Assembly: GCA_040002615.1 (NCBI GenBank) | Contig: JBDUEE010000003.1 | Span: 9,671 to 73,670 of the forward strand | Reading direction: 5' to 3' | Length of the DNA: 64,000 bases | Origin: Chloroflexota bacterium | Lineage (GTDB): Bacteria; Chloroflexota; Limnocylindria; QHBO01 | Part shown: one piece after another, positions 1 through 64,000 of the stretch | Layout: every line of letters starts with the position of its first letter | How positions within the stretch are numbered: position 1 is the first letter of the stretch | Notes under the pieces: generated by a model | The model's input: the letters and a program-made list of their open reading frames with translations, nothing else | Databases searched by the model: none | Told to the model about the DNA's origin: nothing | Translations under genes and position numbers: made by a program

Positions 1-3000
1 ACCGCGCCGGCGTTGCCGTCGCCGTAGCCGAAATGCGGACCCACGCTGCGGGTGACGTTGTCGTTGGCGTCGTAGCCGATATCGGTCCAGATCAGGAGGC
101 CCTCGGCCAGGTCGGTCGACTTGGGGGTGCTCTGGCGTCCGGGGCGGCCGAATTCGTCGTAGTCGAAGAAGGTGCGGTATGAGCGCGGGGCGGCGCCTGC
201 TGGCGGCGACTGGTGGCGCCCGTCCTGCAGCCAGATCAGGTTGCCGTCGTCGTCGAAGTTCGAGGTCGTCGTCCGCAGCGGCGTGCCGGTAGGGCTGGTC
301 AGCCCTTCCTTGACACGCGTGGCCAGGCCGTTGCGGTCGTACTGCTCGTAGAGGGTGATATCGCCCCGCGCGTCGGTGCGCCGAGTGAGCAGCTTGGTGG
401 TTGCGTCGTAGAGGTAGGTGGTGGCGAAATCCTCGGGGTCGGCGGTCGAGGTCAGGTTGCCGTCGGTGTCGTATCCGAAGGTCCAGCGGAAGTCGTCGGT
501 GGGAGTCGGCGTGGCGACGCCCTTGGGGTCGGTCTTGTGGAAGAGCTGGGAGATGTGCGGGATGGTGCGACCGGCGCGCCACTTGCCGGTCACGTCGTTG
601 GCGTCGGCCGCGATGTTGGTGTAATCGAGTGCCGTCTCGGCGAACACTGGGCTGGCGTCGGTGCCGGAGATCTTGACCTTGCGGCTGGTCAGGTAGCCGT
701 TGTCGTTGTAGGTGAACCGCTGCAGGCCGGTGCCGGGCTCGTTGAGCTCGGTGACGGCAAAGTCGGCGCTCCATTGCAGCGTGGTGGTGCGGCTGGCAGG
801 ATCGAGGATGGCGGTCACCTTGCCGTCGTCGTCGTAGGTGAAGGTGCTCACCCGGCTCAGAGGCGCCGTCAGGGTGGTTGTCTGGGCGCCCAGGTTGTAG
901 GCGAAGCTGGTCCGCTTGGCCGTGCGATCATCGCGATCCTTCAGCCGCCATCGCAGCTGCGACGAGCCCGGGCCGTAGTAGGTCAGGATGGTTTCGAGCT
1001 TGTTGACGTCGCCCTGGCTGCGCGGGTCGCGGATCGAGTAGATCCGCGTGCTCTGGTTCGGGGTCTTCGCGACCGGCGCGATACGGTCACCCACTGCAGG
1101 GATGGCCGGCGCCGCGCCAGACGAGGTGGTGTAGGTGAACACAAAGCTGCGGTCGGGGAGGAAGCTGCCGTCGGCGTTGGTGCCGCCGGCCTGAGTGATG
1201 CGCAGCAGGTTGCCGTCCTCGTAGTAGTCGAAACGGAGGGCCGAGCCGTTGTGGTCGCTGATCGAGCGGATCTTGCCGCGCACCTGCGGCTTCTTGGCCT
1301 CGGCCTTGGTGTAGTAGGTGATGGTGAACTTCTTCGAGTCGCCGGCGAGCACGCCGTTGCGGTAGTTGTCGCGGACCTCGGTGACGCGCTTGGTCGGACC
1401 GCCGGGGTCCTCGCCGGCCGGCGTGGTCTCGAGCACGAACTGGAGCTCGTTGCCGTTCCGGTCGCGCACGAAGGTCGGGAAGCCTTCGACGTCGAAGAAG
1501 AAGGTGACCCGGTCCGGACGGGTGATGGCCCACGTTCGCGTGGGGCCGGCATCGGCGCCGGTGTAGGCGCGCAGGTAGAGGTGCACCCCGGGCGGCTCCT
1601 CCCAGTAGGTGACCTGGCCGGCGGTCTTGCCTTCGAAGCGGTGGGTGGTGCCGTCGCCGTCGGTGAACTCGATCCAGCGGTTGCCCTGCCCGTTGACCGC
1701 GTGCAGGTCGAGTGGCTCGCCGAAGCGGGTCAGGCTGCTGAGCGCCAGGCTCCAACTGTTCCCGATCGGCGAGTGAGAGCGGTCCTCAAGGCTGTTGTAG
1801 GTCAGCGACAGCACGCTCGACAGACCGCGGCCGGGCTCGGCCCACGGCGACCAATGCAGCAATGTGTTGCCATTGGCGACGTTGACGAGCTGGGTCATGC
1901 CGGCGCCGACGTCCTCGGCCCAGTAGTGGAAGTAGCGTTCCAGGCCAAGGGCGCTCGACAGCTCCCGATCGACGGCCAGCGCCTTTCCCAGGTTGGTGCG
2001 CTGCTCGGCAGGTTGGTTGCCCTTTTGGCTGAACCAGGTGGCAGTGATGGGACCGTTGCCATCGGTGTCCGGGCGATACAGGTCGACGCGCAGCTGGTAC
2101 TCGGCCAGCTGGGTGTCGCCGCACAGCTTGGGCGTCAGGATGGTGAGCGGGATGCTCTTCTGGCCGCCAGCTTGGATCGTGCCCGGTACGTCGCCGGCCT
2201 CGCCCTCGAAGATGACTTCCCCGCGCAGGGTGTTCGGCGTGGGGGTGGCGCCGTCCACGCTCTGGACTGGGCGGTACCAGCGATACCAGACGCGCAGGTC
2301 ATCTTGTGCGGTCCAGGCCAGCGTGCTGGTGTTGGTGACGCGAACCGTGGCTGAGTACCCCGCACCGTCGGCTTGGTTCAGTGGATCGGTGGTGCAGGCT
2401 CCGGCTGGAGCGGTGCCGCTCCCCGGCGTGGAGTCGTACGGCTGTGCCGCCAGGGTCCGGATGATCGAGCCGTTTGGCAGGTTTCCGCCTCCGGCCTTCG
2501 TCGGGTCGGGCGTGCGCCCACCGGCCAGTTGGTCCTCGTACATGAAGCCCGGCGGTGCCGCTCCAGGCAGAAATTCGATGGTGGCCTTGTAGATGCTGCC
2601 GGTTGGACGGTTCGCGACCGTCACCGACTGAGCGGCAGATGTGGTGACCTGGCCGCCACTGTCGTACACGCGGGCGGTAAGGGCATAGGTGCCGTCATAT
2701 GCGGTCAGCAGCGGGTCGAGCGTGTCCCAGCTGATGCTGTAATCGTCCCCGTTGGCCACGCTCGTGTCGGCGTCGATCAGGTAGTCGTCGAAGAAGAACT
2801 CGACGCGGTCCACGCCGCCCGCCGCAGCGGCATCTGCGCCGACCGTCAACGTGCCCGACACGGGATTGGCGGGCGCGGCGAGGAGAATGGTTGGCGCGGC
2901 CTTGTTATAGACGCTGACGGTGATCGCCGCCGAGGTGGTCTGGTTGCCGGCGTCGTCGGTGGCGCGGGCCGACAGGGTGTGGTTCCCGTTCAGCGAGCCC

Positions 3001-5495
3001 GTGTTCCAGGTGGCCTCGTACGGGGCAGTCGTATCGGTACTGAGCGGGGCGCCATCGACGAAGAACTCGACGCTGGCAACGGCCCCGTCGTCGTGCGCCG
3101 TGGCGGCGATGGCGACGGCGGCGCCGCTGACCTGTGCAGCGGAGCCAGGCTTGGAGATCGACACGCGTGGCGCGGCGTCGGGCAGCGTCTCGGAGTAGGT
3201 GACCAGCAGCTTGGGCCGCAGGGTGGGGGCGACGTCGAAGTCGTCGGTGTAGAACGCGAAGTCCTTGCCAGCGCCCAGCGTCTCGCTGCTGGCGCGGACC
3301 AGCATGCCGTGGTTTGGCTGGCTGCCGTTCACCCAGCTACTGACCAGCGACGTCACGTCGAAGGTGTCCCAACCACCGCCGGTGCGGTCGGAGGTGGTCA
3401 GCGTGGCCGAGGCGGTGGCGTTGTAGTCACCGCCGGCGGTGGTCCAGGCCGAGGTGCCGTAAGGGTCCTGCCACGAGGCGCCCGAGGCGTCGCAGCTGGT
3501 ACCGCCCGCTCCCTCGCGCCAGGCTCGGCTGGCGCGGTGGACCTTGACCTGGCCGACCACCGCGGTGGTGGGTTCGTAGTAGTAGCTGAAGGCCGCCGCG
3601 CTCACCGTGGCACTGGCGGGGATATCGCGCAGGCTGAACTCGAACAGCCCGCGCCGAATGCCGTCGATGGTCGGGCCCAACCGGCTGATCGGCTGGTTCC
3701 CCGCGTTCTGACAGGTGACATTGATGTTCTGGATGCGGGCCACCTTGCCGTCTGTTGGATCGGGCTGGAGGGTCACCGTCGCCGTGCCGGCGGCGGGCAG
3801 GGTGACGCGACGCTGGTTCGAGGCGCTGCCGTTGACGACCACCGCGTAGCTGAACGTGCCGCCAGCGCGCGCGGTGGTGTCGGTGTAGGCAGTCGCGTTG
3901 TCGGCACGGATGGTGGTCAGCCTGGTCGCGGCCGACGGCGTGAAGTTGGCAGTCGCGGAGCGGTGGACCTCGTAGCCGGTGAAGGTCGGGCCGACGTACT
4001 TGCTCCAGTGCAGCTCGGCGCCGGTCGCGTGCAGCAGGTTCGGCTCGGCGAGCACCAGGCCATCACCCGACCAGGTCACGATCAGTCGAGGCTCGATGGA
4101 ATCGTCGGTCGAGGTGTTCCCTTGGGTCGAGGGCCCGTTGGTGTTCAATGCTTGCGGGCTGCGGCGAACCATGAATCCGTGGTTGGGCTGGGTGCCGAGG
4201 AACCAGTCGTTGACCGTGGTCGTGACGCCCCAGGTCATCCATTGGGCCGGCGGCGCGGTCTCGCCGCTGCCCGGTGCCGGCAACGTGTAGCCGGCAAGTG
4301 GTGTGCCGGCCCAGGTCAGCGTCGAGTAGGTGCTGTTGGCGTAGTCCCAGTCGCTGGTCATGCGATGGACGTTCAGCAGATGGCTCGTTCCACCGCAGCC
4401 TGAGCTGATGCACACCCGGTCGAAGTAGACACCCAGCTCAGCCGAGGTGATCGTGGCACCGGCTGGAATGTCACCGATGTTGAACCTGAGGGTCTGGACC
4501 CAGGCGGTGGTGCTGTTGCCACCGACGTTGCGGCGTCCGCCGGCGGTGGGTGAGCATCCGCCGCAGCTGGACCGGAAGCTGAGGTTCGAGGTGGGCGGCC
4601 CGATGACCAGCGTGGGGTCGAGGCGCACCGGAAAGGCTCGGCCGGGTGCCGACAGCCACTCGGGGTCGACCGACAGATCGATCGCGAGCTGACCTGCTAC
4701 TTCGGTGATCTCGATCTTCGCGTTCTCGGACTGGCCATCCATGCCATCGCCATCAGCGTCCTCGGCGAAGGGCCGGGTCAACACGAACAGCGGCTCATCC
4801 AAGTCCGGTGCCCACAGGGCCCATGAGCCATCGCCCAGCAGCTCGGGCACCAGCCCGCCCTTCGGGACCGTCATCAAGAATCGGAACGAGGAAGGCGCGT
4901 TCGCGTCACGCAGGACCAGCGTCTCCTTTACGCCGTCCGCGGTCATGGCGTAGTCGATGTCGACGCCCGCCAGGATGCTGCGGTACGCGATTACCTCGCC
5001 GTCGCTCGTGCCTCGCTTCCCAGCTGCGCCGATGAGGCTGAGCGAGGCACGTCGGCCCTCGGATTCGATGGTCACAAAGCCGCCGACCAAGTCGCGGCGG
5101 AAGTGGGCCTGGAAGCCGTTCGCGGCGTTCTGCCAGGCATAGCCCGCCTTGTCGCTCGCGACAATCCCGGAGTCGATGACCTCCCATCGCCCTGCTTCGT
5201 CGGGGAAGTGAAGGGGCGAGGCGGCGACCGTGGTGACGTAGCGGCCGTCAGTGCCCAGGATGGTCTTCGACGTCTGGGTACGCAGCTGCGGCTGCTCGCC
5301 GGGCTCTGACGGCTGGAGGGGTGCGGGCTCAGCTGCATCCGAAGCGACCTGCAGTGCGGCAGGTGCGGCGAATGACGAGGCCGGCGCGATTGCACCGGCC
5401 TGGTAGACGATGAGTGCCGAAACTATGGCTGCCGAAAGCCGGGGCCATTGAATGGAGCCGCCCACGGTGCCCTCCGTCGTGGCGTCGGCTCCCAT
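1..5495 (-). CDS. Rhs/YD-repeat family secreted protein, N-terminal ~1830 aa (gene continues beyond window start; C-terminal toxin part not in window). Signal peptide, two DNRLRE-type domains (NHGFMVRRS / NHGMLVRASS), Ig-like repeats, then YD repeats
   Basis: Manual translation of minus strand: start ATG 5495-5493 gives MGADATTEGTVGGSIQWPRLSAAIVSALIVYQAGAIAPASSFAAPAAL (signal peptide, AxA site). Checked segments: LGTQPNHGFMVRRSPQALNT (~4140-4200), GQVTYWEEPPGVHLYLRAYT (~1561-1620), STDLAEALLIWTDIGYDANDNVTRSVGPHFGYGDGNAG (1-120), typical YDxxGNL/RL Rhs repeats. Not in ORF track because it runs off the window edge; plus-strand ORFs 213-2354 and 2373-4403 are its antisense shadows. Confidence 0.85.
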   Translation of the reverse strand, partial: MGADATTEGTVGGSIQWPRLSAAIVSALIVYQAGAIAPASSFAAPAALQVASDAAEPAPLQPSEPGEQPQLRTQTSKTILGTDGRYVTTVAASPLHFPDEAGRWEVIDSGIVASDKAGYAWQNAANGFQAHFRRDLVGGFVTIESEGRRASLSLIGAAGKRGTSDGEVIAYRSILAGVDIDYAMTADGVKETLVLRDANAPSSFRFLMTVPKGGLVPELLGDGSWALWAPDLDEPLFVLTRPFAEDADGDGMDGQSENAKIEITEVAGQLAIDLSVDPEWLSAPGRAFPVRLDPTLVIGPPTSNLSFRSSCGGCSPTAGGRRNVGGNSTTAWVQTLRFNIGDIPAGATITSAELGVYFDRVCISSGCGGTSHLLNVHRMTSDWDYANSTYSTLTWAGTPLAGYTLPAPGSGETAPPAQWMTWGVTTTVNDWFLGTQPNHGFMVRRSPQALNTNGPSTQGNTSTDDSIEPRLIVTWSGDGLVLAEPNLLHATGAELHWSKYVGPTFTGYEVHRSATANFTPSAATRLTTIRADNATAYTDTTARAGGTFSYAVVVNGSASNQRRVTLPAAGTATVTLQPDPTDGKVARIQNINVTCQNAGNQPISRLGPTIDGIRRGLFEFSLRDIPASATVSAAAFSYYYEPTTAVVGQVKVHRASRAWREGAGGTSCDASGASWQDPYGTSAWTTAGGDYNATASATLTTSDRTGGGWDTFDVTSLVSSWVNGSQPNHGMLVRASSETLGAGKDFAFYTDDFDVAPTLRPKLLVTYSETLPDAAPRVSISKPGSAAQVSGAAVAIAATAHDDGAVASVEFFVDGAPLSTDTTAPYEATWNTGSLNGNHTLSARATDDAGNQTTSAAITVSVYNKAAPTILLAAPANPVSGTLTVGADAAAAGGVDRVEFFFDDYLIDADTSVANGDDYSISWDTLDPLLTAYDGTYALTARVYDSGGQVTTSAAQSVTVANRPTGSIYKATIEFLPGAAPPGFMYEDQLAGGRTPDPTKAGGGNLPNGSIIRTLAAQPYDSTPGSGTAPAGACTTDPLNQADGAGYSATVRVTNTSTLAWTAQDDLRVWYRWYRPVQSVDGATPTPNTLRGEVIFEGEAGDVPGTIQAGGQKSIPLTILTPKLCGDTQLAEYQLRVDLYRPDTDGNGPITATWFSQKGNQPAEQRTNLGKALAVDRELSSALGLERYFHYWAEDVGAGMTQLVNVANGNTLLHWSPWAEPGRGLSSVLSLTYNSLEDRSHSPIGNSWSLALSSLTRFGEPLDLHAVNGQGNRWIEFTDGDGTTHRFEGKTAGQVTYWEEPPGVHLYLRAYTGADAGPTRTWAITRPDRVTFFFDVEGFPTFVRDRNGNELQFVLETTPAGEDPGGPTKRVTEVRDNYRNGVLAGDSKKFTITYYTKAEAKKPQVRGKIRSISDHNGSALRFDYYEDGNLLRITQAGGTNADGSFLPDRSFVFTYTTSSGAAPAIPAVGDRIAPVAKTPNQSTRIYSIRDPRSQGDVNKLETILTYYGPGSSQLRWRLKDRDDRTAKRTSFAYNLGAQTTTLTAPLSRVSTFTYDDDGKVTAILDPASRTTTLQWSADFAVTELNEPGTGLQRFTYNDNGYLTSRKVKISGTDASPVFAETALDYTNIAADANDVTGKWRAGRTIPHISQLFHKTDPKGVATPTPTDDFRWTFGYDTDGNLTSTADPEDFATTYLYDATTKLLTRRTDARGDITLYEQYDRNGLATRVKEGLTSPTGTPLRTTTSNFDDDGNLIWLQDGRHQSPPAGAAPRSYRTFFDYDEFGRPGRQSTPKSTDLAEGLLIWTDIGYDANDNVTRSVGPHFGYGDGNAGA

Positions 5496-5950
5496 GACGG
5501 CTGACCGCGGCCGTCATGCTCCGACGCGGGCACTCTGCGCTCCGTGGCTTCGGAGGTCAACTATTAGTTTCCGATCGGGTTTGACGTCGAAAGGCAACTC
5601 TTCGCGGCACCGCAGCCATTTTGCTGAGGTTTACTTCGGTGCTGGGGGAGCTCGGTATGTGGTGCGTGCGGCCGTCGGGGGGCCGTGCCGGGTATGTGAG
5701 TCGCCGGCAGCGCGGACGCCGCGGCTGAGGAGGCCAGGACGCCAGCCGCTCACCGTCCCAATCTACAAGACCTACCTGCCAATCCCTGGGACCGGCGTTC
5801 CCGGGTAAAGGCGGCCGCGACGCCAGCTGAATGACAGTGCGGCATCCGTGCGAAGTGGGAGGGCGTGGCATCCCTACGCGTCGGTGGTGTGGCCGCGTTT
5901 CCATCCTTCCCGATGGCCCGGCGGGAGGATGCGGCCTCAGAGTGCGGTCG

Positions 5951-6300
5951 ATGAGCTCCCTTGTGCCGTGGGTCTACTTTCGACGAGTGCTGGCCTCTGT
6001 GTGGCTCGTGTGCGTAGTCGTGGCTAGCGGTTGCGTCTTCAGCATGCCAACAACCGGAGCAGGCAGTATCGAAGATCTGCAGGCCGAAGATCGCTACAAC
6101 TCGATCTATGCGGAGCAAATGACGAAGTTTCAACGGGACGCACAGGAGCTATTCGCACCAACAGACACGAGTCCCGGAGTCTGCAATGCGGGTGGCAGCA
6201 AGCAAGGTTGCTATGACGCCGACGTTACGGTGATCGAGGATCTTCAAGCGATGCTACGCGCCTTGGACGCGACTGCTGTGCCTCCGCGATCTCGCTCGTC
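5951..6300 (+). CDS. small putative lipoprotein (signal peptide + lipobox VASGC); 3' end uncertain, reading frame runs into NERD gene without stop
   Basis: MSSLVPWVYFRRVLASVWLVCVVVASGCVFSMPTTGAGS... hydrophobic core followed by Cys; no in-frame stop before 6619 so true end unresolved. Confidence 0.3.
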
Positions 6301-6329
6301 AGCCTCTTCTGGGCTGGACGCTGCTGCTG

Positions 6330-6879
6330 ATGGCCATCGGCTTCACTGTGAACATCCTGTTCGTGCTGCCGAACCACATCACCGCCTGGGCCACCGGCGC
6401 CGATGGCGAGACAAGGACCGCCCGTTTCCTGGAACCGCTCCGCGCCGAGGGCTTCGCGGTGCTTCACGACCGGCGCATCCCGGGTGGCCGGGCCAACATC
6501 GACCACATCATCTATCGGACCGCCAGGGGTATTCGTGGTCGAGACCAAGTCTTTCGGCGGTTCGCTCAAGGTGCGTGGCAACGAGGTGTACGTTGCCGGA
6601 CGCCGCCGGACGGGGATGATCGACGAGGCCAAGCGAGAGGCTCTGGCGGTCCAGGTCGCCCTGGCTCCTGAGCTAGAGGCCCTTCGTATTCAGGTCGTGC
6701 CGGTCATCTGCGTCCATCGCGCCGACCTCCCGTGGTTCGGCTCCGAGGCCGGCGGAGTTCGGATCGTCTCCGGCAAAGAGCTGGTCAAGCGCCTACGCAA
6801 GGCCGATGCGCGTGTGGGACAAGACGATGTCCAAGGTCTCGCCCAGGCCGCAGCCGCCCGTCTCTCGCCTGCGGCCTGA
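6330..6879 (+). pseudogene. NERD (nuclease-related) domain protein, disrupted by a frameshift near 6505-6515
   Basis: Frame A: TM segment then WATGADGETRTARFLEPLRAEGFAVLHDRRIPGGRANIDHII; frame B continues GPPGVFVVETKSFGGSLKVRGNEVYVAGRR... Together they reconstitute the NERD signature (HD..IP....IDHIvigpxGvFviEtK). A one-base frame change lies between IDHII and GPPGVF. Confidence 0.5.
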
Positions 6880-7197
6880 CGCGAGACGCGGGGAAGGAAC
6901 TAGCGTGCTCGGCTCTCGCCGGCCGGGTAGGGCTTGACCCAGGAGAAGCTAGGCGGCAGCGGAAGACGGTGAGCCGCCTTGTTGTCAATCAGGGCCTGGC
7001 TCCACGCGGATGCCGAAAGACCCACGTCAACCCTGGTCGAACGGGCAAATGGCCTGTCGGCGGTTGACGCGCTTCATCCGAATGATCGCATCATGCGGGG
7101 CACGGCCAATGCGCTGGAGACGGCCGTCAACGCGATGCGGACGATCCTGATCAGGGCGACGTGACGCTATGAGCGCGGCGGAGTGACCGCAGCCTAA

Positions 7198-7989
7198 TCA
7201 GATTGGCTTGACGATGGCCGGCTCCCCCTGGCCCTCGCCGGGGTCGATCGTGAGCGATTCGAACGCCCAGGTGGCCGGATCGTGCTGGTTCACGTTCCGG
7301 GTCTGCCATCGGTAGGTCTGCTTGGCACGCGCGCCCTGCATGGAGAGCCACCGCAGCTCGACCCGGATCGCATCGGGGACCAATAGATCATCGGGTGGGT
7401 CGACTAGTTCCGAACCTTCCGGCTTCTCGGTGACTCGACGCCAATCGAGGTGGCGCAGCTGCACGAGGTCTCGCGCGCTGATCCGGATCTGCTCGAACGA
7501 TTCGGCCTCGCGGCCCGCGAGGACCCACACGACTGGAGCGAGTCGCGTGTACGCACGAAATGGGCCATCAGGCACGTCCTGGATCGAGAGTCCCAGCCGC
7601 AACTGCAGTGCGATGCCAGGGCCCTGGTTTTGCACCTGTACGACGATTAGGACCGTCCCGTCGGTATCGCTGGTGAGCTGCGGCCGCTCCATCCGGACGA
7701 ACGGCGTCGATGCCAAGACCCACTGGCGGCGCGATTCTCTGGTTGCCAGCTGGGTCGCATCGACGGCGTCCATGGTTGCCTTGCCTTCCTGCCGAGTCGC
7801 GTCAACGAGGCTGCGGTTGGCCAGGAAAGCTTCGACGCCGGCGGCAGCGAGCGCGATGGTGGCGACCGCTAGGACGCTTGAGACGACCGTGTCCTTCTGC
7901 TCTGCGGGCGCCCAGTTGATGACGTACACCGCCACTCCAGCAGTCGCGAGGTAGCCGAGGATTCGAAAGATGACTCTGAGGGTTTGCAC
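7198..7989 (-). CDS. hypothetical membrane protein (2 N-terminal TM helices)
   Basis: ORF 263 aa MQTLRVIFRILGYLATAGVAVYVINWAP...; plausible codon usage; no recognisable domain. Confidence 0.45.
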   Translation of the reverse strand: MQTLRVIFRILGYLATAGVAVYVINWAPAEQKDTVVSSVLAVATIALAAAGVEAFLANRSLVDATRQEGKATMDAVDATQLATRESRRQWVLASTPFVRMERPQLTSDTDGTVLIVVQVQNQGPGIALQLRLGLSIQDVPDGPFRAYTRLAPVVWVLAGREAESFEQIRISARDLVQLRHLDWRRVTEKPEGSELVDPPDDLLVPDAIRVELRWLSMQGARAKQTYRWQTRNVNQHDPATWAFESLTIDPGEGQGEPAIVKPI

Positions 7990-8398
7990 GGACTGAGGTT
8001 ACCGTCGTCCGACGAAAACGGGCAGGGCCGCCAGCGGAACAGGCGAGCAATCTGGTCATCGAGGTGCTCGCGAGCCAATTCCGGCACGTGTGCGCGAAAT
8101 CGCACAACGGCGGTTCCCACGAAGGAAGGCGCCCGCTATGCCGGACGCGGCTGGGCTAGCAGCCGTCTTCATGCCCCGTGCGCCTAGCCGCGTAGGCATC
8201 AGGTTTCGCGTACGCGAACGCAGGAGGCTGCTGCTGCCCGCCAATGCCCATCTGCGGTGGCTCCGCCGGGCTTGCTGGCACAGCGCTGAGGCGGTGCTAG
8301 TCCCAAATTAGGCGCTGAACGCCGTCCTGACTCACAGTAAGGACGTCCAGCATCATCGGGAGGGCACCCTGAGGTGGCGCAGCGATGCTATCCCGCAA

Positions 8399-9226
8399 TC
8401 AGAAATCGAGTCTGCGCGGGACGAACATGTGCATGGCCTCTCCCTCTCGGACCCGTCGGCCGTCTGGCGTCTGCACGAGGAGTGGGGCAACGTTAAACCG
8501 CATGACCGGTGCCCGCGAGCCCAAACTCAGGCCAGCCAGGATGGAGGACTGGTCAGGCCGGCCCACCACGAAGCGGTGACATCCGTCGGCCATGTCAACA
8601 TTCGATCGACGGACACGATGAGTCTCTAGCCGGAGTTCGCGCAGCCGCTTGCGCCTGGACAGCACCAATTGCTTACCAGGATCGAGTGGGAACCGGAGCT
8701 CGCCGGCGTTCTCGATGCCGACCCCTTCGAAATCATCCTTTCGTGTCGGCTTGCGCCAGACCACAACTGGAGTATCGGACGTGATCAGCCGCCGTTTCGG
8801 ATCCATCTCGAGCGTCCAATTGAGTGACAGAAGCCGAGGTACAAGCTCGTCGATCATGGCCGACGCGATTTCGATCGCGAACTCCGAGGTTGCCGCTCCG
8901 TCGTCCAGCGCCTTGGAGACATACAAGAAGGCACCTTCCGCCTCTCGCGGTCTTGGCGGAAAGCCAAGGTGCACGCTCTCCAGGTATTCGGCGACGAGCT
9001 CCTCCGACAGAGGTAGCTGCCCTGCCCACTTTGCCACCCGCGCGGGAAACATGACCTGCTCCCGATGGTGAGTGGTCCGAGTGAACTGAAGAGCGAGGAA
9101 GACGGCCAAGGCATGTCGAGCTTCCGATCCACCATCCGGCACTCCTCCAGCCTGATCGACCGACACCATCGCCTCCGCGCCTGCGCCATCTACCTCGGCG
9201 AGCATGTCCTCGACTTTCGACGACAA
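8399..9226 (-). CDS. DUF4238-family protein
   Basis: 275-aa ORF with characteristic RLITSDTPVVVW motif of DUF4238 (xITSDxPV). Confidence 0.5.
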   Translation of the reverse strand: MSSKVEDMLAEVDGAGAEAMVSVDQAGGVPDGGSEARHALAVFLALQFTRTTHHREQVMFPARVAKWAGQLPLSEELVAEYLESVHLGFPPRPREAEGAFLYVSKALDDGAATSEFAIEIASAMIDELVPRLLSLNWTLEMDPKRRLITSDTPVVVWRKPTRKDDFEGVGIENAGELRFPLDPGKQLVLSRRKRLRELRLETHRVRRSNVDMADGCHRFVVGRPDQSSILAGLSLGSRAPVMRFNVAPLLVQTPDGRRVREGEAMHMFVPRRLDF

Positions 9227-9440
9227 CTGCCCCTGTCCATCGGGGATGTCGTAGAAGCCTGACTCAACGGCGACATTTCAGCGTGTTGGTCTCGTAGGCC
9301 TTGCCATCACGCCAGCGAACCCGAACCATCTCGTTGGTCGCGAAGCGGTTTAGGTATGCACGGGGGACTTGGTGATGGCGTTTCGACCTGGCCTGCATGA
9401 GCGACCAACCTACTCCCTCGGGCGTCGAGCCCTGCGGGTT

Positions 9441-9471
9441 GGGGTATGCCTTGTCTACCTATGCGTACCCC
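9441..9471. promoter_or_regulatory. 31-bp palindromic operator-like motif GGGGTATGCCTTGTCTACCTATGCGTACCCC, 24 bp upstream of the gene at 9495; near-identical copy upstream of paralog at 41358
   Basis: Inverted repeat GGGGTA(T)GC-N13-GC(G)TACCCC; second copy (minus-strand reading) GGGGTATCCCTTGTCTACCTATGCATACCCC at 41381-41411 differs at 2 of 31 positions while the flanking genes are only ~80% identical. Confidence 0.5.
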
Positions 9472-9494
9472 GCCCTTACTGACAAACTCCACAC

Positions 9495-10436
9495 ATGTCA
9501 TTGGCGAGTGAACTGGTAGTCGGCGGCCTCTGGCGTGACGTGGTCAATTTCGCCGGACCTTCGCCTGCCCCGGCGGTATTCATCCCGCTTCTCGATGCAA
9601 TCGCGCCTAAGTGGAGCCGATGGACGCACTTCATGGGAATGATGGCCGACGTACTCCGCACGCCCGAACATCGACGGGACATTGAAGAGGAGGTCGAATG
9701 GGCGGTGATGGGCTACCGCCTATGGACTGAACATCGTGATGCGATCGAAGGCTGGGCACGTTCCAGCAGTCGCGAGGCCGTCACTGAGGAAGGTATCGAG
9801 AACTGGTGGCTAGGAGGTGAGCGTCAACGTCTCATTGTCGAGGAGCAGACGCACCTAAGAACTTTCCTGAAGCGCGTCCCGTTCACGTCACCCGAGCGAC
9901 GCCTGATTGAAGCCAGCGAGGGCCGACCAGTCCTGATCTACCGCATCCGGGAGCATATGGACTGGATCGGACAGCTGAGCGGCTTCTACAGGATTGCGGA
10001 GAAAACTTGGCCGGCTGACCCAGGGCAGAAGCACCGTTGGACTGAGGATGACCTCGAGTTCGTGAATGCGTACTACCAGGAACAGTCGCCTAGCCTCATA
10101 GCCGACGAGCACAACGGAACTTACGACCCCACTGAGATGGAGAGCGTTAGCTTTGAGGCGGGAATGGGGATGGGCGGGTCCATCGCCCTGTCGTACTGCA
10201 TGTACGTACTGATGCGAGCGGCGGTAGTCGACTTCGCCGACGAGCTGCTGGAGACGACGCGACTCCCATCTGCAAGAGGATCCATGCGCTGCATCGAGTG
10301 TGGCGTCTTCGTGGGTAGGCGAGCCCTCGGCTACGGCCAGCTCTACTGCCGTTCGACCTGCAAGAAGCGGGCGGCCAAACGCCGATATCGTGCTCGAGAG
10401 GCACACGTCCCCGCGGAAGTCGCTGCAGCAGGGTGA
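9495..10436 (+). CDS. hypothetical protein with C-terminal CGNR-like zinc ribbon (module gene A, left copy)
   Basis: 313 aa; C-terminus RCIECGVFVGRRALGYGQLYCRSTCKKRAAKRRYRAR resembles zf-CGNR (CxxC...YCSxxC..RA..R.R); paralog at 40408-41358 on opposite strand. Confidence 0.6.
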   Translation: MSLASELVVGGLWRDVVNFAGPSPAPAVFIPLLDAIAPKWSRWTHFMGMMADVLRTPEHRRDIEEEVEWAVMGYRLWTEHRDAIEGWARSSSREAVTEEGIENWWLGGERQRLIVEEQTHLRTFLKRVPFTSPERRLIEASEGRPVLIYRIREHMDWIGQLSGFYRIAEKTWPADPGQKHRWTEDDLEFVNAYYQEQSPSLIADEHNGTYDPTEMESVSFEAGMGMGGSIALSYCMYVLMRAAVVDFADELLETTRLPSARGSMRCIECGVFVGRRALGYGQLYCRSTCKKRAAKRRYRAREAHVPAEVAAAG

Positions 10437-10440
10437 AGGT

Positions 10441-11430
10441 ATGCGGCCTAACGAGATAGCTGCTGAGATCGAAGCTCAAGCGGCTTTGCTGGTTGATGTG
10501 GCGACTGGCGGGCCTCGCATCGACGATGTCAACGAGGATTACAAGGCGCGACGTCGTCGGATGGTGCCGGAGTTGGTGCGGCGAGGGCTCGAGTACCCGT
10601 TCCCGTGGGCAGATCTCTGGGATTGGTACGAGGCGTACTCCGAAGAGCCAGGAGGCTACCGGGCGAGGCGATCGCGCATTCGCAAGCTGGCGGCCCCGCT
10701 CGTGGAGCGGCTGCACGATTTGGCGTCTGATCCAGGCATCGACGACCTGGGCGCGCTTGGCGAACAGTCCAGCGACTGGACGCAGATCGAGGGACGCCTT
10801 GCGAGCATGCGTCAAGAACTGGCACAGGCGGTCAGCCTCGATGACTTGCAGGATGTTGGGCGGCGATGCCGCGAGGTCGTGATCGATGCCGCCCGTCGCG
10901 TCTTCGACTCCACCATGGTGCCCGAGGGAACAGAAACGCCGGGCAGTAGCGACGCCAAGGCCATGATCGGGCTCTTCCTTGCCTCACGCGCGGGCGGGTC
11001 CTCCAGGCGAGACCTGCGAGCCCTCGTCCGCAGCTCTCACACCTTGATGCAGACGGTGACTCATTCCGCGACGATCACACGGGCCGATGCCATCGCAAGC
11101 GGGTCAGCCGCTGTCCTGATCGTGCGGACACTCCAACAGCTGGAGTCCGAACACGCAAGGATCCAGCCCGTCGTTCGCCCGCGCAGCGGTTCGGCGGTCG
11201 GGCCCCGCAGCGCCCCAGCGGTTCTGCCTCGGCCCGCAACTCCCGCCGCCGAGGCCACACCGGCTGCGACGGAGTGGTCGGCTGGTGATCGCGTGACCCA
11301 TCGTCGATTTGGTGAGGGGATCGTTGTTAGCAGCCGGATAGTGGCCGGAGATGAGGAAGTCACCGTCGCCTTCGTGGGCCAAGGAGTAAAGCGGCTCATT
11401 GCTGAGTTCGCGAACCTCACCCGGAAATGA
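10441..11430 (+). CDS. hypothetical protein with C-terminal UvrD-C/Tudor-like tail (module gene B, left copy)
   Basis: MRPNEIAAEIEAQAALLVDVATGGPRIDDVNEDYK... paralog at 39689-40411; extra C-terminal GDRVTHRRFGEGIVVS...VTVAFVGQGVKRLIAEFANL resembles the small Tudor-like C-terminal domain of UvrD/PcrA helicases. Confidence 0.5.
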   Translation: MRPNEIAAEIEAQAALLVDVATGGPRIDDVNEDYKARRRRMVPELVRRGLEYPFPWADLWDWYEAYSEEPGGYRARRSRIRKLAAPLVERLHDLASDPGIDDLGALGEQSSDWTQIEGRLASMRQELAQAVSLDDLQDVGRRCREVVIDAARRVFDSTMVPEGTETPGSSDAKAMIGLFLASRAGGSSRRDLRALVRSSHTLMQTVTHSATITRADAIASGSAAVLIVRTLQQLESEHARIQPVVRPRSGSAVGPRSAPAVLPRPATPAAEATPAATEWSAGDRVTHRRFGEGIVVSSRIVAGDEEVTVAFVGQGVKRLIAEFANLTRK

Positions 11431-11559
11431 CGAGTGTGTAGAGCGTCACAATCCCGGACCCCGTGCCCCGTCCACAACGGCCGATGGTGCGGTTGCAACA
11501 CGGCTGGCCAGGCTCGAATGCGGTTCGCGTCGACTTCGAGACCGGGCGCATCCATGGAG

Positions 11560-13000
11560 GAGCCGGCGGAGGTCGATCCCCGCCTAAAGGATTAGTGGGA
11601 CGCGGGCTGCCGGTGCGACTCACCGTGGCTGGCGCTGCACGACCGGCTGGAACCCCGACGAGGCGTGTGGCTGCGTCTACGGGCCGTCGGCCAACGCGGT
11701 TGCGTGAGCAACGTCCTGATACACAGTGCGTAACTGACGGCGGCCTTCTCTGGCGTGGGAAGGTGCTCGCGACGGGGACGGGTTGGCCCGGATACGTAGT
11801 GCCCACGGGGTTGGCTCGTTCCTTAACAAGTGCCCCCGTCCCCGGAGCGAGCGGACCGGCCGTGGCCTCATAGGAGCGTGGCTTTGACTCGACGCACTGC
11901 TGCCCGGCCGGCCCACAGCCATCGTACGCGGAGACCAGCCGGAGGTCAGCCATGCCAGCCATCGGGATCGACACCCACAAGCGGACCCTCGCGGCCTGTG
12001 CGGTCGACGCGGTCGGGAGTGTCATCGACGAGCGGACGTTTAGCTGCGACCCGGCGGGCTTCGTCGAGCTGGCAGCCTGGGCCGGTGACGTCGCTCCGGC
12101 GGCGAGGATTGGGGTCGAGGGCTCGGCCTCGTACGGTGCCCCCGTGGCCCACCACCTCATCGCCGTCGGCTTCTCCGTGCGCGAGGTCCCGCCGCAGCTG
12201 AGCCGACGCGAACGAGGGCGCAACCGTCGGCCCGGCAAGAGCGATCCGGGCGATGCCCTCGCGATCGCCCGGGTGACCCTCCGCGAGCCCGACCTGCCGC
12301 CGGTCCGGCTCGAGGACCGCTCGACCGAGCTCGGCCTGCTCGCCGACGCGCGCGACGACCTCGTTCACGCACAGTCCCGGGCCCGCAACCGCCTCCACGC
12401 CCACCTCGTGATCCTCATGCCCGGCTATGGCCGGACGGCCGCCCAGTTGGTCAGCGGTCGCCAGCTCGAGACAATCGAGCGGGCCCTCGGTGGTTCGACC
12501 GGTGTCCGAGCCGAGCTCGCTCGGGCGCTCCTGACGGAGGTCCGTGATCTCGGTCGGCGCGCCGCCGAGCTCGAGCGGTCGATCGCGGCGCTCGTCGCCG
12601 GCCACCCGCTACTCGAGTTGCCGGGCGTCGGAATCCTGACCGCCGCCCGCCTGGTGGCCGAGACCGGTGACGTCGCCCGCTTCCGGTCGCCGGCGGCCTT
12701 CGCGATGCTCGCCGGGGTGGCGCCGATCCCGGCCAGCTCGGGCGAGACGCAGCGGATGCGCCTCAACCGCGGTGGCAACCGGCGGCTGAACCGGGCGCTC
12801 TACACGATCGCCCTCAGCCAGGCCTGGCATCACGAGCCGGCCAAGGCGTACATCGCCCGCAAGCGCGCCAGCGGCAAGAGCTGGGCCGAGGCGTTGCGCT
12901 GCCTCAAGCACCGGGTGGCTCGACCGGTCTTCCGACTGCTCCAAGCGGGTCAGTTGGATTGGGCTCCCGCCGTGTGACAGCCTTCGGGGCATGCCACGAG
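11560..13000 (+). mobile_element. IS110-family insertion sequence (boundaries approximate; IS110 elements lack terminal IRs)
   Basis: Contains DEDD transposase gene 11952-12977 with ~390 bp 5' leader typical of IS110 family. Confidence 0.4.
11952..12977 (+). CDS. IS110-family transposase (DEDD)
   Basis: MPAIGIDTHKRTLAACAVD... and GVGILTAARLVAETGDVARF... motifs typical of IS110/IS1111 transposases; RBS GGAGG upstream. Confidence 0.85.
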   Translation: MPAIGIDTHKRTLAACAVDAVGSVIDERTFSCDPAGFVELAAWAGDVAPAARIGVEGSASYGAPVAHHLIAVGFSVREVPPQLSRRERGRNRRPGKSDPGDALAIARVTLREPDLPPVRLEDRSTELGLLADARDDLVHAQSRARNRLHAHLVILMPGYGRTAAQLVSGRQLETIERALGGSTGVRAELARALLTEVRDLGRRAAELERSIAALVAGHPLLELPGVGILTAARLVAETGDVARFRSPAAFAMLAGVAPIPASSGETQRMRLNRGGNRRLNRALYTIALSQAWHHEPAKAYIARKRASGKSWAEALRCLKHRVARPVFRLLQAGQLDWAPAV

Positions 13001-13056
13001 GCCGTTGCCGCCGTGCAAAGATTGGCGCGACGAGATCAACGAGCAGCGATTGGGAG

Positions 13057-13458
13057 CCCATGACCGAAGATCACCCGAATGCGGCCGCGTACCGACAAGC
13101 CGCCGATGCCTTTCGCGCCGGGGACCTCGCGCGGATCGAGGCCCTCGTTGACCCTCATGTCGTCTGGCACGTTCCGGGTAACCACCCGCGAGCGGGCGAC
13201 ATTCGAGGCCGCGACGCGCTTCTGGCGTGGCTGGCCGGGCTGGCCGAGGTCGGGTTCTGGCTGACGGAGCACGATGTGTTCGCCAACGACGAGCATGTCT
13301 GCGCGCTCAGCAACATGGGCGCTCGTGGACCTGGAACCGACGTCCAGACCCGGGTCGTGAGCATCTTCCACTTCCGGGACGGGCGGCAGGCCGAACGCTG
13401 GTTCTTTCCAGAGGACCCGGTGGCCTGGGACCGGATCTTCGGCGGGACAAGCTCGTAG
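13057..13458 (+). CDS. SnoaL-like / NTF2-like (ketosteroid-isomerase-fold) small protein
   Basis: MTEDHPNAAAYRQAADAFRAGDLARIEALVDPHVVWHVPGNHPRAGDIRGRDALLAWL... pattern typical of SnoaL_2/DUF4440 proteins. Confidence 0.5.
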   Translation, partial: PMTEDHPNAAAYRQAADAFRAGDLARIEALVDPHVVWHVPGNHPRAGDIRGRDALLAWLAGLAEVGFWLTEHDVFANDEHVCALSNMGARGPGTDVQTRVVSIFHFRDGRQAERWFFPEDPVAWDRIFGGTSS

Positions 13459-13693
13459 GTCAGCTTGACAACCATAGGAGCTTGTCAGGTCGTCGTGCAC
13501 ACTACCCGCGCTTCCGCCATGACCAGGTGCTTGTAGCGCAGGTGGTGAAAGGTGTGCGCGGTCGGCGCGACGAGCGCTTGCCTGAAATGGAGCTGGCCGC
13601 CCGTGCCGAGGCCGACCTGGTGGGTCAGGCGGCGCTCGAAACGGAGCCTGGCACGCCGGCGCGGCCACGATGACCTCGGCCAGGTCCCACAAG

Positions 13694-14572
13694 CTACGGA
13701 CCGCGTTTCGCCTTCGCCGCCCGCTCCGCAGCCTGCTCCTCGGCGAGCGCCCGCATCGCCCACCCGCGCACATTCGCCCGAATGGACGTCTGCTGAGCCT
13801 CGGTGTAAAAGAGCGAGTCGTCGGCGAGGACGATCGCGCGCTTCATGACCCCATCGCCATGATCCTGCCCGAACATGTGGCCGAGCTCATGGAGCATGAT
13901 GTTCCGGAAGAGGATGATCCGGTTGCCGGGCCTCTTGTAAATGTTGTCTGCCTTGATGAAGCCCACCTTCTGCGGAGTCCTCCACGGCGGAATCCCCAGC
14001 CCCTCAACGTTGCTGTCCTCCCAGGCTTCGCGCACCACCTCGAAGATGTCGCCGCTCCGGCCGGCGTTCGAGATGCCGTGCTCCTTGGCCATGGTGACGA
14101 CGTGATCGGGCTCTGTCTTATTGGTGCCCTGCCCATTCAGGATGTGGACCGGGTACTGCAAGACGCCGAACTTTGCCCGCTCCGACGGGGTGGTTGCCGT
14201 CGTCTGGTACCTGACGCGGAATGTCACTCCCTCGCCCCGCTTGATCGCCTCCTTTCCAGGTGTGCTCATGTACAGTCGATTGAGGTCCTGCTCCACCTTC
14301 AGCAGTGACTTCTCCCGCACCTCGTCTGTCAGCAGCGCGCCACCCGGATTTGCGTCGATCACAATGACCTCGGCGAGCCTCGGTTTCGCGGGTGCGGGCG
14401 TCGTCGTAGCGGGTGGCGCACCTGGAGCGGTCGGCGCCGGCGCCGCTGGCGTCGTTGTGGCGCGGTTCCCCGACTCCGTGGCTCGGTCGGCGGCCTGGGT
14501 GGCGCGGTCGCCGTAGTCCGTGGCCCTTTCCTGGATGGCGCGACCGGCGTCGGTCGGCTTGTGTGGCGCCAT
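13694..14572 (-). CDS. secreted zinc metalloprotease, metzincin-type (HELGHMFGQDH = HExxHxxGxxH), Pro/Thr/Ala-rich N-terminal linker
   Basis: 292-aa ORF; extended zinc-binding motif of metzincins (matrixin/snapalysin-like). Confidence 0.6.
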   Translation of the reverse strand: MAPHKPTDAGRAIQERATDYGDRATQAADRATESGNRATTTPAAPAPTAPGAPPATTTPAPAKPRLAEVIVIDANPGGALLTDEVREKSLLKVEQDLNRLYMSTPGKEAIKRGEGVTFRVRYQTTATTPSERAKFGVLQYPVHILNGQGTNKTEPDHVVTMAKEHGISNAGRSGDIFEVVREAWEDSNVEGLGIPPWRTPQKVGFIKADNIYKRPGNRIILFRNIMLHELGHMFGQDHGDGVMKRAIVLADDSLFYTEAQQTSIRANVRGWAMRALAEEQAAERAAKAKRGP

Positions 14573-14690
14573 CTATTCCCTCTTCCGAATTAGCCAGTCA
14601 CTCTTGCGGGGAGTCTGGTGGGCCGACGAGCGTCAACGGCAAGTATGCCCGATCCTGTAGGCTCGGACGTCCACGCCGAAGGAGGAGTAC

Positions 14691-16301
14691 ATGCCGCCGC
14701 CAGCAGAGCCGATGATCAAGCTGGAGCCGGGGGGAACCGCTCCCATCCTCAGCTACAACGTCCCAGAACCGACCTCCTACTCAGGCAGGCATGTCGTCGA
14801 GCTGGACATCGACGCCGACTGGTTTACTCCTGAGGCCCTCAAGGTCCCGCCACCGCCCCTACCGCCGCCTACGCCTGGCACTCCGCCGATCGTCGTGCGC
14901 TCCCCGGTCGGCGTGCTCGAGGAGATGATGGATCGCGAGACCGTCGCCACCGCCATGATGGCGGAGGCCGCCCCCAGCGGCTTGCCCCGACCCATCGTGG
15001 CCATGGGCGCGAGCGCGGTGCTGAAGGCGCTCGACGCCGAGGACGCCATCGCCAAGGTGAACGCCGGTTATCGGCTCGTCCGTTACAAGGACTTCAGTGG
15101 CAATCCGGCCGTGAGGGCGCTCCCCCCGATCCCAAAGGAGCCGCGCCCTCGGCTCCTCCTCGTCGAGGTATACGAGCTGGTCTCGTACCTCGGCGCCTAC
15201 GGCGCGGGGCGGGTGATCAAGACCTTTACGCTGCTACCCGGCGAGAAGACCAAGATCAGCGTGAAGAGCTACACGAAGAGCGTGACCGATTCAAAGTCCG
15301 CCTCCAGCATCCTCGACTCCTACACCACCGAAAGTGCCGACGACTTCGAGTCGTCGCTCAGCTCGGAGCAGTCGGACAAGCGGTCGGAGACCGAGAACTT
15401 CGAGTATCACGCTGAAGCGGAGGCGAGTGCGTCCTGGGGTTGGGGGAGCGCCAAGGTGAGCGGTGGAGTGAAGGGCGGCACCTCGTCGGCGCGGGAGGAG
15501 TTCGCCAAGAACGTCTCCAACGCCGCCCAAAAACACTCTGCCAAGGCCAGCGCGAAGCGCGAGGTGCAGGTCAACACCAGCTATGAGGTGAAGGAGGAGA
15601 CCGGCGAGGAAACCTCGGTGGAGCGGACGATCGAGAACGTCAACCTGAGCCGGGTCCTCAACTTCGTCTTCCGGCAGATGAACCAGCAGTTCACCACGGT
15701 GCTGAAGCTCACGGACGTACGGGTTGCCTTTTTCAACGGCTTCCAGGCGATGGCGCGCGAGGTAGCTCTGCCGCAGCTCGACACCTTGTTAGAGACCTAC
15801 ATCGTGCCCACGCGCCATGCCGAGGTGCGGGCGGCGCTCACGACCCAGATCCAGGACATCCGCGACTACGACGACAAGTCGCACAAGTTCATTGAAGAAG
15901 TCGCACTCGCGCCGACCGACAAGTATCTGCGGGTGAAGCGCGACTTGGAGTTCGCCTACACCGTGCCGATCACTGAGAGCGTCATCCGTTTCACCGGGGT
16001 GCCGCTGGCCGTGAACACCTACACCATGCGCACTGAGGGTGTCATCGTGGAGGCCTTGCTCGGGCAGGCGAGCAGTCTCGACGGATACGCCGAGCGGCTG
16101 CAGGAGCTCGAGGTGCAGCGGCGGACCGCCGAGGTGAGCAGGCTGGCGGCTGAGGCTTCGCGCGTCGGATTGATCAACACCATCGCGCAGGAAAAGGACC
16201 TCGATGCGGCGAAAGCGCTTGCTGAACTGACCTGTCCCTGCGGTCACAGCAAGTGTGCCGGGGAGAAGGAAGCCCCGTCACCTGCGCCGGCCGACACGTG
16301 A
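14691..16301 (+). CDS. hypothetical protein, Pro-rich N-terminus then Ser/Lys/Glu-rich domain; no recognisable family
   Basis: 536-aa ORF with coherent codon usage; stop overlaps start region of next gene. Confidence 0.45.
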   Translation: MPPPAEPMIKLEPGGTAPILSYNVPEPTSYSGRHVVELDIDADWFTPEALKVPPPPLPPPTPGTPPIVVRSPVGVLEEMMDRETVATAMMAEAAPSGLPRPIVAMGASAVLKALDAEDAIAKVNAGYRLVRYKDFSGNPAVRALPPIPKEPRPRLLLVEVYELVSYLGAYGAGRVIKTFTLLPGEKTKISVKSYTKSVTDSKSASSILDSYTTESADDFESSLSSEQSDKRSETENFEYHAEAEASASWGWGSAKVSGGVKGGTSSAREEFAKNVSNAAQKHSAKASAKREVQVNTSYEVKEETGEETSVERTIENVNLSRVLNFVFRQMNQQFTTVLKLTDVRVAFFNGFQAMAREVALPQLDTLLETYIVPTRHAEVRAALTTQIQDIRDYDDKSHKFIEEVALAPTDKYLRVKRDLEFAYTVPITESVIRFTGVPLAVNTYTMRTEGVIVEALLGQASSLDGYAERLQELEVQRRTAEVSRLAAEASRVGLINTIAQEKDLDAAKALAELTCPCGHSKCAGEKEAPSPAPADT

Positions 16302-16302
16302 C

Positions 16303-17508
16303 ATGGGCGACGACTACGACCGCGTCGTTCGAGGTCCTGCCGACCGTGTCCTGGCCGACCGGTACACCGGGGAGCCGGGCGACGATGGCGCTGGCGGAGG
16401 CGGCACGGCGGTCGATGCGCCCGCCGTCGATCCGCCGCAGCCCGTCTTCCCGATGGACCCCTGGCTCGTGCCGGACAGCGCGCTGCAGGAATGCCTGGCC
16501 AAGGTGGCCGCTATCGAGAAGTACAAGGGCCTGCGGTTCGCGCTGGTCGATCTCACCGGCGACGTCACGAATCCTCGGTACGCCCACGTTGGAGGCGAGA
16601 AGCAAACCTCCATCGACAGCATGGCCAAGCTCGGCGTGTTCGTCGCGGCATACCTGCTGAGAGACCAGGTGCGGACCGCAGCGGCGCTGCTCAGGGGCGA
16701 GAAGAAGGAGAAGGTACTCAAGCGCCTCAATGCCGAATGGAAGCCCTACTGGGAGGCCCGGATCGACGGGCGACCAAAGGACTCGCCGAAGCTCGAGAAA
16801 ATCTTCGAAGTTGACCTCGGTGGCCCCGAGCATTGGCAGGTGCGGTTCAAGTGGGAGCCGATCGGCGAGAACACGATGAACGACCTGGGGCACAGCGCTG
16901 ATGCCGGCAGCGTCGCATTCCGCAACCGGCTCGAGCTAATGATGCGCTGGTCGAGCAACGCGGCAGCGAGCGCCTGCATGACTGACCTCGGCTTCCAGGC
17001 CGTCAACAGCCTGCTGGCGGATGCCGGTTTCTTCGAGATGAACCGCGGCGGTGGGCTCTGGTTGAGCAAGCTGTACGGCAGGGAGGTCTTCTGGGGGCGA
17101 AGGGATCCAGCGGGCGGTGGCACGGTGCAGGGGGGTACGGCGCGGGCGGTAGCAGAGGTGCTCACGCTGATGGCGCAGGACCGGCTGGTCAGGCCCGGAG
17201 TAGCTGCGGAGATGCGGCGCATCATGTCGGCCGGCCAGGGGCACGGGTACGGCAGTTGGATCGTGAATGCCATCGAGGCCAAAGGGAGGCAAGTGAACCG
17301 GTACGTGGCCAAGGTGGGGTTGTTCGGCCGCGTGTCGGACTGCGCCCTCATGGATCGGACCACCGCAGATGGCCAGGCATTGCAGTACATCATGGTCGTG
17401 CTGAACAGTCCGGACGACGCGACGATGAAGGATGTCTCCGTGCTGCTGGACGACTGCATTCTGGCGCAGCACCCGCCGCCGGCACCCCAGCAACCGCCCA
17501 TTCCCTAG
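16303..17508 (+). CDS. class-A beta-lactamase-like / penicillin-binding-protein-like serine hydrolase
   Basis: SxxK (DSMAK), SDN-like (SSN in RWSSNAAAS) and KTG-like (KVG) motifs in correct order; ends with TAG stop. Confidence 0.55.
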   Translation: MGDDYDRVVRGPADRVLADRYTGEPGDDGAGGGGTAVDAPAVDPPQPVFPMDPWLVPDSALQECLAKVAAIEKYKGLRFALVDLTGDVTNPRYAHVGGEKQTSIDSMAKLGVFVAAYLLRDQVRTAAALLRGEKKEKVLKRLNAEWKPYWEARIDGRPKDSPKLEKIFEVDLGGPEHWQVRFKWEPIGENTMNDLGHSADAGSVAFRNRLELMMRWSSNAAASACMTDLGFQAVNSLLADAGFFEMNRGGGLWLSKLYGREVFWGRRDPAGGGTVQGGTARAVAEVLTLMAQDRLVRPGVAAEMRRIMSAGQGHGYGSWIVNAIEAKGRQVNRYVAKVGLFGRVSDCALMDRTTADGQALQYIMVVLNSPDDATMKDVSVLLDDCILAQHPPPAPQQPPIP

Positions 17509-17767
17509 GCACGCCTCGCAGGGGAATGCGCTCGACGGCACGATGAGCGCGGTTGACCAACGGAGCGATGACTTGCGCCGCGGTCGAGCGACCATCCTCG
17601 GGTACTCCGAGCACTTGAACGACGCTTCCGGGCCATTACAGTGGCACGGGTGTTTCGAGCGATGAACAAACCTCTGCCGTTTACGCTCGCCACCTCACGC
17701 TCGCAGCACAGCGGTCACGCTGAGGGTGCATGTCAAGCATGTGTCATTGCCGGCCACCTGACAGGCA

Positions 17768-17845
17768 ATCAGGTGGTTAAGACACTCAGCCTTCCAAGCC
17801 TGTCGACCTGTGCGCTGTGCTCTGCCGAGCGGGACCCCGAGCGTA
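17768..17845. repeat. imperfect direct repeat (putative attL) matching 51030-51118
   Basis: aatcaggt...gacactcAgccttccaagcCtg..cctgtgcGCtgtgctctGccgagCgGgac aligns to 51030-51118 with ~80% identity and a 22-bp near-identical core (gacactcNgccttccaagc). Confidence 0.35.
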
Positions 17846-17930
17846 ACGCGCGTAGTCATGCGCTCTTCAGTTGCGACCCTCGCTGCGGCCTGCCATTCCC
17901 TCGACAGCGCACGTCGAGGCATCACGGGTA

Positions 17931-18791
17931 CTACCTCGGCGCAATCACGACGTGACTATCCGGGATGATCCGCCCGAGAAGGTCTAGCAGGCTCGCGTCA
18001 TCCTCACCGCGCGAGATCTCGATCGAGCAGTCGACAAGAACGACGCCGAGGTTTGACGAGCTTGCGGCCTCGTTCGCGGCGGAGGCCGATGCTTGGCAAC
18101 CGTCAATGCCGATCCGTCCGGCCGTCGCCTTCGTCTTCTGGTCCGTCACGTTGCCCTCGGCGTCTCGTTGCGGCGTGACGACGATTAACTGGACACCGGT
18201 CGACGGGGATGGCATCGGCCCAACGAGCTCTGCTTCGTGCAGTCTCAATGTCAACGTCGGCGCTTTGACGGGATCGACAGGCTTCGCGAACTGCCCATCA
18301 AGCTGGTCCTTCGCAGCCATCACGAGCACGATTGCCGCGAGAATTGCAGTGGCGCCGAGGATAGCCTCAAGCCACACCCCACGTCGAAGGGCAAGGAAGC
18401 CGACGAGCACGACCACGCCGGTGAGGAGCCAGCGTCCGAACTGGGCAAGGATCGCAGCCTGGTCTTCCGTCGGCCAACGACCCGGTTCTCCAGGCTTCCA
18501 GTGCAGACCGATCTGATCGCTGAGGATAGCCGCCGCGAAGATCGCCGATGCCGCTGCGACCGCGCTGAGAACCGCGAGCGCCTTCCCCGAGAGCCACCAC
18601 GACGCCACCACGAGGACCGCGACGATAACCGCAACATTTCGGATCCATCGGGCGATTTCCGTCTGGACGTCAGCGGGCATCGCCGGTTCCCGAACAGCGT
18701 TGCCGATCCCCCCAGCAATCGCCGGGGCAAAGATCGCGATGAGGACCAGCGGGATGATGGCCGCAGCCGCGCGGAGCGCGCCCGTCACCAT
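17931..18791 (-). CDS. hypothetical polytopic membrane protein
   Basis: 286-aa ORF with ~6 hydrophobic segments. Confidence 0.45.
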   Translation of the reverse strand: MVTGALRAAAAIIPLVLIAIFAPAIAGGIGNAVREPAMPADVQTEIARWIRNVAVIVAVLVVASWWLSGKALAVLSAVAAASAIFAAAILSDQIGLHWKPGEPGRWPTEDQAAILAQFGRWLLTGVVVLVGFLALRRGVWLEAILGATAILAAIVLVMAAKDQLDGQFAKPVDPVKAPTLTLRLHEAELVGPMPSPSTGVQLIVVTPQRDAEGNVTDQKTKATAGRIGIDGCQASASAANEAASSSNLGVVLVDCSIEISRGEDDASLLDLLGRIIPDSHVVIAPR

Positions 18792-18834
18792 GCCCGTCCT
18801 CGGAGAATCCGCACACGTGGAGGAGGGGGCCGAT

Positions 18835-19300
18835 TCATTCAGCCCCTTTCTTCGCGGACAGGCGGGCGGCCCCTAGCACGACGAGATTGTGGTTCGCCGC
18901 CTTCTTCGCGGCTTTGTCATCGGACTTCTTGGCCGCGGTGAAGAGCTTGTGGGACTGCTTCCATGGTGCGTCGTCGATCCACAGCAAGGCGCAGCCAAGA
19001 TTGTTCTGCTGGCTCGCGGTAGGATCGCCAATCGCCCCGAGCACTGCCGCCACCCAGTCGTTCAATCCACTGGACTGGCCAGCGAGGCCGACGAGATCCT
19101 TCGCATCTCGTTGGTCACCACTTGGCAGCGTGACCATGGATCCCGGCACGACGGTCAGGCCGACGCGCAGCTCGTCGAGGTCGGCTTGGGGACCGAGCAC
19201 AGGGCCGACATCGGCCGCGCGGGTGTCGTAGTAGAGGTCCCGTGAGACGGCGTCCAACTCTTGGAGGTCGATCCCCTCGGAATCCGAACCAATCATCATG
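18835..19300 (-). CDS. hypothetical protein; start ATG overlaps stop of upstream gene (ATGA)
   Basis: MMIGSDSEGIDLQELDAVSRDLYYD...; gcATGAtg overlap with stop of 19297-20963 gene indicates translational coupling. Confidence 0.45.
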
Positions 19301-20963
19301 CGGGTTCCTCCACGGCGAACAACTTGATTAGGGTTGGCGATGCCAGGTCCATGGACCAGACCCGTTCGCTGCCGTCCTCGGACTCTGGCTCGAGATGCCC
19401 AACCCCGTTGAGGGACAGCCGAGCCGGTTCTCCATGCTCCCACCGACTCCAACTAACGGCGAGTACGACGTGGATAGTTGGCGCAGCTGGCTCGTCGGCA
19501 GCTGGCTCGTCGGCAGCTGGCTCGTCGGCAGCTGGCTCGTCGGCGGAGGTGCCTGGTCCTCGCAGCATTGCCTTGAACGTTGTGGCTCGTGGATCCGCGT
19601 TCTTCTCGAGCTCGATCGCCCAACCGGTAGGCTGGCGAACCTCCAGCTTGATCGTGGCAAGCGGAAGGTCGTAGCGCAGCGCGAGCGCGTTGGTAGGCGT
19701 GGCGAGGGTTACGTGCCACATCAGCTCAGAACGTTTCCGTGGCTCGCTACCTGGGATTACCTCCGGCGTCAACTTGCCGATCCCTGCGTCGACCGGCGCC
19801 GCCAACGGTGCAGCGGCGAAGACTCCCGACTGTGCGTCAACGACGCGGACTTGACCTGCAGTCGCTCCGGCGCCCATCCGCTGCTTAGCCGTGACTGTAA
19901 ACAGGTTGGCGCGGTGGACGGCAACTTGCACCGTCCTGTCCGTTCGGCGGGAGGGCACGTGATTCACGACTTCGGCCGCATAGACCTCCGCGACCGCGAG
20001 GTTGGGTGATGGGCTGACACTAACGGCCTTGCTCTCCTTGGGTTCATCAAATAGATCGGCTGTTTTGGTGCCGGGGTACAGGAGGAACCTCGACGCGGAC
20101 TCCCACAGCTTCTTGGCATCAGCGAAGTCTGCCGCCTTGCGGAGTCCGAGTTCGGTCGCCAGCAGATCGCGATGCAGATCAAAGGCGGTCTCAATGAGAT
20201 CACCCCAACCCACGGCCCGGGCGGCCGCAGCGCGGTAACAGCCATATGCAACTGGGATCGCGACGAGGGCGTACGCCGCGCCCTGGAAGCTTCCATTAAC
20301 AGTCTGGACGACCAGGCCCTCGATGCCGAACAGGGCGAATGAAAGCGCGAGGTTGAGGAGCAGATCCAAAGAACCCCTGGCGTCATCGATCAAGCTCGAA
20401 AGTGCGCTGGCCTCCTTCGCAACGAGGGACTGGAGCGGAGGCCAGCACGCGTTCATGTCGATTCCGTACCGCTGGTAGATGGCAGTCGCGGACGATCCGA
20501 GCGCATTTCCGAGTCGCGTGGGCGTCAGCTGCTGCTCATTTGGCCAGCGAGCAATCTCGTAGGCCAACCACCTATCTTCTGCCAAGTCGCTGTTGGTCTG
20601 CGCAAGATCTCGCGCCACCTCTAGGGCCCGTCGCCGCCCGACCGCGCGACCCAGCATCCAGTTGTAGAGGGGAGTTCCTCGCCAAAGCTCGCCCGTCGCC
20701 AGCCGCAGGAACGTCGAGTTCAGAGAAAGGACGACGTACCCAAGGATAAGGATGAGCACGATCAGGACGGCGATCTTGAGCCCGTCAGGCAACGCCTCGA
20801 GCCCAACGGCCGGACCGAATCCCGCGGCGACAAGCGAGGGATGGATGAACAGGGCGTTAAGGAGGATGAAAACGGTTGCGGGTACGATCGCCGATGGTTG
20901 GACGAGCTTCGCCAGACTCGCGTCCACCGTCGTCTTGAAGAACTCGGCTACGGCGGGCAGCAC
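19297..20963 (-). CDS. hypothetical membrane protein containing a 4x tandem ADEPA pentapeptide repeat
   Basis: 555-aa ORF, several TM helices in the N-terminal half; internal ADEPAADEPAADEPAADEPA encoded by the 15-bp x4 DNA repeat. Confidence 0.5.
19486..19545. repeat. perfect 15-bp tandem repeat x4 (agctggctcgtcggc) inside CDS 19297-20963
   Basis: Direct reading of sequence; in-frame (15 bp = 5 codons), encodes ADEPA x4 on minus strand. Confidence 0.9.
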
Positions 20964-21298
20964 CTGTAACTCACAGAGTGGCGGTAGAGGGCTGCGATGA
21001 CGGACGCGCAGGAATACGCGGAGCCATGCCGATTATCACCAATCCGATAGTGCGCTTCCCTGTCAACTCGGCGGCGTGCCCGGCAGTGGCCGAACGCCTG
21101 GGTAACCACCTGTGAGTCTGTCAGACCACGTAACTGTGGCTTATGCGCTGTGAGACTCCGGGAGCACCTGACCCACGATCAGGACACCCAAGCCCGTCGG
21201 CAATGCAGCCACGCGCGGCTACACCTGGAGCGTGGGAAGATGGCCTTGTGCGAGAGGCCCTGATCGACAAGCTGCGTCCCGATCGCTTCACCGCTATG

Positions 21299-21553
21299 TC
21301 GGGCAAGATGGCTGCGATCGTTGGCTACATTGTTGATGAGCGATTCTCCGAACCCGCCATCAGCGAGATGGTCGTGACAAGCGACGGCTTCGTGTTGGCC
21401 CAGACCGAGGGCGAGGTCGGTGCGAACGACATGATCGGCGAGGAGGCAGACCTGAACCGCAACCTGCTCACCCTCATCGAGGCGGCCGGTCTCTCCGACG
21501 AGGAGATCCGAGAGTTCGGTCGTCTCCAACGCGAGCCCATTCGCCGCTACTAG
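21299..21553 (+). CDS. small hypothetical acidic protein
   Basis: MSGKMAAIVGYIVDERFSEPAISEMVVTSDGFVLAQTEGEV...; weak. Confidence 0.3.
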   Translation, partial: SGKMAAIVGYIVDERFSEPAISEMVVTSDGFVLAQTEGEVGANDMIGEEADLNRNLLTLIEAAGLSDEEIREFGRLQREPIRRY

Positions 21554-21585
21554 CCGGCGCCCTTTCCCATCCCCCGGGGCCCTGC

Positions 21586-21617
21586 GAATATTCCTCACAC
21601 ACTTCCTCACACATTGG
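21586..21617. promoter_or_regulatory. conserved upstream motif CTCACACACTTCCTCACACA..GGG.CTTGAT (second copy at 45135-45166)
   Basis: attcCTCACACACTTCCTCACACAttGGGtCTTGAT (21581-21620) vs attaCTCACACACTTCCTCACACActaGGGcTTGAT (45131-45168); each lies upstream of an operon start (21656 and 45867). Confidence 0.45.
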
Positions 21618-21655
21618 GTCTTGATCTTCGATCGTTGGCGCCGTAGCGTGGTGGC

Positions 21656-21976
21656 ATGCAGGCGATCGTCACCACCCGGGAACTGAGGCGCGACATCCTC
21701 GATCTGGCGGAGCGCGCCTCGGAGGGGGAATCAATCGTCGTGCTGCGGCACGGCGAGCCCGTGGCAGTGCTTCGCAAGGCGCGTCCTGAAGAGAACATGC
21801 GGCGGATGCCGATAGAGCGGTTTCGACGGAACATCGCGAAGTCGCTACGTCAGGCCGAGCGACAGCCGCAGCTCATCACCTGGCATGGCCGCGAATCGCT
21901 GGTGCTCACGTCCCTGGCGGTGGTGCTCTCTCCCGTGCCACCCGACGTCAAGGCCGATCTGGAGGAGGCGCTGTGA
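21656..21976 (+). CDS. Phd/YefM-type antitoxin-fold protein (apparently two tandem Phd-like halves)
   Basis: MQAIVTTRELRRDILDLAERASEGESIVVLRHGEPVAVL (classic Phd/YefM N-terminus) followed by a second ...ITWHGRESLVLTSLAVV unit; first gene of the long coupled operon. Confidence 0.55.
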   Translation: MQAIVTTRELRRDILDLAERASEGESIVVLRHGEPVAVLRKARPEENMRRMPIERFRRNIAKSLRQAERQPQLITWHGRESLVLTSLAVVLSPVPPDVKADLEEAL

Positions 21977-22575
21977 CCATTCGCAACGAGATCCGTGCTG
22001 TGGGCATGCGTGAAGCTCGCGAGAAGTGGCGCACCGTCGTGACCGAGGTCAGGGACGGCCAGCCGATCCTCATCCTGCGCGACCTCCAGCCATCGGCGGT
22101 GATGCTGCAATTCGACGAGGTGCAGCGCTGGCGACGGATCGAGGAGGCGATCTCGGCCTTGCATGGTCTTGAGATCTACCCAGAGCTGGCGCGAAGCAGC
22201 GCCGAACTCGCAGCTCTCGTCCGCGGACAGGAGCATCCCAGTGCCACCGCCATCCGCGGCCTCGCCCGCCAGAGCCGCGACATCCTCGGCGCCCTACGGA
22301 CGATGGCGGTCAGCGATGTACCCCGCGGGTTTGCCGCCCTCCTCGATGAGATCGAGTCGGGCCGGCTGATGACCATCGTCGACAAGAAACAACTCGCTGT
22401 AACGCTGGTCTCGCCACGTGAATACGACCGGCTGCGAGCGCTGACGCTGGCGGTCAACTGGTTCCGCGCAGCAGGCCTCGACCTGGCATCGGCTGAGCCG
22501 GATGCGATCAGCGCCTGGGTAGGCGACTTCCGCGAGCGGCCAGCCGCCGCCGCGTCCGAGGCGCCGGGAGCATGA
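21973..22575 (+). CDS. Phd/YefM-type antitoxin-fold protein, two tandem units; no cognate toxin gene follows
   Basis: AVGMREAREKWRTVVTEVRDGQPILILRDLQPSAVMLQFDE and LMTIVDKKQLAVTLVSPREYDRL; 4-nt overlap with previous gene. Confidence 0.5.
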   Translation: MTIRNEIRAVGMREAREKWRTVVTEVRDGQPILILRDLQPSAVMLQFDEVQRWRRIEEAISALHGLEIYPELARSSAELAALVRGQEHPSATAIRGLARQSRDILGALRTMAVSDVPRGFAALLDEIESGRLMTIVDKKQLAVTLVSPREYDRLRALTLAVNWFRAAGLDLASAEPDAISAWVGDFRERPAAAASEAPGA

Positions 22576-22976
22576 GGACTGGGCGGATGGGTCGGCTGTT
22601 TCCCTGCTTGGTGCGGAGGCAACGTATTGGTGTCGCGTCACTCGTCGCCCTGGGCCTGATGCTTGCCCTGGCATCGCCCGCCTTTGCCGCGGATGTGCCG
22701 GCCGGCGCGCGGGACGCCCTCGCACCCGTAACGCGCATGATCGGCACGCTGGTCGCGATCGCCATCGGTCTGGGCATCGCAATCTGCGGGGCGGTCATCG
22801 TATGGGGCGGCATCGAGAAGACGATGGCTGGCGCCAACGCCGAGGCGGAGCACCGCTCTCAGCGCCGGATCGCGAATGGCATCAACGGCCTGTTCTGGAT
22901 GATCGGCGCCAGCGTCATCGTCGGTACGCTCACCGCCATCGCCGTGGCCTACGGCCTCATCGATCCGCCCTTCTGA
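22572..22976 (+). CDS. small secreted/membrane protein, candidate T4SS pilin-like (VirB2/TrbC-like topology: signal peptide + 2 TM)
   Basis: 134 aa; long signal peptide ...ALASPAFAADVP, two hydrophobic helices; ATGA overlap with upstream gene. Confidence 0.35.
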   Translation: MRTGRMGRLFPCLVRRQRIGVASLVALGLMLALASPAFAADVPAGARDALAPVTRMIGTLVAIAIGLGIAICGAVIVWGGIEKTMAGANAEAEHRSQRRIANGINGLFWMIGASVIVGTLTAIAVAYGLIDPPF

Positions 22977-22985
22977 GCCGATGCC

Positions 22986-24086
22986 ATGGCTGCCCTCGCT
23001 GCTCGCCTCCGCTCCGCCATCCCGCTGCCGAAGGACGCGAGCGCAGCTGCTGCGAACGTCTCGCCGCTCACGTTGCTCCTACTGGTGCTGGCGCTGGGCG
23101 GCCTCGGGCTCACCGTCACGGGCACGTCGCCCGATGTCCCGGATCAGTCGATCCAGGCGCCCCTCGAGCCCGAGGCCGCCCTCCTACCGCGCGGCGAGCT
23201 GCCCATCATCGGCGACCCGATCCGCGACCTGACGATCTGGTACGCCCAACGCGTCAGCGACGCCAACCGCGCCGCCGTCGAGAACCTGCGCGGCCGCTTC
23301 CTGACCCCGGTGGATCCGCTGTCCGATCAGGCCACGACGGACCTATACGGCAAGATGCTGGTCATCACCATCCCGCTGCTGACCCTCGGCGGGCTGGTCC
23401 TGGGTTACCTGATCATGGTCGCCCGCACCACCGGCGAGTCCGCCTACGCCGTCCGCGCGGTGACGCCGCGCTTCGTGGTCGGCGCCGTCCTCTCGATCTG
23501 CGGCATCTTCCTCGTCAGCGTGCTGGCCCAGTTCGTGATCGCCACCGACCTCGCCATGGTCGGCATCTCGCTCCGTCCGGAGTCGGTCGGCGCTGCCGAG
23601 CAGTGGCCGGCCGGGGGCGGGGTATTCATGGTCCTGCAGCGCGGTGGCTTCGACCCGCGCATCGGCGAGGGTCCCGCCAACTGGAACTCGGGCGCCTGGC
23701 TCAGCTCCGGGTTGCTGGCCGGGGTACTGATGACGTTCCTGCAGATGATGAACGCGGTGCTCGGCGCGGTAGAGCGCCTGCTGGTGCTGCTCGCCCCGAT
23801 CTGCCTGGCCGCCTATGCCCTGCCCGCCACGCAGCGTCTGGCCAACCTGTGGCTCAAGCTGCTGGCGGCGATCCTGGCGGTGCGCTTCGGCTGGGCGATG
23901 GTGTTCATCCTGTTCAGCCTCCAAGTGCCGGCGCATCTCGACGGGGCATCGGTGCCGATGACGGTGGATGACACCAACGCCCTGATCGGGCTGGCCCTCG
24001 GGGCGGCGGCGCTGATGCTGGTCCTGCCGCCGGTCCTGGTGAACCTGGTGCTCAACTCGCCGGGGCCGATACGGGTCGAACAATGA
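22986..24086 (+). CDS. polytopic membrane protein, candidate VirB6/TrbL-like channel component
   Basis: 366 aa, ~6-7 TM helices, position in T4SS-like operon; no sequence-family match. Confidence 0.35.
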   Translation: MAALAARLRSAIPLPKDASAAAANVSPLTLLLLVLALGGLGLTVTGTSPDVPDQSIQAPLEPEAALLPRGELPIIGDPIRDLTIWYAQRVSDANRAAVENLRGRFLTPVDPLSDQATTDLYGKMLVITIPLLTLGGLVLGYLIMVARTTGESAYAVRAVTPRFVVGAVLSICGIFLVSVLAQFVIATDLAMVGISLRPESVGAAEQWPAGGGVFMVLQRGGFDPRIGEGPANWNSGAWLSSGLLAGVLMTFLQMMNAVLGAVERLLVLLAPICLAAYALPATQRLANLWLKLLAAILAVRFGWAMVFILFSLQVPAHLDGASVPMTVDDTNALIGLALGAAALMLVLPPVLVNLVLNSPGPIRVEQ

Positions 24087-25597
24087 TGCGCGACGGTCTG
24101 GTCGAGGTGCCCGAGAACGCGCTGGTCGAGGAGCGCATCGCCCTCGGGCTCACCGCGCCGCAGCTGGCCATCGTCACCGGCGCCGTGTTGCTTGCCGCCG
24201 CGCTCAATCTGGCCCCAGTGTGGGCGCCGCTCAAGATCCTGCTGATCCTGCTCCTGCCCGGACCGGTCGCGCTCGCGGCGGTGCTATCGATTCGCGGTGA
24301 GCCCGCCTATCGCTGGCTGTTATGGGCGGCCCACTTCTGGCGCTCGCCGAAGGCCTGGCGTGCCGCGGTCGTCGATGACGCGTCGGTCGGGGTCGATAAG
24401 CGGCTGGTAAGCGGTGCTGTGGTAGACCACGGCGACGATTCCACAGACCAGGAGGCAGCGGTGCATCGCAGCACCACATTCGAGGCCCATGAGTTGGGTG
24501 CGGTTGAGTCCGGAGCGGATAATGGCTCGGCCGCGACGACTGAGCTCGCCGCGTCGTCCCCACCGCCGCAGCCCGCGGCACACCGATCCTCGATGCCCGA
24601 GGAATCTCAACCGATGGACGGCACGCCGGTCCGGCTGCGGCTGATTGAGCCGGGGGAGTCCGGGCCCGTCCCGGACGACGACCACCCACGGGAGGAGCCC
24701 GAGCGACCTCCCTCAGTTCCGTTTGTGCTTCCCGGCCCGCGCCTGGTGTGCTTCCTGTCCTTTGTCGGAGGCGTCGGCAAGACGACGCTGGCGGTCGAGG
24801 CGGCCACCTACATCGCCAACCGCGCCAGGTATCGAACGGCGGACGGCGAGACGTTGCCGGTGCGAGCCCTGCTCATCGACGCCGCACGCATGTCGGCGGC
24901 AGTGGGCCTGCGGCTCGGCATACACGCCGACGATCTGTCGAAGGCCTGGACCTATCGTGACTGGACCGCACCGGACGCCGCCCTCGACGCTCGCGTGCGA
25001 AGCCGGCACGGCGTCGACCTCATCACCCTACCGCCGCATCCGCAGTTGGCTGGCCTCGAACGCTCCACGGCCGAGGACGGCGCGGACGAGTTTCGGGCGC
25101 CAGAGGCGAACAGCCTGCTCGAGGCGGCTCGCATCGCCGGATACCAACTGGTGGTGGCCGACCTGGGCTCGGTTCTGGAGGACGGCCACCGCGTCCTGCT
25201 CAAGGAGGCTGCCGTCGTGGTCGGGGTCGTGCGCCCCACCCTTGAGTCGCTGCCCGACGTTCTGCGCGTCGCCAATCACCTGCGCAACATCGGGTTCGCC
25301 CGAAAGCTGGTCATCGTCGCCAACCAGTGCGACGACGACACAGAGCTGCGGCGCTTCGCGCGCGACGCCGACGTCCCGCTCGTGGCCGCCGTCCCGCCCA
25401 GTCCGCTCTTCGTGGCGGCTGCGAACCGGCAGGAGCCTGCCTGGCGCCTGGATCCACAGTTGGCCGCTGCGCTCCTGCCGGTTGCCCGAACCATCTGGCC
25501 GCTCGACTCACTCGGCAACCACGCAAATAGCCGGGGGCATTCCCTGGCGAGCATCCTCAGGCGGGCTCGCGGCGTCGTAAGCAGGGCCGGTCGGTGA
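24083..25597 (+). CDS. fusion protein: N-terminal PrgI/VirB3-like two-TM domain + C-terminal TadZ/CpaE-like (ParA/MinD-type, deviant Walker A) ATPase
   Basis: N-term ...EERIALGLTAPQLAIVTGAVLLAAALNLAPVWAPLKILLILLLPGPVALAAVLSI resembles PrgI/TcpE family; C-term LVCFLSFVGGVGKTTLAVEAATYIA = TadZ-like atypical P-loop; ATGA overlap upstream. Confidence 0.55.
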   Translation: MMRDGLVEVPENALVEERIALGLTAPQLAIVTGAVLLAAALNLAPVWAPLKILLILLLPGPVALAAVLSIRGEPAYRWLLWAAHFWRSPKAWRAAVVDDASVGVDKRLVSGAVVDHGDDSTDQEAAVHRSTTFEAHELGAVESGADNGSAATTELAASSPPPQPAAHRSSMPEESQPMDGTPVRLRLIEPGESGPVPDDDHPREEPERPPSVPFVLPGPRLVCFLSFVGGVGKTTLAVEAATYIANRARYRTADGETLPVRALLIDAARMSAAVGLRLGIHADDLSKAWTYRDWTAPDAALDARVRSRHGVDLITLPPHPQLAGLERSTAEDGADEFRAPEANSLLEAARIAGYQLVVADLGSVLEDGHRVLLKEAAVVVGVVRPTLESLPDVLRVANHLRNIGFARKLVIVANQCDDDTELRRFARDADVPLVAAVPPSPLFVAAANRQEPAWRLDPQLAAALLPVARTIWPLDSLGNHANSRGHSLASILRRARGVVSRAGR

Positions 25598-26877
25598 GGC
25601 CAGCGGGCGCAGCCGTCAGCAAGGCGACCCTGGGCAAGGTGCGGCGCATGCTCGTGGAGCGTCTGACGCCCGAGACCCTCAACCCGTTTGCCCGCACGCC
25701 GGAGAACGAGGCGCTCGTGCGCTCGACGCTGGCAGCGATTTGCGCCGAGCCCGAGCTCGATCTGGCGATCAACCCCGTCTTCATCGCCGAGATCGAAGCC
25801 GCCATCTGCGGCCTCGGACCGTTGCAGCCATTGGTCGACGATCCCGAGGTGGCGGATATCCTGGTCAACGCGCCGGACAGTGTCTTCGTGGAACGGGCGG
25901 GCCGCCTGCAACCGACCAAGGTGCGGCTGGCCGACGCGCGCGAGGTCATCGAGCTGGCCGAGCGCATCGCCGCCCTGGCCGGCCGCGAGCTATCGGTGGC
26001 GCACCCGGTGGTCGACGCGCGCATGCCGGACGGCAGCCGCGTCAACGCCGTCATCCCACCGGTCGGTGGGCCGTACCTGTCGATCCGCAAGTTCAACCGC
26101 CTCAGGCTGGATCTGGTGCCCGGCGGACCGCACGGGCGCAGCTGGGTCGAGGCCGGCGGCATGAGCGCCGAGGCCGCCGACTTCCTGATCGGGATGGTCC
26201 GTGCCCGCGCCAACTTCCTGGTCGCCGGCGAGACCGGCGCCGGCAAGACGACCCTGTTGCGCAGCCTGACCGACGCCTTCGGGCCGGACGAGCGGGTCGG
26301 TGTGGTGGAGGACACCGCCGAGCTGGCGCTCGAGAACGCCAACCGCTTCAATCTCGAGACATTGCATCCGACCGACCTGAGTCGCGCTGAGGCCGACTCG
26401 CGGCTGCTCGACGTCGGCGACCTGGTGGCCAACGCGCTGCGCATGCGGCCCGACCGCCTCATCGTGGGCGAGATCCGGTTGCCCAAGGAGGCGTTCTACA
26501 CCCTCCAGGCGCTGCACACGGGTCACGACGGCTCGGCCACCACCATCCACGCCTCCAGCGCCGAGGACGCCCTGTTCCGCCTCGAGCTTCTGGCGCGGCA
26601 GTCGATGCGCGACCTGTCGGGGCCCGACCTGCGCGCCTACCTCGCCCGCGTCGTCGACCAGGTCGTCGTGCTGCGCCGCCTGGGCTCCGGGCAGCGCATC
26701 GTGCATCAGATCGCGGCGCTGGATGGGCTCGACGACGCCGGCAATTACCGCCTGATCGACGTCTTCCGCGCTGAGCTCGATCCCTCGGAGCACTTGCGCT
26801 GGGTGCACAACGCCGACTGGCAACCGCCCGAGCGCCTGCGGGCGCGGATGCAGCTGGAGGCTGGCCGATGGAGCTGA
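25594..26877 (+). CDS. cpaF: CpaF/TadA-type secretion ATPase (VirB11/GspE superfamily)
   Basis: Walker A GETGAGKTT, Asp box, RMRPDRLIVGEIR, His box GHDGSATTIHA; followed by TadB/TadC. Confidence 0.85.
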   Translation: MRPAGAAVSKATLGKVRRMLVERLTPETLNPFARTPENEALVRSTLAAICAEPELDLAINPVFIAEIEAAICGLGPLQPLVDDPEVADILVNAPDSVFVERAGRLQPTKVRLADAREVIELAERIAALAGRELSVAHPVVDARMPDGSRVNAVIPPVGGPYLSIRKFNRLRLDLVPGGPHGRSWVEAGGMSAEAADFLIGMVRARANFLVAGETGAGKTTLLRSLTDAFGPDERVGVVEDTAELALENANRFNLETLHPTDLSRAEADSRLLDVGDLVANALRMRPDRLIVGEIRLPKEAFYTLQALHTGHDGSATTIHASSAEDALFRLELLARQSMRDLSGPDLRAYLARVVDQVVVLRRLGSGQRIVHQIAALDGLDDAGNYRLIDVFRAELDPSEHLRWVHNADWQPPERLRARMQLEAGRWS

Positions 26878-27743
26878 TCGGCGCCTTCGCCACCGGCATC
26901 GCCGTCTTCGCCGGGCTCATGGCGCTGCTGCCCGACCGGCAACGCCCGACGCTCGGCCTGCGCGATCGACTGCGCGGCTGGCGCCGCCGCCGCATGGCCG
27001 CCGCGGCCGATCTGCTGGCCCAGGCGCGGCTGGAGGTCTCGCCGCGCAGCTACCTGCTGCTCACCTTCGCCGCACCCGTGCTCCTCGGTCTCATAGGCCT
27101 GCTGCTGTCAGCGGTGATGGGCCTCATCGGCGCCGGAGTCGGGCTGTTCGTGCCGCGCTGGTACGTGCGCTGGCTGGTCGGCAACGAGGCCCGCGCCGCC
27201 GATGACGACGCGCCGCGCGTGTTGCGCGCCATGGTCCACCGCGCCGGCGCCGGGGGCACCTATCCGGAGCTGTTCGCGGCCGCCGCCCAGGGCGCGCGCC
27301 ACCGCTGGGTGCGCGCTGACTTCGAGGAGCTACTGTCGCGCTACTACGCCAACGAGCCGCCCAAGGACGCGCTGGCCATCATCAGGCGCCGCCAAGCAGG
27401 TCGCAACCTGGCCCTGCTGTACGACGCCCTGTACGTGCTGACCGCCACCGGCCAGCCCGCGGTGGCAGCGTCCGAGGTGCTGGCCGAGCTCGGCGAGGCG
27501 ACGCGCACCAACCAGTCGATTGCGCGCCAGGCGGCCGCCGAAAGCCGCGGGCTGCGCATCCAGGCGCTGGTCTTGGCGGTCGTCATCCCGCTGCTGTTCG
27601 TGTATCTGCTGCTCGTCAACCCCGAACTGGTGGCGCCGGTCACCGACACTGCGCTGGGACGCTTCGTGCTGCTGCCGGGCGCGGCGCTGCTTGAGGTGGT
27701 CGGCGTGTGGCTATCGCTGCGCGTGGCGCGGTTGGAGGCGTAG
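26868..27743 (+). CDS. tadB: TadB-like (GspF-family) Flp pilus assembly membrane protein
   Basis: MELIGAFATGIAVFAGLMALLPDRQR... typical TadB N-terminus, 291 aa, 3 TM regions; overlaps cpaF by 10 nt. Confidence 0.75.
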   Translation: MELIGAFATGIAVFAGLMALLPDRQRPTLGLRDRLRGWRRRRMAAAADLLAQARLEVSPRSYLLLTFAAPVLLGLIGLLLSAVMGLIGAGVGLFVPRWYVRWLVGNEARAADDDAPRVLRAMVHRAGAGGTYPELFAAAAQGARHRWVRADFEELLSRYYANEPPKDALAIIRRRQAGRNLALLYDALYVLTATGQPAVAASEVLAELGEATRTNQSIARQAAAESRGLRIQALVLAVVIPLLFVYLLLVNPELVAPVTDTALGRFVLLPGAALLEVVGVWLSLRVARLEA

Positions 27744-27745
27744 GG

Positions 27746-28657
27746 ATGGAGCTGCTCGGAGCGCTCGCCACCTGCGTCGCCGTCTTCAGCCTGCTGATGG
27801 CGCTCTTCGCGCCGGCGCTGGCCGTGCCGCAGCGCGCCGAGGTGGTGCGCGCGGCCGCTCTGCCGCGGCACTCGTACCAGCGCCTGGTGAGCGCCGAGCG
27901 ACCGGTCTGGGAGCGGCTACTGGCACCGCTGGCGGCGCGCATCGGCGAGCGCCTGCCCGGCATGGCGCGCCAGGTCGATGAGCGGCTCATCGTGCGCGCC
28001 GGGCTCGACCCCGCGGTCCTCTCGCCCGCCGAGGTTTACGCCGCCAAGCTGGTGGCGGCCGCCGGCGTGCTCATCGTGGCCGTGGCGCTGACGCCGCTGT
28101 CCGGCGGCGCGCTGATCCTCGGCTTGATCCTCGCCTACGCCGCCTATGTCTTTCCCACCGAGTACCTCGGCTGGCGCGCTCGCCGCCGCAAGGCGCAGCT
28201 CTTGCGCGAGCTGCCCGACTTCATGGCCCTCGTCAGGCCGTTGGCCGAACCCGGCCGCATGAGCCTGGAGCACGCCTTCAGCGAGACGGCGCTGGCGCTG
28301 CACGCGGCCAGCGAGGGCCGCAACCTGCTGGCTTCCCAGGTGCGGCGCGCGGTCGCCGCCTATGGCACCGGCATCGACCTGTACACCGGGCTGCGCGACG
28401 TGGCGAGCACCAACGACCTCGAGGAGCTTGACGAACTGGCGTCGGCGCTCGGCCGCTCGCGGCACGTGGGGCGCGGGGTGCCCCAGACCCTGGAGGCGAC
28501 CGAGCGCGGCCTCCGTGAGGACGAGCGCAACCGCCTGTTGGGGGCGGCGTCGACCGTGCAGCCCAAGCTGGCCGCCATCCTGGCCGGCATCTACCTGCCC
28601 GAGTTCGTGCTGCTCGTGCTGCTGCCCATGTTCATCGCCACCATCGGCCGATTGTGA
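27746..28657 (+). CDS. tadC: TadC-like (GspF-family) Flp pilus assembly membrane protein
   Basis: MELLGALATCVAVFSLLMALFAPALAVPQR...; paralog of preceding gene as in canonical tadB-tadC pairs; RBS GGAGG. Confidence 0.75.
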   Translation: MELLGALATCVAVFSLLMALFAPALAVPQRAEVVRAAALPRHSYQRLVSAERPVWERLLAPLAARIGERLPGMARQVDERLIVRAGLDPAVLSPAEVYAAKLVAAAGVLIVAVALTPLSGGALILGLILAYAAYVFPTEYLGWRARRRKAQLLRELPDFMALVRPLAEPGRMSLEHAFSETALALHAASEGRNLLASQVRRAVAAYGTGIDLYTGLRDVASTNDLEELDELASALGRSRHVGRGVPQTLEATERGLREDERNRLLGAASTVQPKLAAILAGIYLPEFVLLVLLPMFIATIGRL

Positions 28658-28671
28658 GGAGGAGGAAAGTC

Positions 28672-28878
28672 GTGGGAGAAACACTGAGGCGGCTTGCGAG
28701 CCGCACATTCGACACGGTGACCGAGCGACTGCGCTCGAGCGAGGCGGGGCTAACGACGCTCGAGTACGTCATCGGCGCCGGCATCATCCTGGTCGTCTTG
28801 TCCGCTGGCATCCTGGCCTGGAATCAAGGCCTGGTCCAGAAGATCGGCGAGCTGGTGACCCAGCTGCTGTCGGGCTGA
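28672..28878 (+). CDS. flp: Flp-family type IVb pilin (prepilin with G/LTTLEY processing motif)
   Basis: GTG start after strong RBS GAGGAGGAGGAA; VGETLRRLASRTFDTVTERLRSSEAGLTTLEYVIGAGIILVVLSAGI... = G/xxxxEY Flp motif + hydrophobic stretch, 68 aa. Confidence 0.7.
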   Translation: MGETLRRLASRTFDTVTERLRSSEAGLTTLEYVIGAGIILVVLSAGILAWNQGLVQKIGELVTQLLSG

Positions 28879-29282
28879 TGCTCCGTCGCCGGTTCAGCCG
28901 CTCGGAGCGCGGCCTCGCCACTGTCGAGGCGGTGCTGGTGGTGCCCCTCGTCCTCGTGCCGGTGCTGCTGGCGGTGGTCGTCTTCGGCCGCCTGGAGCAC
29001 ACCCGGCTGGTGGTCGACGCGGCCGCAGCGGCCGGCGCGCGGCAGGCGGCGGTCATCGGCGGCGACGGCTTCAGCGTGCGCCAGCGGATCGCAACGGAGC
29101 TCTCGGATGGCGGGATCGACCCCACACGGGCGATCGTCGTTATCGAGCCCGCGGTGGCCGGCTGGGGCGAGCCGATCCGGGTGCGAGTCGAGGTCGCCGA
29201 CCGAGCGATCATCCCGTTCGCCGGCAGTTGGGGCGTGCCGCTCAGCGGCGAGTTCGTGACCCGCAGCGAGGTGACCCCGTGA
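28878..29282 (+). CDS. TadE-like pseudopilin
   Basis: MLRRRFSRSERGLATVEAVLVVPLVLVPVLLAVVVFG = TadE motif (ERGxxxVExxxxxP); ATGA overlap with flp. Confidence 0.6.
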   Translation: MLRRRFSRSERGLATVEAVLVVPLVLVPVLLAVVVFGRLEHTRLVVDAAAAAGARQAAVIGGDGFSVRQRIATELSDGGIDPTRAIVVIEPAVAGWGEPIRVRVEVADRAIIPFAGSWGVPLSGEFVTRSEVTP

Positions 29283-29767
29283 TCCGTCCGCGCGGAGGGG
29301 ATGTGCGCGGCCAGGTGGCCCTGTACGCGGTGCTGCTGTTCCCGATCCTGATGCTCGTCTTCGCGCTGGTGCTGGCGGTCGGCACGCTGGAGGGGACTCG
29401 TGCCCGAACGCGAGCGCAGCTCGACATGGCGGCCTTGACCGCGACACAATCACTCGACTTCGCGGCCCTCGCCCAAGGCGAGCAGCCGCAATTGGTGGCA
29501 GGTGAGGCGGACCGACTGGCGCGCGAGTATCTCGTGCGCAACCTGGCGACGCTCGATTTGCCCGTGTCCGCAACAAGCATCGCCGCCGCGGCCGAGGTCA
29601 ACGTCATGGCACCCGGCGATCGCGACCCGATCAGCGGCGCCCTCGTCAGCGTTCCCACCGTCTCGATCCGGGCGACCGTCCCAGCCCGTGTGCCGCTCCT
29701 CAGTCTGGTCGGGCTTGGGCCGATCGTGAACGTGACTGTCTCCGGATCCGCGGCGGCGCGGACATGA
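29279..29767 (+). CDS. TadE/TadG-like pseudopilin (second)
   Basis: GTGA overlap; ...DVRGQVALYAVLLFPILMLVFALVLAVG TadE-like N-terminus. Confidence 0.45.
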   Translation: MIRPRGGDVRGQVALYAVLLFPILMLVFALVLAVGTLEGTRARTRAQLDMAALTATQSLDFAALAQGEQPQLVAGEADRLAREYLVRNLATLDLPVSATSIAAAAEVNVMAPGDRDPISGALVSVPTVSIRATVPARVPLLSLVGLGPIVNVTVSGSAAART

Positions 29768-30321
29768 CCTTCGATCGTCTCGGCCGCTGGCGCCTACCGG
29801 CTATCGCTGGGCTCTCGCTGCTCATCGCTCTGACCGTGGTCATCGCGATCCTGCTTCTCGGACGGGCACCGACCGTGATCGACGGGCCGCCGTCGCCTTC
29901 GGCCACTCAGCCTACTGATGCGTCGCCACCACCAGACGACACGCCCGAGGCGGCGGTGCGTGCATTCTTCGAGGCCTTCGCCGAAGCGCGCGAAACGGAC
30001 GATCCGGCGCTCATCGAGCCCTTTGTGAACGGCACGGATTCATCGGCCTATCAGACGGCCGCCGGGTTCCTCCTCGGACAACAGGAAGTCGGTAAGGCGT
30101 CAGTCACGACCGTGCAGAAGCTCTCCGACTTCGACGTCGAAGTTGACGGAATGCGTGCCATCGCCGAGTTCACCTATGTCGCCGGTGGCTATGACATAGA
30201 TCTCGAATCAAGGGAGCCACTGGAGAGTCCGTCGATCCTCGAGCCGAGTCGCGTCCGCGCTGAGCTGGCTCGCGTCAATGAGACGTGGCTATTGGATGGC
30301 TACGAGGAGGTCACCGAGTGA
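29764..30321 (+). CDS. membrane-anchored NTF2-like-fold protein, possible VirB8/TcpC analogue
   Basis: N-terminal TM then AAVRAFFEAFAEARETDDPALIEPFVNG...IAEFTYVAGGYDIDLES (NTF2/SnoaL-like pattern); ATGA overlap. Confidence 0.3.
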   Translation: MTFDRLGRWRLPAIAGLSLLIALTVVIAILLLGRAPTVIDGPPSPSATQPTDASPPPDDTPEAAVRAFFEAFAEARETDDPALIEPFVNGTDSSAYQTAAGFLLGQQEVGKASVTTVQKLSDFDVEVDGMRAIAEFTYVAGGYDIDLESREPLESPSILEPSRVRAELARVNETWLLDGYEEVTE

Positions 30322-31538
30322 AGCGCCTCCGACGGGTGGCCGCGGCGAGCGGTCTTGCGTTGACCATGCTCATGACGACTGCAGCAGTCGCATTCGGTTA
30401 CGACGATCCAATTCAGGTCAAAGTCGAGACGTGGACATCTGAGGACGGCCGCGCGTACGTCGGGGTGCAGGCCGCGGCCGAGTGGGCCGTGCCGGCGACC
30501 GAGACGACCGCCGCCGACACAACCTACTACTCGCGCTGGGACCTGATGGGTATCACGCAGGCCTACAACCAGTTCTGGTGGGTGTGGGTCTATCGCACGG
30601 CTGATGACTCGCGGGTCAACGTCAGCTCGCCGATCACGCTCTTCACCAGCGATCGCCAGCCAGGGATCGGGATCCGCCCGGAGGCGCAGGGCGAGCTGAG
30701 CCTATACCTCGATGTCGCGGTCAACCCCGTCAGCGGGCCGGCGCGCTCGGCGCGGACGATCAGCGCCGAGCTGACCACCGGCTGGCTCGACGCCGTTGGC
30801 GGCGTCATCAGCGCGTACGTCATCCACGACTCAGTGACGGTCGAGGGATGGACCGTCGACTTCGGCGACGGCTCGGTCGAGACCCTCCCGCCGCAACCGG
30901 GCAACCAGGAGCGCCTGTCGGTTCAGCATCGGTACGCCGAAGCGGGCAGCTTCGACGCGGTCGTCACGGCGCGTGTCAGCGGCCAGGCGTACGCCGCCTT
31001 CTTCGCACCGGGCGGCGTCCCGGTGGAACGGGTGATCCCGTGGCAGCTTGACATCACCAACAGCGCGACCGGCATCAGCGCCCTGCCGATCGAGTACGTG
31101 CCGCCGGTGGTCGAGGTCGGAGCCAGCCCGTCAGGCATCCTGACCGACGGCACGGTCATCGAGCCGGACACTGACGGGCACGCCGCGCTGTGGTGGCCAC
31201 GCGGTCTGCTGTGCGAGCTCTTCCCACGCGCCACCGTGGTAACCGAGGGCTTCATGCGGTCCAGCGGCGTCACGATCGGCGGCGCCACCACTCGCCTCGT
31301 CGGCTATCGGTACGAGGCCGCCGTCAACAACGCCTCGGCGGCAACTGCATCCGGTCACTACGCCGCCGGCGAACCGATCCGCATCCAGTGGAATACGCCG
31401 CTGCCGGCTCAGGGCAGCTACCCGGTGCGCCTGGTCCTCGAGCTCGAAACGACCTACGACGACGACACCGTCCGCACCTACGAAGCTGCCGGCACGGTGG
31501 ACATCACCGTCGTCTACAGCGCGGTGGGCGGCTCGTGA
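30318..31538 (+). CDS. secreted protein with PKD-like domain (possible pilus-associated adhesin)
   Basis: GTG start, signal peptide VKRLRRVAAASGLALTMLMTTAAVAFG; WTVDFGDGSVETLPPQPGNQERLSVQHRYAEAGSFDAVVTARV matches PKD signature (WxFGDG...HxYxxxGxYxVxL). Confidence 0.5.
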   Translation: MKRLRRVAAASGLALTMLMTTAAVAFGYDDPIQVKVETWTSEDGRAYVGVQAAAEWAVPATETTAADTTYYSRWDLMGITQAYNQFWWVWVYRTADDSRVNVSSPITLFTSDRQPGIGIRPEAQGELSLYLDVAVNPVSGPARSARTISAELTTGWLDAVGGVISAYVIHDSVTVEGWTVDFGDGSVETLPPQPGNQERLSVQHRYAEAGSFDAVVTARVSGQAYAAFFAPGGVPVERVIPWQLDITNSATGISALPIEYVPPVVEVGASPSGILTDGTVIEPDTDGHAALWWPRGLLCELFPRATVVTEGFMRSSGVTIGGATTRLVGYRYEAAVNNASAATASGHYAAGEPIRIQWNTPLPAQGSYPVRLVLELETTYDDDTVRTYEAAGTVDITVVYSAVGGS

Positions 31539-32312
31539 ACGGTATCGGCCCAGAGCCCCGCTCCGACTCGTTGATCGTCCTGATCCCGAGCCCGCTGCTC
31601 GGCCCGTATTCGTGGTCCTTGGTTCATCACGAGCTGGCTGAGCGCGGCTAGGATGCGCTGGTCTCGGATGATCTGCACGACCCAGTCGGGCGGCAGCCCT
31701 GCTGGCGGCGCACGGTCGGCGGCGTCGAGGCCAGGCTGCGGGATTCCGAGGAAGAAAGGCCGGTCGTCCTGGTCGCCCACAGCGGCGCCGGTCCGCTGCT
31801 GCCCGCCATCGGCGCGATCGTGCAGCAGCCGATCGCCGCTTACCTCTTCGTCGACGCTGGTCTACCGAGCGGGGGCAACAGCCGGCTTGAGGCGATCGCG
31901 ACCGAGGATCCGACATCCGCCGCCGAGCTGGGCGCCGCTCTGGACGCTGGCCGGCGCTTCCCCGCCTGGACCGATGACGATCTGCGCCAGCTCGTCCCTG
32001 AACCGGATCGGCGGCAGGCGCTGCTAATCGAGCTTCGGCCGCGAGGGCGGGACTACTGGACCGAGGAACTGCCCGACGTCGCGGTTGGCCCGACGCGCCG
32101 TGCGGCTACCTCACGTTCAGCCCTCCATACCTGTCCGCAGCCGAGCACGCGCGGCGCGCCGGGTGGCCGGTGCGCCACCTACCAGCGGGTCATTTCCACC
32201 AGCTCGTCGATCCGGCCGCCGTGGCCGACGCACTGGTCGACCTGCTCGCCGATTTCTCGATCCGGTCACAACGCAGGGGTGCAGCCGCGGCACTGAAGGG
32301 AGTCACGACATG
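31536..32312 (+). pseudogene. alpha/beta-hydrolase-fold gene, degraded: in-frame TAG (31649-31651) where a Tyr is expected plus a frameshift near 32090
   Basis: VNGIGPEPRSDSLIVLIPSPLLGPYSWSLVHHELAERG*DALVSDDL...RPVVLVAHSGAGPLL (nucleophile elbow)...[frame change]...CGYLTFSPPYLSAAEHARRAGWPVRHLPAGHFHQL (catalytic His). Sits inside the coupled operon with GTGA/ATGA overlaps at both ends. Confidence 0.55.
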
Positions 32313-33005
32313 AGAACCAACCGTGGGGCGTACGTCGCCATCTTCGTCGTGGCCAGCCTGGTCGCCGCCGGGGTCTACTACCTGGCACAGCCGCGCGCCG
32401 ACGTGGTCCGCGCCCGCGCCGACATCGCCGTCCTGACGCTCGTCACCGCCGACATGGTCGAGGTCGTCAGGGTCAGCCCCGGTGACCGATCTGACGACGC
32501 CGCGACATCGATCGCCGACGTCGTCGGGCAGTACGCCGCCATGCCGATCCTAGCCGGGCAGTTCGTCGACCGCCGCGCTCTGGAGTCGACCCCCGGCGCG
32601 CAGGCCTTTGGCTTCGGCGCGCCATTGCCTCCCGACCATGTCGCCTTCGCCATCGCGGTCGAGCCGGCGCAGGCGGTGGGCGGTGCGCTGACACCCGGCG
32701 CCCTCATCGACGTCATCGCGGTGCCCAACGCGCTCAAGACGCTGCCCGCCGACGTCGAGTCGGTGCCGGAGGCGACGGTGCTCGGCGAAGGCCTCGTCGT
32801 GCTGGCCTTGCGCAGCGTCGACGGCAGAGCGCTGACCGACCCCGCCGCCAGCACGCAGAGCGTCACCAGCCTGCCGCCGCGGCTGGGCAGCGTGGTGGTC
32901 GCCGTGCCCGCCGCCGAGCTTCCCGACTTTGCCAGCGCGTCACTGACCTCGACGTTGTACCTGGCGCTCAACGGCCAGGCTGATGGGGAGCCAGCCTCGC
33001 CGTGA
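32310..33005 (+). CDS. cpaB: CpaB/RcpC-like Flp pilus assembly protein (TM + SAF domain)
   Basis: MRTNRGAYVAIFVVASLVAAGVYYL (TM) then ADIAVLTLVTADMVEVVRVSPGDRSDDA...GQFVDRRAL (SAF-like). Confidence 0.6.
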   Translation: MRTNRGAYVAIFVVASLVAAGVYYLAQPRADVVRARADIAVLTLVTADMVEVVRVSPGDRSDDAATSIADVVGQYAAMPILAGQFVDRRALESTPGAQAFGFGAPLPPDHVAFAIAVEPAQAVGGALTPGALIDVIAVPNALKTLPADVESVPEATVLGEGLVVLALRSVDGRALTDPAASTQSVTSLPPRLGSVVVAVPAAELPDFASASLTSTLYLALNGQADGEPASP

Positions 33006-35209
33006 GAGCGCTCATGCGCCGCGCAGCGCGGCCGGCGGCCAAGGCCGCGGATCCGACGCCCTGGCCGTCGCTATCGGCGGACGCCGAGCTCGTCCACGCC
33101 GATGGGCAGCTGCTGGCCGGGTTCGAGCTCGGGCCGCTCAATCTGGAACTGCTCGCTGAAGCCGAGCGAGAGGCATCGCTGGAGGCGCTGGCCGCCCTGT
33201 ACGACGCCATCCCGCGTCCGTTCCAGCTGCTGTCAGTACCCGCTGCGCGCGACCCGAACGACCACCTGGCGCACATGCAGGCCGTCGTCGCCGGTCGTCG
33301 TGCCAAGACCGCGTTCGCCTCCTACGCAGCGCTGTACCGCGAGCTGGCCGCCGCGCCGCGGCGTCCATTGCGGGCCACCTATCTGATCGTCGGCGCCGGT
33401 TCCGAGGCCGAGCTGCGGCGGATCGCCGAACTGGTGCGCCGCGTCGGGGAGGAACGTGGCGTGGAGCTGCGTCACCTGACCGGCGCCGAGCTGACCGAGC
33501 TGTGGGCAACCCTCGCCGGAGCCGGGAGTGAGCACCGGCTTTCGGTCCACACCGCGAATGGCGAGGGAGTCCTGGCTGGTCTTGTGTTCGGCCGCCGCTG
33601 GCCGTCGCAGGTGCCGCCCGGTTGGCTGGCAGGCCTGCTGGCAACGCCGGGGCTGACGGCGTTGTCGATGCGCGCGCCGCCGCTGTCGCGCGCCGAGGCG
33701 ATGAGCTTCATGACCGCCCGCCTGCGGCATGCACGCGCCGGCGAACGGCTGGCCTCCGAACGCGGCGAGGTCGAGGATCCCGAGCGACAGCGGATCGGCG
33801 CCACTGCGCTCTCGGCGCGGCGCGCGACGCAGGCCGGGCAGGGCCGCATCTACTTCGCCGACACGGTTCTGCTGATTGCGGCGCCCGACCGCGCCACCCT
33901 CCACGAGCGGATCGAGGCGGTTCGCCTCGAGGCCCGCAGCCAGCAGCTCGAGGTCGAACTCGCCAGCTTCCGCATCGACCAGGCCTGGCAGAGTGCGCTG
34001 CCGGGTCCGCATCCCCGTCCGCTTGCCGAGCGCAACCTCGATACGCCCAGCCTCGCCGCCAGCCTGCTGCACACCAGCTCCGACCTGTACGAGCCGACCG
34101 GTCACCTGTACGGCCGGCAACGCTCGTCTGGGGCGCCGATCGTGCTCGACCGCTTCGCGCGGCCCAGCCACAACGCCATCGTGCTGGGTCAGACCGGCAC
34201 TGGCAAGACCATGTTCACCGGCGCCGAGATGAGCCGCTGCTTTCTGCGCGGCATCCGCGTGCTGGGCGTCGATCCGCTGGGCGATTTCCGGCGCCTGGCA
34301 GAGGAGTTGGGCGGGACCTATCTGGAGCTCGGCGCGCCCGGCGTCGGGCTCAATCCGTTCACGCTGACCGGAGCCGGCGATCCAGGCGCCTTCAGCGCCA
34401 AGCTGGCGATGCTGTCACGGCTCGTTGGCGCCATGGCCGGAGGGCTGAGCCGCGACGAGCGTCCGGCGCTCGACCGAGCACTGCGAGCAGCCTACCAGTC
34501 GGCGCGTATCGGCCCCGACCCGGCCACCTTCGATCGGCAGGCGCCTATGTTGGCCGACCTCGTCAACCACCTCGCCGGCGAGGCCGGCGGCACCTCGCTG
34601 ACGCACCGCCTCGAGCGCTGGGCGACCGGTTCGCTGGCCGACGTGCTCGGCAGCAACGTTGATGTGCCGCTCGATCGACGCATGCTGGTCATCGGGCTAG
34701 CGGCGATCGGCGATCCAGAGGTCCGCGCGGTCGCGCAGTACGCCGCACTGAGCGTCCTGTGGGACGCCGTCCGGCGCGACCTGGCGCCCAAGCTGGTCGT
34801 GGTTGACGAGGCTTGGAAGGTCATGCGCCAGCCGTCGGGGGCCGACTTCGTCGAGGAGCTGGCGCGCTCGGCGCGCCACTACCACGCCGGCCTGCACCTG
34901 GCCACGCAGGACATCGTCGAATTCCTGCGCTCTGACTATGGCGAGTCGATCGTCAAGCAGTGCGACATCAGGGTCTTGCTGGGCCAGACGCCGGAGGCCG
35001 CCGACTCGCTGACGCGCTACTTCGACCTGACTCCCGCCGAGCGCCGCGCCCTGCTGCACGCGCGGCCCGGCGAGGGTCTTCTGTTCGTCGGTGGTTCCCA
35101 CGCCGCCTTTGAGGCAACCGTCAGCCGCCGCGAGTACGCCGTGCTCACCACCCGGCCGGCTGACCTGATCCAACCCGCTTTGAGAGAGCCAACCCCCGAT
35201 ACCTCGTGA
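33002..35209 (+). CDS. virB4: VirB4/TrbE/CagE-family T4SS ATPase
   Basis: Walker A LGQTGTGKTM, Walker B LVVVDEAWKVM (DEAW hallmark), TQDIVEF motif; ~400-aa N-terminal VirB4 domain; GTGA overlap with cpaB. Confidence 0.8.
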   Translation: MRALMRRAARPAAKAADPTPWPSLSADAELVHADGQLLAGFELGPLNLELLAEAEREASLEALAALYDAIPRPFQLLSVPAARDPNDHLAHMQAVVAGRRAKTAFASYAALYRELAAAPRRPLRATYLIVGAGSEAELRRIAELVRRVGEERGVELRHLTGAELTELWATLAGAGSEHRLSVHTANGEGVLAGLVFGRRWPSQVPPGWLAGLLATPGLTALSMRAPPLSRAEAMSFMTARLRHARAGERLASERGEVEDPERQRIGATALSARRATQAGQGRIYFADTVLLIAAPDRATLHERIEAVRLEARSQQLEVELASFRIDQAWQSALPGPHPRPLAERNLDTPSLAASLLHTSSDLYEPTGHLYGRQRSSGAPIVLDRFARPSHNAIVLGQTGTGKTMFTGAEMSRCFLRGIRVLGVDPLGDFRRLAEELGGTYLELGAPGVGLNPFTLTGAGDPGAFSAKLAMLSRLVGAMAGGLSRDERPALDRALRAAYQSARIGPDPATFDRQAPMLADLVNHLAGEAGGTSLTHRLERWATGSLADVLGSNVDVPLDRRMLVIGLAAIGDPEVRAVAQYAALSVLWDAVRRDLAPKLVVVDEAWKVMRQPSGADFVEELARSARHYHAGLHLATQDIVEFLRSDYGESIVKQCDIRVLLGQTPEAADSLTRYFDLTPAERRALLHARPGEGLLFVGGSHAAFEATVSRREYAVLTTRPADLIQPALREPTPDTS

Positions 35210-36165
35210 GGCGCCGCGCGGGCTGCGGCTGCCTGGGCTGCGGCGCGCTGCTGTTCGTCACGTTCGCGATCCTGACCGGCTCGGTCGGCGTGCTCGCCGG
35301 CAACTGGGGCGGGCTGGCCCGGCCAGCGGTGCCCGACTCTGCCGCCGCGGTGGACGACATCCCCGTCGACTACCTGACCCTGTATCAGGACGCCGGTCGG
35401 GCCTTCGGCCTCGACTGGCCGGTGCTGGCCGCCGTTGGACGGGTCGAAAGCGATCATGGCCGCCTGACCGCCGGCTGCGAGCCGAACGAGGCCGGTGCCG
35501 TCGGGCCGATGCAGTTCCTGCCCGCCAGCTTCGCCCAGGCGTCGGGCTGGGCCGGGCTCGCTGCGGCCGACATCTGCGACCCCGACGATGCCGTCCCGGC
35601 CGCAGCTGCCTACCTGCGCCACTTCGGCGCGCCCGACGATTGGCGCCGCGCACTCTTCGCCTACAACCACTCGCAGGCCTACGTCGATCTGGTCCTGGCC
35701 TGGGCCGCCCGCTACGGCCACGCCACCGCGGTCGTCTGGCCGCTCGATGGACCGATCACCCAGTTCTTCGGTCCGACCGACTTCGAGCTCCAGCCGCCGC
35801 TGTGGTACCGCGGCCGCTGGTATGAGCACTTCCACGCCGGGATCGACATCGGCGCACCGGTCGGCACCCCGGTCGTCGCCATCGCCGCCGGGGTCGTCAC
35901 CTTCGCCGACGAGATCGCCGACGGCGCGGTGGTGGTCGAGATCGAGCACGCGCCGGGCGTGACGTCGGCCTACGCCCATCTCCAGCGCGACCCGCCGGTG
36001 CGCACCGGCCAGCCGGTTACGGCCGGCGAGGTCATCGGCGCCGTCGGTCTGACCGGCATCACCACCGGCCCCCATCTGCATCTGGCCGTCTTCGCCGGCG
36101 GCGAGTTCGTCGATCCGTTGTCCGTCCTGCCAGCCCGCATCGAGGAGGTGCCCCGTGGCCGCTGA
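35206..36165 (+). CDS. bifunctional cell-wall hydrolase: lytic transglycosylase (SLT-like) + M23 metallopeptidase (VirB1/TcpG/PrgK analogue)
   Basis: AAVGRVESDHG...GPMQF (SLT catalytic Glu and GxMQ), C-terminal HAGIDIGAPVGTPV ... GPHLHLAV (M23 HxxxD and HxH motifs); TM anchor at N-terminus. Confidence 0.8.
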   Translation: MRRRAGCGCLGCGALLFVTFAILTGSVGVLAGNWGGLARPAVPDSAAAVDDIPVDYLTLYQDAGRAFGLDWPVLAAVGRVESDHGRLTAGCEPNEAGAVGPMQFLPASFAQASGWAGLAAADICDPDDAVPAAAAYLRHFGAPDDWRRALFAYNHSQAYVDLVLAWAARYGHATAVVWPLDGPITQFFGPTDFELQPPLWYRGRWYEHFHAGIDIGAPVGTPVVAIAAGVVTFADEIADGAVVVEIEHAPGVTSAYAHLQRDPPVRTGQPVTAGEVIGAVGLTGITTGPHLHLAVFAGGEFVDPLSVLPARIEEVPRGR

Positions 36166-36212
36166 GTTCCGTTCCCACCATCCGTCCCCCATCACACCGC
36201 GAGGAGATCGCC

Positions 36213-38555
36213 ATGGCCGTTGAGTTCCCGATTCCCTACGAGCTGTTCCTGATCGTGCCGGCGCTGTTCGGCGCAGCGGTGCTCGCCGTCCAGCTGGGTC
36301 CGCGCCTCGTCGCCGCCCGCCGCCAGGCGGCATACGAGCGGGTGATCGCTACCGAGCTCGAGCGGCTCGAGATCGCGGTCCCCGCCAATCAGCGTCTCGA
36401 CCCCGATACGCCGGTCGAGCTCATCCGCGCCCTCCATCCCCGACAACGGCGCGGCGTCGACCGTTGGGCGGTGGGGTGGCCGCCGTTCGAGGTTCGCGTG
36501 GTGGCTAGCGACGGCGAGCTGGCCTGGCAGGTCGACGCCCCGCGCCAGCTGAGCCATCAGCTCATGGCGGCCGTGCGCAGCCTGTATCCGGGCAGCGAGA
36601 TTGCCAAAATTGAACGCGGGGAAGCCGCGGCGACCGCGACGGCGGTCGGTAGCCTGGCCGCTCCTGGTCACTGGCCGCTGGGCGATCCGGCTGAGCCCGG
36701 ACGGGCGCTGGTTCAGCTCGCAGCGCTGCTCGAACAGTCACCGCTCGATCACGGTGAAGTACGACTGCGGCTCCTCGCCAAGCCGATCGCGCCCGAGAGC
36801 TGGCAGCGCGACCTGTATCCCGAGGAGCAGCGTGGGCGCTCGTTCGGGAGCATCGCCGGCGAGGCGCTGCTGGACGCGATCTTCAACCGCCCCAGCAGCA
36901 TCGGCCACGACGTTCCGGTCGTGCTGTCCGCCGCCGAGCGGGAGGCGCGATCGCGCAAGCGGGTGGCGCAGGTCGGGTTCGAGGTCGGGATGCTGCTCGA
37001 AGTTGCAGGACTCGACGTCGCCGAGGCCAAAGCCCTGCTGTGGCAGCTGATCGACTTCGCCGACGCCGTCGGTGACGGGCGCCAGGCGATCGCCTGGACC
37101 ATCCGGCCCGGAGCGGTCGAACGTCCGCGCCGCGCGCCGTTGGGCGACTGGGAGCTCGCCAAACTGTGGCGCCTGCCGGACGCCGCCTTCGACGACGCCC
37201 ATCTCCAGCGCCAGCGACCGATGATCGGACCGACCCCGGCATCCGCGCCGCGCGGCGGGCTCATCACCATCGGCGAGACGCGCCAGGGAGCCCTGCAGCT
37301 CAGCGTCGAGCAACTCGCGCGCCACATGCTGGTGGTGGGCGCCACCGGCGCCGGCAAGAGCACGATGCTCGTCGATCTGGCGCTGGGTGTGCTGGACACG
37401 CCCATCGGGGCGACCGTGATCGACCCGCATGGCGACCTGGCCACCGACATCCTGAGTCGCGTTCCCGCACAGCACGCCGACCGGGTGCGAGTGCTGCGCC
37501 TGGCGGACAAGGCCCATCCGCGGGGGTTCAACTTCCTCGAGCGTGCCGATCTCGACGAGGCGCAACTAGTGGCAAGCGAGTTCGTGGCTCTGTTCGAGGA
37601 TCTGTGGCCCAAGTTCTGCGGCCCCAAGATGGCGCACTACCTGCGCAAGTCGCTGCTCACCATGCTGTCGCACCCCGAGCCGCAGACAGTGATCGAGCTG
37701 GTCCGGCTGCTGACCGACGACGACCTGCGCGAGAACGAGTACATGCGCTACGTCGCGGGCGACCCGCTGCTGTTCGACTTCTGGCGCAACGAATGGCCGT
37801 CGCGCAGCGCGCGCGAACACGACAGCTCGATCAAGGCGGTCCTGAACAAGCTCGGCGCGTTCGTCAGCTACCACTCGATCCGCCACGTCGTGGGCCAGGG
37901 CGTCAGCTCGCTGCGCCCGCGCGACGTGATGGATCGCGGCGACCTGCTGGTGGTCGATCTATCCCGCGTCGGCGGCGACAACGCCAGCCTGTTCGGTGCG
38001 ATGCTCATCGGCCGCTACTACATCGACGCCGTCGGCCGTCAGGGAACGGCAATTGGCGAACGTCGTCAGCACCTGCTCATCGTCGACGAGGCGCAGCGCT
38101 TCAGCACCCGCGCCATGGACAAGATCCTGGTCGAGGGTCGCAAGTTCGCCCTGGCCGGTGTGCTGGCCACCCAGTCACTGCATGGGGCCGATCGGCGCCT
38201 GCACGACACGATCGTGACCAACGTTGCCACCATGGCCCTGCTGTCGCCGGGTGCCGATGACGCCAGGGAGCTGGCACGCCTCTTCACCCCGCTGGGCGAA
38301 ACCGATCTGCTGGCGCTGCAGCGTCACGAGTTCGCGTTGCGCATGCCCGGTACCGACGACCGCCCGGCGGTCTATGGCGGACGGGTGCGGCTGCCCGCCG
38401 CCGGAGACCCAGCTCGAGCCGCCGCTCTCGTGGCCGCCAGCGACCAGCGCGACGGTCGCCCACTCGAAACGGTCCGGGGCGAGGTGCATCGCCGCGCGGG
38501 AGGCGACCGCGACGACCGACCGCCGAACGCGGTCAGCGACGATCGGGCGCGATGA
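36213..38555 (+). CDS. type IV coupling-protein-like ATPase (VirD4/TraG-TraD or HerA/FtsK-like DUF87 family)
   Basis: Walker A HMLVVGATGAGKSTML, DPHGDL, Walker B LLIVDEAQRF, VLATQS; N-terminal TM; 780 aa. Confidence 0.65.
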   Translation: MAVEFPIPYELFLIVPALFGAAVLAVQLGPRLVAARRQAAYERVIATELERLEIAVPANQRLDPDTPVELIRALHPRQRRGVDRWAVGWPPFEVRVVASDGELAWQVDAPRQLSHQLMAAVRSLYPGSEIAKIERGEAAATATAVGSLAAPGHWPLGDPAEPGRALVQLAALLEQSPLDHGEVRLRLLAKPIAPESWQRDLYPEEQRGRSFGSIAGEALLDAIFNRPSSIGHDVPVVLSAAEREARSRKRVAQVGFEVGMLLEVAGLDVAEAKALLWQLIDFADAVGDGRQAIAWTIRPGAVERPRRAPLGDWELAKLWRLPDAAFDDAHLQRQRPMIGPTPASAPRGGLITIGETRQGALQLSVEQLARHMLVVGATGAGKSTMLVDLALGVLDTPIGATVIDPHGDLATDILSRVPAQHADRVRVLRLADKAHPRGFNFLERADLDEAQLVASEFVALFEDLWPKFCGPKMAHYLRKSLLTMLSHPEPQTVIELVRLLTDDDLRENEYMRYVAGDPLLFDFWRNEWPSRSAREHDSSIKAVLNKLGAFVSYHSIRHVVGQGVSSLRPRDVMDRGDLLVVDLSRVGGDNASLFGAMLIGRYYIDAVGRQGTAIGERRQHLLIVDEAQRFSTRAMDKILVEGRKFALAGVLATQSLHGADRRLHDTIVTNVATMALLSPGADDARELARLFTPLGETDLLALQRHEFALRMPGTDDRPAVYGGRVRLPAAGDPARAAALVAASDQRDGRPLETVRGEVHRRAGGDRDDRPPNAVSDDRAR

Positions 38556-38590
38556 ACGCGCTGGGTCAGGCTTGCGCGTGGACGGTAATT

Positions 38591-38630
38591 GGGACGCCAA
38601 AGGGGGCGCCAAAGGGGGCGCTGACGCGCG
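38591..38630. repeat. 12-bp direct tandem repeat cgccaaaggggg x2 embedded in a dyad gggacg...cgctgacgcgcgc; candidate oriT/nic region upstream of Replic_Relax gene
   Basis: gggaCGCCAAAGGGGGCGCCAAAGGGGGcgctgacgcgcgcaataaacg read directly; in the 130-bp gap between T4CP gene and relaxase-like gene. Confidence 0.45.
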
Positions 38631-38688
38631 CAATAAACGTCCACCAGATCAGTTCGCGGCTGTGGGTCGATCAGAGGGAATGCTCTCG

Positions 38689-39630
38689 ATGAGTGCGGCC
38701 TTCCGCAGCGGTGATGTGCACTCGCGCTCGCACCCGCGTCGAGTCGACCTCGCGGCGCTACCCGCCCGTGACCGCGCCGTGCTGCGCCTGCTGTACCGCA
38801 TGGAAGCAGCGACCGCACGCCAGCTCACCGACCTCGCCTACCGGCGAGCACGCAAGGGGCAGTACCGTCTGCAACAGCTCTGGCGTCTGCGCCTCACCGA
38901 GCGGACCTCCGTAGCGACCGACCACGCTGGCGCTCCGCCCTACGCACACCGTCTGACCTACCACGTGCGCCAGCGCCTCGGCTACCGAACCCGTCGACCG
39001 CAGCTCAGCAGTCGCCTGCGCCACCTCCTCGATAGCCACGACGTGGTATGCGCGTTGGCGCAGCCCATCCCCGACGCACCGGATGGACCGATGCAGGCCT
39101 GGCTGACGGCTCCGATGGCGGGCAGGGTCCTCGGCAGTGCGATCGAACCGGACGGCGTGGTCATCCTCCAGCTCAAGAAGCGGTCCGCCGTCGTGTGCAT
39201 CGAGCTCGACGAAGGTACCGAGCACCATCCGGTCATCATCGACAAGCTCGAACGCTACGCGGCCCAGCTCCGCGATCGGGGTAGCTGGCACCTGCTGCTC
39301 GTCGTTCCTGGGCGCGACCGGTTGGCACGCGTGCGACGCCTGGCCCGACGGCCGGGTCTCGAAATGCGCGGGCACGCGTGGGTCACGCTGCTGGCGGACG
39401 TCCGAAGACGCGGCCTCAATGCGGACGCCCATCCCGCCTGGTCGGTGGACGGTCCTGTCGCGCTCGCCGACCTGATCGATGACCAGCGCGACCGAAGCTC
39501 GGCTGCGCCCGTTGCCAGCGATGCGTGGCTCGACCTGTTGGCCACCGGCGGCGTAGAGGACTTCGACAGAATTCTCGCCGGAACGGCGAGCCTGGCCGTT
39601 TCCGCTCTCGAGCAGGGTCACAACGGCTAG
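38689..39630 (+). CDS. Replic_Relax (replication-relaxation) family protein, putative relaxase/initiator of the element
   Basis: wHTH-like N-terminus LPARDRAVLRLLYRMEAATARQLTDLAYRRARKGQYRLQQLWRLRLTER...GAPPYAHRLTYHV and LRHLLDSHDVVCAL motif typical of PF13814 proteins of actinobacterial plasmids/ICEs. Confidence 0.55.
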   Translation: MSAAFRSGDVHSRSHPRRVDLAALPARDRAVLRLLYRMEAATARQLTDLAYRRARKGQYRLQQLWRLRLTERTSVATDHAGAPPYAHRLTYHVRQRLGYRTRRPQLSSRLRHLLDSHDVVCALAQPIPDAPDGPMQAWLTAPMAGRVLGSAIEPDGVVILQLKKRSAVVCIELDEGTEHHPVIIDKLERYAAQLRDRGSWHLLLVVPGRDRLARVRRLARRPGLEMRGHAWVTLLADVRRRGLNADAHPAWSVDGPVALADLIDDQRDRSSAAPVASDAWLDLLATGGVEDFDRILAGTASLAVSALEQGHNG

Positions 39631-39688
39631 CAGACACACAACGCGCGTTCATCTTGGACCTCGACCAGATTGCGCCTACCGGCGCCAA

Positions 39689-40411
39689 TCAGAAAAGTGT
39701 GCTGCGCTCCGCTTCCTGAAGGATGCGGACGAGGGAGATGGTTGCCTGTGCGGTCGCGAAGGCCATGAGGCGTGTCGGCGCCTTGTGATGAGTCAGAGCG
39801 TTTGCCAGGACGATGAGCTTGCGGATGAGGCCCCGAACCGCCGAGTTGGCGGCGCCGCTCAGCATCATGTCTGCGTAGAAGCCGAGTCGCTCCTCGGCAT
39901 CGGATCGTCCCGGGATCGGTTGGCCTGCCGGCACCATCACATCCATGAACGCGACGTTTGCAGCCTCAATGACGATCTCCCGGCACCGCCGTCCGATGTC
40001 GGCCCAGTCGTCGGTCGAAGTGCCGCGCTCCAGCTCACCGATCATCTCAGCCAACCGCGCATCCACCGTCTTCCACGTTGGATCACCAACGGACCCGGTG
40101 TCATCCGGAACCTGGGCAGCAGCAGCGCGCGCCTCAAGATCATCCAGGAGTGGTCCGACGAGCTCGTTGATCTGGGCGCGCCGGTCTGCGTAGCCGTCCG
40201 CCCAGGCTCGATACCACTCCCAGAGGCTGCGCCATGGGAACGGATCGGCCAGGCCGATCGCGTCCAGAGAGAAGCGCAACTCACGGCGCCGCTCCTGATA
40301 TCCATCGTCTACGTCGTCGATGCGCGGCCCGCCCGTCGCCACGGCGATGAGCAAAGCAGCCTGTTCCTTGACGAGGTCAATCAAGTCGTCGAGGGAGCGA
40401 GCGGTCTTCAT
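39689..40411 (-). CDS. module gene B, right copy (paralog of 10441-11430, lacks Tudor-like tail)
   Basis: MKTARSLDDLIDLVKEQAALLIAVATGGPRIDDVDDGYQERRREL... aligns along its length with left copy (~50-60% aa identity). Confidence 0.5.
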   Translation of the reverse strand: MKTARSLDDLIDLVKEQAALLIAVATGGPRIDDVDDGYQERRRELRFSLDAIGLADPFPWRSLWEWYRAWADGYADRRAQINELVGPLLDDLEARAAAAQVPDDTGSVGDPTWKTVDARLAEMIGELERGTSTDDWADIGRRCREIVIEAANVAFMDVMVPAGQPIPGRSDAEERLGFYADMMLSGAANSAVRGLIRKLIVLANALTHHKAPTRLMAFATAQATISLVRILQEAERSTLF

Positions 40412-41358
40412 GATGCGGCCTCGATCTGCCTCGGGGCAGCGGAGGACCGAGCCCGATAGCGCCGCTTGGCTGCTCGCTTCTTGCAGGTCGTACCGCAGTA
40501 GAGCTGGCCGTATCCGAGAGCGCGTCGGCCGACGAAGACCCCGCAATCAACGCAGCGCATCGATCCCCGCGTCGTCGGCAGCCGGGTCGTTTCCAGCAAC
40601 TCGTCGACAAAGTCGATGACAGCGGCTCGCATCAAGACATACATGCGGTAGGAGAGGGCGACCGAGCCGCCCATCCCCATGCTTGCCTCGAAACTGATGC
40701 TCTCCAGCGAGGTGGGGTCGTAGGTGCCGTCTTTCTCCTCGGCGTGGAGGCTTGGGGATTGCTCCTGGTAGTAGGCGTTGATGAACTCCAGGTCGTCCTG
40801 AGTCCACCCATCCCTTTGACTGGGGTCGGCAGGCCAGGTCTTCTGTGCCACTTCGTAAAGGCCACCAAGCTGGCCTATCCAGTCCAGATGCTCGCGTAAC
40901 CGGTAGACGAGAAGTGGCTTGTCGCCGCTAGCGATCATCGCATCGACGCGACGTCGCTCGGCCGGGGTGATTGGGACCCGCTTGAGGAAACCTCGGAGGT
41001 GCGTGTGCTCCTCAACGATGAGAACCTGGCGCTCACCTCCGAACCACCAGTCCTCGATCTCCTCGTTCGTCATGGGGTGGCGAGTACTGGCGTGCGCCCA
41101 GCTGGTGATCGCGTCGCGATGCTCCGTCCAAAGCCGGTGTCCTATCACCGCCGACTCGACTTCCTGCTCAATCTCCAGGCGGTTCTCGGAAGTACGCAGT
41201 ACGTCGGCCATCATTCCCATGAAGTACGTCCAGCCGCTCCATCGCGGGGAGACCGCATCAAGGAGCGGGAGGTATATCCCTGGCGTCGGTGACGGACCGG
41301 CAAAGTTGACGACATCGCGCCAGAGGCCACCTGTCGTAAGCGGAGTCATCGAAGGCAT
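40408..41358 (-). CDS. module gene A, right copy (CGNR-like zinc-ribbon protein; paralog of 9495-10436)
   Basis: MPSMTPLTTGGLWRDVVNFAGPSPTPGIYLPLLDAVSPRWSGWTYFMGMMADVLRT... ~75% aa identity to left copy, same C-terminal Cys motif. Confidence 0.6.
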   Translation of the reverse strand: MPSMTPLTTGGLWRDVVNFAGPSPTPGIYLPLLDAVSPRWSGWTYFMGMMADVLRTSENRLEIEQEVESAVIGHRLWTEHRDAITSWAHASTRHPMTNEEIEDWWFGGERQVLIVEEHTHLRGFLKRVPITPAERRRVDAMIASGDKPLLVYRLREHLDWIGQLGGLYEVAQKTWPADPSQRDGWTQDDLEFINAYYQEQSPSLHAEEKDGTYDPTSLESISFEASMGMGGSVALSYRMYVLMRAAVIDFVDELLETTRLPTTRGSMRCVDCGVFVGRRALGYGQLYCGTTCKKRAAKRRYRARSSAAPRQIEAAS

Positions 41359-41380
41359 GCGGGTAGTTTGTCAGGGCCGA

Positions 41381-41411
41381 GGGGTATGCATAGGTAGACA
41401 AGGGATACCCC
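41381..41411. promoter_or_regulatory. second copy of 31-bp palindromic operator-like motif (GGGGTAT-N17-ATACCCC), 22 bp upstream of gene A right copy
   Basis: ggggtatgcataggtagacaagggatacccc on plus strand; perfect 7-bp inverted arms. Confidence 0.5.
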
Positions 41412-41779
41412 TAGACCCGGCTCGTCGTGCCGGCCTCACCCGCCGATGGAGCCGGGTCGAGCGTAAATCGCGACCTCGCGCTTGTCTTCCCGCATGGGCC
41501 GGCAGCTGTGGAACGCGCCCATCCCTGGAGACTCATCGCAAGAGAGGCTGCCCAGCGACTATGCCTGCGTCGAGCGATACGACAACGACCTTCTCGGTCG
41601 CAACCAACGAGTACCGCGGCGCCAACGGGGAGCGGACCGAGTACCACGCCTGCGTGGTATGAGACTCGCGTGTAATCGACGCGAATCGGGTACTTGATCT
41701 CCAGCGCCTGTCGCGGTAGAACCCTCGTCAAGTAGGATCAAGGTGGGAAGCCGTCGGTGCTGCCCGATGGGAGATCGAC

Positions 41780-44650
41780 TTGAAGAAACCGCCGAAGTGG
41801 ACCCGCGGCTCGGAGTGGCTGCGCTGGGATCCGCACATCCATGCGCCCGGCACATTGATGAACGATCAGTACGCGGGCGACTGGACCGGGTACTTCAATG
41901 CAATTGCGTCGGCTGACCCAGCGCCAGTGGCGTTGGGGATCACCGACTACTTCACCTTGGCCGGGTACAGGGAGTTCCGCAACCAACGCCCACCTGGATC
42001 GCTTCCAGCGGTCCAGATGGTATTCCCCAACGTCGAGCTGCGGCTTACGACCGAGACGAGACGCGGCCACGCGATCAACCTCCATCTGCTTGTCTCGCCA
42101 GACGATCGGAGGCACGTCGAAAAGTTCGAAGAGCGGCTATCTCACGTCCGCTTCGAATACGGCCCAACGCACTTTCCATGCAGCGATCGAGGGCTCATAG
42201 ATCTTGGTCGTGCCTTCCGCAATGACGAAACGCTGGCAGAGGCTGCTGCGATGTCAATTGGCGCCGGCCAGTTCAAGGCGGAATTCAGAGAGATCCTCGA
42301 GCTCTTCGACGACGGATGGTTTCGCGACAACGTCTTGATGGCGGTCGCCGCGGGTCAGGATGGCCTCGGCGGGCTGTCGCAGGACTCTCAGTGGGCGGCA
42401 GTACGCGAGAATATCGGCCGCGCGTCCGACATCATCTTCTCGGGTTCTGAGAACGAGCGGTCCTTCTGGTTGAAGCCTGGAGGGACCCTGCCCCGTCGTC
42501 CCTGCCTCCACGGCTCCGACGCGCACTCGCTCGCGAAGGTCCTGAAGCCGGACGAGGCTCGCCTCTGCTGGATCAGAGGCGATGCGACTTTTGAGAGCCT
42601 GAAGCAAGCCGTCATCGAGCCCGAGCGGAGGGTCTTCATTGGGCGTACGCCACCACGCGGCGCCTCTGAAGGCTATGTGATGTCCGACCTGGTGCTGAGC
42701 GGCGCTTCTTGGATCGAGAACGATCAGCTCTCCTTCAACGACGGGCTGGTTACCATCATCGGCGCGAAGGGCTCCGGCAAGACGGCCCTGGCCGACCTGT
42801 TGGCACTCTTCGCTGGCGCCGACGAGCCCGCGCCGGGCAACGCCTCGTTCATTAGGAAGGCCCGACATTTGCTTGGGGGATTGAAGGGCGTATTGACCTG
42901 GGGCGACAGGACTTCTCAGACAGCGGTTGCGCAGCCCCAACCGCAGCCGTCAACCGAACCGCGAGTCCAGTATCTATCGCAGCAGTTCGTTGAGCGCTTG
43001 TCGGCCCCGGAAGAACTCGGAGAGCCACTTGTAGAAGAGATCGAGCGCGTCGTCTTCCATGCGATACCCGAAGAGAAGCGCATGCAGGCAACCTCCTTCG
43101 GCGAGCTCCGCGACCTACTCCTTGAGGATGCGCGCGCCAGCCAGGCGTTTCACAGGGGGACAATTACGTCCCTGACGAGAGCCGTCGCTGCCGAGATCGA
43201 CCTGAAACGCAGCATCCCGAGTCGCCAGAAGAAGGTCGAGGAGGCCGAGCGGGAGCGCAAAGGACTGCAGAAGGACATTGCATCGATACCGGCCGCGGCC
43301 AGTGCGGAAAAGGCCAAGGTCCACACGGATGCGGCGAACGCTCTTCAGGCGTTGCAGCAGGCCAATGCGGTAAAGGAGCGCCGCGCCAAGGACCTTAGCC
43401 TCCTTGCTGGAGAAGTGCGACGCCAACTCCTAGCCGCAGACCAATCGTGGGGCCAGCTCAAGGTCACCTATCCGGATCTCATCGACGATACGACCTGGAC
43501 CGCGTTGAGGCTCCGGCTTGATCCGGCTGGCTTGCAGCGCCTTGCGGACCTTGAGGCGGAAGCCCGCAAAGAGGCGGAGGCCCTCCAGGACCAGGGGCTG
43601 CCCTCCGTCGCCCGGCCAAGTGCCACCGCCTCTAAACCGGCCGGCCTCGAACAACTCAAGGCACGTCTGGAGCAGGCCGTGAAGGAACTCGGTCTTGACC
43701 GGACCAATGCCACGCGCAAGGTCGACCTGGAAAGACGGCTCGTCGGCGTCAAGGCAACTGAAGAGCAAGCGAGGAGAGAGTTGGCCAACGCTCTTGGGGC
43801 GGAAGCGCGGCAAAAGGAAGCCCACGAGAAGCGGCTCGAAGCCTATGACGCGGTCTTCCAGACCCTAAGCCAGGAAGAAGACGAACTAGAGAGGCTCTAC
43901 GCGCCCCTCCTGGGTCGGTTGACTGGGTCCAAATTGGCGTTCACCGTTCAACGCGTGGTCGGACTCAAGGCATGGGTTAAGAAGGGTGAGGAGCTGCTGG
44001 ATTTGCGCACCGCACCGTTCAGCCAACAGGGGTACCTAGAAGAGCAAGCCCGATCGCTGCTGTTGAAGGCGTGGCTCACAGGTACGCCCACCGAGGTGCG
44101 TGCGGCCATGCGTGCATTCCTCGAAAAGGTTGCCGGTGATGCGCTGAAGTCGCTTGTCCAGAGCGCGAGCCCAATGGATCTTGGCGAGTGGTTGTTCTCC
44201 ACCAATCACATTCGCGTCCGCTACGGCATCGAGTACGAGGGCGTCGAAATCTCCAATCTGTCTCCTGGCACGCGGGGCGTCGTTCTCCTGACGCTTTACC
44301 TGGGCTTGGACGAATGGGACCCGCGTCCGCTCGTGATCGACCAGCCCGAGGAAAATCTCGACCCAAGCTCGATCTATGACGACCTCGTCCCTTGGTTCCG
44401 GCTGGCAGCGAAGCGCCGCCAAATCGTGATGGTGACGCATAACGCCAATCTCGTAGTGAACACAGATTCAGACCAAGTCATCGTGGCGCGCGCAAAACGC
44501 GACAAGCCGCAGGGATTGCCACACGTTACGTACGAGGCAGGCGGGCTGGAGGACCCAGACATCAGGGAAGCGGTGTGCAGCCTGCTGGAGGGCGGCAAGG
44601 AAGCGTTCCGCCTGCGGGGTGAGCGCTACAAGCTCAACGTTCGGGCGTAG
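41780..44650 (+). CDS. single-chain PHP-phosphoesterase + SMC/Rad50/SbcC-like ABC ATPase fusion (candidate defence or DNA-processing nuclease)
   Basis: N-term WLRWDPHIHAPGT...HAINLHLLV...CLHGSDAHS (PHP His clusters); Walker A IIGAKGSGKTALADLL; ~350 aa coiled-coil (Glu/Lys/Ala/Leu-rich); C-terminal signature region and Walker B/D-loop LVIDQPEENLD, H-loop VMVTHNANL. Confidence 0.7.
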   Translation: MKKPPKWTRGSEWLRWDPHIHAPGTLMNDQYAGDWTGYFNAIASADPAPVALGITDYFTLAGYREFRNQRPPGSLPAVQMVFPNVELRLTTETRRGHAINLHLLVSPDDRRHVEKFEERLSHVRFEYGPTHFPCSDRGLIDLGRAFRNDETLAEAAAMSIGAGQFKAEFREILELFDDGWFRDNVLMAVAAGQDGLGGLSQDSQWAAVRENIGRASDIIFSGSENERSFWLKPGGTLPRRPCLHGSDAHSLAKVLKPDEARLCWIRGDATFESLKQAVIEPERRVFIGRTPPRGASEGYVMSDLVLSGASWIENDQLSFNDGLVTIIGAKGSGKTALADLLALFAGADEPAPGNASFIRKARHLLGGLKGVLTWGDRTSQTAVAQPQPQPSTEPRVQYLSQQFVERLSAPEELGEPLVEEIERVVFHAIPEEKRMQATSFGELRDLLLEDARASQAFHRGTITSLTRAVAAEIDLKRSIPSRQKKVEEAERERKGLQKDIASIPAAASAEKAKVHTDAANALQALQQANAVKERRAKDLSLLAGEVRRQLLAADQSWGQLKVTYPDLIDDTTWTALRLRLDPAGLQRLADLEAEARKEAEALQDQGLPSVARPSATASKPAGLEQLKARLEQAVKELGLDRTNATRKVDLERRLVGVKATEEQARRELANALGAEARQKEAHEKRLEAYDAVFQTLSQEEDELERLYAPLLGRLTGSKLAFTVQRVVGLKAWVKKGEELLDLRTAPFSQQGYLEEQARSLLLKAWLTGTPTEVRAAMRAFLEKVAGDALKSLVQSASPMDLGEWLFSTNHIRVRYGIEYEGVEISNLSPGTRGVVLLTLYLGLDEWDPRPLVIDQPEENLDPSSIYDDLVPWFRLAAKRRQIVMVTHNANLVVNTDSDQVIVARAKRDKPQGLPHVTYEAGGLEDPDIREAVCSLLEGGKEAFRLRGERYKLNVRA

Positions 44651-44746
44651 GGGCCGCGGCGCCAGCCGGCATGGTCGCGCCCCGAGCGCTGGCACCTTCC
44701 GCTGTCAACGACCGCGGCCCACACGTGGGGCTTTACGAACGACCAC

Positions 44747-45105
44747 TTATTTGATCGCCTTGCGGAACAGGAGCGCGAACTGCTCCGAGAAGCTGCCCGC
44801 TCGGCGCACGTGGATGTGCGTGCGCGCGTCGCCCGGCCGCTCGCGGAACTTGCGCTCGGTGCGCTCCGGGTTGTCCGCGCGCCAGGCGAAGCCGCACTTC
44901 TCCAGCGGCCGAAGGGGTCGACCGGCTCAAGAGAGACGACCGAGATCTGCACGTCGATGATCGGCTTCGCCGCCAGATCGGGCACGGCAGTCGAGCCGAT
45001 GTGGTCGATCCGCAACGCCACCTCGCCCAGCGCCGAGCGCAGGCGGTCCCCGAGCTCGGCGAAGCGTATTGGCCACGCCGGGTCGTGGTCGACGACGACC
45101 AGGGC
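44747..45105 (-). pseudogene. GrpB-family (UPF0157, nucleotidyltransferase-like) gene, frameshifted and lacking a canonical start
   Basis: LVVVDHDPAWPIRFAELGDRLRSALGEVALRIDHIGSTAVPDLAAKPIIDVQISVVSLEPVDPF | (frame change at cccc run) RPLEKCGFAWRADNPERTERKFRE...AGSFSEQFALLFRKAIK*. Confidence 0.55.
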
Positions 45106-45134
45106 TTCGGCAGTCGGCCTGCCGGCTTAAGAAT

Positions 45135-45166
45135 TACTCACACACTTCCTCACACACTAGGGCTTG
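45135..45166. promoter_or_regulatory. second copy of CTCACACACTTCCTCACACA..GGGCTTGAT motif, 700 bp upstream of Ubl operon
   Basis: see 21586-21617. Confidence 0.4.
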
Positions 45167-45866
45167 ATACCGGCCTTTGCACGCACTAACGTAGATCGTG
45201 GCGGTCGGTCTCACGGCTGGCTCTCTCAAGTAACAGCGGGTTGACCGACCGCCGCCATCACCTCAGATCGAGGTTGGCGGAGTCTCCCGCCACGGACTCC
45301 CACGGCTTACCGCCGCGATCCCACCCAGTGCCGGCGCCAGGAGCCTCATTTACAGGCTTCGACGACAGCTCACCTTACCAACCGCATACACGCTGCCATT
45401 CGCGCTTCACCTCGAACGCGCGTACCGCACGCACAACCACGGCGCCTCCGCCTGAAGGTTCCGGACGGGCTCGGCTGACCGATCGGTCATCTGTGAGGAA
45501 TGCTCCTCGGATGTTTCGCTTCGGCTCGACCGGCTCGCTCTCGATGAGGGCGGGTGCGTCGGGCCGTCTCGGGATACCGGGTGTCCTCAACGCAGATGCG
45601 ATCGGCGACAGCGGGCTCGCTCCCAACACCGGCGGCGGAAATCTCCGCGCCACGAAAGGAGGGATGCCCTCAGTCGTCTTCGGTCGACACCGGCGGCGAG
45701 CGCCCGCCGTTGATCGTTCAGCTCTTTGAGCGCTCTCCGGGACCGAGCTCGGCCGCAAGGCGTGCGGTGTCAAGCGAACGAGGTGGCATGTGTGCGAACG
45801 CACCTCGTGGGCGCTGCCCGGTCCTTTCTCGTGTTCGCGACGTAAGCAAGCACAAGGAGATCAATC

Positions 45867-46103
45867 GTGCAGACCTACGAGGATACGGCCGTCAAGGTCG
45901 TGTACGGCGTCAACGAGCTCAGTCTCGACCTGGGCGGCAAGAGCATCCGCAGCATCTGGAAGATGCTGGAGCAGGTGCTCAACCTGCCGCGCGAGACGAC
46001 GGTGCGGGTCAACGGCCAGATCGTGGCCGACGACCACATCGTGCGTTCGGGGGACGAGATCGACTTCCTCAAGCCGGCCGGCGTTAAGGGCCTCGCTGCC
46101 TGA
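45867..46103 (+). CDS. ubiquitin-like beta-grasp protein (BilA-like / ThiS-MoaD-like), C-terminal ...KPAGVKGLAA
   Basis: 78 aa, GTG start after RBS AAGGAGA; TVRVNGQIVADDHIVRSGDEIDFLKPAGVKG resembles ThiS/MoaD C-terminal half; first gene of E2/JAB/E1 operon. Confidence 0.5.
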   Translation: MQTYEDTAVKVVYGVNELSLDLGGKSIRSIWKMLEQVLNLPRETTVRVNGQIVADDHIVRSGDEIDFLKPAGVKGLAA

Positions 46104-46196
46104 GACATCAGCCGGAAGGGCGGGGCAGTCCGAGCGGCACCAGACGGTGCATTCGGACCGCCCCACCTCAGCCCTTGAGGAAAGGAGCTCGAAGAC

Positions 46197-46979
46197 ATGT
46201 CCATGCATTCGCGCAAGTACCTGCGCATCGAAGGGGACCTGGCCACGCTGGTGACCGAGGTGACCGAGCGCGAAGTCGCGCTCGACGATCTTCTGTCCAG
46301 ACTGGCCGAGCAGCGGTCGGCGATCAGCGGGATGCTGCCCGCCGGCTGCCGCTTCTGGGTCCGCTCTCCCGAAGGGCGGGAGGTGTTCGTGGTCGAACAG
46401 CTCCCCATGCGCCGCCAGGTCGAGTACCACGCCAGTAATCGATACGGCAGCGAGCCGGTGATCCACCGACTCGCCCTGCCGTACGTGGTGTTCGTGGTCT
46501 CAACCGCCGACGGTCGCATCGAGAGCCTCGCCACCTTCTTCCGTACCAGCGCGCTGCGATCACTTGACGATCCGCTCGAGCACAGCTGCCTGCCCAACAC
46601 CTCCGACGACGGCATCGTCTGTCTCGGATCGGTTCATGTTGGCGGTGACAGCCTGGCCGAGCGCACCGACGGACTGATTGGAGCGTTCTGGGGGTCACGC
46701 TTCAACGCCGACATCCGGCGCCATCCGCTGCCGTTCAGCGGTGGCTTCCGGGCGTGGGCGTCTCGCTCGCGACGGGATCCGATGGCGGGCCTGTCGGCCC
46801 AATACGACCGCTACTGGCGCAGCCTGCGCCAGGTGGTGGCCGCGGGGGCCGGCATGAGCCCCACCGACCTGCCCGGCGCGCCGGTCGACGGCGAACAGGC
46901 GCAGGCGACGGTGGAGACACCGACGCCCAGCCAGGCACCGCCTCCGCAAGGAGGTGAGCCCGATGCGGAAGCTGCTTGA
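46197..46979 (+). CDS. UBC-type E2-like protein (BilB-like)
   Basis: HSCLPNTSDDGIVCLGSVHVGG matches the E2 active-site HPN-x(6-7)-C-L motif; 260 aa. Confidence 0.5.
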   Translation: MSMHSRKYLRIEGDLATLVTEVTEREVALDDLLSRLAEQRSAISGMLPAGCRFWVRSPEGREVFVVEQLPMRRQVEYHASNRYGSEPVIHRLALPYVVFVVSTADGRIESLATFFRTSALRSLDDPLEHSCLPNTSDDGIVCLGSVHVGGDSLAERTDGLIGAFWGSRFNADIRRHPLPFSGGFRAWASRSRRDPMAGLSAQYDRYWRSLRQVVAAGAGMSPTDLPGAPVDGEQAQATVETPTPSQAPPPQGGEPDAEAA

Positions 46980-47226
46980 GTCGATGGCCCGCTGCGGGAC
47001 GCTCGAGTCGACCCGCACGACGGCACTGCTCAGCCCGCGCCGAGCGGTGTACGCCACCGATGGCTCGATCCCCGGCGAACTGGCCAACGCTGCCTTCGCC
47101 GTGGCGGCCAAGCTGCTCAGAGATGGAGGCTTCCCCCTCCGCGACGAGCGGCTGGCCGAGCCGAGACGCTTCGCTCAGCTCGAGCGCATCGTCTACTGGC
47201 TGCCCGAGACCGAGGTGGGCTCATGA
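46963..47226 (+). CDS. small hypothetical protein within Ubl-conjugation operon
   Basis: 87 aa, RBS AAGGAGGTG 6 nt upstream of ATG; no domain recognised. Confidence 0.3.
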   Translation: MRKLLESMARCGTLESTRTTALLSPRRAVYATDGSIPGELANAAFAVAAKLLRDGGFPLRDERLAEPRRFAQLERIVYWLPETEVGS

Positions 47227-48062
47227 GCCTCTTTCCGATCATCGCCGCGGACGAGTCCGCGGCCGAGGAGGTCTCACTCCCCGCCTTCCTGGTGGCCCGC
47301 GACGGGCTCTACCTGCGCAAGCGCAGCCTGCTTGGGCTGTCGCAGGTGCAGGTCGACGAGGTGGCCCACCTGCCAGCGGCACGCGAGTACCTCGAGTACG
47401 CGTTACCCAAGGTGCCCGCCTCGCTGATGGCTGAGGTGGTCGGCTTCTTCCGCGCCATCTGGTCGCGGCAGCGCTCGGAGGCGCTGGCGCTGCTGACCTG
47501 GGATGGCTCAGCCTTCGGGTTGATCGTTCCCAAGCAGCGCGCCGGAGCCGCATCGGTCAAGCACCGGCTCGAGACGAGCGATGTGCCCAGCGGGGCACAC
47601 CTGGTCGGCTCGATCCACAGCCACGGCGCACTGAGCGCCGGGGCCAGCCTGACCGACGAGGCCGACGAGGCCGACTTCGACGGCATCCACGTGGTGGTCG
47701 GCGATGTCGATGAGCGGCGGCCGAGCTATTCGGCCGCGATCGTGGTCGACGGCCGACGCTTCGGCTGTCGCACCAGCCTCGTCTTCGAGCAGCCGCGACG
47801 CTTCACCGAACCCCCGGCCGAGTGGCTGGAGCGGGTGAAGCCGATCGTGACCGCACCGACGAAGGCGAAGGCCAACGGCCACGCCAGGACGAGCGGGAAG
47901 GCTCCATCGACGGAGTCGACCTGGACCTCGCGCGACCGCCATACGCTCGACGGCCTCCTGAGCGAGGCCGTCGGGCTGGCCGCCGAACTGGGCGAGAGCC
48001 TGGTCTATCAGCTGACGCCGATCGCGACGTCGGCTGCGAAAGGAGGAATCTCCGATGCCTGA
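47223..48062 (+). CDS. JAB/MPN (JAMM) metalloprotease-domain protein (BilC-like deubiquitinase/peptidase)
   Basis: HLVGSIHSHGALSAGASLTDEAD = JAMM HxHx7Sx2D motif; ATGA overlap upstream. Confidence 0.6.
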   Translation: MSLFPIIAADESAAEEVSLPAFLVARDGLYLRKRSLLGLSQVQVDEVAHLPAAREYLEYALPKVPASLMAEVVGFFRAIWSRQRSEALALLTWDGSAFGLIVPKQRAGAASVKHRLETSDVPSGAHLVGSIHSHGALSAGASLTDEADEADFDGIHVVVGDVDERRPSYSAAIVVDGRRFGCRTSLVFEQPRRFTEPPAEWLERVKPIVTAPTKAKANGHARTSGKAPSTESTWTSRDRHTLDGLLSEAVGLAAELGESLVYQLTPIATSAAKGGISDA

Positions 48063-48750
48063 GCGCATCGTCCTCGTCGGACTGGGCGGCATCGGCAGCC
48101 AGTTGCTGCCGAGCCTGGTCCGCTACGTGGCCTTCCGGCCCGAACCGCGCCCGATGCTGGTGCTCGTCGACGGCGACGCCTACGAGCCGGGCAACCGGAC
48201 GCGGCAGGTCTTCCCCGAGAGCGCCATCGGTTCCAACAAGGCCGAGGCCTTGGCCGAGGTGTATCGGGGCCTGACGGTGCAGGGCATCGCCGACTACCTG
48301 ACGGAGGCGAATGTCGCCACGGTGATCCGTGACGGCGACGCCGTCCTGCTGGCAGTCGACAACCACTGGACCCGTTTCGTGGTCGATCGGCACCTCGCCA
48401 CCTTGGACGAGGTGACGCTCATCAGCGGCGGCAACGACGAGACGGACGGCAACGTCCAGCTCGTCCGCCGCCGGGGTGGTGAGTTCGTCGACGGCAGCCT
48501 GGCCGAGATCCACGTGGAGATCGGTCGGGCCACCGAAGCCGAGTTCGCGGCCCGCGATGGCTGCGAGCGGCAGATCGAGGAGCGACCCCAGTTGGTGGTC
48601 ACCAACCTGATGGTGGCCTCCGCGATGCTCAACTGCCTGTGGGCGGTGCTCGAGCGCGGCAGCGTGTCCTACTCCGAGGTGTACCTCGACGTGATCGCGA
48701 ATGCGATGAGATCGCGCTCATGGTTCCGTCAGAGGCAGCCTGGGGCGTAG
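48055..48750 (+). CDS. ThiF/MoeB-type E1-like activating enzyme (BilD-like)
   Basis: IVLVGLGGIGSQLL Rossmann GxGxxG, ...DGDAYEPGNRTRQ..., 231 aa; overlaps JAB gene by 8 nt. Confidence 0.6.
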   Translation: MPERIVLVGLGGIGSQLLPSLVRYVAFRPEPRPMLVLVDGDAYEPGNRTRQVFPESAIGSNKAEALAEVYRGLTVQGIADYLTEANVATVIRDGDAVLLAVDNHWTRFVVDRHLATLDEVTLISGGNDETDGNVQLVRRRGGEFVDGSLAEIHVEIGRATEAEFAARDGCERQIEERPQLVVTNLMVASAMLNCLWAVLERGSVSYSEVYLDVIANAMRSRSWFRQRQPGA

Positions 48751-48842
48751 GGCGGTTACCTCACAAGGTGAGGACCTGGCCGGGGAGGCGCCATGCGGCG
48801 CTCCCCGGCCGATCCAACCCAACACACACAGAGAACGATGCG

Positions 48843-50060
48843 ATGAACGGTCCGGCCCTGGCGCGACAACCGAATCCACTCCCCAACCCGTTCCGACCTG
48901 GGAACGGGGTCCCGCCACCCCACCTGGCCGGACGCGACCAGTTGCTGGCTAATTTCGAGGACTGGCTGCTCGAGGGGCCACCGCTGCACGCCAACTGGGC
49001 GCTGACCGGCCTGCGCGGCACAGGCAAGACGGTGCTGCTCGGCGAGTTTGCGACGAGAGCCGAGCGCGCCGGCTGGCTGACCCTTCAGCGCGAGCTCGGC
49101 GACCGTCACCGCGACGACATCCGACTGGCTGAAGCCATCGCAGAGGACTGCGACGCGCTGATTGGCCGCGCCGACGCCCTCGCAGCCGTCGGACAGGCGA
49201 TCGGGAGCGGCGCCCGCTGGCTGCGGCCGCGCCGGATCAGCATCGGCGAGGTCAGCGTCGACCCAGCGTATGCATCGCAGGCGCGCGCGCCCACGGACCT
49301 CATGCGTACGGCGCTCGCCCAGCTCGACTCGATCCTCAGCCACGCCGAGCGACCGGGTGCCATCCTCCTATACGACGAGGCCTACCTCCTCGCTGACGAC
49401 CGCGGCCGGGAACGCTTCCCGTTGTCCGGCCTGCTCGCCGCCCTCGGCGCGGTGCAGCGCCAGCGGCCACGCGTGCGGATCGTCCTCTGTGGGCTGCCCA
49501 CCCTGAGCCTCAACCTCAAGCGCGCTCGGACGTACGCCGAGCGCATGTTCCGTCACGCCGTGGTTGGCAACCTCGAGCTCGATGCGGCCGAGGAGGCGCT
49601 GGCCATTCCGCTGGCCGCCAGCCGACGCAGCTTCGGGCTGTCGCTCATCACCGAGATCGTGGAGCAGACGGCGGGGTATCCCTACTTCCTCCAGTTCTTC
49701 GCTGCCTTCGCCTGCAGCCGGATCGGGCTTGAACACATCGAGCTCGCGGACTACCAGCGGGTCGAGTCGGCGCTGCTCCACGAACTCGACCTCGCATTTT
49801 TCGAAGATCGCTTCGAGGGTGCTCCGCCAAGCGAGCAGGTCCTGCTATTGGCGATGGCGCGGGCGGGCGGGCGGGTCGGCCTGGCACGGCTCGGGACTGA
49901 GATACCCGTTGGCCTCAACGTGCCGGTCGGCCTGCGCCGCCTGATCGACCGCGGACTGGTCTACCGCCCGACGCGGGCCACATACGACTTCGCGCTGCCG
50001 CTCTTCGGGCCGTATCTGCGGCGGCGGCCGAAACTAACAAAGTTATCGTCGAGGCGATAA
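48843..50060 (+). CDS. AAA/ORC-like ATPase with C-terminal winged-helix (Arch_ATPase/AAA_16-like), immediately upstream of integrase
   Basis: Walker A LTGLRGTGKTVLL, Walker B AILLYDEAY; 6-bp gap to integrase gene. Confidence 0.55.
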   Translation: MNGPALARQPNPLPNPFRPGNGVPPPHLAGRDQLLANFEDWLLEGPPLHANWALTGLRGTGKTVLLGEFATRAERAGWLTLQRELGDRHRDDIRLAEAIAEDCDALIGRADALAAVGQAIGSGARWLRPRRISIGEVSVDPAYASQARAPTDLMRTALAQLDSILSHAERPGAILLYDEAYLLADDRGRERFPLSGLLAALGAVQRQRPRVRIVLCGLPTLSLNLKRARTYAERMFRHAVVGNLELDAAEEALAIPLAASRRSFGLSLITEIVEQTAGYPYFLQFFAAFACSRIGLEHIELADYQRVESALLHELDLAFFEDRFEGAPPSEQVLLLAMARAGGRVGLARLGTEIPVGLNVPVGLRRLIDRGLVYRPTRATYDFALPLFGPYLRRRPKLTKLSSRR

Positions 50061-50065
50061 TTTCC

Positions 50066-51010
50066 ATGCAGCCCGTCCCGTCAGCCGCGCAGCAGCCTTT
50101 CGACCCGCCACTTGGCGAGTTGATTGCTGACTACGAGCAGTCGCTGCGCGCCGATCGGCACAGCATGCGGACGATCGACTGGTACCTCGCCTTCCTGCGC
50201 GAGTTCTGCTCGTTCGCCCAACGACCCAGCGAGAGTGCCTCGCTTCGACACCTCTCCACCCCGATCGTCCGTCGCTGGCTGGTGGCTTTGGAATCACGGC
50301 CCATACCCCCAGCACCGTCGAGCCTCGCCGGCCGCGTCCGCACCCTGCGCGCGTTCGCCGCGTGGGTGCAGCGCGAGTACGACCTGGAGCAGCATCCCCT
50401 GAGGAGGCTCAAGACACCGCGCGTGCCGCGCACGATCATTCACTCCTTGCGCGACGCTGATGTGGGCGCGCTGCTAGCCGCCGCTCGCCAAGGCAGCCTG
50501 GGGGACCGAGATGCTGCCCTCATCACGTTCATACTCGACACGGGTGTGCGGGTGAGCGAGGTAGCCGGTCTGCGGATGGGAGACGTCGACTTCGAGAACG
50601 CCGTGTGCCGGGTAGTCGGCAAGGGCTCGAAGGAACGACGGGTGCCGGTCGGGCGACGGGCGCGTCGGGAGCTTCGGCGCTACCTGGCTCAGCGCAGGCG
50701 CCCGCCGCCCGACGCTCCGCTATTCATGGCCGAGCACGGCGAGCCCTTGACGCGGTGGGGAATCCAGAAGATCGTGCGTCGCGTAGCACAGCGCGCCGGA
50801 CTCCAGACACGCTGCTCTCCTCACATACTGCGTCACACCTTCGCCCGAGCCTTCCTCACCAACGGCGGAGACGTGTTCTCCCTCCAGCGCATCCTCGGCC
50901 ACAGCCCCGCGTCGCTCGACATCACGCAGCGCTATGTCGAGTTGCTCGACGAGGACCTGCGCGAGGTCCATCGCCGAGCGTCGCCGATGGACCAGTGGCG
51001 GAGCGGTTGA
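50066..51010 (+). CDS. tyrosine site-specific recombinase, XerC/XerD-like (short form, no arm-binding domain)
   Basis: R...HTLRHTFA (CSPHILRHTFARAFL), LGHSPASLDITQRYVEL (catalytic Tyr) motifs; 314 aa. Confidence 0.85.
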   Translation: MQPVPSAAQQPFDPPLGELIADYEQSLRADRHSMRTIDWYLAFLREFCSFAQRPSESASLRHLSTPIVRRWLVALESRPIPPAPSSLAGRVRTLRAFAAWVQREYDLEQHPLRRLKTPRVPRTIIHSLRDADVGALLAAARQGSLGDRDAALITFILDTGVRVSEVAGLRMGDVDFENAVCRVVGKGSKERRVPVGRRARRELRRYLAQRRRPPPDAPLFMAEHGEPLTRWGIQKIVRRVAQRAGLQTRCSPHILRHTFARAFLTNGGDVFSLQRILGHSPASLDITQRYVELLDEDLREVHRRASPMDQWRSG

Positions 51011-51029
51011 GGCGATGTCCTGAGAAGGA

Positions 51030-51118
51030 ATCAGGTCCTTCATGCCCTAGCTGAGACACTCGGCCTTCCAAGCTGAACGGCCTGTGCATTGTGCTCTCCC
51101 GAGTGAGACGCTGAACGT
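51030..51118. repeat. imperfect direct repeat (putative attR) matching 17768-17845, 20 bp downstream of integrase stop
   Basis: gaatcaggt..gagacactcggccttccaagctgaacggcctgtgcattgtgctctcccgagtgagac. Confidence 0.35.
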
Positions 51119-51517
51119 ATCCGGTCAGTTATGCGCTGTGATTCTTTTAGGCGGGATGGAAGTCGGCGACGACCCGCACCATTCCGAAAGGGAGTCGCTT
51201 ACGGGTGCACCTATAAGAATGCGAGCGCAAAATGACTAGAAGCCAGCGCCTATGGTGACTGGCGCATGCGACCGCCGCGGAGTCGTGCCCGAGGAGACCC
51301 GATGGCACATCCGGGTCTTGCTTGTCCGCTCAGCGTGAGCGTGAAACGCGCGGCCAATAGCTCAAGGGGATGATCGGCAGGAGATCGATCGGGCTGCTGC
51401 GGACACGAACAGGCTTCATCTTGAAGCGCTCGGTTCGCGTTCCCGAGCCAGGACGGCCAAGGCGGTTGCTGCGGGCCACGCCAAGAGCGCAGCTTGTGCC
51501 CGAGCCGCCTGGGTCCT

Positions 51518-51835
51518 CTAATTCAGGCAAACTGTCAGCACTTCCCCAGTGATTGCATAGACGTAAATGTACGCGACCGTGTACGGCTCCCGCGATACTG
51601 GCGTGCCATCTTCTCGGATTGGACGGGACCCTTCGAAGGTGATTCCTGATGCGACGAACACCCACATGGGCTGCTTGACGAGCTCCATGCTGTCGTCGGT
51701 TACCTCGCCGAGGTATGCCTCAATGCTGGTCGCTTCGTCGAAATTGGTTGTGTACCGTGCCGTCACCGCATTCCACGCATCGTCTTGACTAACGGTCCCC
51801 TTCGGATCGATCGCCTCAATCGTGAGGCCCGGCAC
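51518..51835 (-). CDS. hypothetical protein (AT-richer codon usage; may be the C-terminal part of a frameshifted gene starting at 51969)
   Basis: ORF 105 aa; upstream minus-strand ORF 51763-51969 has signal-anchor-like MRTERLSLAGYVGTAVIFVAAVALAALALS and overlaps in another frame. Confidence 0.3.
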   Translation of the reverse strand: MPGLTIEAIDPKGTVSQDDAWNAVTARYTTNFDEATSIEAYLGEVTDDSMELVKQPMWVFVASGITFEGSRPIREDGTPVSREPYTVAYIYVYAITGEVLTVCLN

Positions 51836-52188
51836 ATCAGATCCTCAGGATCAGCTGCGCTCACCGAGGCGGATCGGGTACTCAGCGCCAGGGCGGCGAG
51901 CGCGACGGCCGCGACAAAGATCACTGCCGTGCCGACGTAGCCTGCGAGGGATAGGCGTTCTGTGCGCATTTGTCCAATTCCGGAACTGGTTGGTCAGCCC
52001 GTGGTCGTTTCCGTACGGGCTATCGGGCGGGATGAGCGTTATGTTGAGCTGCCACCAACCGTTGTAGTTCGTGTGGTACCGAATGTTGGAGAACAGGAGC
52101 TTACTCGGCGCATTCTCGCCAATTTGGGAACGCTTTGACATGGTCTCGCCTTGTGCAGTCAAATACGGTCCCGTCGAGAATCCGGTTT

Positions 52189-52881
52189 TCACCTCCCGCT
52201 TGACCTGACCTGGCCACCGGCGCTAACGCCCGGATACTCGGGACGGTTCATGAACCCGATGCGGTCGAGTGGGAAGTAGCGTAGCCAGGCCCGACCGATG
52301 ATCAGATCGCGTTCGATGGGACCGAAGGAGCGGGAGTCCTGGCTGTCCGGGCGGTTGTCGCCCATGACGAAGTACTCTCCCTCGGGGACGACCCACTCCG
52401 TTTCGCCGCTACCCCGCGGCAGAGTATCCACTAGGCCGCCGTCCGCCTTCTCGCGAAGGTAGGGCTCCGACAGCTTGATCGGTAGGCCGTACGGCGGGGT
52501 CACGAAGACATCGCCATTTTCCAGCCGAACCGTGTCGCCAGGCAGGCCGATGACGCGCTTGATGAACGGCACGCCGCCCTGCTGCTCGAAGCCGGGCGGA
52601 GGCTGGAAGACGATGATGTCGCCCCGCTCGTACTCCCCGAAGCGGGGCGAGATCTTGTCGATCAGGACGTACTCGTCTGCGAAGATGGTCGACTCCATCG
52701 AGCTCTGCTCGACCTCGAACGGCTGGGCGATGAAGTTGTGGATGAGCAGGTAGATGACGAGGGTCAGGACCAGCGTCTCGACGATCTCTAGCAGACAGCC
52801 GAGCCCGCGACGCGAACCGGTCTGCGCGACCGGCGGCGCGGGCGCAGCGTCGCCGGGCGTCTGCTCCGGCGTGTGGGTCAT
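52189..52881 (-). CDS. lepB: signal peptidase I
   Basis: SMESTI (catalytic Ser box), KRVIGLPGDTV (Lys box), GDNRPDSQDSR motifs; N-terminal TM. Confidence 0.85.
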   Translation of the reverse strand: MTHTPEQTPGDAAPAPPVAQTGSRRGLGCLLEIVETLVLTLVIYLLIHNFIAQPFEVEQSSMESTIFADEYVLIDKISPRFGEYERGDIIVFQPPPGFEQQGGVPFIKRVIGLPGDTVRLENGDVFVTPPYGLPIKLSEPYLREKADGGLVDTLPRGSGETEWVVPEGEYFVMGDNRPDSQDSRSFGPIERDLIIGRAWLRYFPLDRIGFMNRPEYPGVSAGGQVRSSGR

Positions 52882-53039
52882 CAGCGCTCCGAATCAACTG
52901 GTCAGCAGCCCCTTCACAATCATGCTGTATGAGAACCCGTGGCCATCCTGCTGGCAGTGCGCAAATAGTAGCGCTTCCCAAATGCCACTTCGGCTGCTGG
53001 AATCACCCAGCCAGTCGCCACAGCCTCGATCCGTGGATG

Positions 53040-53420
53040 ACGCTTTACGTGGGCTCGCATCCGTCGCGCTTCGCGAGTGGTTGGAGTGGCTGGGCGCTCA
53101 TGAGCGGATCGTGCCAGTCGGCACCACCGCGCGGCAGGCGCTGGCGCGCTACCTGCGCCAGGGTGATGACGCAGCGGGCGGGGTCATCTTCCGCTCGCGT
53201 CGCGGCGGCGCGCTGGGCTGGCGTGGCATCCAGCAGGCCTTCCGGCGCCTCAAGTTGCGGGCCGGCATCCCCGGGCGTTGTAGCCCGCACACGCTGCGTC
53301 ACACCTTCGCGCGGGCCTACCTGGTGAACGGCGGCGACGCGTTCAGCCTGCAGCGCATCCTCGGCCACGCGACGCTGGACATGGTCAAGCGATACGTGGC
53401 GCTGGCGGACACTAGGCGGA
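53040..53420 (+). pseudogene. C-terminal remnant (~130 aa) of a second XerC/D-like tyrosine recombinase, paralogous to 50066-51010
   Basis: ...ERIVPVGTTARQALARYL...CSPHTLRHTFARAYLVNGGDAFSLQRILGHATLDMVKRYVALADT; no N-terminal core-binding domain, no proper start. Confidence 0.6.
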
Positions 53421-53694
53421 CGGCCCCAGCGCGGAACTCGCGCGGGCGAGGGCTTGGGTTTCGGCATCGGTACTCTCACCGCGGGCTCGCGGCGCCTACT
53501 CTCAGGGCGTCCACCGAATCGCAACGCCAAGTGAACGTGGCGACCCCTCTCCTCACTTCCGCCGATCGGGTCTCGCGCGGCCGATGCCGGTCGAAGCGGC
53601 CTACGTGGCGCCGGACATCCGAAATCGGGTATTGACCCTCAACCGCAGACCCTGCCGTCTAAGATGCCCTGCGCCCGTATGAGGCGGGAACCGG

Positions 53695-54648
53695 CTAAAC
53701 GGGACGGCGTCGCTGGACCGTGGCCAGCAGGATGGCCGCCTGTAGCACGAGAACAACTGCCACCGCGGCAGTCTCGACAAGGACGTATTGCGGGTACGCG
53801 CGGCCGGGGACGAAGGCGTAGACGTTCTCGTAGTGGTCTGCCACCCAAGTACCTGGGTCGACGCCGGGCGGGGCGAGAGACAGGGCGACTTCGTCCGGAA
53901 TGACCAAGCCATCCGGTCCTCGGGACATCGTGCCAAGATTGAGCCCGCCCGGGAGGTTGATTGCATCAACTCGCTCAGCGCGATAGTCGACGTTCGCCCG
54001 AAGCCACCAGCTGGTAAGCACGAGACCTGCGGCGATGACCACTGCGACAACCGCCGTTGCCACAATGACCGACGGTAGAGTTCGTCCAATGACGGCTCCC
54101 ACCAGTACCGCCATCAGAAACGCAAATGCGCCACGGAGCACCAAGAGTCCGCCGTGGGCGTCCAAATCGACAAGCGTCTGGCCCGGGTCAACCCACGGCT
54201 GACGAGCGGCCACCAGCAGGTCGGATGCGATTGCGAGGACGGTCAGCAGCGCAACTAGAGCCCCTCCCATCGGTAGCAAGCGGCCTGCGAGCCAGCGCCT
54301 GCGGGAGCCGTCGAGCGACCAGGCGAGTGACGCTGTTTCCGTCTCGATCTCACGGCCAACCAACCCGACACCGAGCAAAATGCCCGCGATCAAGGGGGCA
54401 ACCGTCATCGCCTGCAGGACGGGGACGGCCTCGCTGTTGTCGATGGAGAAGAAGTCTTGAGCGGCGGCACCGCACCCCGAGCCTGGTCCGGGAGTGAGCA
54501 ATCCGGCGAAGCAGGAGGTTGGGACATTCAGGGCGGTGAGATGCTCGCGAACGACTAGCGCTGCGGCCGCGAGGAGCGCGACGATGATCACGACCGAGAC
54601 CAGCTCGAAGCGCTGAAGGCGCCAGGACAGGCGCGCCAGCGTCAGCAT
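53695..54648 (-). CDS. ABC-2-type transporter permease
   Basis: 317 aa, 6 TM helices, directly downstream of ABC ATPase gene with overlap. Confidence 0.55.
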   Translation of the reverse strand: MLTLARLSWRLQRFELVSVVIIVALLAAAALVVREHLTALNVPTSCFAGLLTPGPGSGCGAAAQDFFSIDNSEAVPVLQAMTVAPLIAGILLGVGLVGREIETETASLAWSLDGSRRRWLAGRLLPMGGALVALLTVLAIASDLLVAARQPWVDPGQTLVDLDAHGGLLVLRGAFAFLMAVLVGAVIGRTLPSVIVATAVVAVVIAAGLVLTSWWLRANVDYRAERVDAINLPGGLNLGTMSRGPDGLVIPDEVALSLAPPGVDPGTWVADHYENVYAFVPGRAYPQYVLVETAAVAVVLVLQAAILLATVQRRRPV

Positions 54649-55500
54649 GTACGAGCCCCTTGGCGAGCCGCGTTCAGGTACCCGAGGACAAGATCGTCGA
54701 GCGTCGAATTGCCGCCATCAGATACCCGAACGAGAGAGACGCGAGGCTGGCCCGCGCGCTCGAACGTTGCCACGGCGTCGCCCGCGACTCCGGCATCTGC
54801 CGGTACCAGGGAGTGAGTTGCGCGTGCGTGAGCGATGCTGTCGTGCAACATCACGTGTGCCGGCGCAAGGACAACGACATCGTCGCACACGCCTTCGAGC
54901 TCAGCCACGATGTGTGAAGCAACTACGACTGTGACCCCAGTTTCCGCGACGGACGCCGACAACATCGCGAGGAAATCTTGGCGCGCGATCGGATCAAGGC
55001 TGGACATCGGCTCGTCAAGAATAAGGATCGGCGCGCGCGTGCCGATTGCGATCGCCAACGCAACTTGGGCGCGTTGGCCACCGGAAAGTTCTCCAGCGCG
55101 TATGTCGAGCGAGATGGCCAGATCACGCAACCGGCGGCGTGCGCCCTCGCGGTCAAACCCCGCCCGTAACGCAGACGCCAGTGCAAGATGGTCAGCCACG
55201 CGCAGGTCTCGGTAGAGTGCGGCCTTTTGGCTGACGTAGCCCACGTGCCGCAGTGCGTCCGCACGGCGCCTCCGGGCTTCCATACCCCGGACCAGAGCGC
55301 GGCCTCGGGTCGGCGTCTCGAACCCCATGAACGCTCGAAGGAGGGTCGACTTCCCGGCCCCATTGGGCCCGATCAGAGCGGTTATGGCGCCAGCGCGGAA
55401 CGAGATGTCGATTCCCTCGAGCGCCCATTCATGCCGACCGCGGTACCGCTTCGCCAGCCCGACCGCCACCAGCGGCTCGACCGACACCTCAACCACAGAT
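54642..55500 (-). CDS. ABC transporter ATP-binding protein
   Basis: Walker A GPNGAGKSTLL, signature LSGGQRAQVALA, Walker B ILILDEP, H-loop. Confidence 0.8.
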
Positions 55501-56346
55501 GTGGTCCAGCCGGGAAGACATGCACAAGAGACCGCTTGTAGGCTGAATGACCTTCTCCCGGAGTCCAAACGCGGGGAAGGTATCAGTCCACATTCGCCCC
55601 ATCGGTTGTGCCAGGCTGCGGCTCACCGCTGTGAGATCAGTGGCGTCGATCCAGCGCTCGAGCATGACTATCGGAGGTTCCACCGAGAGCCCTGGCAACG
55701 CGCCCAAGGCGTAGCGCTCCTCCGACACGAGCTGACCCGTGCTTACGTCAATCACGATCCGACCTTGCGCCCTCCCGGTCGATGTCTCGTCTGTCCCTGT
55801 GAAGATCACTAAGTTTCCCCTGTCTTCCACCTCGACACCAGGGACTTGCCGGAGCGCACCAACCACCGCGTGTGTCAGATCCGTGGGTGGGACATTTTCA
55901 TAGAGCAGCAAGGCGACCATGCGTAGCGTATCGGTCGGCTTCGCCCCTCCAGCCGTCATGTCCCCCAGGAGTTCTCGTGGGTCCCGGGACATGCGGTCAA
56001 GACGAACATAGCTGAGTTCGCCGGGACCGAACGAGCGCGAGATCGCCGGCGTGGCCGGGCTTCCCAGCGCCACCCACTCGGCGCGCTCCGTGTCATTCGG
56101 GAAGGTAAGCGAGTCGTCTCGCTCGTCAATCCGCCCAGACCCATCCGGCGCAACCCAGATCTCACGGACGAACGACCGCCGCCCCCACACGGTCCCAGCA
56201 GCGTCAAACGTCACCAACGATGAGCCGTGGCTCAGAGTGTGGCGGATCGGGTCTTGGGGCCGCTGAAACATCAGGATGGCGAGCGCGATCAAACCAAGAG
56301 CCATGAGCAATCCGAGGCCCTTTGCCACGGTGAGCCGCTTGGCCAT
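55489..56346 (-). CDS. membrane-anchored hypothetical protein upstream of ABC exporter
   Basis: MAKRLTVAKGLGLLMALGLIALAILMF signal-anchor, 285 aa extracytoplasmic domain. Confidence 0.4.
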   Translation of the reverse strand: MAKRLTVAKGLGLLMALGLIALAILMFQRPQDPIRHTLSHGSSLVTFDAAGTVWGRRSFVREIWVAPDGSGRIDERDDSLTFPNDTERAEWVALGSPATPAISRSFGPGELSYVRLDRMSRDPRELLGDMTAGGAKPTDTLRMVALLLYENVPPTDLTHAVVGALRQVPGVEVEDRGNLVIFTGTDETSTGRAQGRIVIDVSTGQLVSEERYALGALPGLSVEPPIVMLERWIDATDLTAVSRSLAQPMGRMWTDTFPAFGLREKVIQPTSGLLCMSSRLDHICG

Positions 56347-56424
56347 ATCCTTGCTTATGCAGGCACGACCCTCTGCATCCTGGCACCTTCGCACGGGGTG
56401 GCGAGGGTCGTGCCAGAACCTCGA

Positions 56425-56793
56425 TCAGGGGTACCCGTTCCAGACGGAGCCAAACCGATCGTTCAAGGTGTCTCCAACAAAGGAAATATTCTGATTGGCC
56501 CCGTAATACTTGAGCAAATTGCTGTAGTTGGCCCCATCGTAGAAGTATGCATACTGACCGAGGGTCTTCAGCGACGAGATCATGTCGTTGAAGTCTTCCC
56601 ACGCAAAGATGCCCCACTCCACGTCTCGCAGGTCCGGTTCACTCGTGCACTCGCCACGGGAATGACCGCCGTAGTTCGAGTGCTCGTACATGATGTAGCG
56701 GTCAGGGAAGCACTTGGTTGTCGCGGATGCCGGAAGGGCGATCAATCCGGCGAGCATCAGCAACGACATGAAACCCGCAACGCGCTTTTGCAT
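56425..56793 (-). CDS. small secreted protein, peptidase-inhibitor I36 (SMPI-like, beta/gamma-crystallin fold)-like; encoded in a ~40-45% GC patch
   Basis: MQKRVAGFMSLLMLAGLIALPASA signal peptide; CFPDRYIMYEHSNYGGHSRGEC...FYDGANYSN resembles I36 family pattern (C...YEH.NYGG). Confidence 0.4.
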   Translation of the reverse strand: MQKRVAGFMSLLMLAGLIALPASATTKCFPDRYIMYEHSNYGGHSRGECTSEPDLRDVEWGIFAWEDFNDMISSLKTLGQYAYFYDGANYSNLLKYYGANQNISFVGDTLNDRFGSVWNGYP

Positions 56794-57149
56794 TCCTTCC
56801 TCCTTAGCTATCGGACGCCACATTGCGTGACCTTGAACCAATGGCATGGCAGAGAGGGGACCGGCCTTCCACCTAGGACGCCATCACTACTCGCGCGATA
56901 CCACTCCTGGGCAGTGACCTGGACCTCCGGCGCCTCCTCCGTTGGATGCAGGACACAACCTGACCGACACCCATTGCTGCGCAATGGCAAAACACGCTGC
57001 CCAAGGCCGACATCGTAGGCCTAGCCAAGACACGCGTCAATCGTTCGTTGATTTGCAGGTCCACCATCCATTGAGCAGCTTAGGTACTCAAGGGCCGAGA
57101 AGTGAGGTGGCGCATCGTAACTGGCGGCCCGATGGACGCCACTCGCGGC

Positions 57150-58457
57150 CTACATCACGGGCGGATCTGCGAGTCCCTCGCGGTACAGGGCGATTGCCCG
57201 TTCCTGCTGGCCAGCCTCCAGCGCGACGTCCGCGTATTCCCGCAGTATCTCTCGGCGCTTTGATGGCGGAGCCGTAGCCCGCGCCCGTTCTGCTGCCGCC
57301 GCATACGAATCCATCGCTAGCTCGGCGCCATGCTGTCGTCGGTCCAAGCGCGCCCGGGTAAGCGCAATACCGAGCAGCGCTGCGCGGTTGTCGGATGCGA
57401 TGGCGAGTTGATGCGCCTCGTCGAGCAGCGCGTCAGCCCGTGCCAGGTCATCCGAAGCCATGGCGATCTGCGCCTCCGACTCGGCGACGTGCGCCAGCAA
57501 TCGCTCATCGCGGAGCTCGATCGCTAGCTTGCGGGCTGCGGCAGCGTAGCTTGCCGCGCGACGCTGCTGGCCAAGGCGCAGGTGCGCCAGCGCCAGGTTG
57601 TTCTCCAGCGAGGCGACGTGCGCCGCCTCGTTGGCGGCGGTGAAGAACGCCAGGCTCTCGGCGCCAGCGCGAATGGCCCCTTCCAAGTCCCCTGCATCAC
57701 GGTAGCTGACCGCCAGCGAGGCCAGGAACGAGGCGCGCCGGCGGGCATCCATCGTCGCGAGGCTGGCCCGCGCCTCCTCGAGGTACGCCAGCGCCTGACG
57801 ATGTTCCCCGCGCCAAGCTTCGATGTGCGACAGCGCGATCAGAATCCGAGGGACGAGGTCCGCCGGGGCCGCCTCGCTCGATCGGGCATCGGCGAGTAGA
57901 GTCTCCGCCACACCGCGCGCCTCCGGAAGGTTCTCGGCCTGAAACTGGCCATAAGCCAGCCAGAATCTCGCCTCCATCGCATCGGCCGGACGATCCAGCA
58001 CAGCGAAGTCCTCGGCCGCCTGGATCGCCGGCCGAATGGCCTCCCCGCCGCGGTCCAGCCGACACAGCGCTTCTGCCCTCCCACGCAGGGCCTCCGCCCG
58101 GTGCCCGCGATCCACCAAGGCGACCAGCAGAGCGTCATACGCCTCGAGCGCCTCGGGCCAGCTGCCAGCGGCGAGATGAAGGTCCGCCTCTAGGCGCGAC
58201 CAGCTCCTTTCGCCGCCGCCGACCAGGTCGCTGGCATCGATCCCCAGTCGCTCGGCGAAGTAGGTCATTGCGGCGATGGTGGGCTGAGCAATGCCTTTCT
58301 CGATGGCGCTGACGTAGGCGGTCGTGTACTGATCGCCTGCCAGCTCGCGTTGCAGCATGCCGGCCCGCTTGCGCGCAGCTCGCAGACGCTCGCCCAGGCG
58401 TGACTTAAGTTCAAAGACGCCTTGGTCGCTCGGCCGTGCATCCGCCCTCGCCTTCAT
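57150..58457 (-). CDS. XRE-family HTH + TPR-repeat transcriptional regulator
   Basis: N-terminal LKSRLGERLRAARKRAGMLQRELAGD...YVSAIEKG (HTH_XRE), remainder Ala/Leu-rich TPR-like repeats. Confidence 0.65.
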   Translation of the reverse strand: MKARADARPSDQGVFELKSRLGERLRAARKRAGMLQRELAGDQYTTAYVSAIEKGIAQPTIAAMTYFAERLGIDASDLVGGGERSWSRLEADLHLAAGSWPEALEAYDALLVALVDRGHRAEALRGRAEALCRLDRGGEAIRPAIQAAEDFAVLDRPADAMEARFWLAYGQFQAENLPEARGVAETLLADARSSEAAPADLVPRILIALSHIEAWRGEHRQALAYLEEARASLATMDARRRASFLASLAVSYRDAGDLEGAIRAGAESLAFFTAANEAAHVASLENNLALAHLRLGQQRRAASYAAAARKLAIELRDERLLAHVAESEAQIAMASDDLARADALLDEAHQLAIASDNRAALLGIALTRARLDRRQHGAELAMDSYAAAAERARATAPPSKRREILREYADVALEAGQQERAIALYREGLADPPVM

Positions 58458-58898
58458 GCGCGTGAGTGTACATGGATGCCTCGATGGCGCTCAATTACCG
58501 CAATAGACAACTGGCCATTGATTCTTTAGTCATCCACGGGTACTGTGCACGGATGGAGGATGCGGTGCCCGCGCGAGCACCCATTGCCATGCCGCGTTCC
58601 CGGCGAGGCGCAGGAAAGGGGAGTGCCGCATGGCCCTCTTCCGTCGTCACCTCACGCGTGGAGCGATCGCGTGGGCGCTCGCTTCCTTCCTCGCCATCGT
58701 GCACGTCGCCGTCGTGGCGGCGGACACAAGTCCTGGGCCTTGGCCCTGATAGTCAAAGCGTCGTAGTCACGGCTATCCAGTAACAATCCCAACCGAGCAG
58801 TAGGCGCCATCGCCGGAGCGCGGGCCATCCCACCGACACAACGGACCGTTGACTCGATGCTCGTGCGACCGTAGTCTTGCCTGTAGCGCAAAGGCAGA

Positions 58899-59240
58899 AT
58901 GAGGAGAGGGTCCATGGCGGCCGACCGTCGCGCAGGCAAGATTCTCCACGTCGGCAAGCAGCCGCGGGCGCGCACCAGGACGGCAGTTGGCGCAAGAAGC
59001 GCGCCGACGCCGTCAAGAAGCGCAAGGAGTAGAGACGGCGGTGCGCTTCGTCCTCCGTCGGAACGTGGGGGTCAGTTCTGGTGGCGCGCGGTGGGCGACA
59101 ACAACAAGCTCATGGCCGCCTCCGAACTGATGATCAGCAAACAGTCGTGCCTCGATGCCATCGCTACCGTCAAGAACGAAGCGCTCGTCGCGCACCTCGA
59201 TGACATGACCACCCAACCCGCCACGCGCGGTGCCGTCTGA
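58899..59240 (+). CDS. DUF1508 (YegP-like) domain protein; N-terminal part low complexity, start uncertain
   Basis: GGQFWWRAVGDNNKLMAASELMISKQSCLDAIATVKNEA matches DUF1508 repeat pattern (F.F.L.A.NG..I..SE.Y.S...A..GI.SV). Confidence 0.3.
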   Translation: MRRGSMAADRRAGKILHVGKQPRARTRTAVGARSAPTPSRSARSRDGGALRPPSERGGQFWWRAVGDNNKLMAASELMISKQSCLDAIATVKNEALVAHLDDMTTQPATRGAV

Positions 59241-59273
59241 GCGCAGCGAGCAAAGCGAGAGGAGCCAGCCGTA

Positions 59274-59554
59274 ATGGCCGCGTACCACGTCACCCGCACC
59301 GACAAGGAAGACGCATCGGCTCGCGGCTGGCACCAGCACGTCGCCTGTGCCTGGCTGACGGCCGGCGCGTGCCGAAGGCGACCGCCATCAGCAACATCAA
59401 GACCGGCCGCGAGAGCTACTACACCTCCGTCGGCGGGCGCCAGGCTTGGGTGAGGGTCGCCAATCGTTGCGATCGCTGCGCATCTGAGTAGCTGCGCACC
59501 GACGCCGATACCACCACCCAGAACAACCTGCTCGAGCTGCCGGAATGCCAATGA
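59274..59554 (+). pseudogene. DUF3892-family gene, degraded by a frameshift (~59370) and an in-frame TAG (59489-59491) replacing an expected Tyr codon
   Basis: MAAYHVTRTDKEDASARGWHQHVACAWL | VPKATAISNIKTGRESYYTSVGGRQAWVRVANRCDRCASE * LRTDADTTTQNNLLELPECQ*; strong RBS GAGAGGAG. Confidence 0.5.
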
Positions 59555-60025
59555 TTGGCGCTTAGGCGCAGGTGGAGATCCTGACTACGAAACAGGACGT
59601 CGGCCAGCAGCTGGAGCCGTGACGAGGCGGCTTGCCTCACCTTAGCTAGACTGTGAACCAGAACGCGTGGCCCAGCGAGAGGCCACAACGGCGCAAGCCG
59701 CAGCGTCGACAGCGAACCGCGCTTAGAGGGCGGTAGGCCGGCCGGCCGGAAACCGACGACGCCGAGCCGGGGATCGCCAAGGTTCGGCAATGCCCGATGG
59801 CAACCGTTCGTGCCCGGTCCGCAGTAAGGCAACCGCTGGGCTACCGGGGCCGCGGTGTGACGGATCTCTCGCGATCGGCGTTGGCCGCAACGCGAGCCCT
59901 GACCGTGCATGCCTTGGCATGCCACGACGCAGTCGGCGGCGCTCGTGTGGCCTTCAGCCCAGGCGAGGACTCCGCCAAATTCACGTCCGCTGTTGCCCGG
60001 TGACTGTGGGCAAGCAGCGCCTACG

Positions 60026-61231
60026 TCAAGGAGAGTATGGATTGCTCAGTCCGATGATGCGCTCGATCTCCGCCTTGAAATGCCGCGCCAGCTGACGACA
60101 GGGGTTGGCCTCAACGTCCACACCAGCAACTTCCGCATGCGTCGAGCCCATCACAAAGATGTTCTCGTCGTTGTACGCGTTGGCCGGCTCGGTGTAATTG
60201 AAGCTGCCCGCCACAACAATCAGCTCATCGATGACCATGACCTTGTGATGCAACTTGCGTAATTTCGCGAATGCGCCGGCTCGTCGTGGAATGAAGAGCT
60301 CGATATTGGGGTGGATGAGCCACTTCGGCGCTGCCCAATTCTGGGCTGCCTGCCCAGGATCAAGGACGCCTTTGATCTGCATCCCGCCGCGCGCCATAGC
60401 CAGCATGGCGTCATCGATTCCGGACGAGCCTGCAAAGGTGAAGATGGCGAAGTAGCACTCGCTCGTCCCCTTCAGCAGCTGCTTCACGATCTCGAGCTCC
60501 GGGGTGTGGTCGGGCGCGAACAGCACGCGCACCGGCACGCCTGCGAGGTCGTAGGTGGCCGGCACCTCACCGTGCATCCCGCGCCCGAAGTAGCCACGCT
60601 TGAGCTGCTCGACCTCGGTCAGGTACTGACGGCAGACGTAGGCGTTGCGGAAGATGACGACGTTGTTGAGGTTGACGTGGGTGTCGGTCCAGGTGAAGTT
60701 CGCCGATCCCGAGAGCAGCGCGGAGGTTGGTGCGGCCGTCCCTTCGTAGTCGCGCAAGATGAACTTCTGGTGGAAGATCTTGGGGTTGTAGTCGCCCTTG
60801 ACCTCGATGTCGGAGCGCAGCAGGGCGGCCAGGATCTCGCGGTTGACGGCCAGATCAGTTTCGTCCTTCAGCCACTGCACCCGCTGCACAGCCTGCTCCG
60901 CGGTTTCGCCGGGCTTCGGCGTTGGTGGCTTTGGCGGTGTGCCGACGAGGTCGCTGCGAATGTAGTCCTGCTCGATGAAGATGTTGACGCGGACGCCACG
61001 CCAGCGCGCATCGAGAATGGCTTGTGCGATTGGTCGTGAGTCGATTTCTTGGACCGCAATGTCCAGCGTGCGCCGGGCACCTCCAAGGAATTCGACAATG
61101 ACGGCTTCCAGGTTGTCGGCGGCGCCAAGCTCGACCGGCCCCACATATGCTTCGATCTTGCCGTCGGCGAACGTGACCACGTGACTATCAGTCTGTCGCC
61201 CCAAAAGCGCCGCACCCCCCGTACGACCCAT
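60026..61231 (-). CDS. phospholipase D-family protein with two HKD motifs (PLD-like nuclease/phosphodiesterase)
   Basis: HQKFILRD and HHKVMVIDE HxKx4D motifs, 401 aa. Confidence 0.7.
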   Translation of the reverse strand: MGRTGGAALLGRQTDSHVVTFADGKIEAYVGPVELGAADNLEAVIVEFLGGARRTLDIAVQEIDSRPIAQAILDARWRGVRVNIFIEQDYIRSDLVGTPPKPPTPKPGETAEQAVQRVQWLKDETDLAVNREILAALLRSDIEVKGDYNPKIFHQKFILRDYEGTAAPTSALLSGSANFTWTDTHVNLNNVVIFRNAYVCRQYLTEVEQLKRGYFGRGMHGEVPATYDLAGVPVRVLFAPDHTPELEIVKQLLKGTSECYFAIFTFAGSSGIDDAMLAMARGGMQIKGVLDPGQAAQNWAAPKWLIHPNIELFIPRRAGAFAKLRKLHHKVMVIDELIVVAGSFNYTEPANAYNDENIFVMGSTHAEVAGVDVEANPCRQLARHFKAEIERIIGLSNPYSP

Positions 61232-61458
61232 TAGAGAGCTCGGAGAGTTTGCATCCGACTGACTTGTCGGTGGAAAGCTCGGGCATCGGTTCGTGCTTGG
61301 CCGTGCGATCGATCCTCAGCGTATTCGTCGTCGGGTAGCTGACCGGGTCCCCAGGCCCCGTTTCCTGCCCCGGCTCACCGGAAGGCATCGGGCGCGGCGA
61401 CGCGAGCTGCAGCCACCACTTCGGGTGGCGCTGCGGCTGAGATCACCCGACTCCGGCG

Positions 61459-61860
61459 TCATCTCGCCTCATCCCCGGACGCCGGCTCATAGCGATATTT
61501 CGTCTCGATGCGCGGCGCATTGCGGGCACTCCACGAGAGCGCGATGGGTGCTCCGGCCTCGAGGGACTGGGGATTCAATGCGAGGAAGCGGTAGCGGTTC
61601 GGCTCGACCAACTCGGCGATCGTGAGCGGTTCCTCGCCCACCCACAGGGTGGGACCCAGCGCACGGATGGCAAAGGGTTCGGAGACGGTCACCTCGATCT
61701 CGACCGCCTCCTCGATGTATCGATCCTCCCCGCGCACGGTCAGCCGTCGTGGATTTGGCAGCCTACGCCGAAGCGGACGGATCTCGAGGATCTCAGGCAG
61801 GCGCCAGAGGTCGCGGCGATCGTCGGGCGATTCGAGCGGCTGGCCGGCATCGGTGGGCAC
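61459..61860 (-). CDS. hypothetical protein
   Basis: 133-aa ORF, 4-bp gap to downstream hydrolase gene; no domain recognised. Confidence 0.3.
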   Translation of the reverse strand: MPTDAGQPLESPDDRRDLWRLPEILEIRPLRRRLPNPRRLTVRGEDRYIEEAVEIEVTVSEPFAIRALGPTLWVGEEPLTIAELVEPNRYRFLALNPQSLEAGAPIALSWSARNAPRIETKYRYEPASGDEAR

Positions 61861-61870
61861 GTACGGATCC

Positions 61871-64000
61871 TCAGGTCTTCACGATTTCAAGGTCATCGAA
61901 TGCGATCGCGATGCCGTCGCCGCGATCGAGCCCCAGGTGAATGGCGACGATCGCTCCGAGGTCGAGGTTCCGTTCTTCGTCAGCGAAGCAGCGACCCGGA
62001 AAGCGGAAGGTCGAAAGCATCGTCTTTGTCGTCGAGTCGAACGAGCGACGGTCGAAGGGCCGCGGCAGTCCGCCCACATCATCGACGTCGATCCAAGCGG
62101 TGGTACCCGCCTTATCCTCGACGCCGATCCGAAAGCCAGTGGGTGCGGCCGGCAGGTTGGGCGCATCGAACACTTCAGCAGCACGCACCCGCACCTCCGC
62201 ATCTCCGAGGTCGGCGGTGCCGCTCAGCGGCTCGCGGAACGAGCCCGTTCCTTCCTTGCTGGTGCAAACATTACCGAGGGTGGCCCCGAAGAAGCTGCTG
62301 TTAAAGGCACCCCCACCCTGTGAGAACGTGAAGATGCCCGCCGCGAGACCCCCGAGCTGGGAGGTTGGCTGGGCCTCGTTGTCGACCGTGATGGGGTGTC
62401 CCTCGTAGTCGTCCACTATGCGCGGGTCGTCAACCTCGAACGCATGGTGGATGTTCTGGGTTCCCTGCGGCACGACGGAATGGTCGAGGTAGGCGAACGT
62501 CGAGTCGCCTCGCAGAGCAAAGCGGAAGAACGCCGAGCCGTAGGTCAGCAGGACCCGCTCGTGGTCTGGTCTGCTCATGATCGGCAGGCCGCCGCCGGTG
62601 TCATCGTTGGTCCATTGCCGGTTGAAGTAGTTATGGTTCGCGAAGTCGATGTACAACTGGGTCTTGATGGGCGCGGCCTCCGCCCCGTCATAGAACTCGG
62701 CTCCGTTGTTGTCGACCACGTCCCCATCCGCTGCGGGCAGGAATGTCATGAACGGATATCCACGAGGCCGGCCACTGTTGGCGCCCGAGTTGACCGGGGC
62801 CAGTGAGAGGACCGCCCGGATGACGACCCCGGGCAGGCTTGCGCGCTCGGCCGCGGCGATGACGCCGTCGCCACCGCGGGAGTGCCCCATCAAGCCGGTG
62901 CGGCCGAAGTCCATCGTCCCCTGGAAGATGGGATCGCCTGCGTCGAGCTGCTGGAGGTGGGCGATGGAGGCGAGCGCCAGCTCGGCGCGCCGCACGATGT
63001 TCTGGGTCCACCCCGACCAGTCCGGGCCCTCGTCTGTCTGGCGCTCGTCGACCGACACGGCGACGAACCCCATCCGAGCGAGCGCCGCCTGGAAGTAGTC
63101 GTAGCCCTGGTAACTGGGCGTGCCGGAGCCGTGCGCGCCGTGGACGCAGACGACGATCGGCACGCGGCCGAGGGCAGCCAGGCGCGCGTTGAACGGCTGG
63201 TCGGCCCCGTCGTCCTCGGCGGGGTAATAGATGCTGCCGCGGACGTCGTACGTGAACCCGTCGATCGTCGTCTGGCCACCGTCATACTCGTGGGTGCCGA
63301 TCGGGAATAGGTTCAGGCCGGACGGGTCGCCTCCGGCAGCCGCCGCGAAGCACTGGGCCGTCACCTCCTGCACGGTCGACCCCTCGCAGGTGCCAAGGAT
63401 CTGCCAGACGTGGACAGTTGCCTCATGTGGAATCGGCGCCGTCAGGGCGACCGCGGGCCCACTGCCGTCGCCGACCTTCATGTTGTTGACGAAGACCTTG
63501 ACCTGTGAGCCGGGCACAAACGAGGTCAGCACCACCACCGTGTCCCCGTCCTCGACAGGCCACACGCCAGGGGCCGGCAGCGCCGAGCAGGGAGCGACGA
63601 TGCCGCTCCCAGGCGGACTGGAAGGCTCATCCGGACACAACTGCTGGGTGGCGGTGAAGTTCTCGCCGGCAGCGGCCGGCGGGCTGACGCCCACCCGACA
63701 CTGACCGCCCCAGCAGGCGTAAGTCCCGATCGCCGTGCCGTTGCGCGAAACGGTGAATCGCGCGCCCTGGGCGATGCCATTGACGACGACCAAGTCGCTC
63801 CCCCCGTAGATCGGCTCAAATCCGGGCGTCGGCAGCGGCGACGGGGCATCCTGGACGGTGTGCTCTACCGATGGCGGGCTCGGGTCGTCGCACAGCTTCG
63901 CCCAGGCGCGGACTCGCTCGGCCGTGGCCAGCGCGGGCGCCAGGTTGACTCCCTGCGGGTTGATGGCCCCGCTGATGGAGCCCCGGTCGGCGCCATCCGC
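61871..64000 (-). CDS. secreted alpha/beta-hydrolase (lipase/esterase-like, GHSRGG nucleophile elbow) with additional N-terminal domain(s); 5' end beyond window, apparent frameshift at ggggg run near 63797
   Basis: VCVHGAHGSG...LMGHSRGGDGV (GxSxG), multiple Gly/Thr-rich beta-domains; upstream of annotated TTG start a different frame continues coding (…PLPTPGFEPIYGG) to the window edge. Confidence 0.55.
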   Translation of the reverse strand, partial: ADGADRGSISGAINPQGVNLAPALATAERVRAWAKLCDDPSPPSVEHTVQDAPSPLPTPGFEPIYGGSDLVVVNGIAQGARFTVSRNGTAIGTYACWGGQCRVGVSPPAAAGENFTATQQLCPDEPSSPPGSGIVAPCSALPAPGVWPVEDGDTVVVLTSFVPGSQVKVFVNNMKVGDGSGPAVALTAPIPHEATVHVWQILGTCEGSTVQEVTAQCFAAAAGGDPSGLNLFPIGTHEYDGGQTTIDGFTYDVRGSIYYPAEDDGADQPFNARLAALGRVPIVVCVHGAHGSGTPSYQGYDYFQAALARMGFVAVSVDERQTDEGPDWSGWTQNIVRRAELALASIAHLQQLDAGDPIFQGTMDFGRTGLMGHSRGGDGVIAAAERASLPGVVIRAVLSLAPVNSGANSGRPRGYPFMTFLPAADGDVVDNNGAEFYDGAEAAPIKTQLYIDFANHNYFNRQWTNDDTGGGLPIMSRPDHERVLLTYGSAFFRFALRGDSTFAYLDHSVVPQGTQNIHHAFEVDDPRIVDDYEGHPITVDNEAQPTSQLGGLAAGIFTFSQGGGAFNSSFFGATLGNVCTSKEGTGSFREPLSGTADLGDAEVRVRAAEVFDAPNLPAAPTGFRIGVEDKAGTTAWIDVDDVGGLPRPFDRRSFDSTTKTMLSTFRFPGRCFADEERNLDLGAIVAIHLGLDRGDGIAIAFDDLEIVKT

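Follow-up and report, generated by a model that had tools for sequence, protein, structure and literature searches.

The window, a stretch of 64,000 nucleotides of Chloroflexota DNA, carries at positions 45867-48750 a cassette of five genes for a ubiquitin-like protein (Ubl), an E2-like protein, a small protein, a JAB metallopeptidase and an E1. The explanation we prefer, with a probability of roughly 0.6 for all its parts together, is that these genes form a complete Ubl-conjugation module of type 6d, that the module belongs to the backbone of an integrative conjugative element, that it works by the relay proposed below, and that it most likely serves the element.

Layout and Distribution of the Cassette

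The five open reading frames are all on the + strand, in the order Ubl, E2-like, small ORF, JAB, E1, and the initial annotation of the window had described their positions and motifs correctly. Its further statement that the genes have overlapping stops and starts was true for three of the four junctions (E2/small protein, 26 nt; small protein/JAB, 4 nt; JAB/E1, 8 nt), while the Ubl and E2 genes are separated by a 93-nt gap. The same cassette was found in 58 genome loci, mostly from Chloroflexota, and was complete wherever the contig allowed; several MAGs contain two to four copies. Since the cassette recurs in all these loci and its catalytic motifs are invariant across 38-44 orthologues, a chance set of ORFs is ruled out. 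The reading of the region as a Ubl, E2-like, JAB and E1 cassette was borne out, with every catalytic residue retained. A refutation through a missing UBC fold, a missing conserved Cys or a dead E1, envisaged at the outset, fails because the catalytic residues are kept and the adenylation residues of the E1 are intact.

When the word-indexed homologue search was repeated with a diverse profile, essentially the same Chloroflexota clade was recovered. No match was obtained in scans of viral contigs with alignment A1 and the protein P0210, nor when the E2 was compared by tblastn with the plasmids in PLSDB and the phages in INPHARED. Relatives on plasmids were reached only with JAB as a query, not with E2; they are found on plasmids of Nostoc, Trichormus, the Bacillus group and Aromatoleum, and some are annotated as PRTRC protein A or as "prokaryotic E2 ligase family D".

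Ubl Precursor

The first gene (45867-46103, + strand) encodes a Ubl precursor of 78 aa that ends with KPAGVKGLAA and matches Pfam ThiS at 3.3e-6. Like the small beta-grasp protein described for type 6d, it has a glycine near its C-terminus that is highly conserved. The mature protein is predicted to end at Gly75 (..AGVKG), leaving LAA as a tail. Gly75 is invariant in alignment A6, and the intact orthologues retain it together with the whole AGVKG motif, after which comes a tail of one to three residues that varies. One locus encodes a tri-Ubl of three head-to-tail repeats, each ending with SGSKG at the Gly75 column, beside an E2 relative of 27% identity. The invariant motif with its variable tail, together with the repeats of the tri-Ubl, indicates trimming after Gly75, and the earlier suggestion that the residues after the glycine mark a precursor gains support from both observations. 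PRTRC protein C terminates in AGTKG and a Metabacillus Ubl in GGAKG. PRTRC protein C and the Ubl here have AG(T/V)KG in common, with the difference that the former ends at the glycine and has no tail. Comparison of the Ubl profile with PRTRC-C by hhalign was weak (probability 16%, P 0.0017), so the likeness was used for the shared terminal motif only.

E2-Like Protein and Small Protein

The E2-like protein of the UBC fold (46197-46979, + strand; 260 aa) has the pattern L132-P133-N134-x7-C142-L-G, and its candidate catalytic Cys142 lies within LPNTSDDGIVCLG. As in type 6d, the His of the HPN motif is missing, the Cys is conserved and the fold is that of UBC. Type 6d is also described as having an absolutely conserved His on the C-terminal side of the Cys, and here the cassette differs: no invariant His after the Cys was seen in alignments A1 or A3, and H147 is restricted to the closest homologues, with Arg in the others. 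Against Pfam PF14460 the E2 of the window scored 22.6 bits, below the gathering cut-off of 25, while its relatives pass the model, e.g., P0149 with 34.9 bits, and PF14460 is among the precomputed annotations of many homologues. No sequence relatives of E2 or JAB were found among solved structures in the PDB. The C-terminal tail of E2 is rich in Pro and Glu and disordered in the structure model. With 17 close homologues as input, a first AF2 model was of low quality (pLDDT 53), and the Foldseek search made with it was meaningless; the modelling was repeated with a diverse alignment.

The gene for the small protein (46954-47226, + strand; 90 aa with a GTG start, or 87 aa if the ATG at 46963 is used) overlaps both its neighbours, E2 and JAB. 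An ORF of 85-92 aa was found between these two genes in 45 distinct loci, this being the number of loci where such an ORF could be extracted. The protein is fast-evolving (median identity 28%) with a conserved motif rich in Glu and Arg, the consensus being ..EEAAL.VLA....P.RE.L..ER.RFERL...V.RLP, and it had no match in the family profile libraries. [quoted passage not shown]

JAB and E1

The JAB/JAMM metallopeptidase (47223-48062, + strand; 279 aa; H132-S-H134-x7-S142-x2-D145) matches NCBIfam PRTRC_A at 4e-11 and Pfam Prok-JAB at 1e-3, both under the cut-off. The JAMM core is preceded by about 85 residues, which appear to represent the N-terminal alpha+beta domain with a conserved Arg and Trp known from type 6d; the 38 sequences compared all have E86, H132, H134, S142 and D145, as well as R32 and W93.

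The E1 (48055-48750, + strand; 231 aa) is of the minimal ThiF/MoeB type and consists of a single ThiF adenylation domain with G9-L-G-G-I-G14 (Pfam ThiF 3.7e-18). Its alignment to MoeB (1jw9_B) covers GLGGIG, D39/D41, R50, K62 and D102-N103, and the adenylation residues are retained both in this alignment and across orthologues. G169-C170 is invariant in 44 sequences, which makes Cys170 the candidate thioester Cys. The N-terminal helix that supplies the Arg finger in MoeB is absent, so the activity of the E1 is not assured.

The best Pfam match of the Ubl is ThiS and the best matches of the E1 are ThiF, MoeB and Uba4, as would be expected of a sulfur-carrier cluster of the ThiS/MoaD type, where the E1 only adenylates and thiocarboxylates and JAB trims the carrier, as with CysO/Mec+ or QbsE. 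Sulfur carriers trimmed by JAB do exist. Such clusters have a carrier with a Gly-Gly C-terminus and a sulfur partner enzyme, whereas the Ubl here ends with VKG plus a tail, and no genes for ThiG, MoaE, rhodanese, cysteine synthase or other sulfur functions were found among the scanned neighbours in the window and the related loci. With an E2-like protein with a conserved Cys as a part of the conserved cassette, and with the conjugative-element context in addition, we regard this explanation as highly improbable.

Relationship to Described Systems

The closest described class is type 6d/Prok-E2_D/PRTRC-like; the five-part operon type 6d was predicted by Iyer, Burroughs and Aravind in 2006 (PMC1779556), and its named relatives are the PRTRC cassettes found on plasmids. 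All five components of type 6d (Pfam Prok-E2_D, PF14460) have their match in the cassette, with the diverging small protein as the probable counterpart of the helical one, and the likeness includes the C-terminal Gly of the Ubl, the N-terminal Arg/Trp domain of JAB, the ThiF-like E1 and carriage by mobile elements. Apart from the His of E2, there are differences in the gene order, here Ubl-E2-small-JAB-E1, and in the size of the small protein, only about 90 aa; Chloroflexota is missing as a host phylum from the original list. The class has been predicted since 2006, and the window shows an intact, compact lineage of it.

PRTRC (ParB-Related, ThiF-Related Cassette; TIGR03735-03742) provides the best or only NCBIfam matches of JAB, E1 and E2, i.e., proteins A, ThiF and B, with scores far below the respective cut-offs (A, 42.9/101.8; B, 17.3/131.45; ThiF, 46.8/144.75). 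Both PRTRC and the present cassette are located on mobile elements. The order in PRTRC is ParB-E-C-F-B-A-ThiF, e.g., on plasmid 1 of Aromatoleum aromaticum EbN1, and neither a ParB-family protein nor PRTRC E or F was found among the cassette proteins or scanned neighbours.

The initial annotation had likened the cassette to BilABCD, and a Bil-like antiviral function, in which infection by a phage would lead to the tagging of one of its structural proteins with the Ubl and to a block in assembly, to the benefit of the host, has several points in its favour. The parts list is the same, with separate genes for Ubl, E2, JAB and E1 in a similar order (Ubl-E2-x-JAB-E1); a conserved Gly with a non-conserved tail, which must be removed before adenylation, is found in type II BilA as well; and the chemistry of the thioester relay is, by analogy, presumably the same. 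Furthermore, the other tested Iyer classes (type II CBASS, Bil and 6A-MBL) are antiviral. The assignment to Bil itself did not hold. In PADLOC, Ubl, E2 and JAB had no match to BilA, BilB or BilC, and BilD was matched only at 1e-3 through the Rossmann part, although PADLOC 2.0.0 may lack type II models. The E1 of Bil is a multi-domain protein that combines an inactive adenylation domain with an active one and a CYS domain (IAD+AAD+CYS), in contrast to the 231-aa single adenylation domain here, and the E2 belongs to a different family: BilB has a conserved His beside the catalytic Cys, while here the Cys is present and a conserved His is absent. The small protein and the N-terminal domain of JAB are extra with respect to Bil, and type II Bil corresponds to Iyer class 6C, unlike the class considered here.

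Other described systems also differ in architecture. Bub (6E) has fused Ubl-E2 and JAB-E1 proteins, the DUF6527 protease BubE, Ser/Tyr oxyester chemistry and an E2 without a catalytic Cys; the present genes are separate, the Cys of E2 is conserved, and no DUF6527 match was found. Type II CBASS Cap2/Cap3 has an E2-E1 fusion and a CD-NTase in the role of the "Ubl", and neither of these features is present here. Five bacterial operon classes with E1, E2 and JAB genes were predicted in 2006. Studies exist of 6B (type II CBASS), 6C (type II Bil) and 6E (Bub), and 6A is listed in NCBIfam as an anti-phage system; our literature searches found no experimental work on 6D and PRTRC relatives.

Mobile Element Context

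In the window the cassette is placed between the relaxase and the integrase of an integrative conjugative element of the T4SS type, the conjugation genes of which, at 22-39.6 kb, are the same as in locus L004. Downstream follows an AAA_16 P-loop ATPase (48840-50060, + strand; Pfam AAA_16 5e-6) and then a XerC/D-like tyrosine recombinase (50066-51010, + strand; Phage_integrase 1.8e-36), 1.3 kb past the cassette. The location on a mobile element beside an integrase, pointed out earlier, was confirmed, with the ATPase gene intervening. AAA_16 was found downstream of the cassette in 36 of the 48 loci with enough flank, and abuts or overlaps the start of the integrase; it is probably a part of the element's integration or regulation module and not of the Ubl cassette. 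Homologues of the recombinase are downstream in 18 of the 48 loci, while L004 has another type of integrase. The order in L004 is VirB4 - SLT/M23 - coupling protein - relaxase - cassette - methylase - AAA_16 - excisionase - integrase, the methylase being a DNA methyltransferase between E1 and AAA_16. Neither convincing att direct repeats bounding the element nor tRNA genes were found in the window.

Upstream of the cassette, 39 loci had 6 kb or more of flank; relaxase homologues were present in 17 of them and coupling protein homologues in 15, and about half of the 39 had no conjugation gene within 10 kb. The upstream cargo differs by locus, with metal-resistance genes in L001 and a TrlF-family gene, encoding a Ppl-related ATPase, directly upstream of the cassette in the window. 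The cassette itself does not look like variable cargo, and we take it to be a module in the conserved backbone of an integrative conjugative element from Chloroflexota; given the loci with no nearby conjugation gene, this designation partly rests on the assumption that cargo has been inserted there, as in the window.

The context bears on the antiviral reading in both directions. A Ppl-related ATPase adjoins the cassette, and defence genes are often carried by mobile elements. On the other hand, diverged relatives of the element have the cassette in common but differ in their upstream cargo, the operator of the cassette is also that of the conjugation operon (see below), and ParB, primase and other plasmid genes adjoin relatives of the cassette. 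The earlier argument for defence from the neighbouring integrase is weak: throughout the family the cassette accompanies genes for conjugation and integration, and in the window it has an operator in common with the conjugation operon. Altogether we find a Bil-like defence function rather unlikely.

Operator and Leader

An operator-promoter module was found at 45133-45168 (+ strand), consisting of the direct repeat CTCACACA-N4-CTCACACA followed by the -35-like GGGCTTGAT, with a -10-like hexamer TAACGT about 17 nt beyond GGGCTTGAT. A second copy of 36 nt, 89% identical, is situated at 21590-21625 (+ strand), where it precedes a pair of Phd/YefM-like genes at the start of the conjugation (T4SS/Tad-like) operon. 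There are three occurrences of CTCACACAC (45137, 45149 and 21594) where 0.4 would be expected, and exactly two of the 20-mer CTCACACACTTCCTCACACA (21594 and 45137) where 0 would be expected. Other loci have GTACAC-N6-GTACAC ahead of TTGA at the same position. A simple sigma-70 scan called no promoter in the leader region, so the promoter is proposed from conservation only. The long leader with a conserved motif, noticed initially, is real; counted from 45133, the position of the repeat, it measures 734 nt up to the start of the Ubl gene.

The leader proper (45187-45866, + strand; roughly 680 nt), probably a 5' UTR, was aligned across 27 loci. RNAalifold predicted 95 pairs, with 94.4% of cells paired; 36 pairs were altered on both sides, a number reached in none of 500 shuffles and compared with 8-15 in slid controls. 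G-U cells exceeded A-C cells (267 against 65), which favours a + strand RNA, although the test is biased as the structure was predicted on that same strand. A single-strand DNA promoter or an oriT was also considered for the leader and is disfavoured by the 4:1 excess of G-U over A-C on the coding strand. Rfam at E<=1 over 40-53 kb gave chance-level matches only, and none for the leader. The leader contains a short uORF (45664-45729, + strand; 21 codons) behind a conserved GGAGG(G/T)GATG. The Shine-Dalgarno sequence and ATG are kept in most aligned leaders, while the peptide varies in sequence and length; several of the other loci have seven to eight codons. On the 3' side of the uORF start codon lies a conserved hairpin, CCGGCGG..CCGCCGG (45689-45711), and one weak terminator-like site, called at 45808-45820, looks unconserved in the leader alignment. 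The structured leader is in itself a separate candidate for a new cis-regulatory RNA.

Proposed Mechanism and Role

We propose that a promoter guarded by the CTCACACA direct-repeat operator would drive the Ubl operon, with the same operator controlling the conjugation operon, and that transcription would cross the structured leader with its uORF, which probably gates expression. Regulation of this kind is what we infer from the observed conservation, covariation and shared operator. The Ubl precursor would be cut after Gly75 by JAB, as AGVKG, the tail and the poly-Ubl relative suggest. With its residues intact, E1 would then adenylate Gly75 and probably form a thioester on Cys170, from where the Ubl would pass to Cys142 of the UBC-fold E2. 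E2 would join it to lysines of target proteins, possibly aided by the small fast-evolving protein, and JAB could also take the Ubl off its targets.

Such a module most likely serves the element, e.g., in establishment in a new host, control of transfer, counter-defence or exclusion of rivals, and a host antiviral cargo gene is the less likely reading. We draw the element-serving role from position and co-regulation only, and true defence systems are carried by mobile elements as well. A more specific form of it, tentative and well short of even odds, is an establishment or counter-defence device that is switched together with the transfer genes by the shared operator, gated by the leader, and attaches the Ubl either to recipient or host proteins or to transfer proteins of the element. 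Defence or proteolysis factors are examples of the recipient or host targets.

A module for addiction or exclusion was speculated upon by Iyer et al. (PMC1779556). Here the tagging of a host protein by E1/E2 would be set against its untagging by JAB, so that loss of the element becomes harmful or related elements are blocked. The opposed activities are indeed co-encoded on mobile elements, and several related elements coexist in one genome. There is, though, no toxin-like component, and the sequence does not separate this role from other element-serving ones. It overlaps with our preferred explanation; as a reading of its own we hold it to be improbable.

If the element-serving role is true, ubiquitin-like tagging in bacteria would work not just against mobile DNA but also in its service. 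If the establishment or counter-defence form of it is true, bacterial "ubiquitination" would here act for the mobile element and not for host immunity, and the 6d/PRTRC class of 2006 would have its first function. The value is limited by the fact that a system of this kind was already predicted and that the hosts are uncultured. Since the Chloroflexota hosts are uncultured, cultivable relatives, i.e., the plasmids of the Bacillus group or Nostoc, offer a better experimental entry.

Gene content and class of the cassette

The five open reading frames proposed in the initial annotation were present on the + strand at 45867-48750, with the motifs described there. The first encodes a 78-aa ubiquitin-like protein (Ubl) with the C-terminus KPAGVKGLAA (ThiS, 3.3e-6). 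It is followed by a 260-aa E2-like protein containing LPNTSDDGIVCLG (Prok-E2_D, 9.7e-5, slightly below the Pfam cut-off), a small ORF of 90 aa, or 87 aa from the first ATG, which gave zero matches in the family scans, a 279-aa JAB protein with HSH-x7-S-x2-D (Prok-JAB, 1e-3; PRTRC protein A, 4e-11), and a 231-aa E1 with the N-terminus MPERIVLVGLGGIGS (ThiF, 3.7e-18; PRTRC ThiF, 2.3e-12). The overlapping stops and starts reported earlier were confirmed for three junctions, but not for Ubl and E2, which are separated by a 93-nt gap. The interpretation as conjugation machinery with a maturing Ubl was retained, whereas the family assignment had to be changed from Bil, the antiviral ubiquitin-like conjugation systems, to the parts list of class 6d.

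The E1 of Bil combines inactive and active adenylation domains with a CYS insertion, and BilB carries a conserved His beside the catalytic Cys; the window cassette has neither the multi-domain E1 nor a conserved His beside the E2 Cys. When the cassette proteins were compared with the PADLOC defence models, no BilA, BilB or BilC match was obtained, and the Rossmann part of the E1 was the sole matched region (BilD, 1e-3). Type II Bil equals class 6C of Iyer; Bub (6E) and CBASS Cap2/3 are further from the window cassette than Bil.

Type 6d operons, as predicted by Iyer et al. (2006; PMC1779556), comprise five proteins. The beta-grasp protein is small, with a Gly conserved at its C-terminus, and the alpha-helical protein diverges rapidly. 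The E2-like protein has the Cys but not the His of HPN, the JAB carries an N-terminal domain in which an Arg and a Trp are conserved, and the fifth protein is an E1. This is also the parts list of the window cassette. The relatives of JAB found by tblastn in PLSDB came largely from organisms of the 6d list in PMC1779556 and included Nostoc PCC 7120, Trichormus variabilis, Bacillus-group plasmids and Aromatoleum EbN1; they were annotated as 'PRTRC system protein A' or adjoined a 'prokaryotic E2 ligase family D protein'. The E2 of Metabacillus matched the family profile with 94.5% probability. However, the 6d description includes a conserved His after the Cys, whereas no His is conserved there in the window family, the scores fall under every curated cut-off, the ParB, E and F proteins of PRTRC proper are absent, and the positions of Ubl and small protein are swapped in the Metabacillus locus. 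We therefore filed the cassette as a variant of class 6d and not as a PRTRC member. Our literature searches turned up no experiments on class 6d, which was predicted in 2006 and, so far as these searches show, has apparently never been tested.

Conservation and predicted E2 fold

The word index gave 227 homologues of the E2-like protein; most came from metagenomes of Chloroflexota and had 60-92% identity. In the full HMM scan 1485 relatives were recovered. Scanning one genome per species gave 58 loci, nearly all from Chloroflexota MAGs (Limnocylindria and 'Chloroflexia'), with up to four contigs contributed by a single MAG. The entire cassette was found in unchanged gene order in the loci where the contig permits. 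The LPN-x7-C pattern of E2 was invariant among close homologues; in representatives at 50% identity, the N was kept in 119 of 125 and the C in 119 of 124. In JAB, residues E86, H132, H134, S142 and D145 were invariant in 38 sequences, as were R32 and W93 of the N-terminal extension. The E1 keeps the residues aligned to the nucleotide and Mg sites of MoeB (GLGGIG, D39/D41, R50, K62 and D102-N103), and its G169-C170 pair was invariant in 44 sequences. The first Rossmann strand forms the very start of the E1, so that the N-terminal helix of MoeB has no counterpart in it. The E2-like domain was also seen at the C-terminus of many proteins of 460-780 aa (homologues P0152-P0263), whose N-terminal regions gave no Pfam match; one of these proteins had a weak EI24/CysZ-like membrane match.

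Close homologues alone gave a poor E2 model (pLDDT 53), and a 28-sequence alignment including relatives of 25-35% identity raised the pLDDT to 86. When the E2 profile was compared with profiles of four human E2s, a single local alignment resulted (probability 30%, P 5e-4), in which N134 falls on the Asn of HPN and C142 on the catalytic Cys. The evidence for a predicted E2 fold hangs together, but is considered moderate because the Foldseek search with the model gave no significant match. A missing UBC fold with an unconserved Cys, or an E1 without its adenylation-site residues, had been named at the outset as signs of a sulfur-carrier pathway. The fold evidence, the alignment of N134 and C142 and the retained motifs do not bear these signs out. 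A sulfur-carrier pathway appears very unlikely.

Proposed maturation of Ubl and conjugation chemistry

Intact Ubl orthologues share AGVKG followed by a tail variable in both length and sequence (LAA, QSI, HTA, R, HAR, ICA and QQA, among others). On a 148-kb JGI contig (3300041024, locus L063), a 213-aa protein at 9281-9922 consists of three head-to-tail Ubl copies, arranged as polyubiquitin. Every copy is closed by (A/Q)SGSKG and the final tail is VQSITLVV; the repeats share 41-43% identity with the window Ubl, and their ends coincide exactly with the column of Gly75, the predicted mature end. The gene adjoins those for a 27%-identical E2, a 119-aa protein, JAB and ThiF. The same stretch also encodes a reverse transcriptase, an RNase H and a Lar-like restriction-alleviation protein, and small co-directional ORFs are numerous in it. 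PRTRC protein C of Aromatoleum (AGTKG) and the Ubl homologue of a Metabacillus plasmid (GGAKG) end without a tail. The natural reading is that Ubl would be a precursor whose tail is removed behind the Gly, and the co-encoded JAB peptidase is the simplest candidate for this cut. The earlier suggestion that the tail would fit maturation by JAB gains from the constant AGVKG with its variable tail and from the repeat ends at Gly75.

Because the motifs are intact and the behaviour of E1, E2 and JAMM enzymes and of Bil is established, we propose the following chemistry. JAB would trim the Ubl precursor, and E1 would adenylate Ubl and then hold it as a thioester on Cys170. From there Ubl would pass to Cys142 of E2 and be conjugated to target lysines, a step that JAB could reverse.

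Position in a conjugative element

A conjugation apparatus is encoded at 22-39.6 kb of the window, comprising a PrgI/ParA-like protein, a CpaF/VirB11-type ATPase, two TadB/C-like proteins, RcpC, a VirB4/TraG-type ATPase, an SLT+M23 wall hydrolase, a coupling protein and a Replic_Relax relaxase. In a 92%-identical locus (L004) the relaxase lies directly before leader and cassette, which are followed by an N6/N4 DNA methyltransferase, an AAA_16 ATPase, an excisionase-like HTH protein and an integrase. In the window, by comparison, 5.4 kb of additional DNA separates relaxase and leader. This DNA carries two minus-strand genes of unknown function (39689-41358), a 956-aa TrlF-family PHP + ABC/SMC-like ATPase (41780-44650; NCBIfam, 2e-171), the C-terminal part of which is related to the anti-phage protein Ppl (PADLOC, 2e-26), and a GrpB gene fragment (44626-45021). 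In L001 and other loci the upstream position is taken by metal-resistance cargo. Of the 39 loci whose upstream flank reached 6 kb or more, 17 had a relaxase homologue and 15 a coupling-protein homologue upstream and in the same direction. A gene for an AAA_16 P-loop ATPase of about 400 aa (48840-50060 in the window) directly follows E1 in 36 of 48 loci and abuts or overlaps the integrase start. Its product might act as a regulator, as an accessory protein in recombination or as a sixth component. The first tyrosine-recombinase gene is followed 2.5 kb further on by a shorter one (52754-53635); the two have a 149-nt stretch in common (50754-50902 and 53220-53368, 70% identity), and a minus-strand signal peptidase S26 gene lies between them (52189-52881).

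The cassette thus behaves like a constant component close to the integrase end of the element, whereas the stretch ahead of its leader differs between loci; this argues against the cassette itself being a cargo defence gene. A Bil-like antiviral role is a serious rival, if an unlikely one.

A shared putative operator and the proposed role

The CTCACACAC motif pointed out in the initial annotation proved to be a portion of a 36-nt module, ATT(C/A)CTCACACACTTCCTCACACA..GG.CTTGAT, in which a CTCACACA direct repeat is joined to TTGAT. Two copies occur in the window, at 45133-45168 and 21590-21625, with an identical 20-mer core (0 expected), upstream of the Ubl operon and the conjugation operon, respectively. 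The latter copy precedes two Phd/YefM-like genes (21656-21976 and 21973-22575) which head the conjugation operon and whose products are possible repressors. In other loci GTACAC-N6-GTACAC is found at the same place, upstream of TTGA. The common putative operator suggests that the Ubl operon may be co-regulated with transfer. A 15-nt unit, GCAGCTGGCTCGTCG, was also noted in four perfect tandem copies at 19483-19542, inside a long minus-strand ORF (19296-20963).

The plasmid relatives of the cassette lie beside ParB, primase and methylase genes. Because of these contexts, the backbone position and the common operator, we favour a role in which the cassette serves the element, in establishment, transfer control, counter-defence or exclusion. 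That it serves instead as an addiction module is possible, and we regard this as quite improbable.

A structured leader

Together with the element-side role, the structured leader upstream of Ubl most deserves further study. The roughly 680 nt between module and Ubl start (45187-45866) show conservation of the DNA itself, also between loci whose proteins are about 60% identical. From 27 sequences, RNAalifold predicted 95 pairs with 94.4% of cells paired; 36 pairs showed compensatory changes, whereas none of 500 shuffles came up to this number and slid controls gave 8-15, and G-U cells outnumbered A-C cells (267 vs 65). A short upstream ORF of variable sequence (45664-45729) is opened by a conserved GGAGG(G/T)GATG, which combines Shine-Dalgarno and ATG, and a conserved GC hairpin follows. 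Comparison of the leader with Rfam gave no match. Its duplication in three loci (L005, L006 and L055), with the first copy in L005 upstream of an HTH gene, makes the leader look like a modular cis-regulatory RNA, and a candidate new one.
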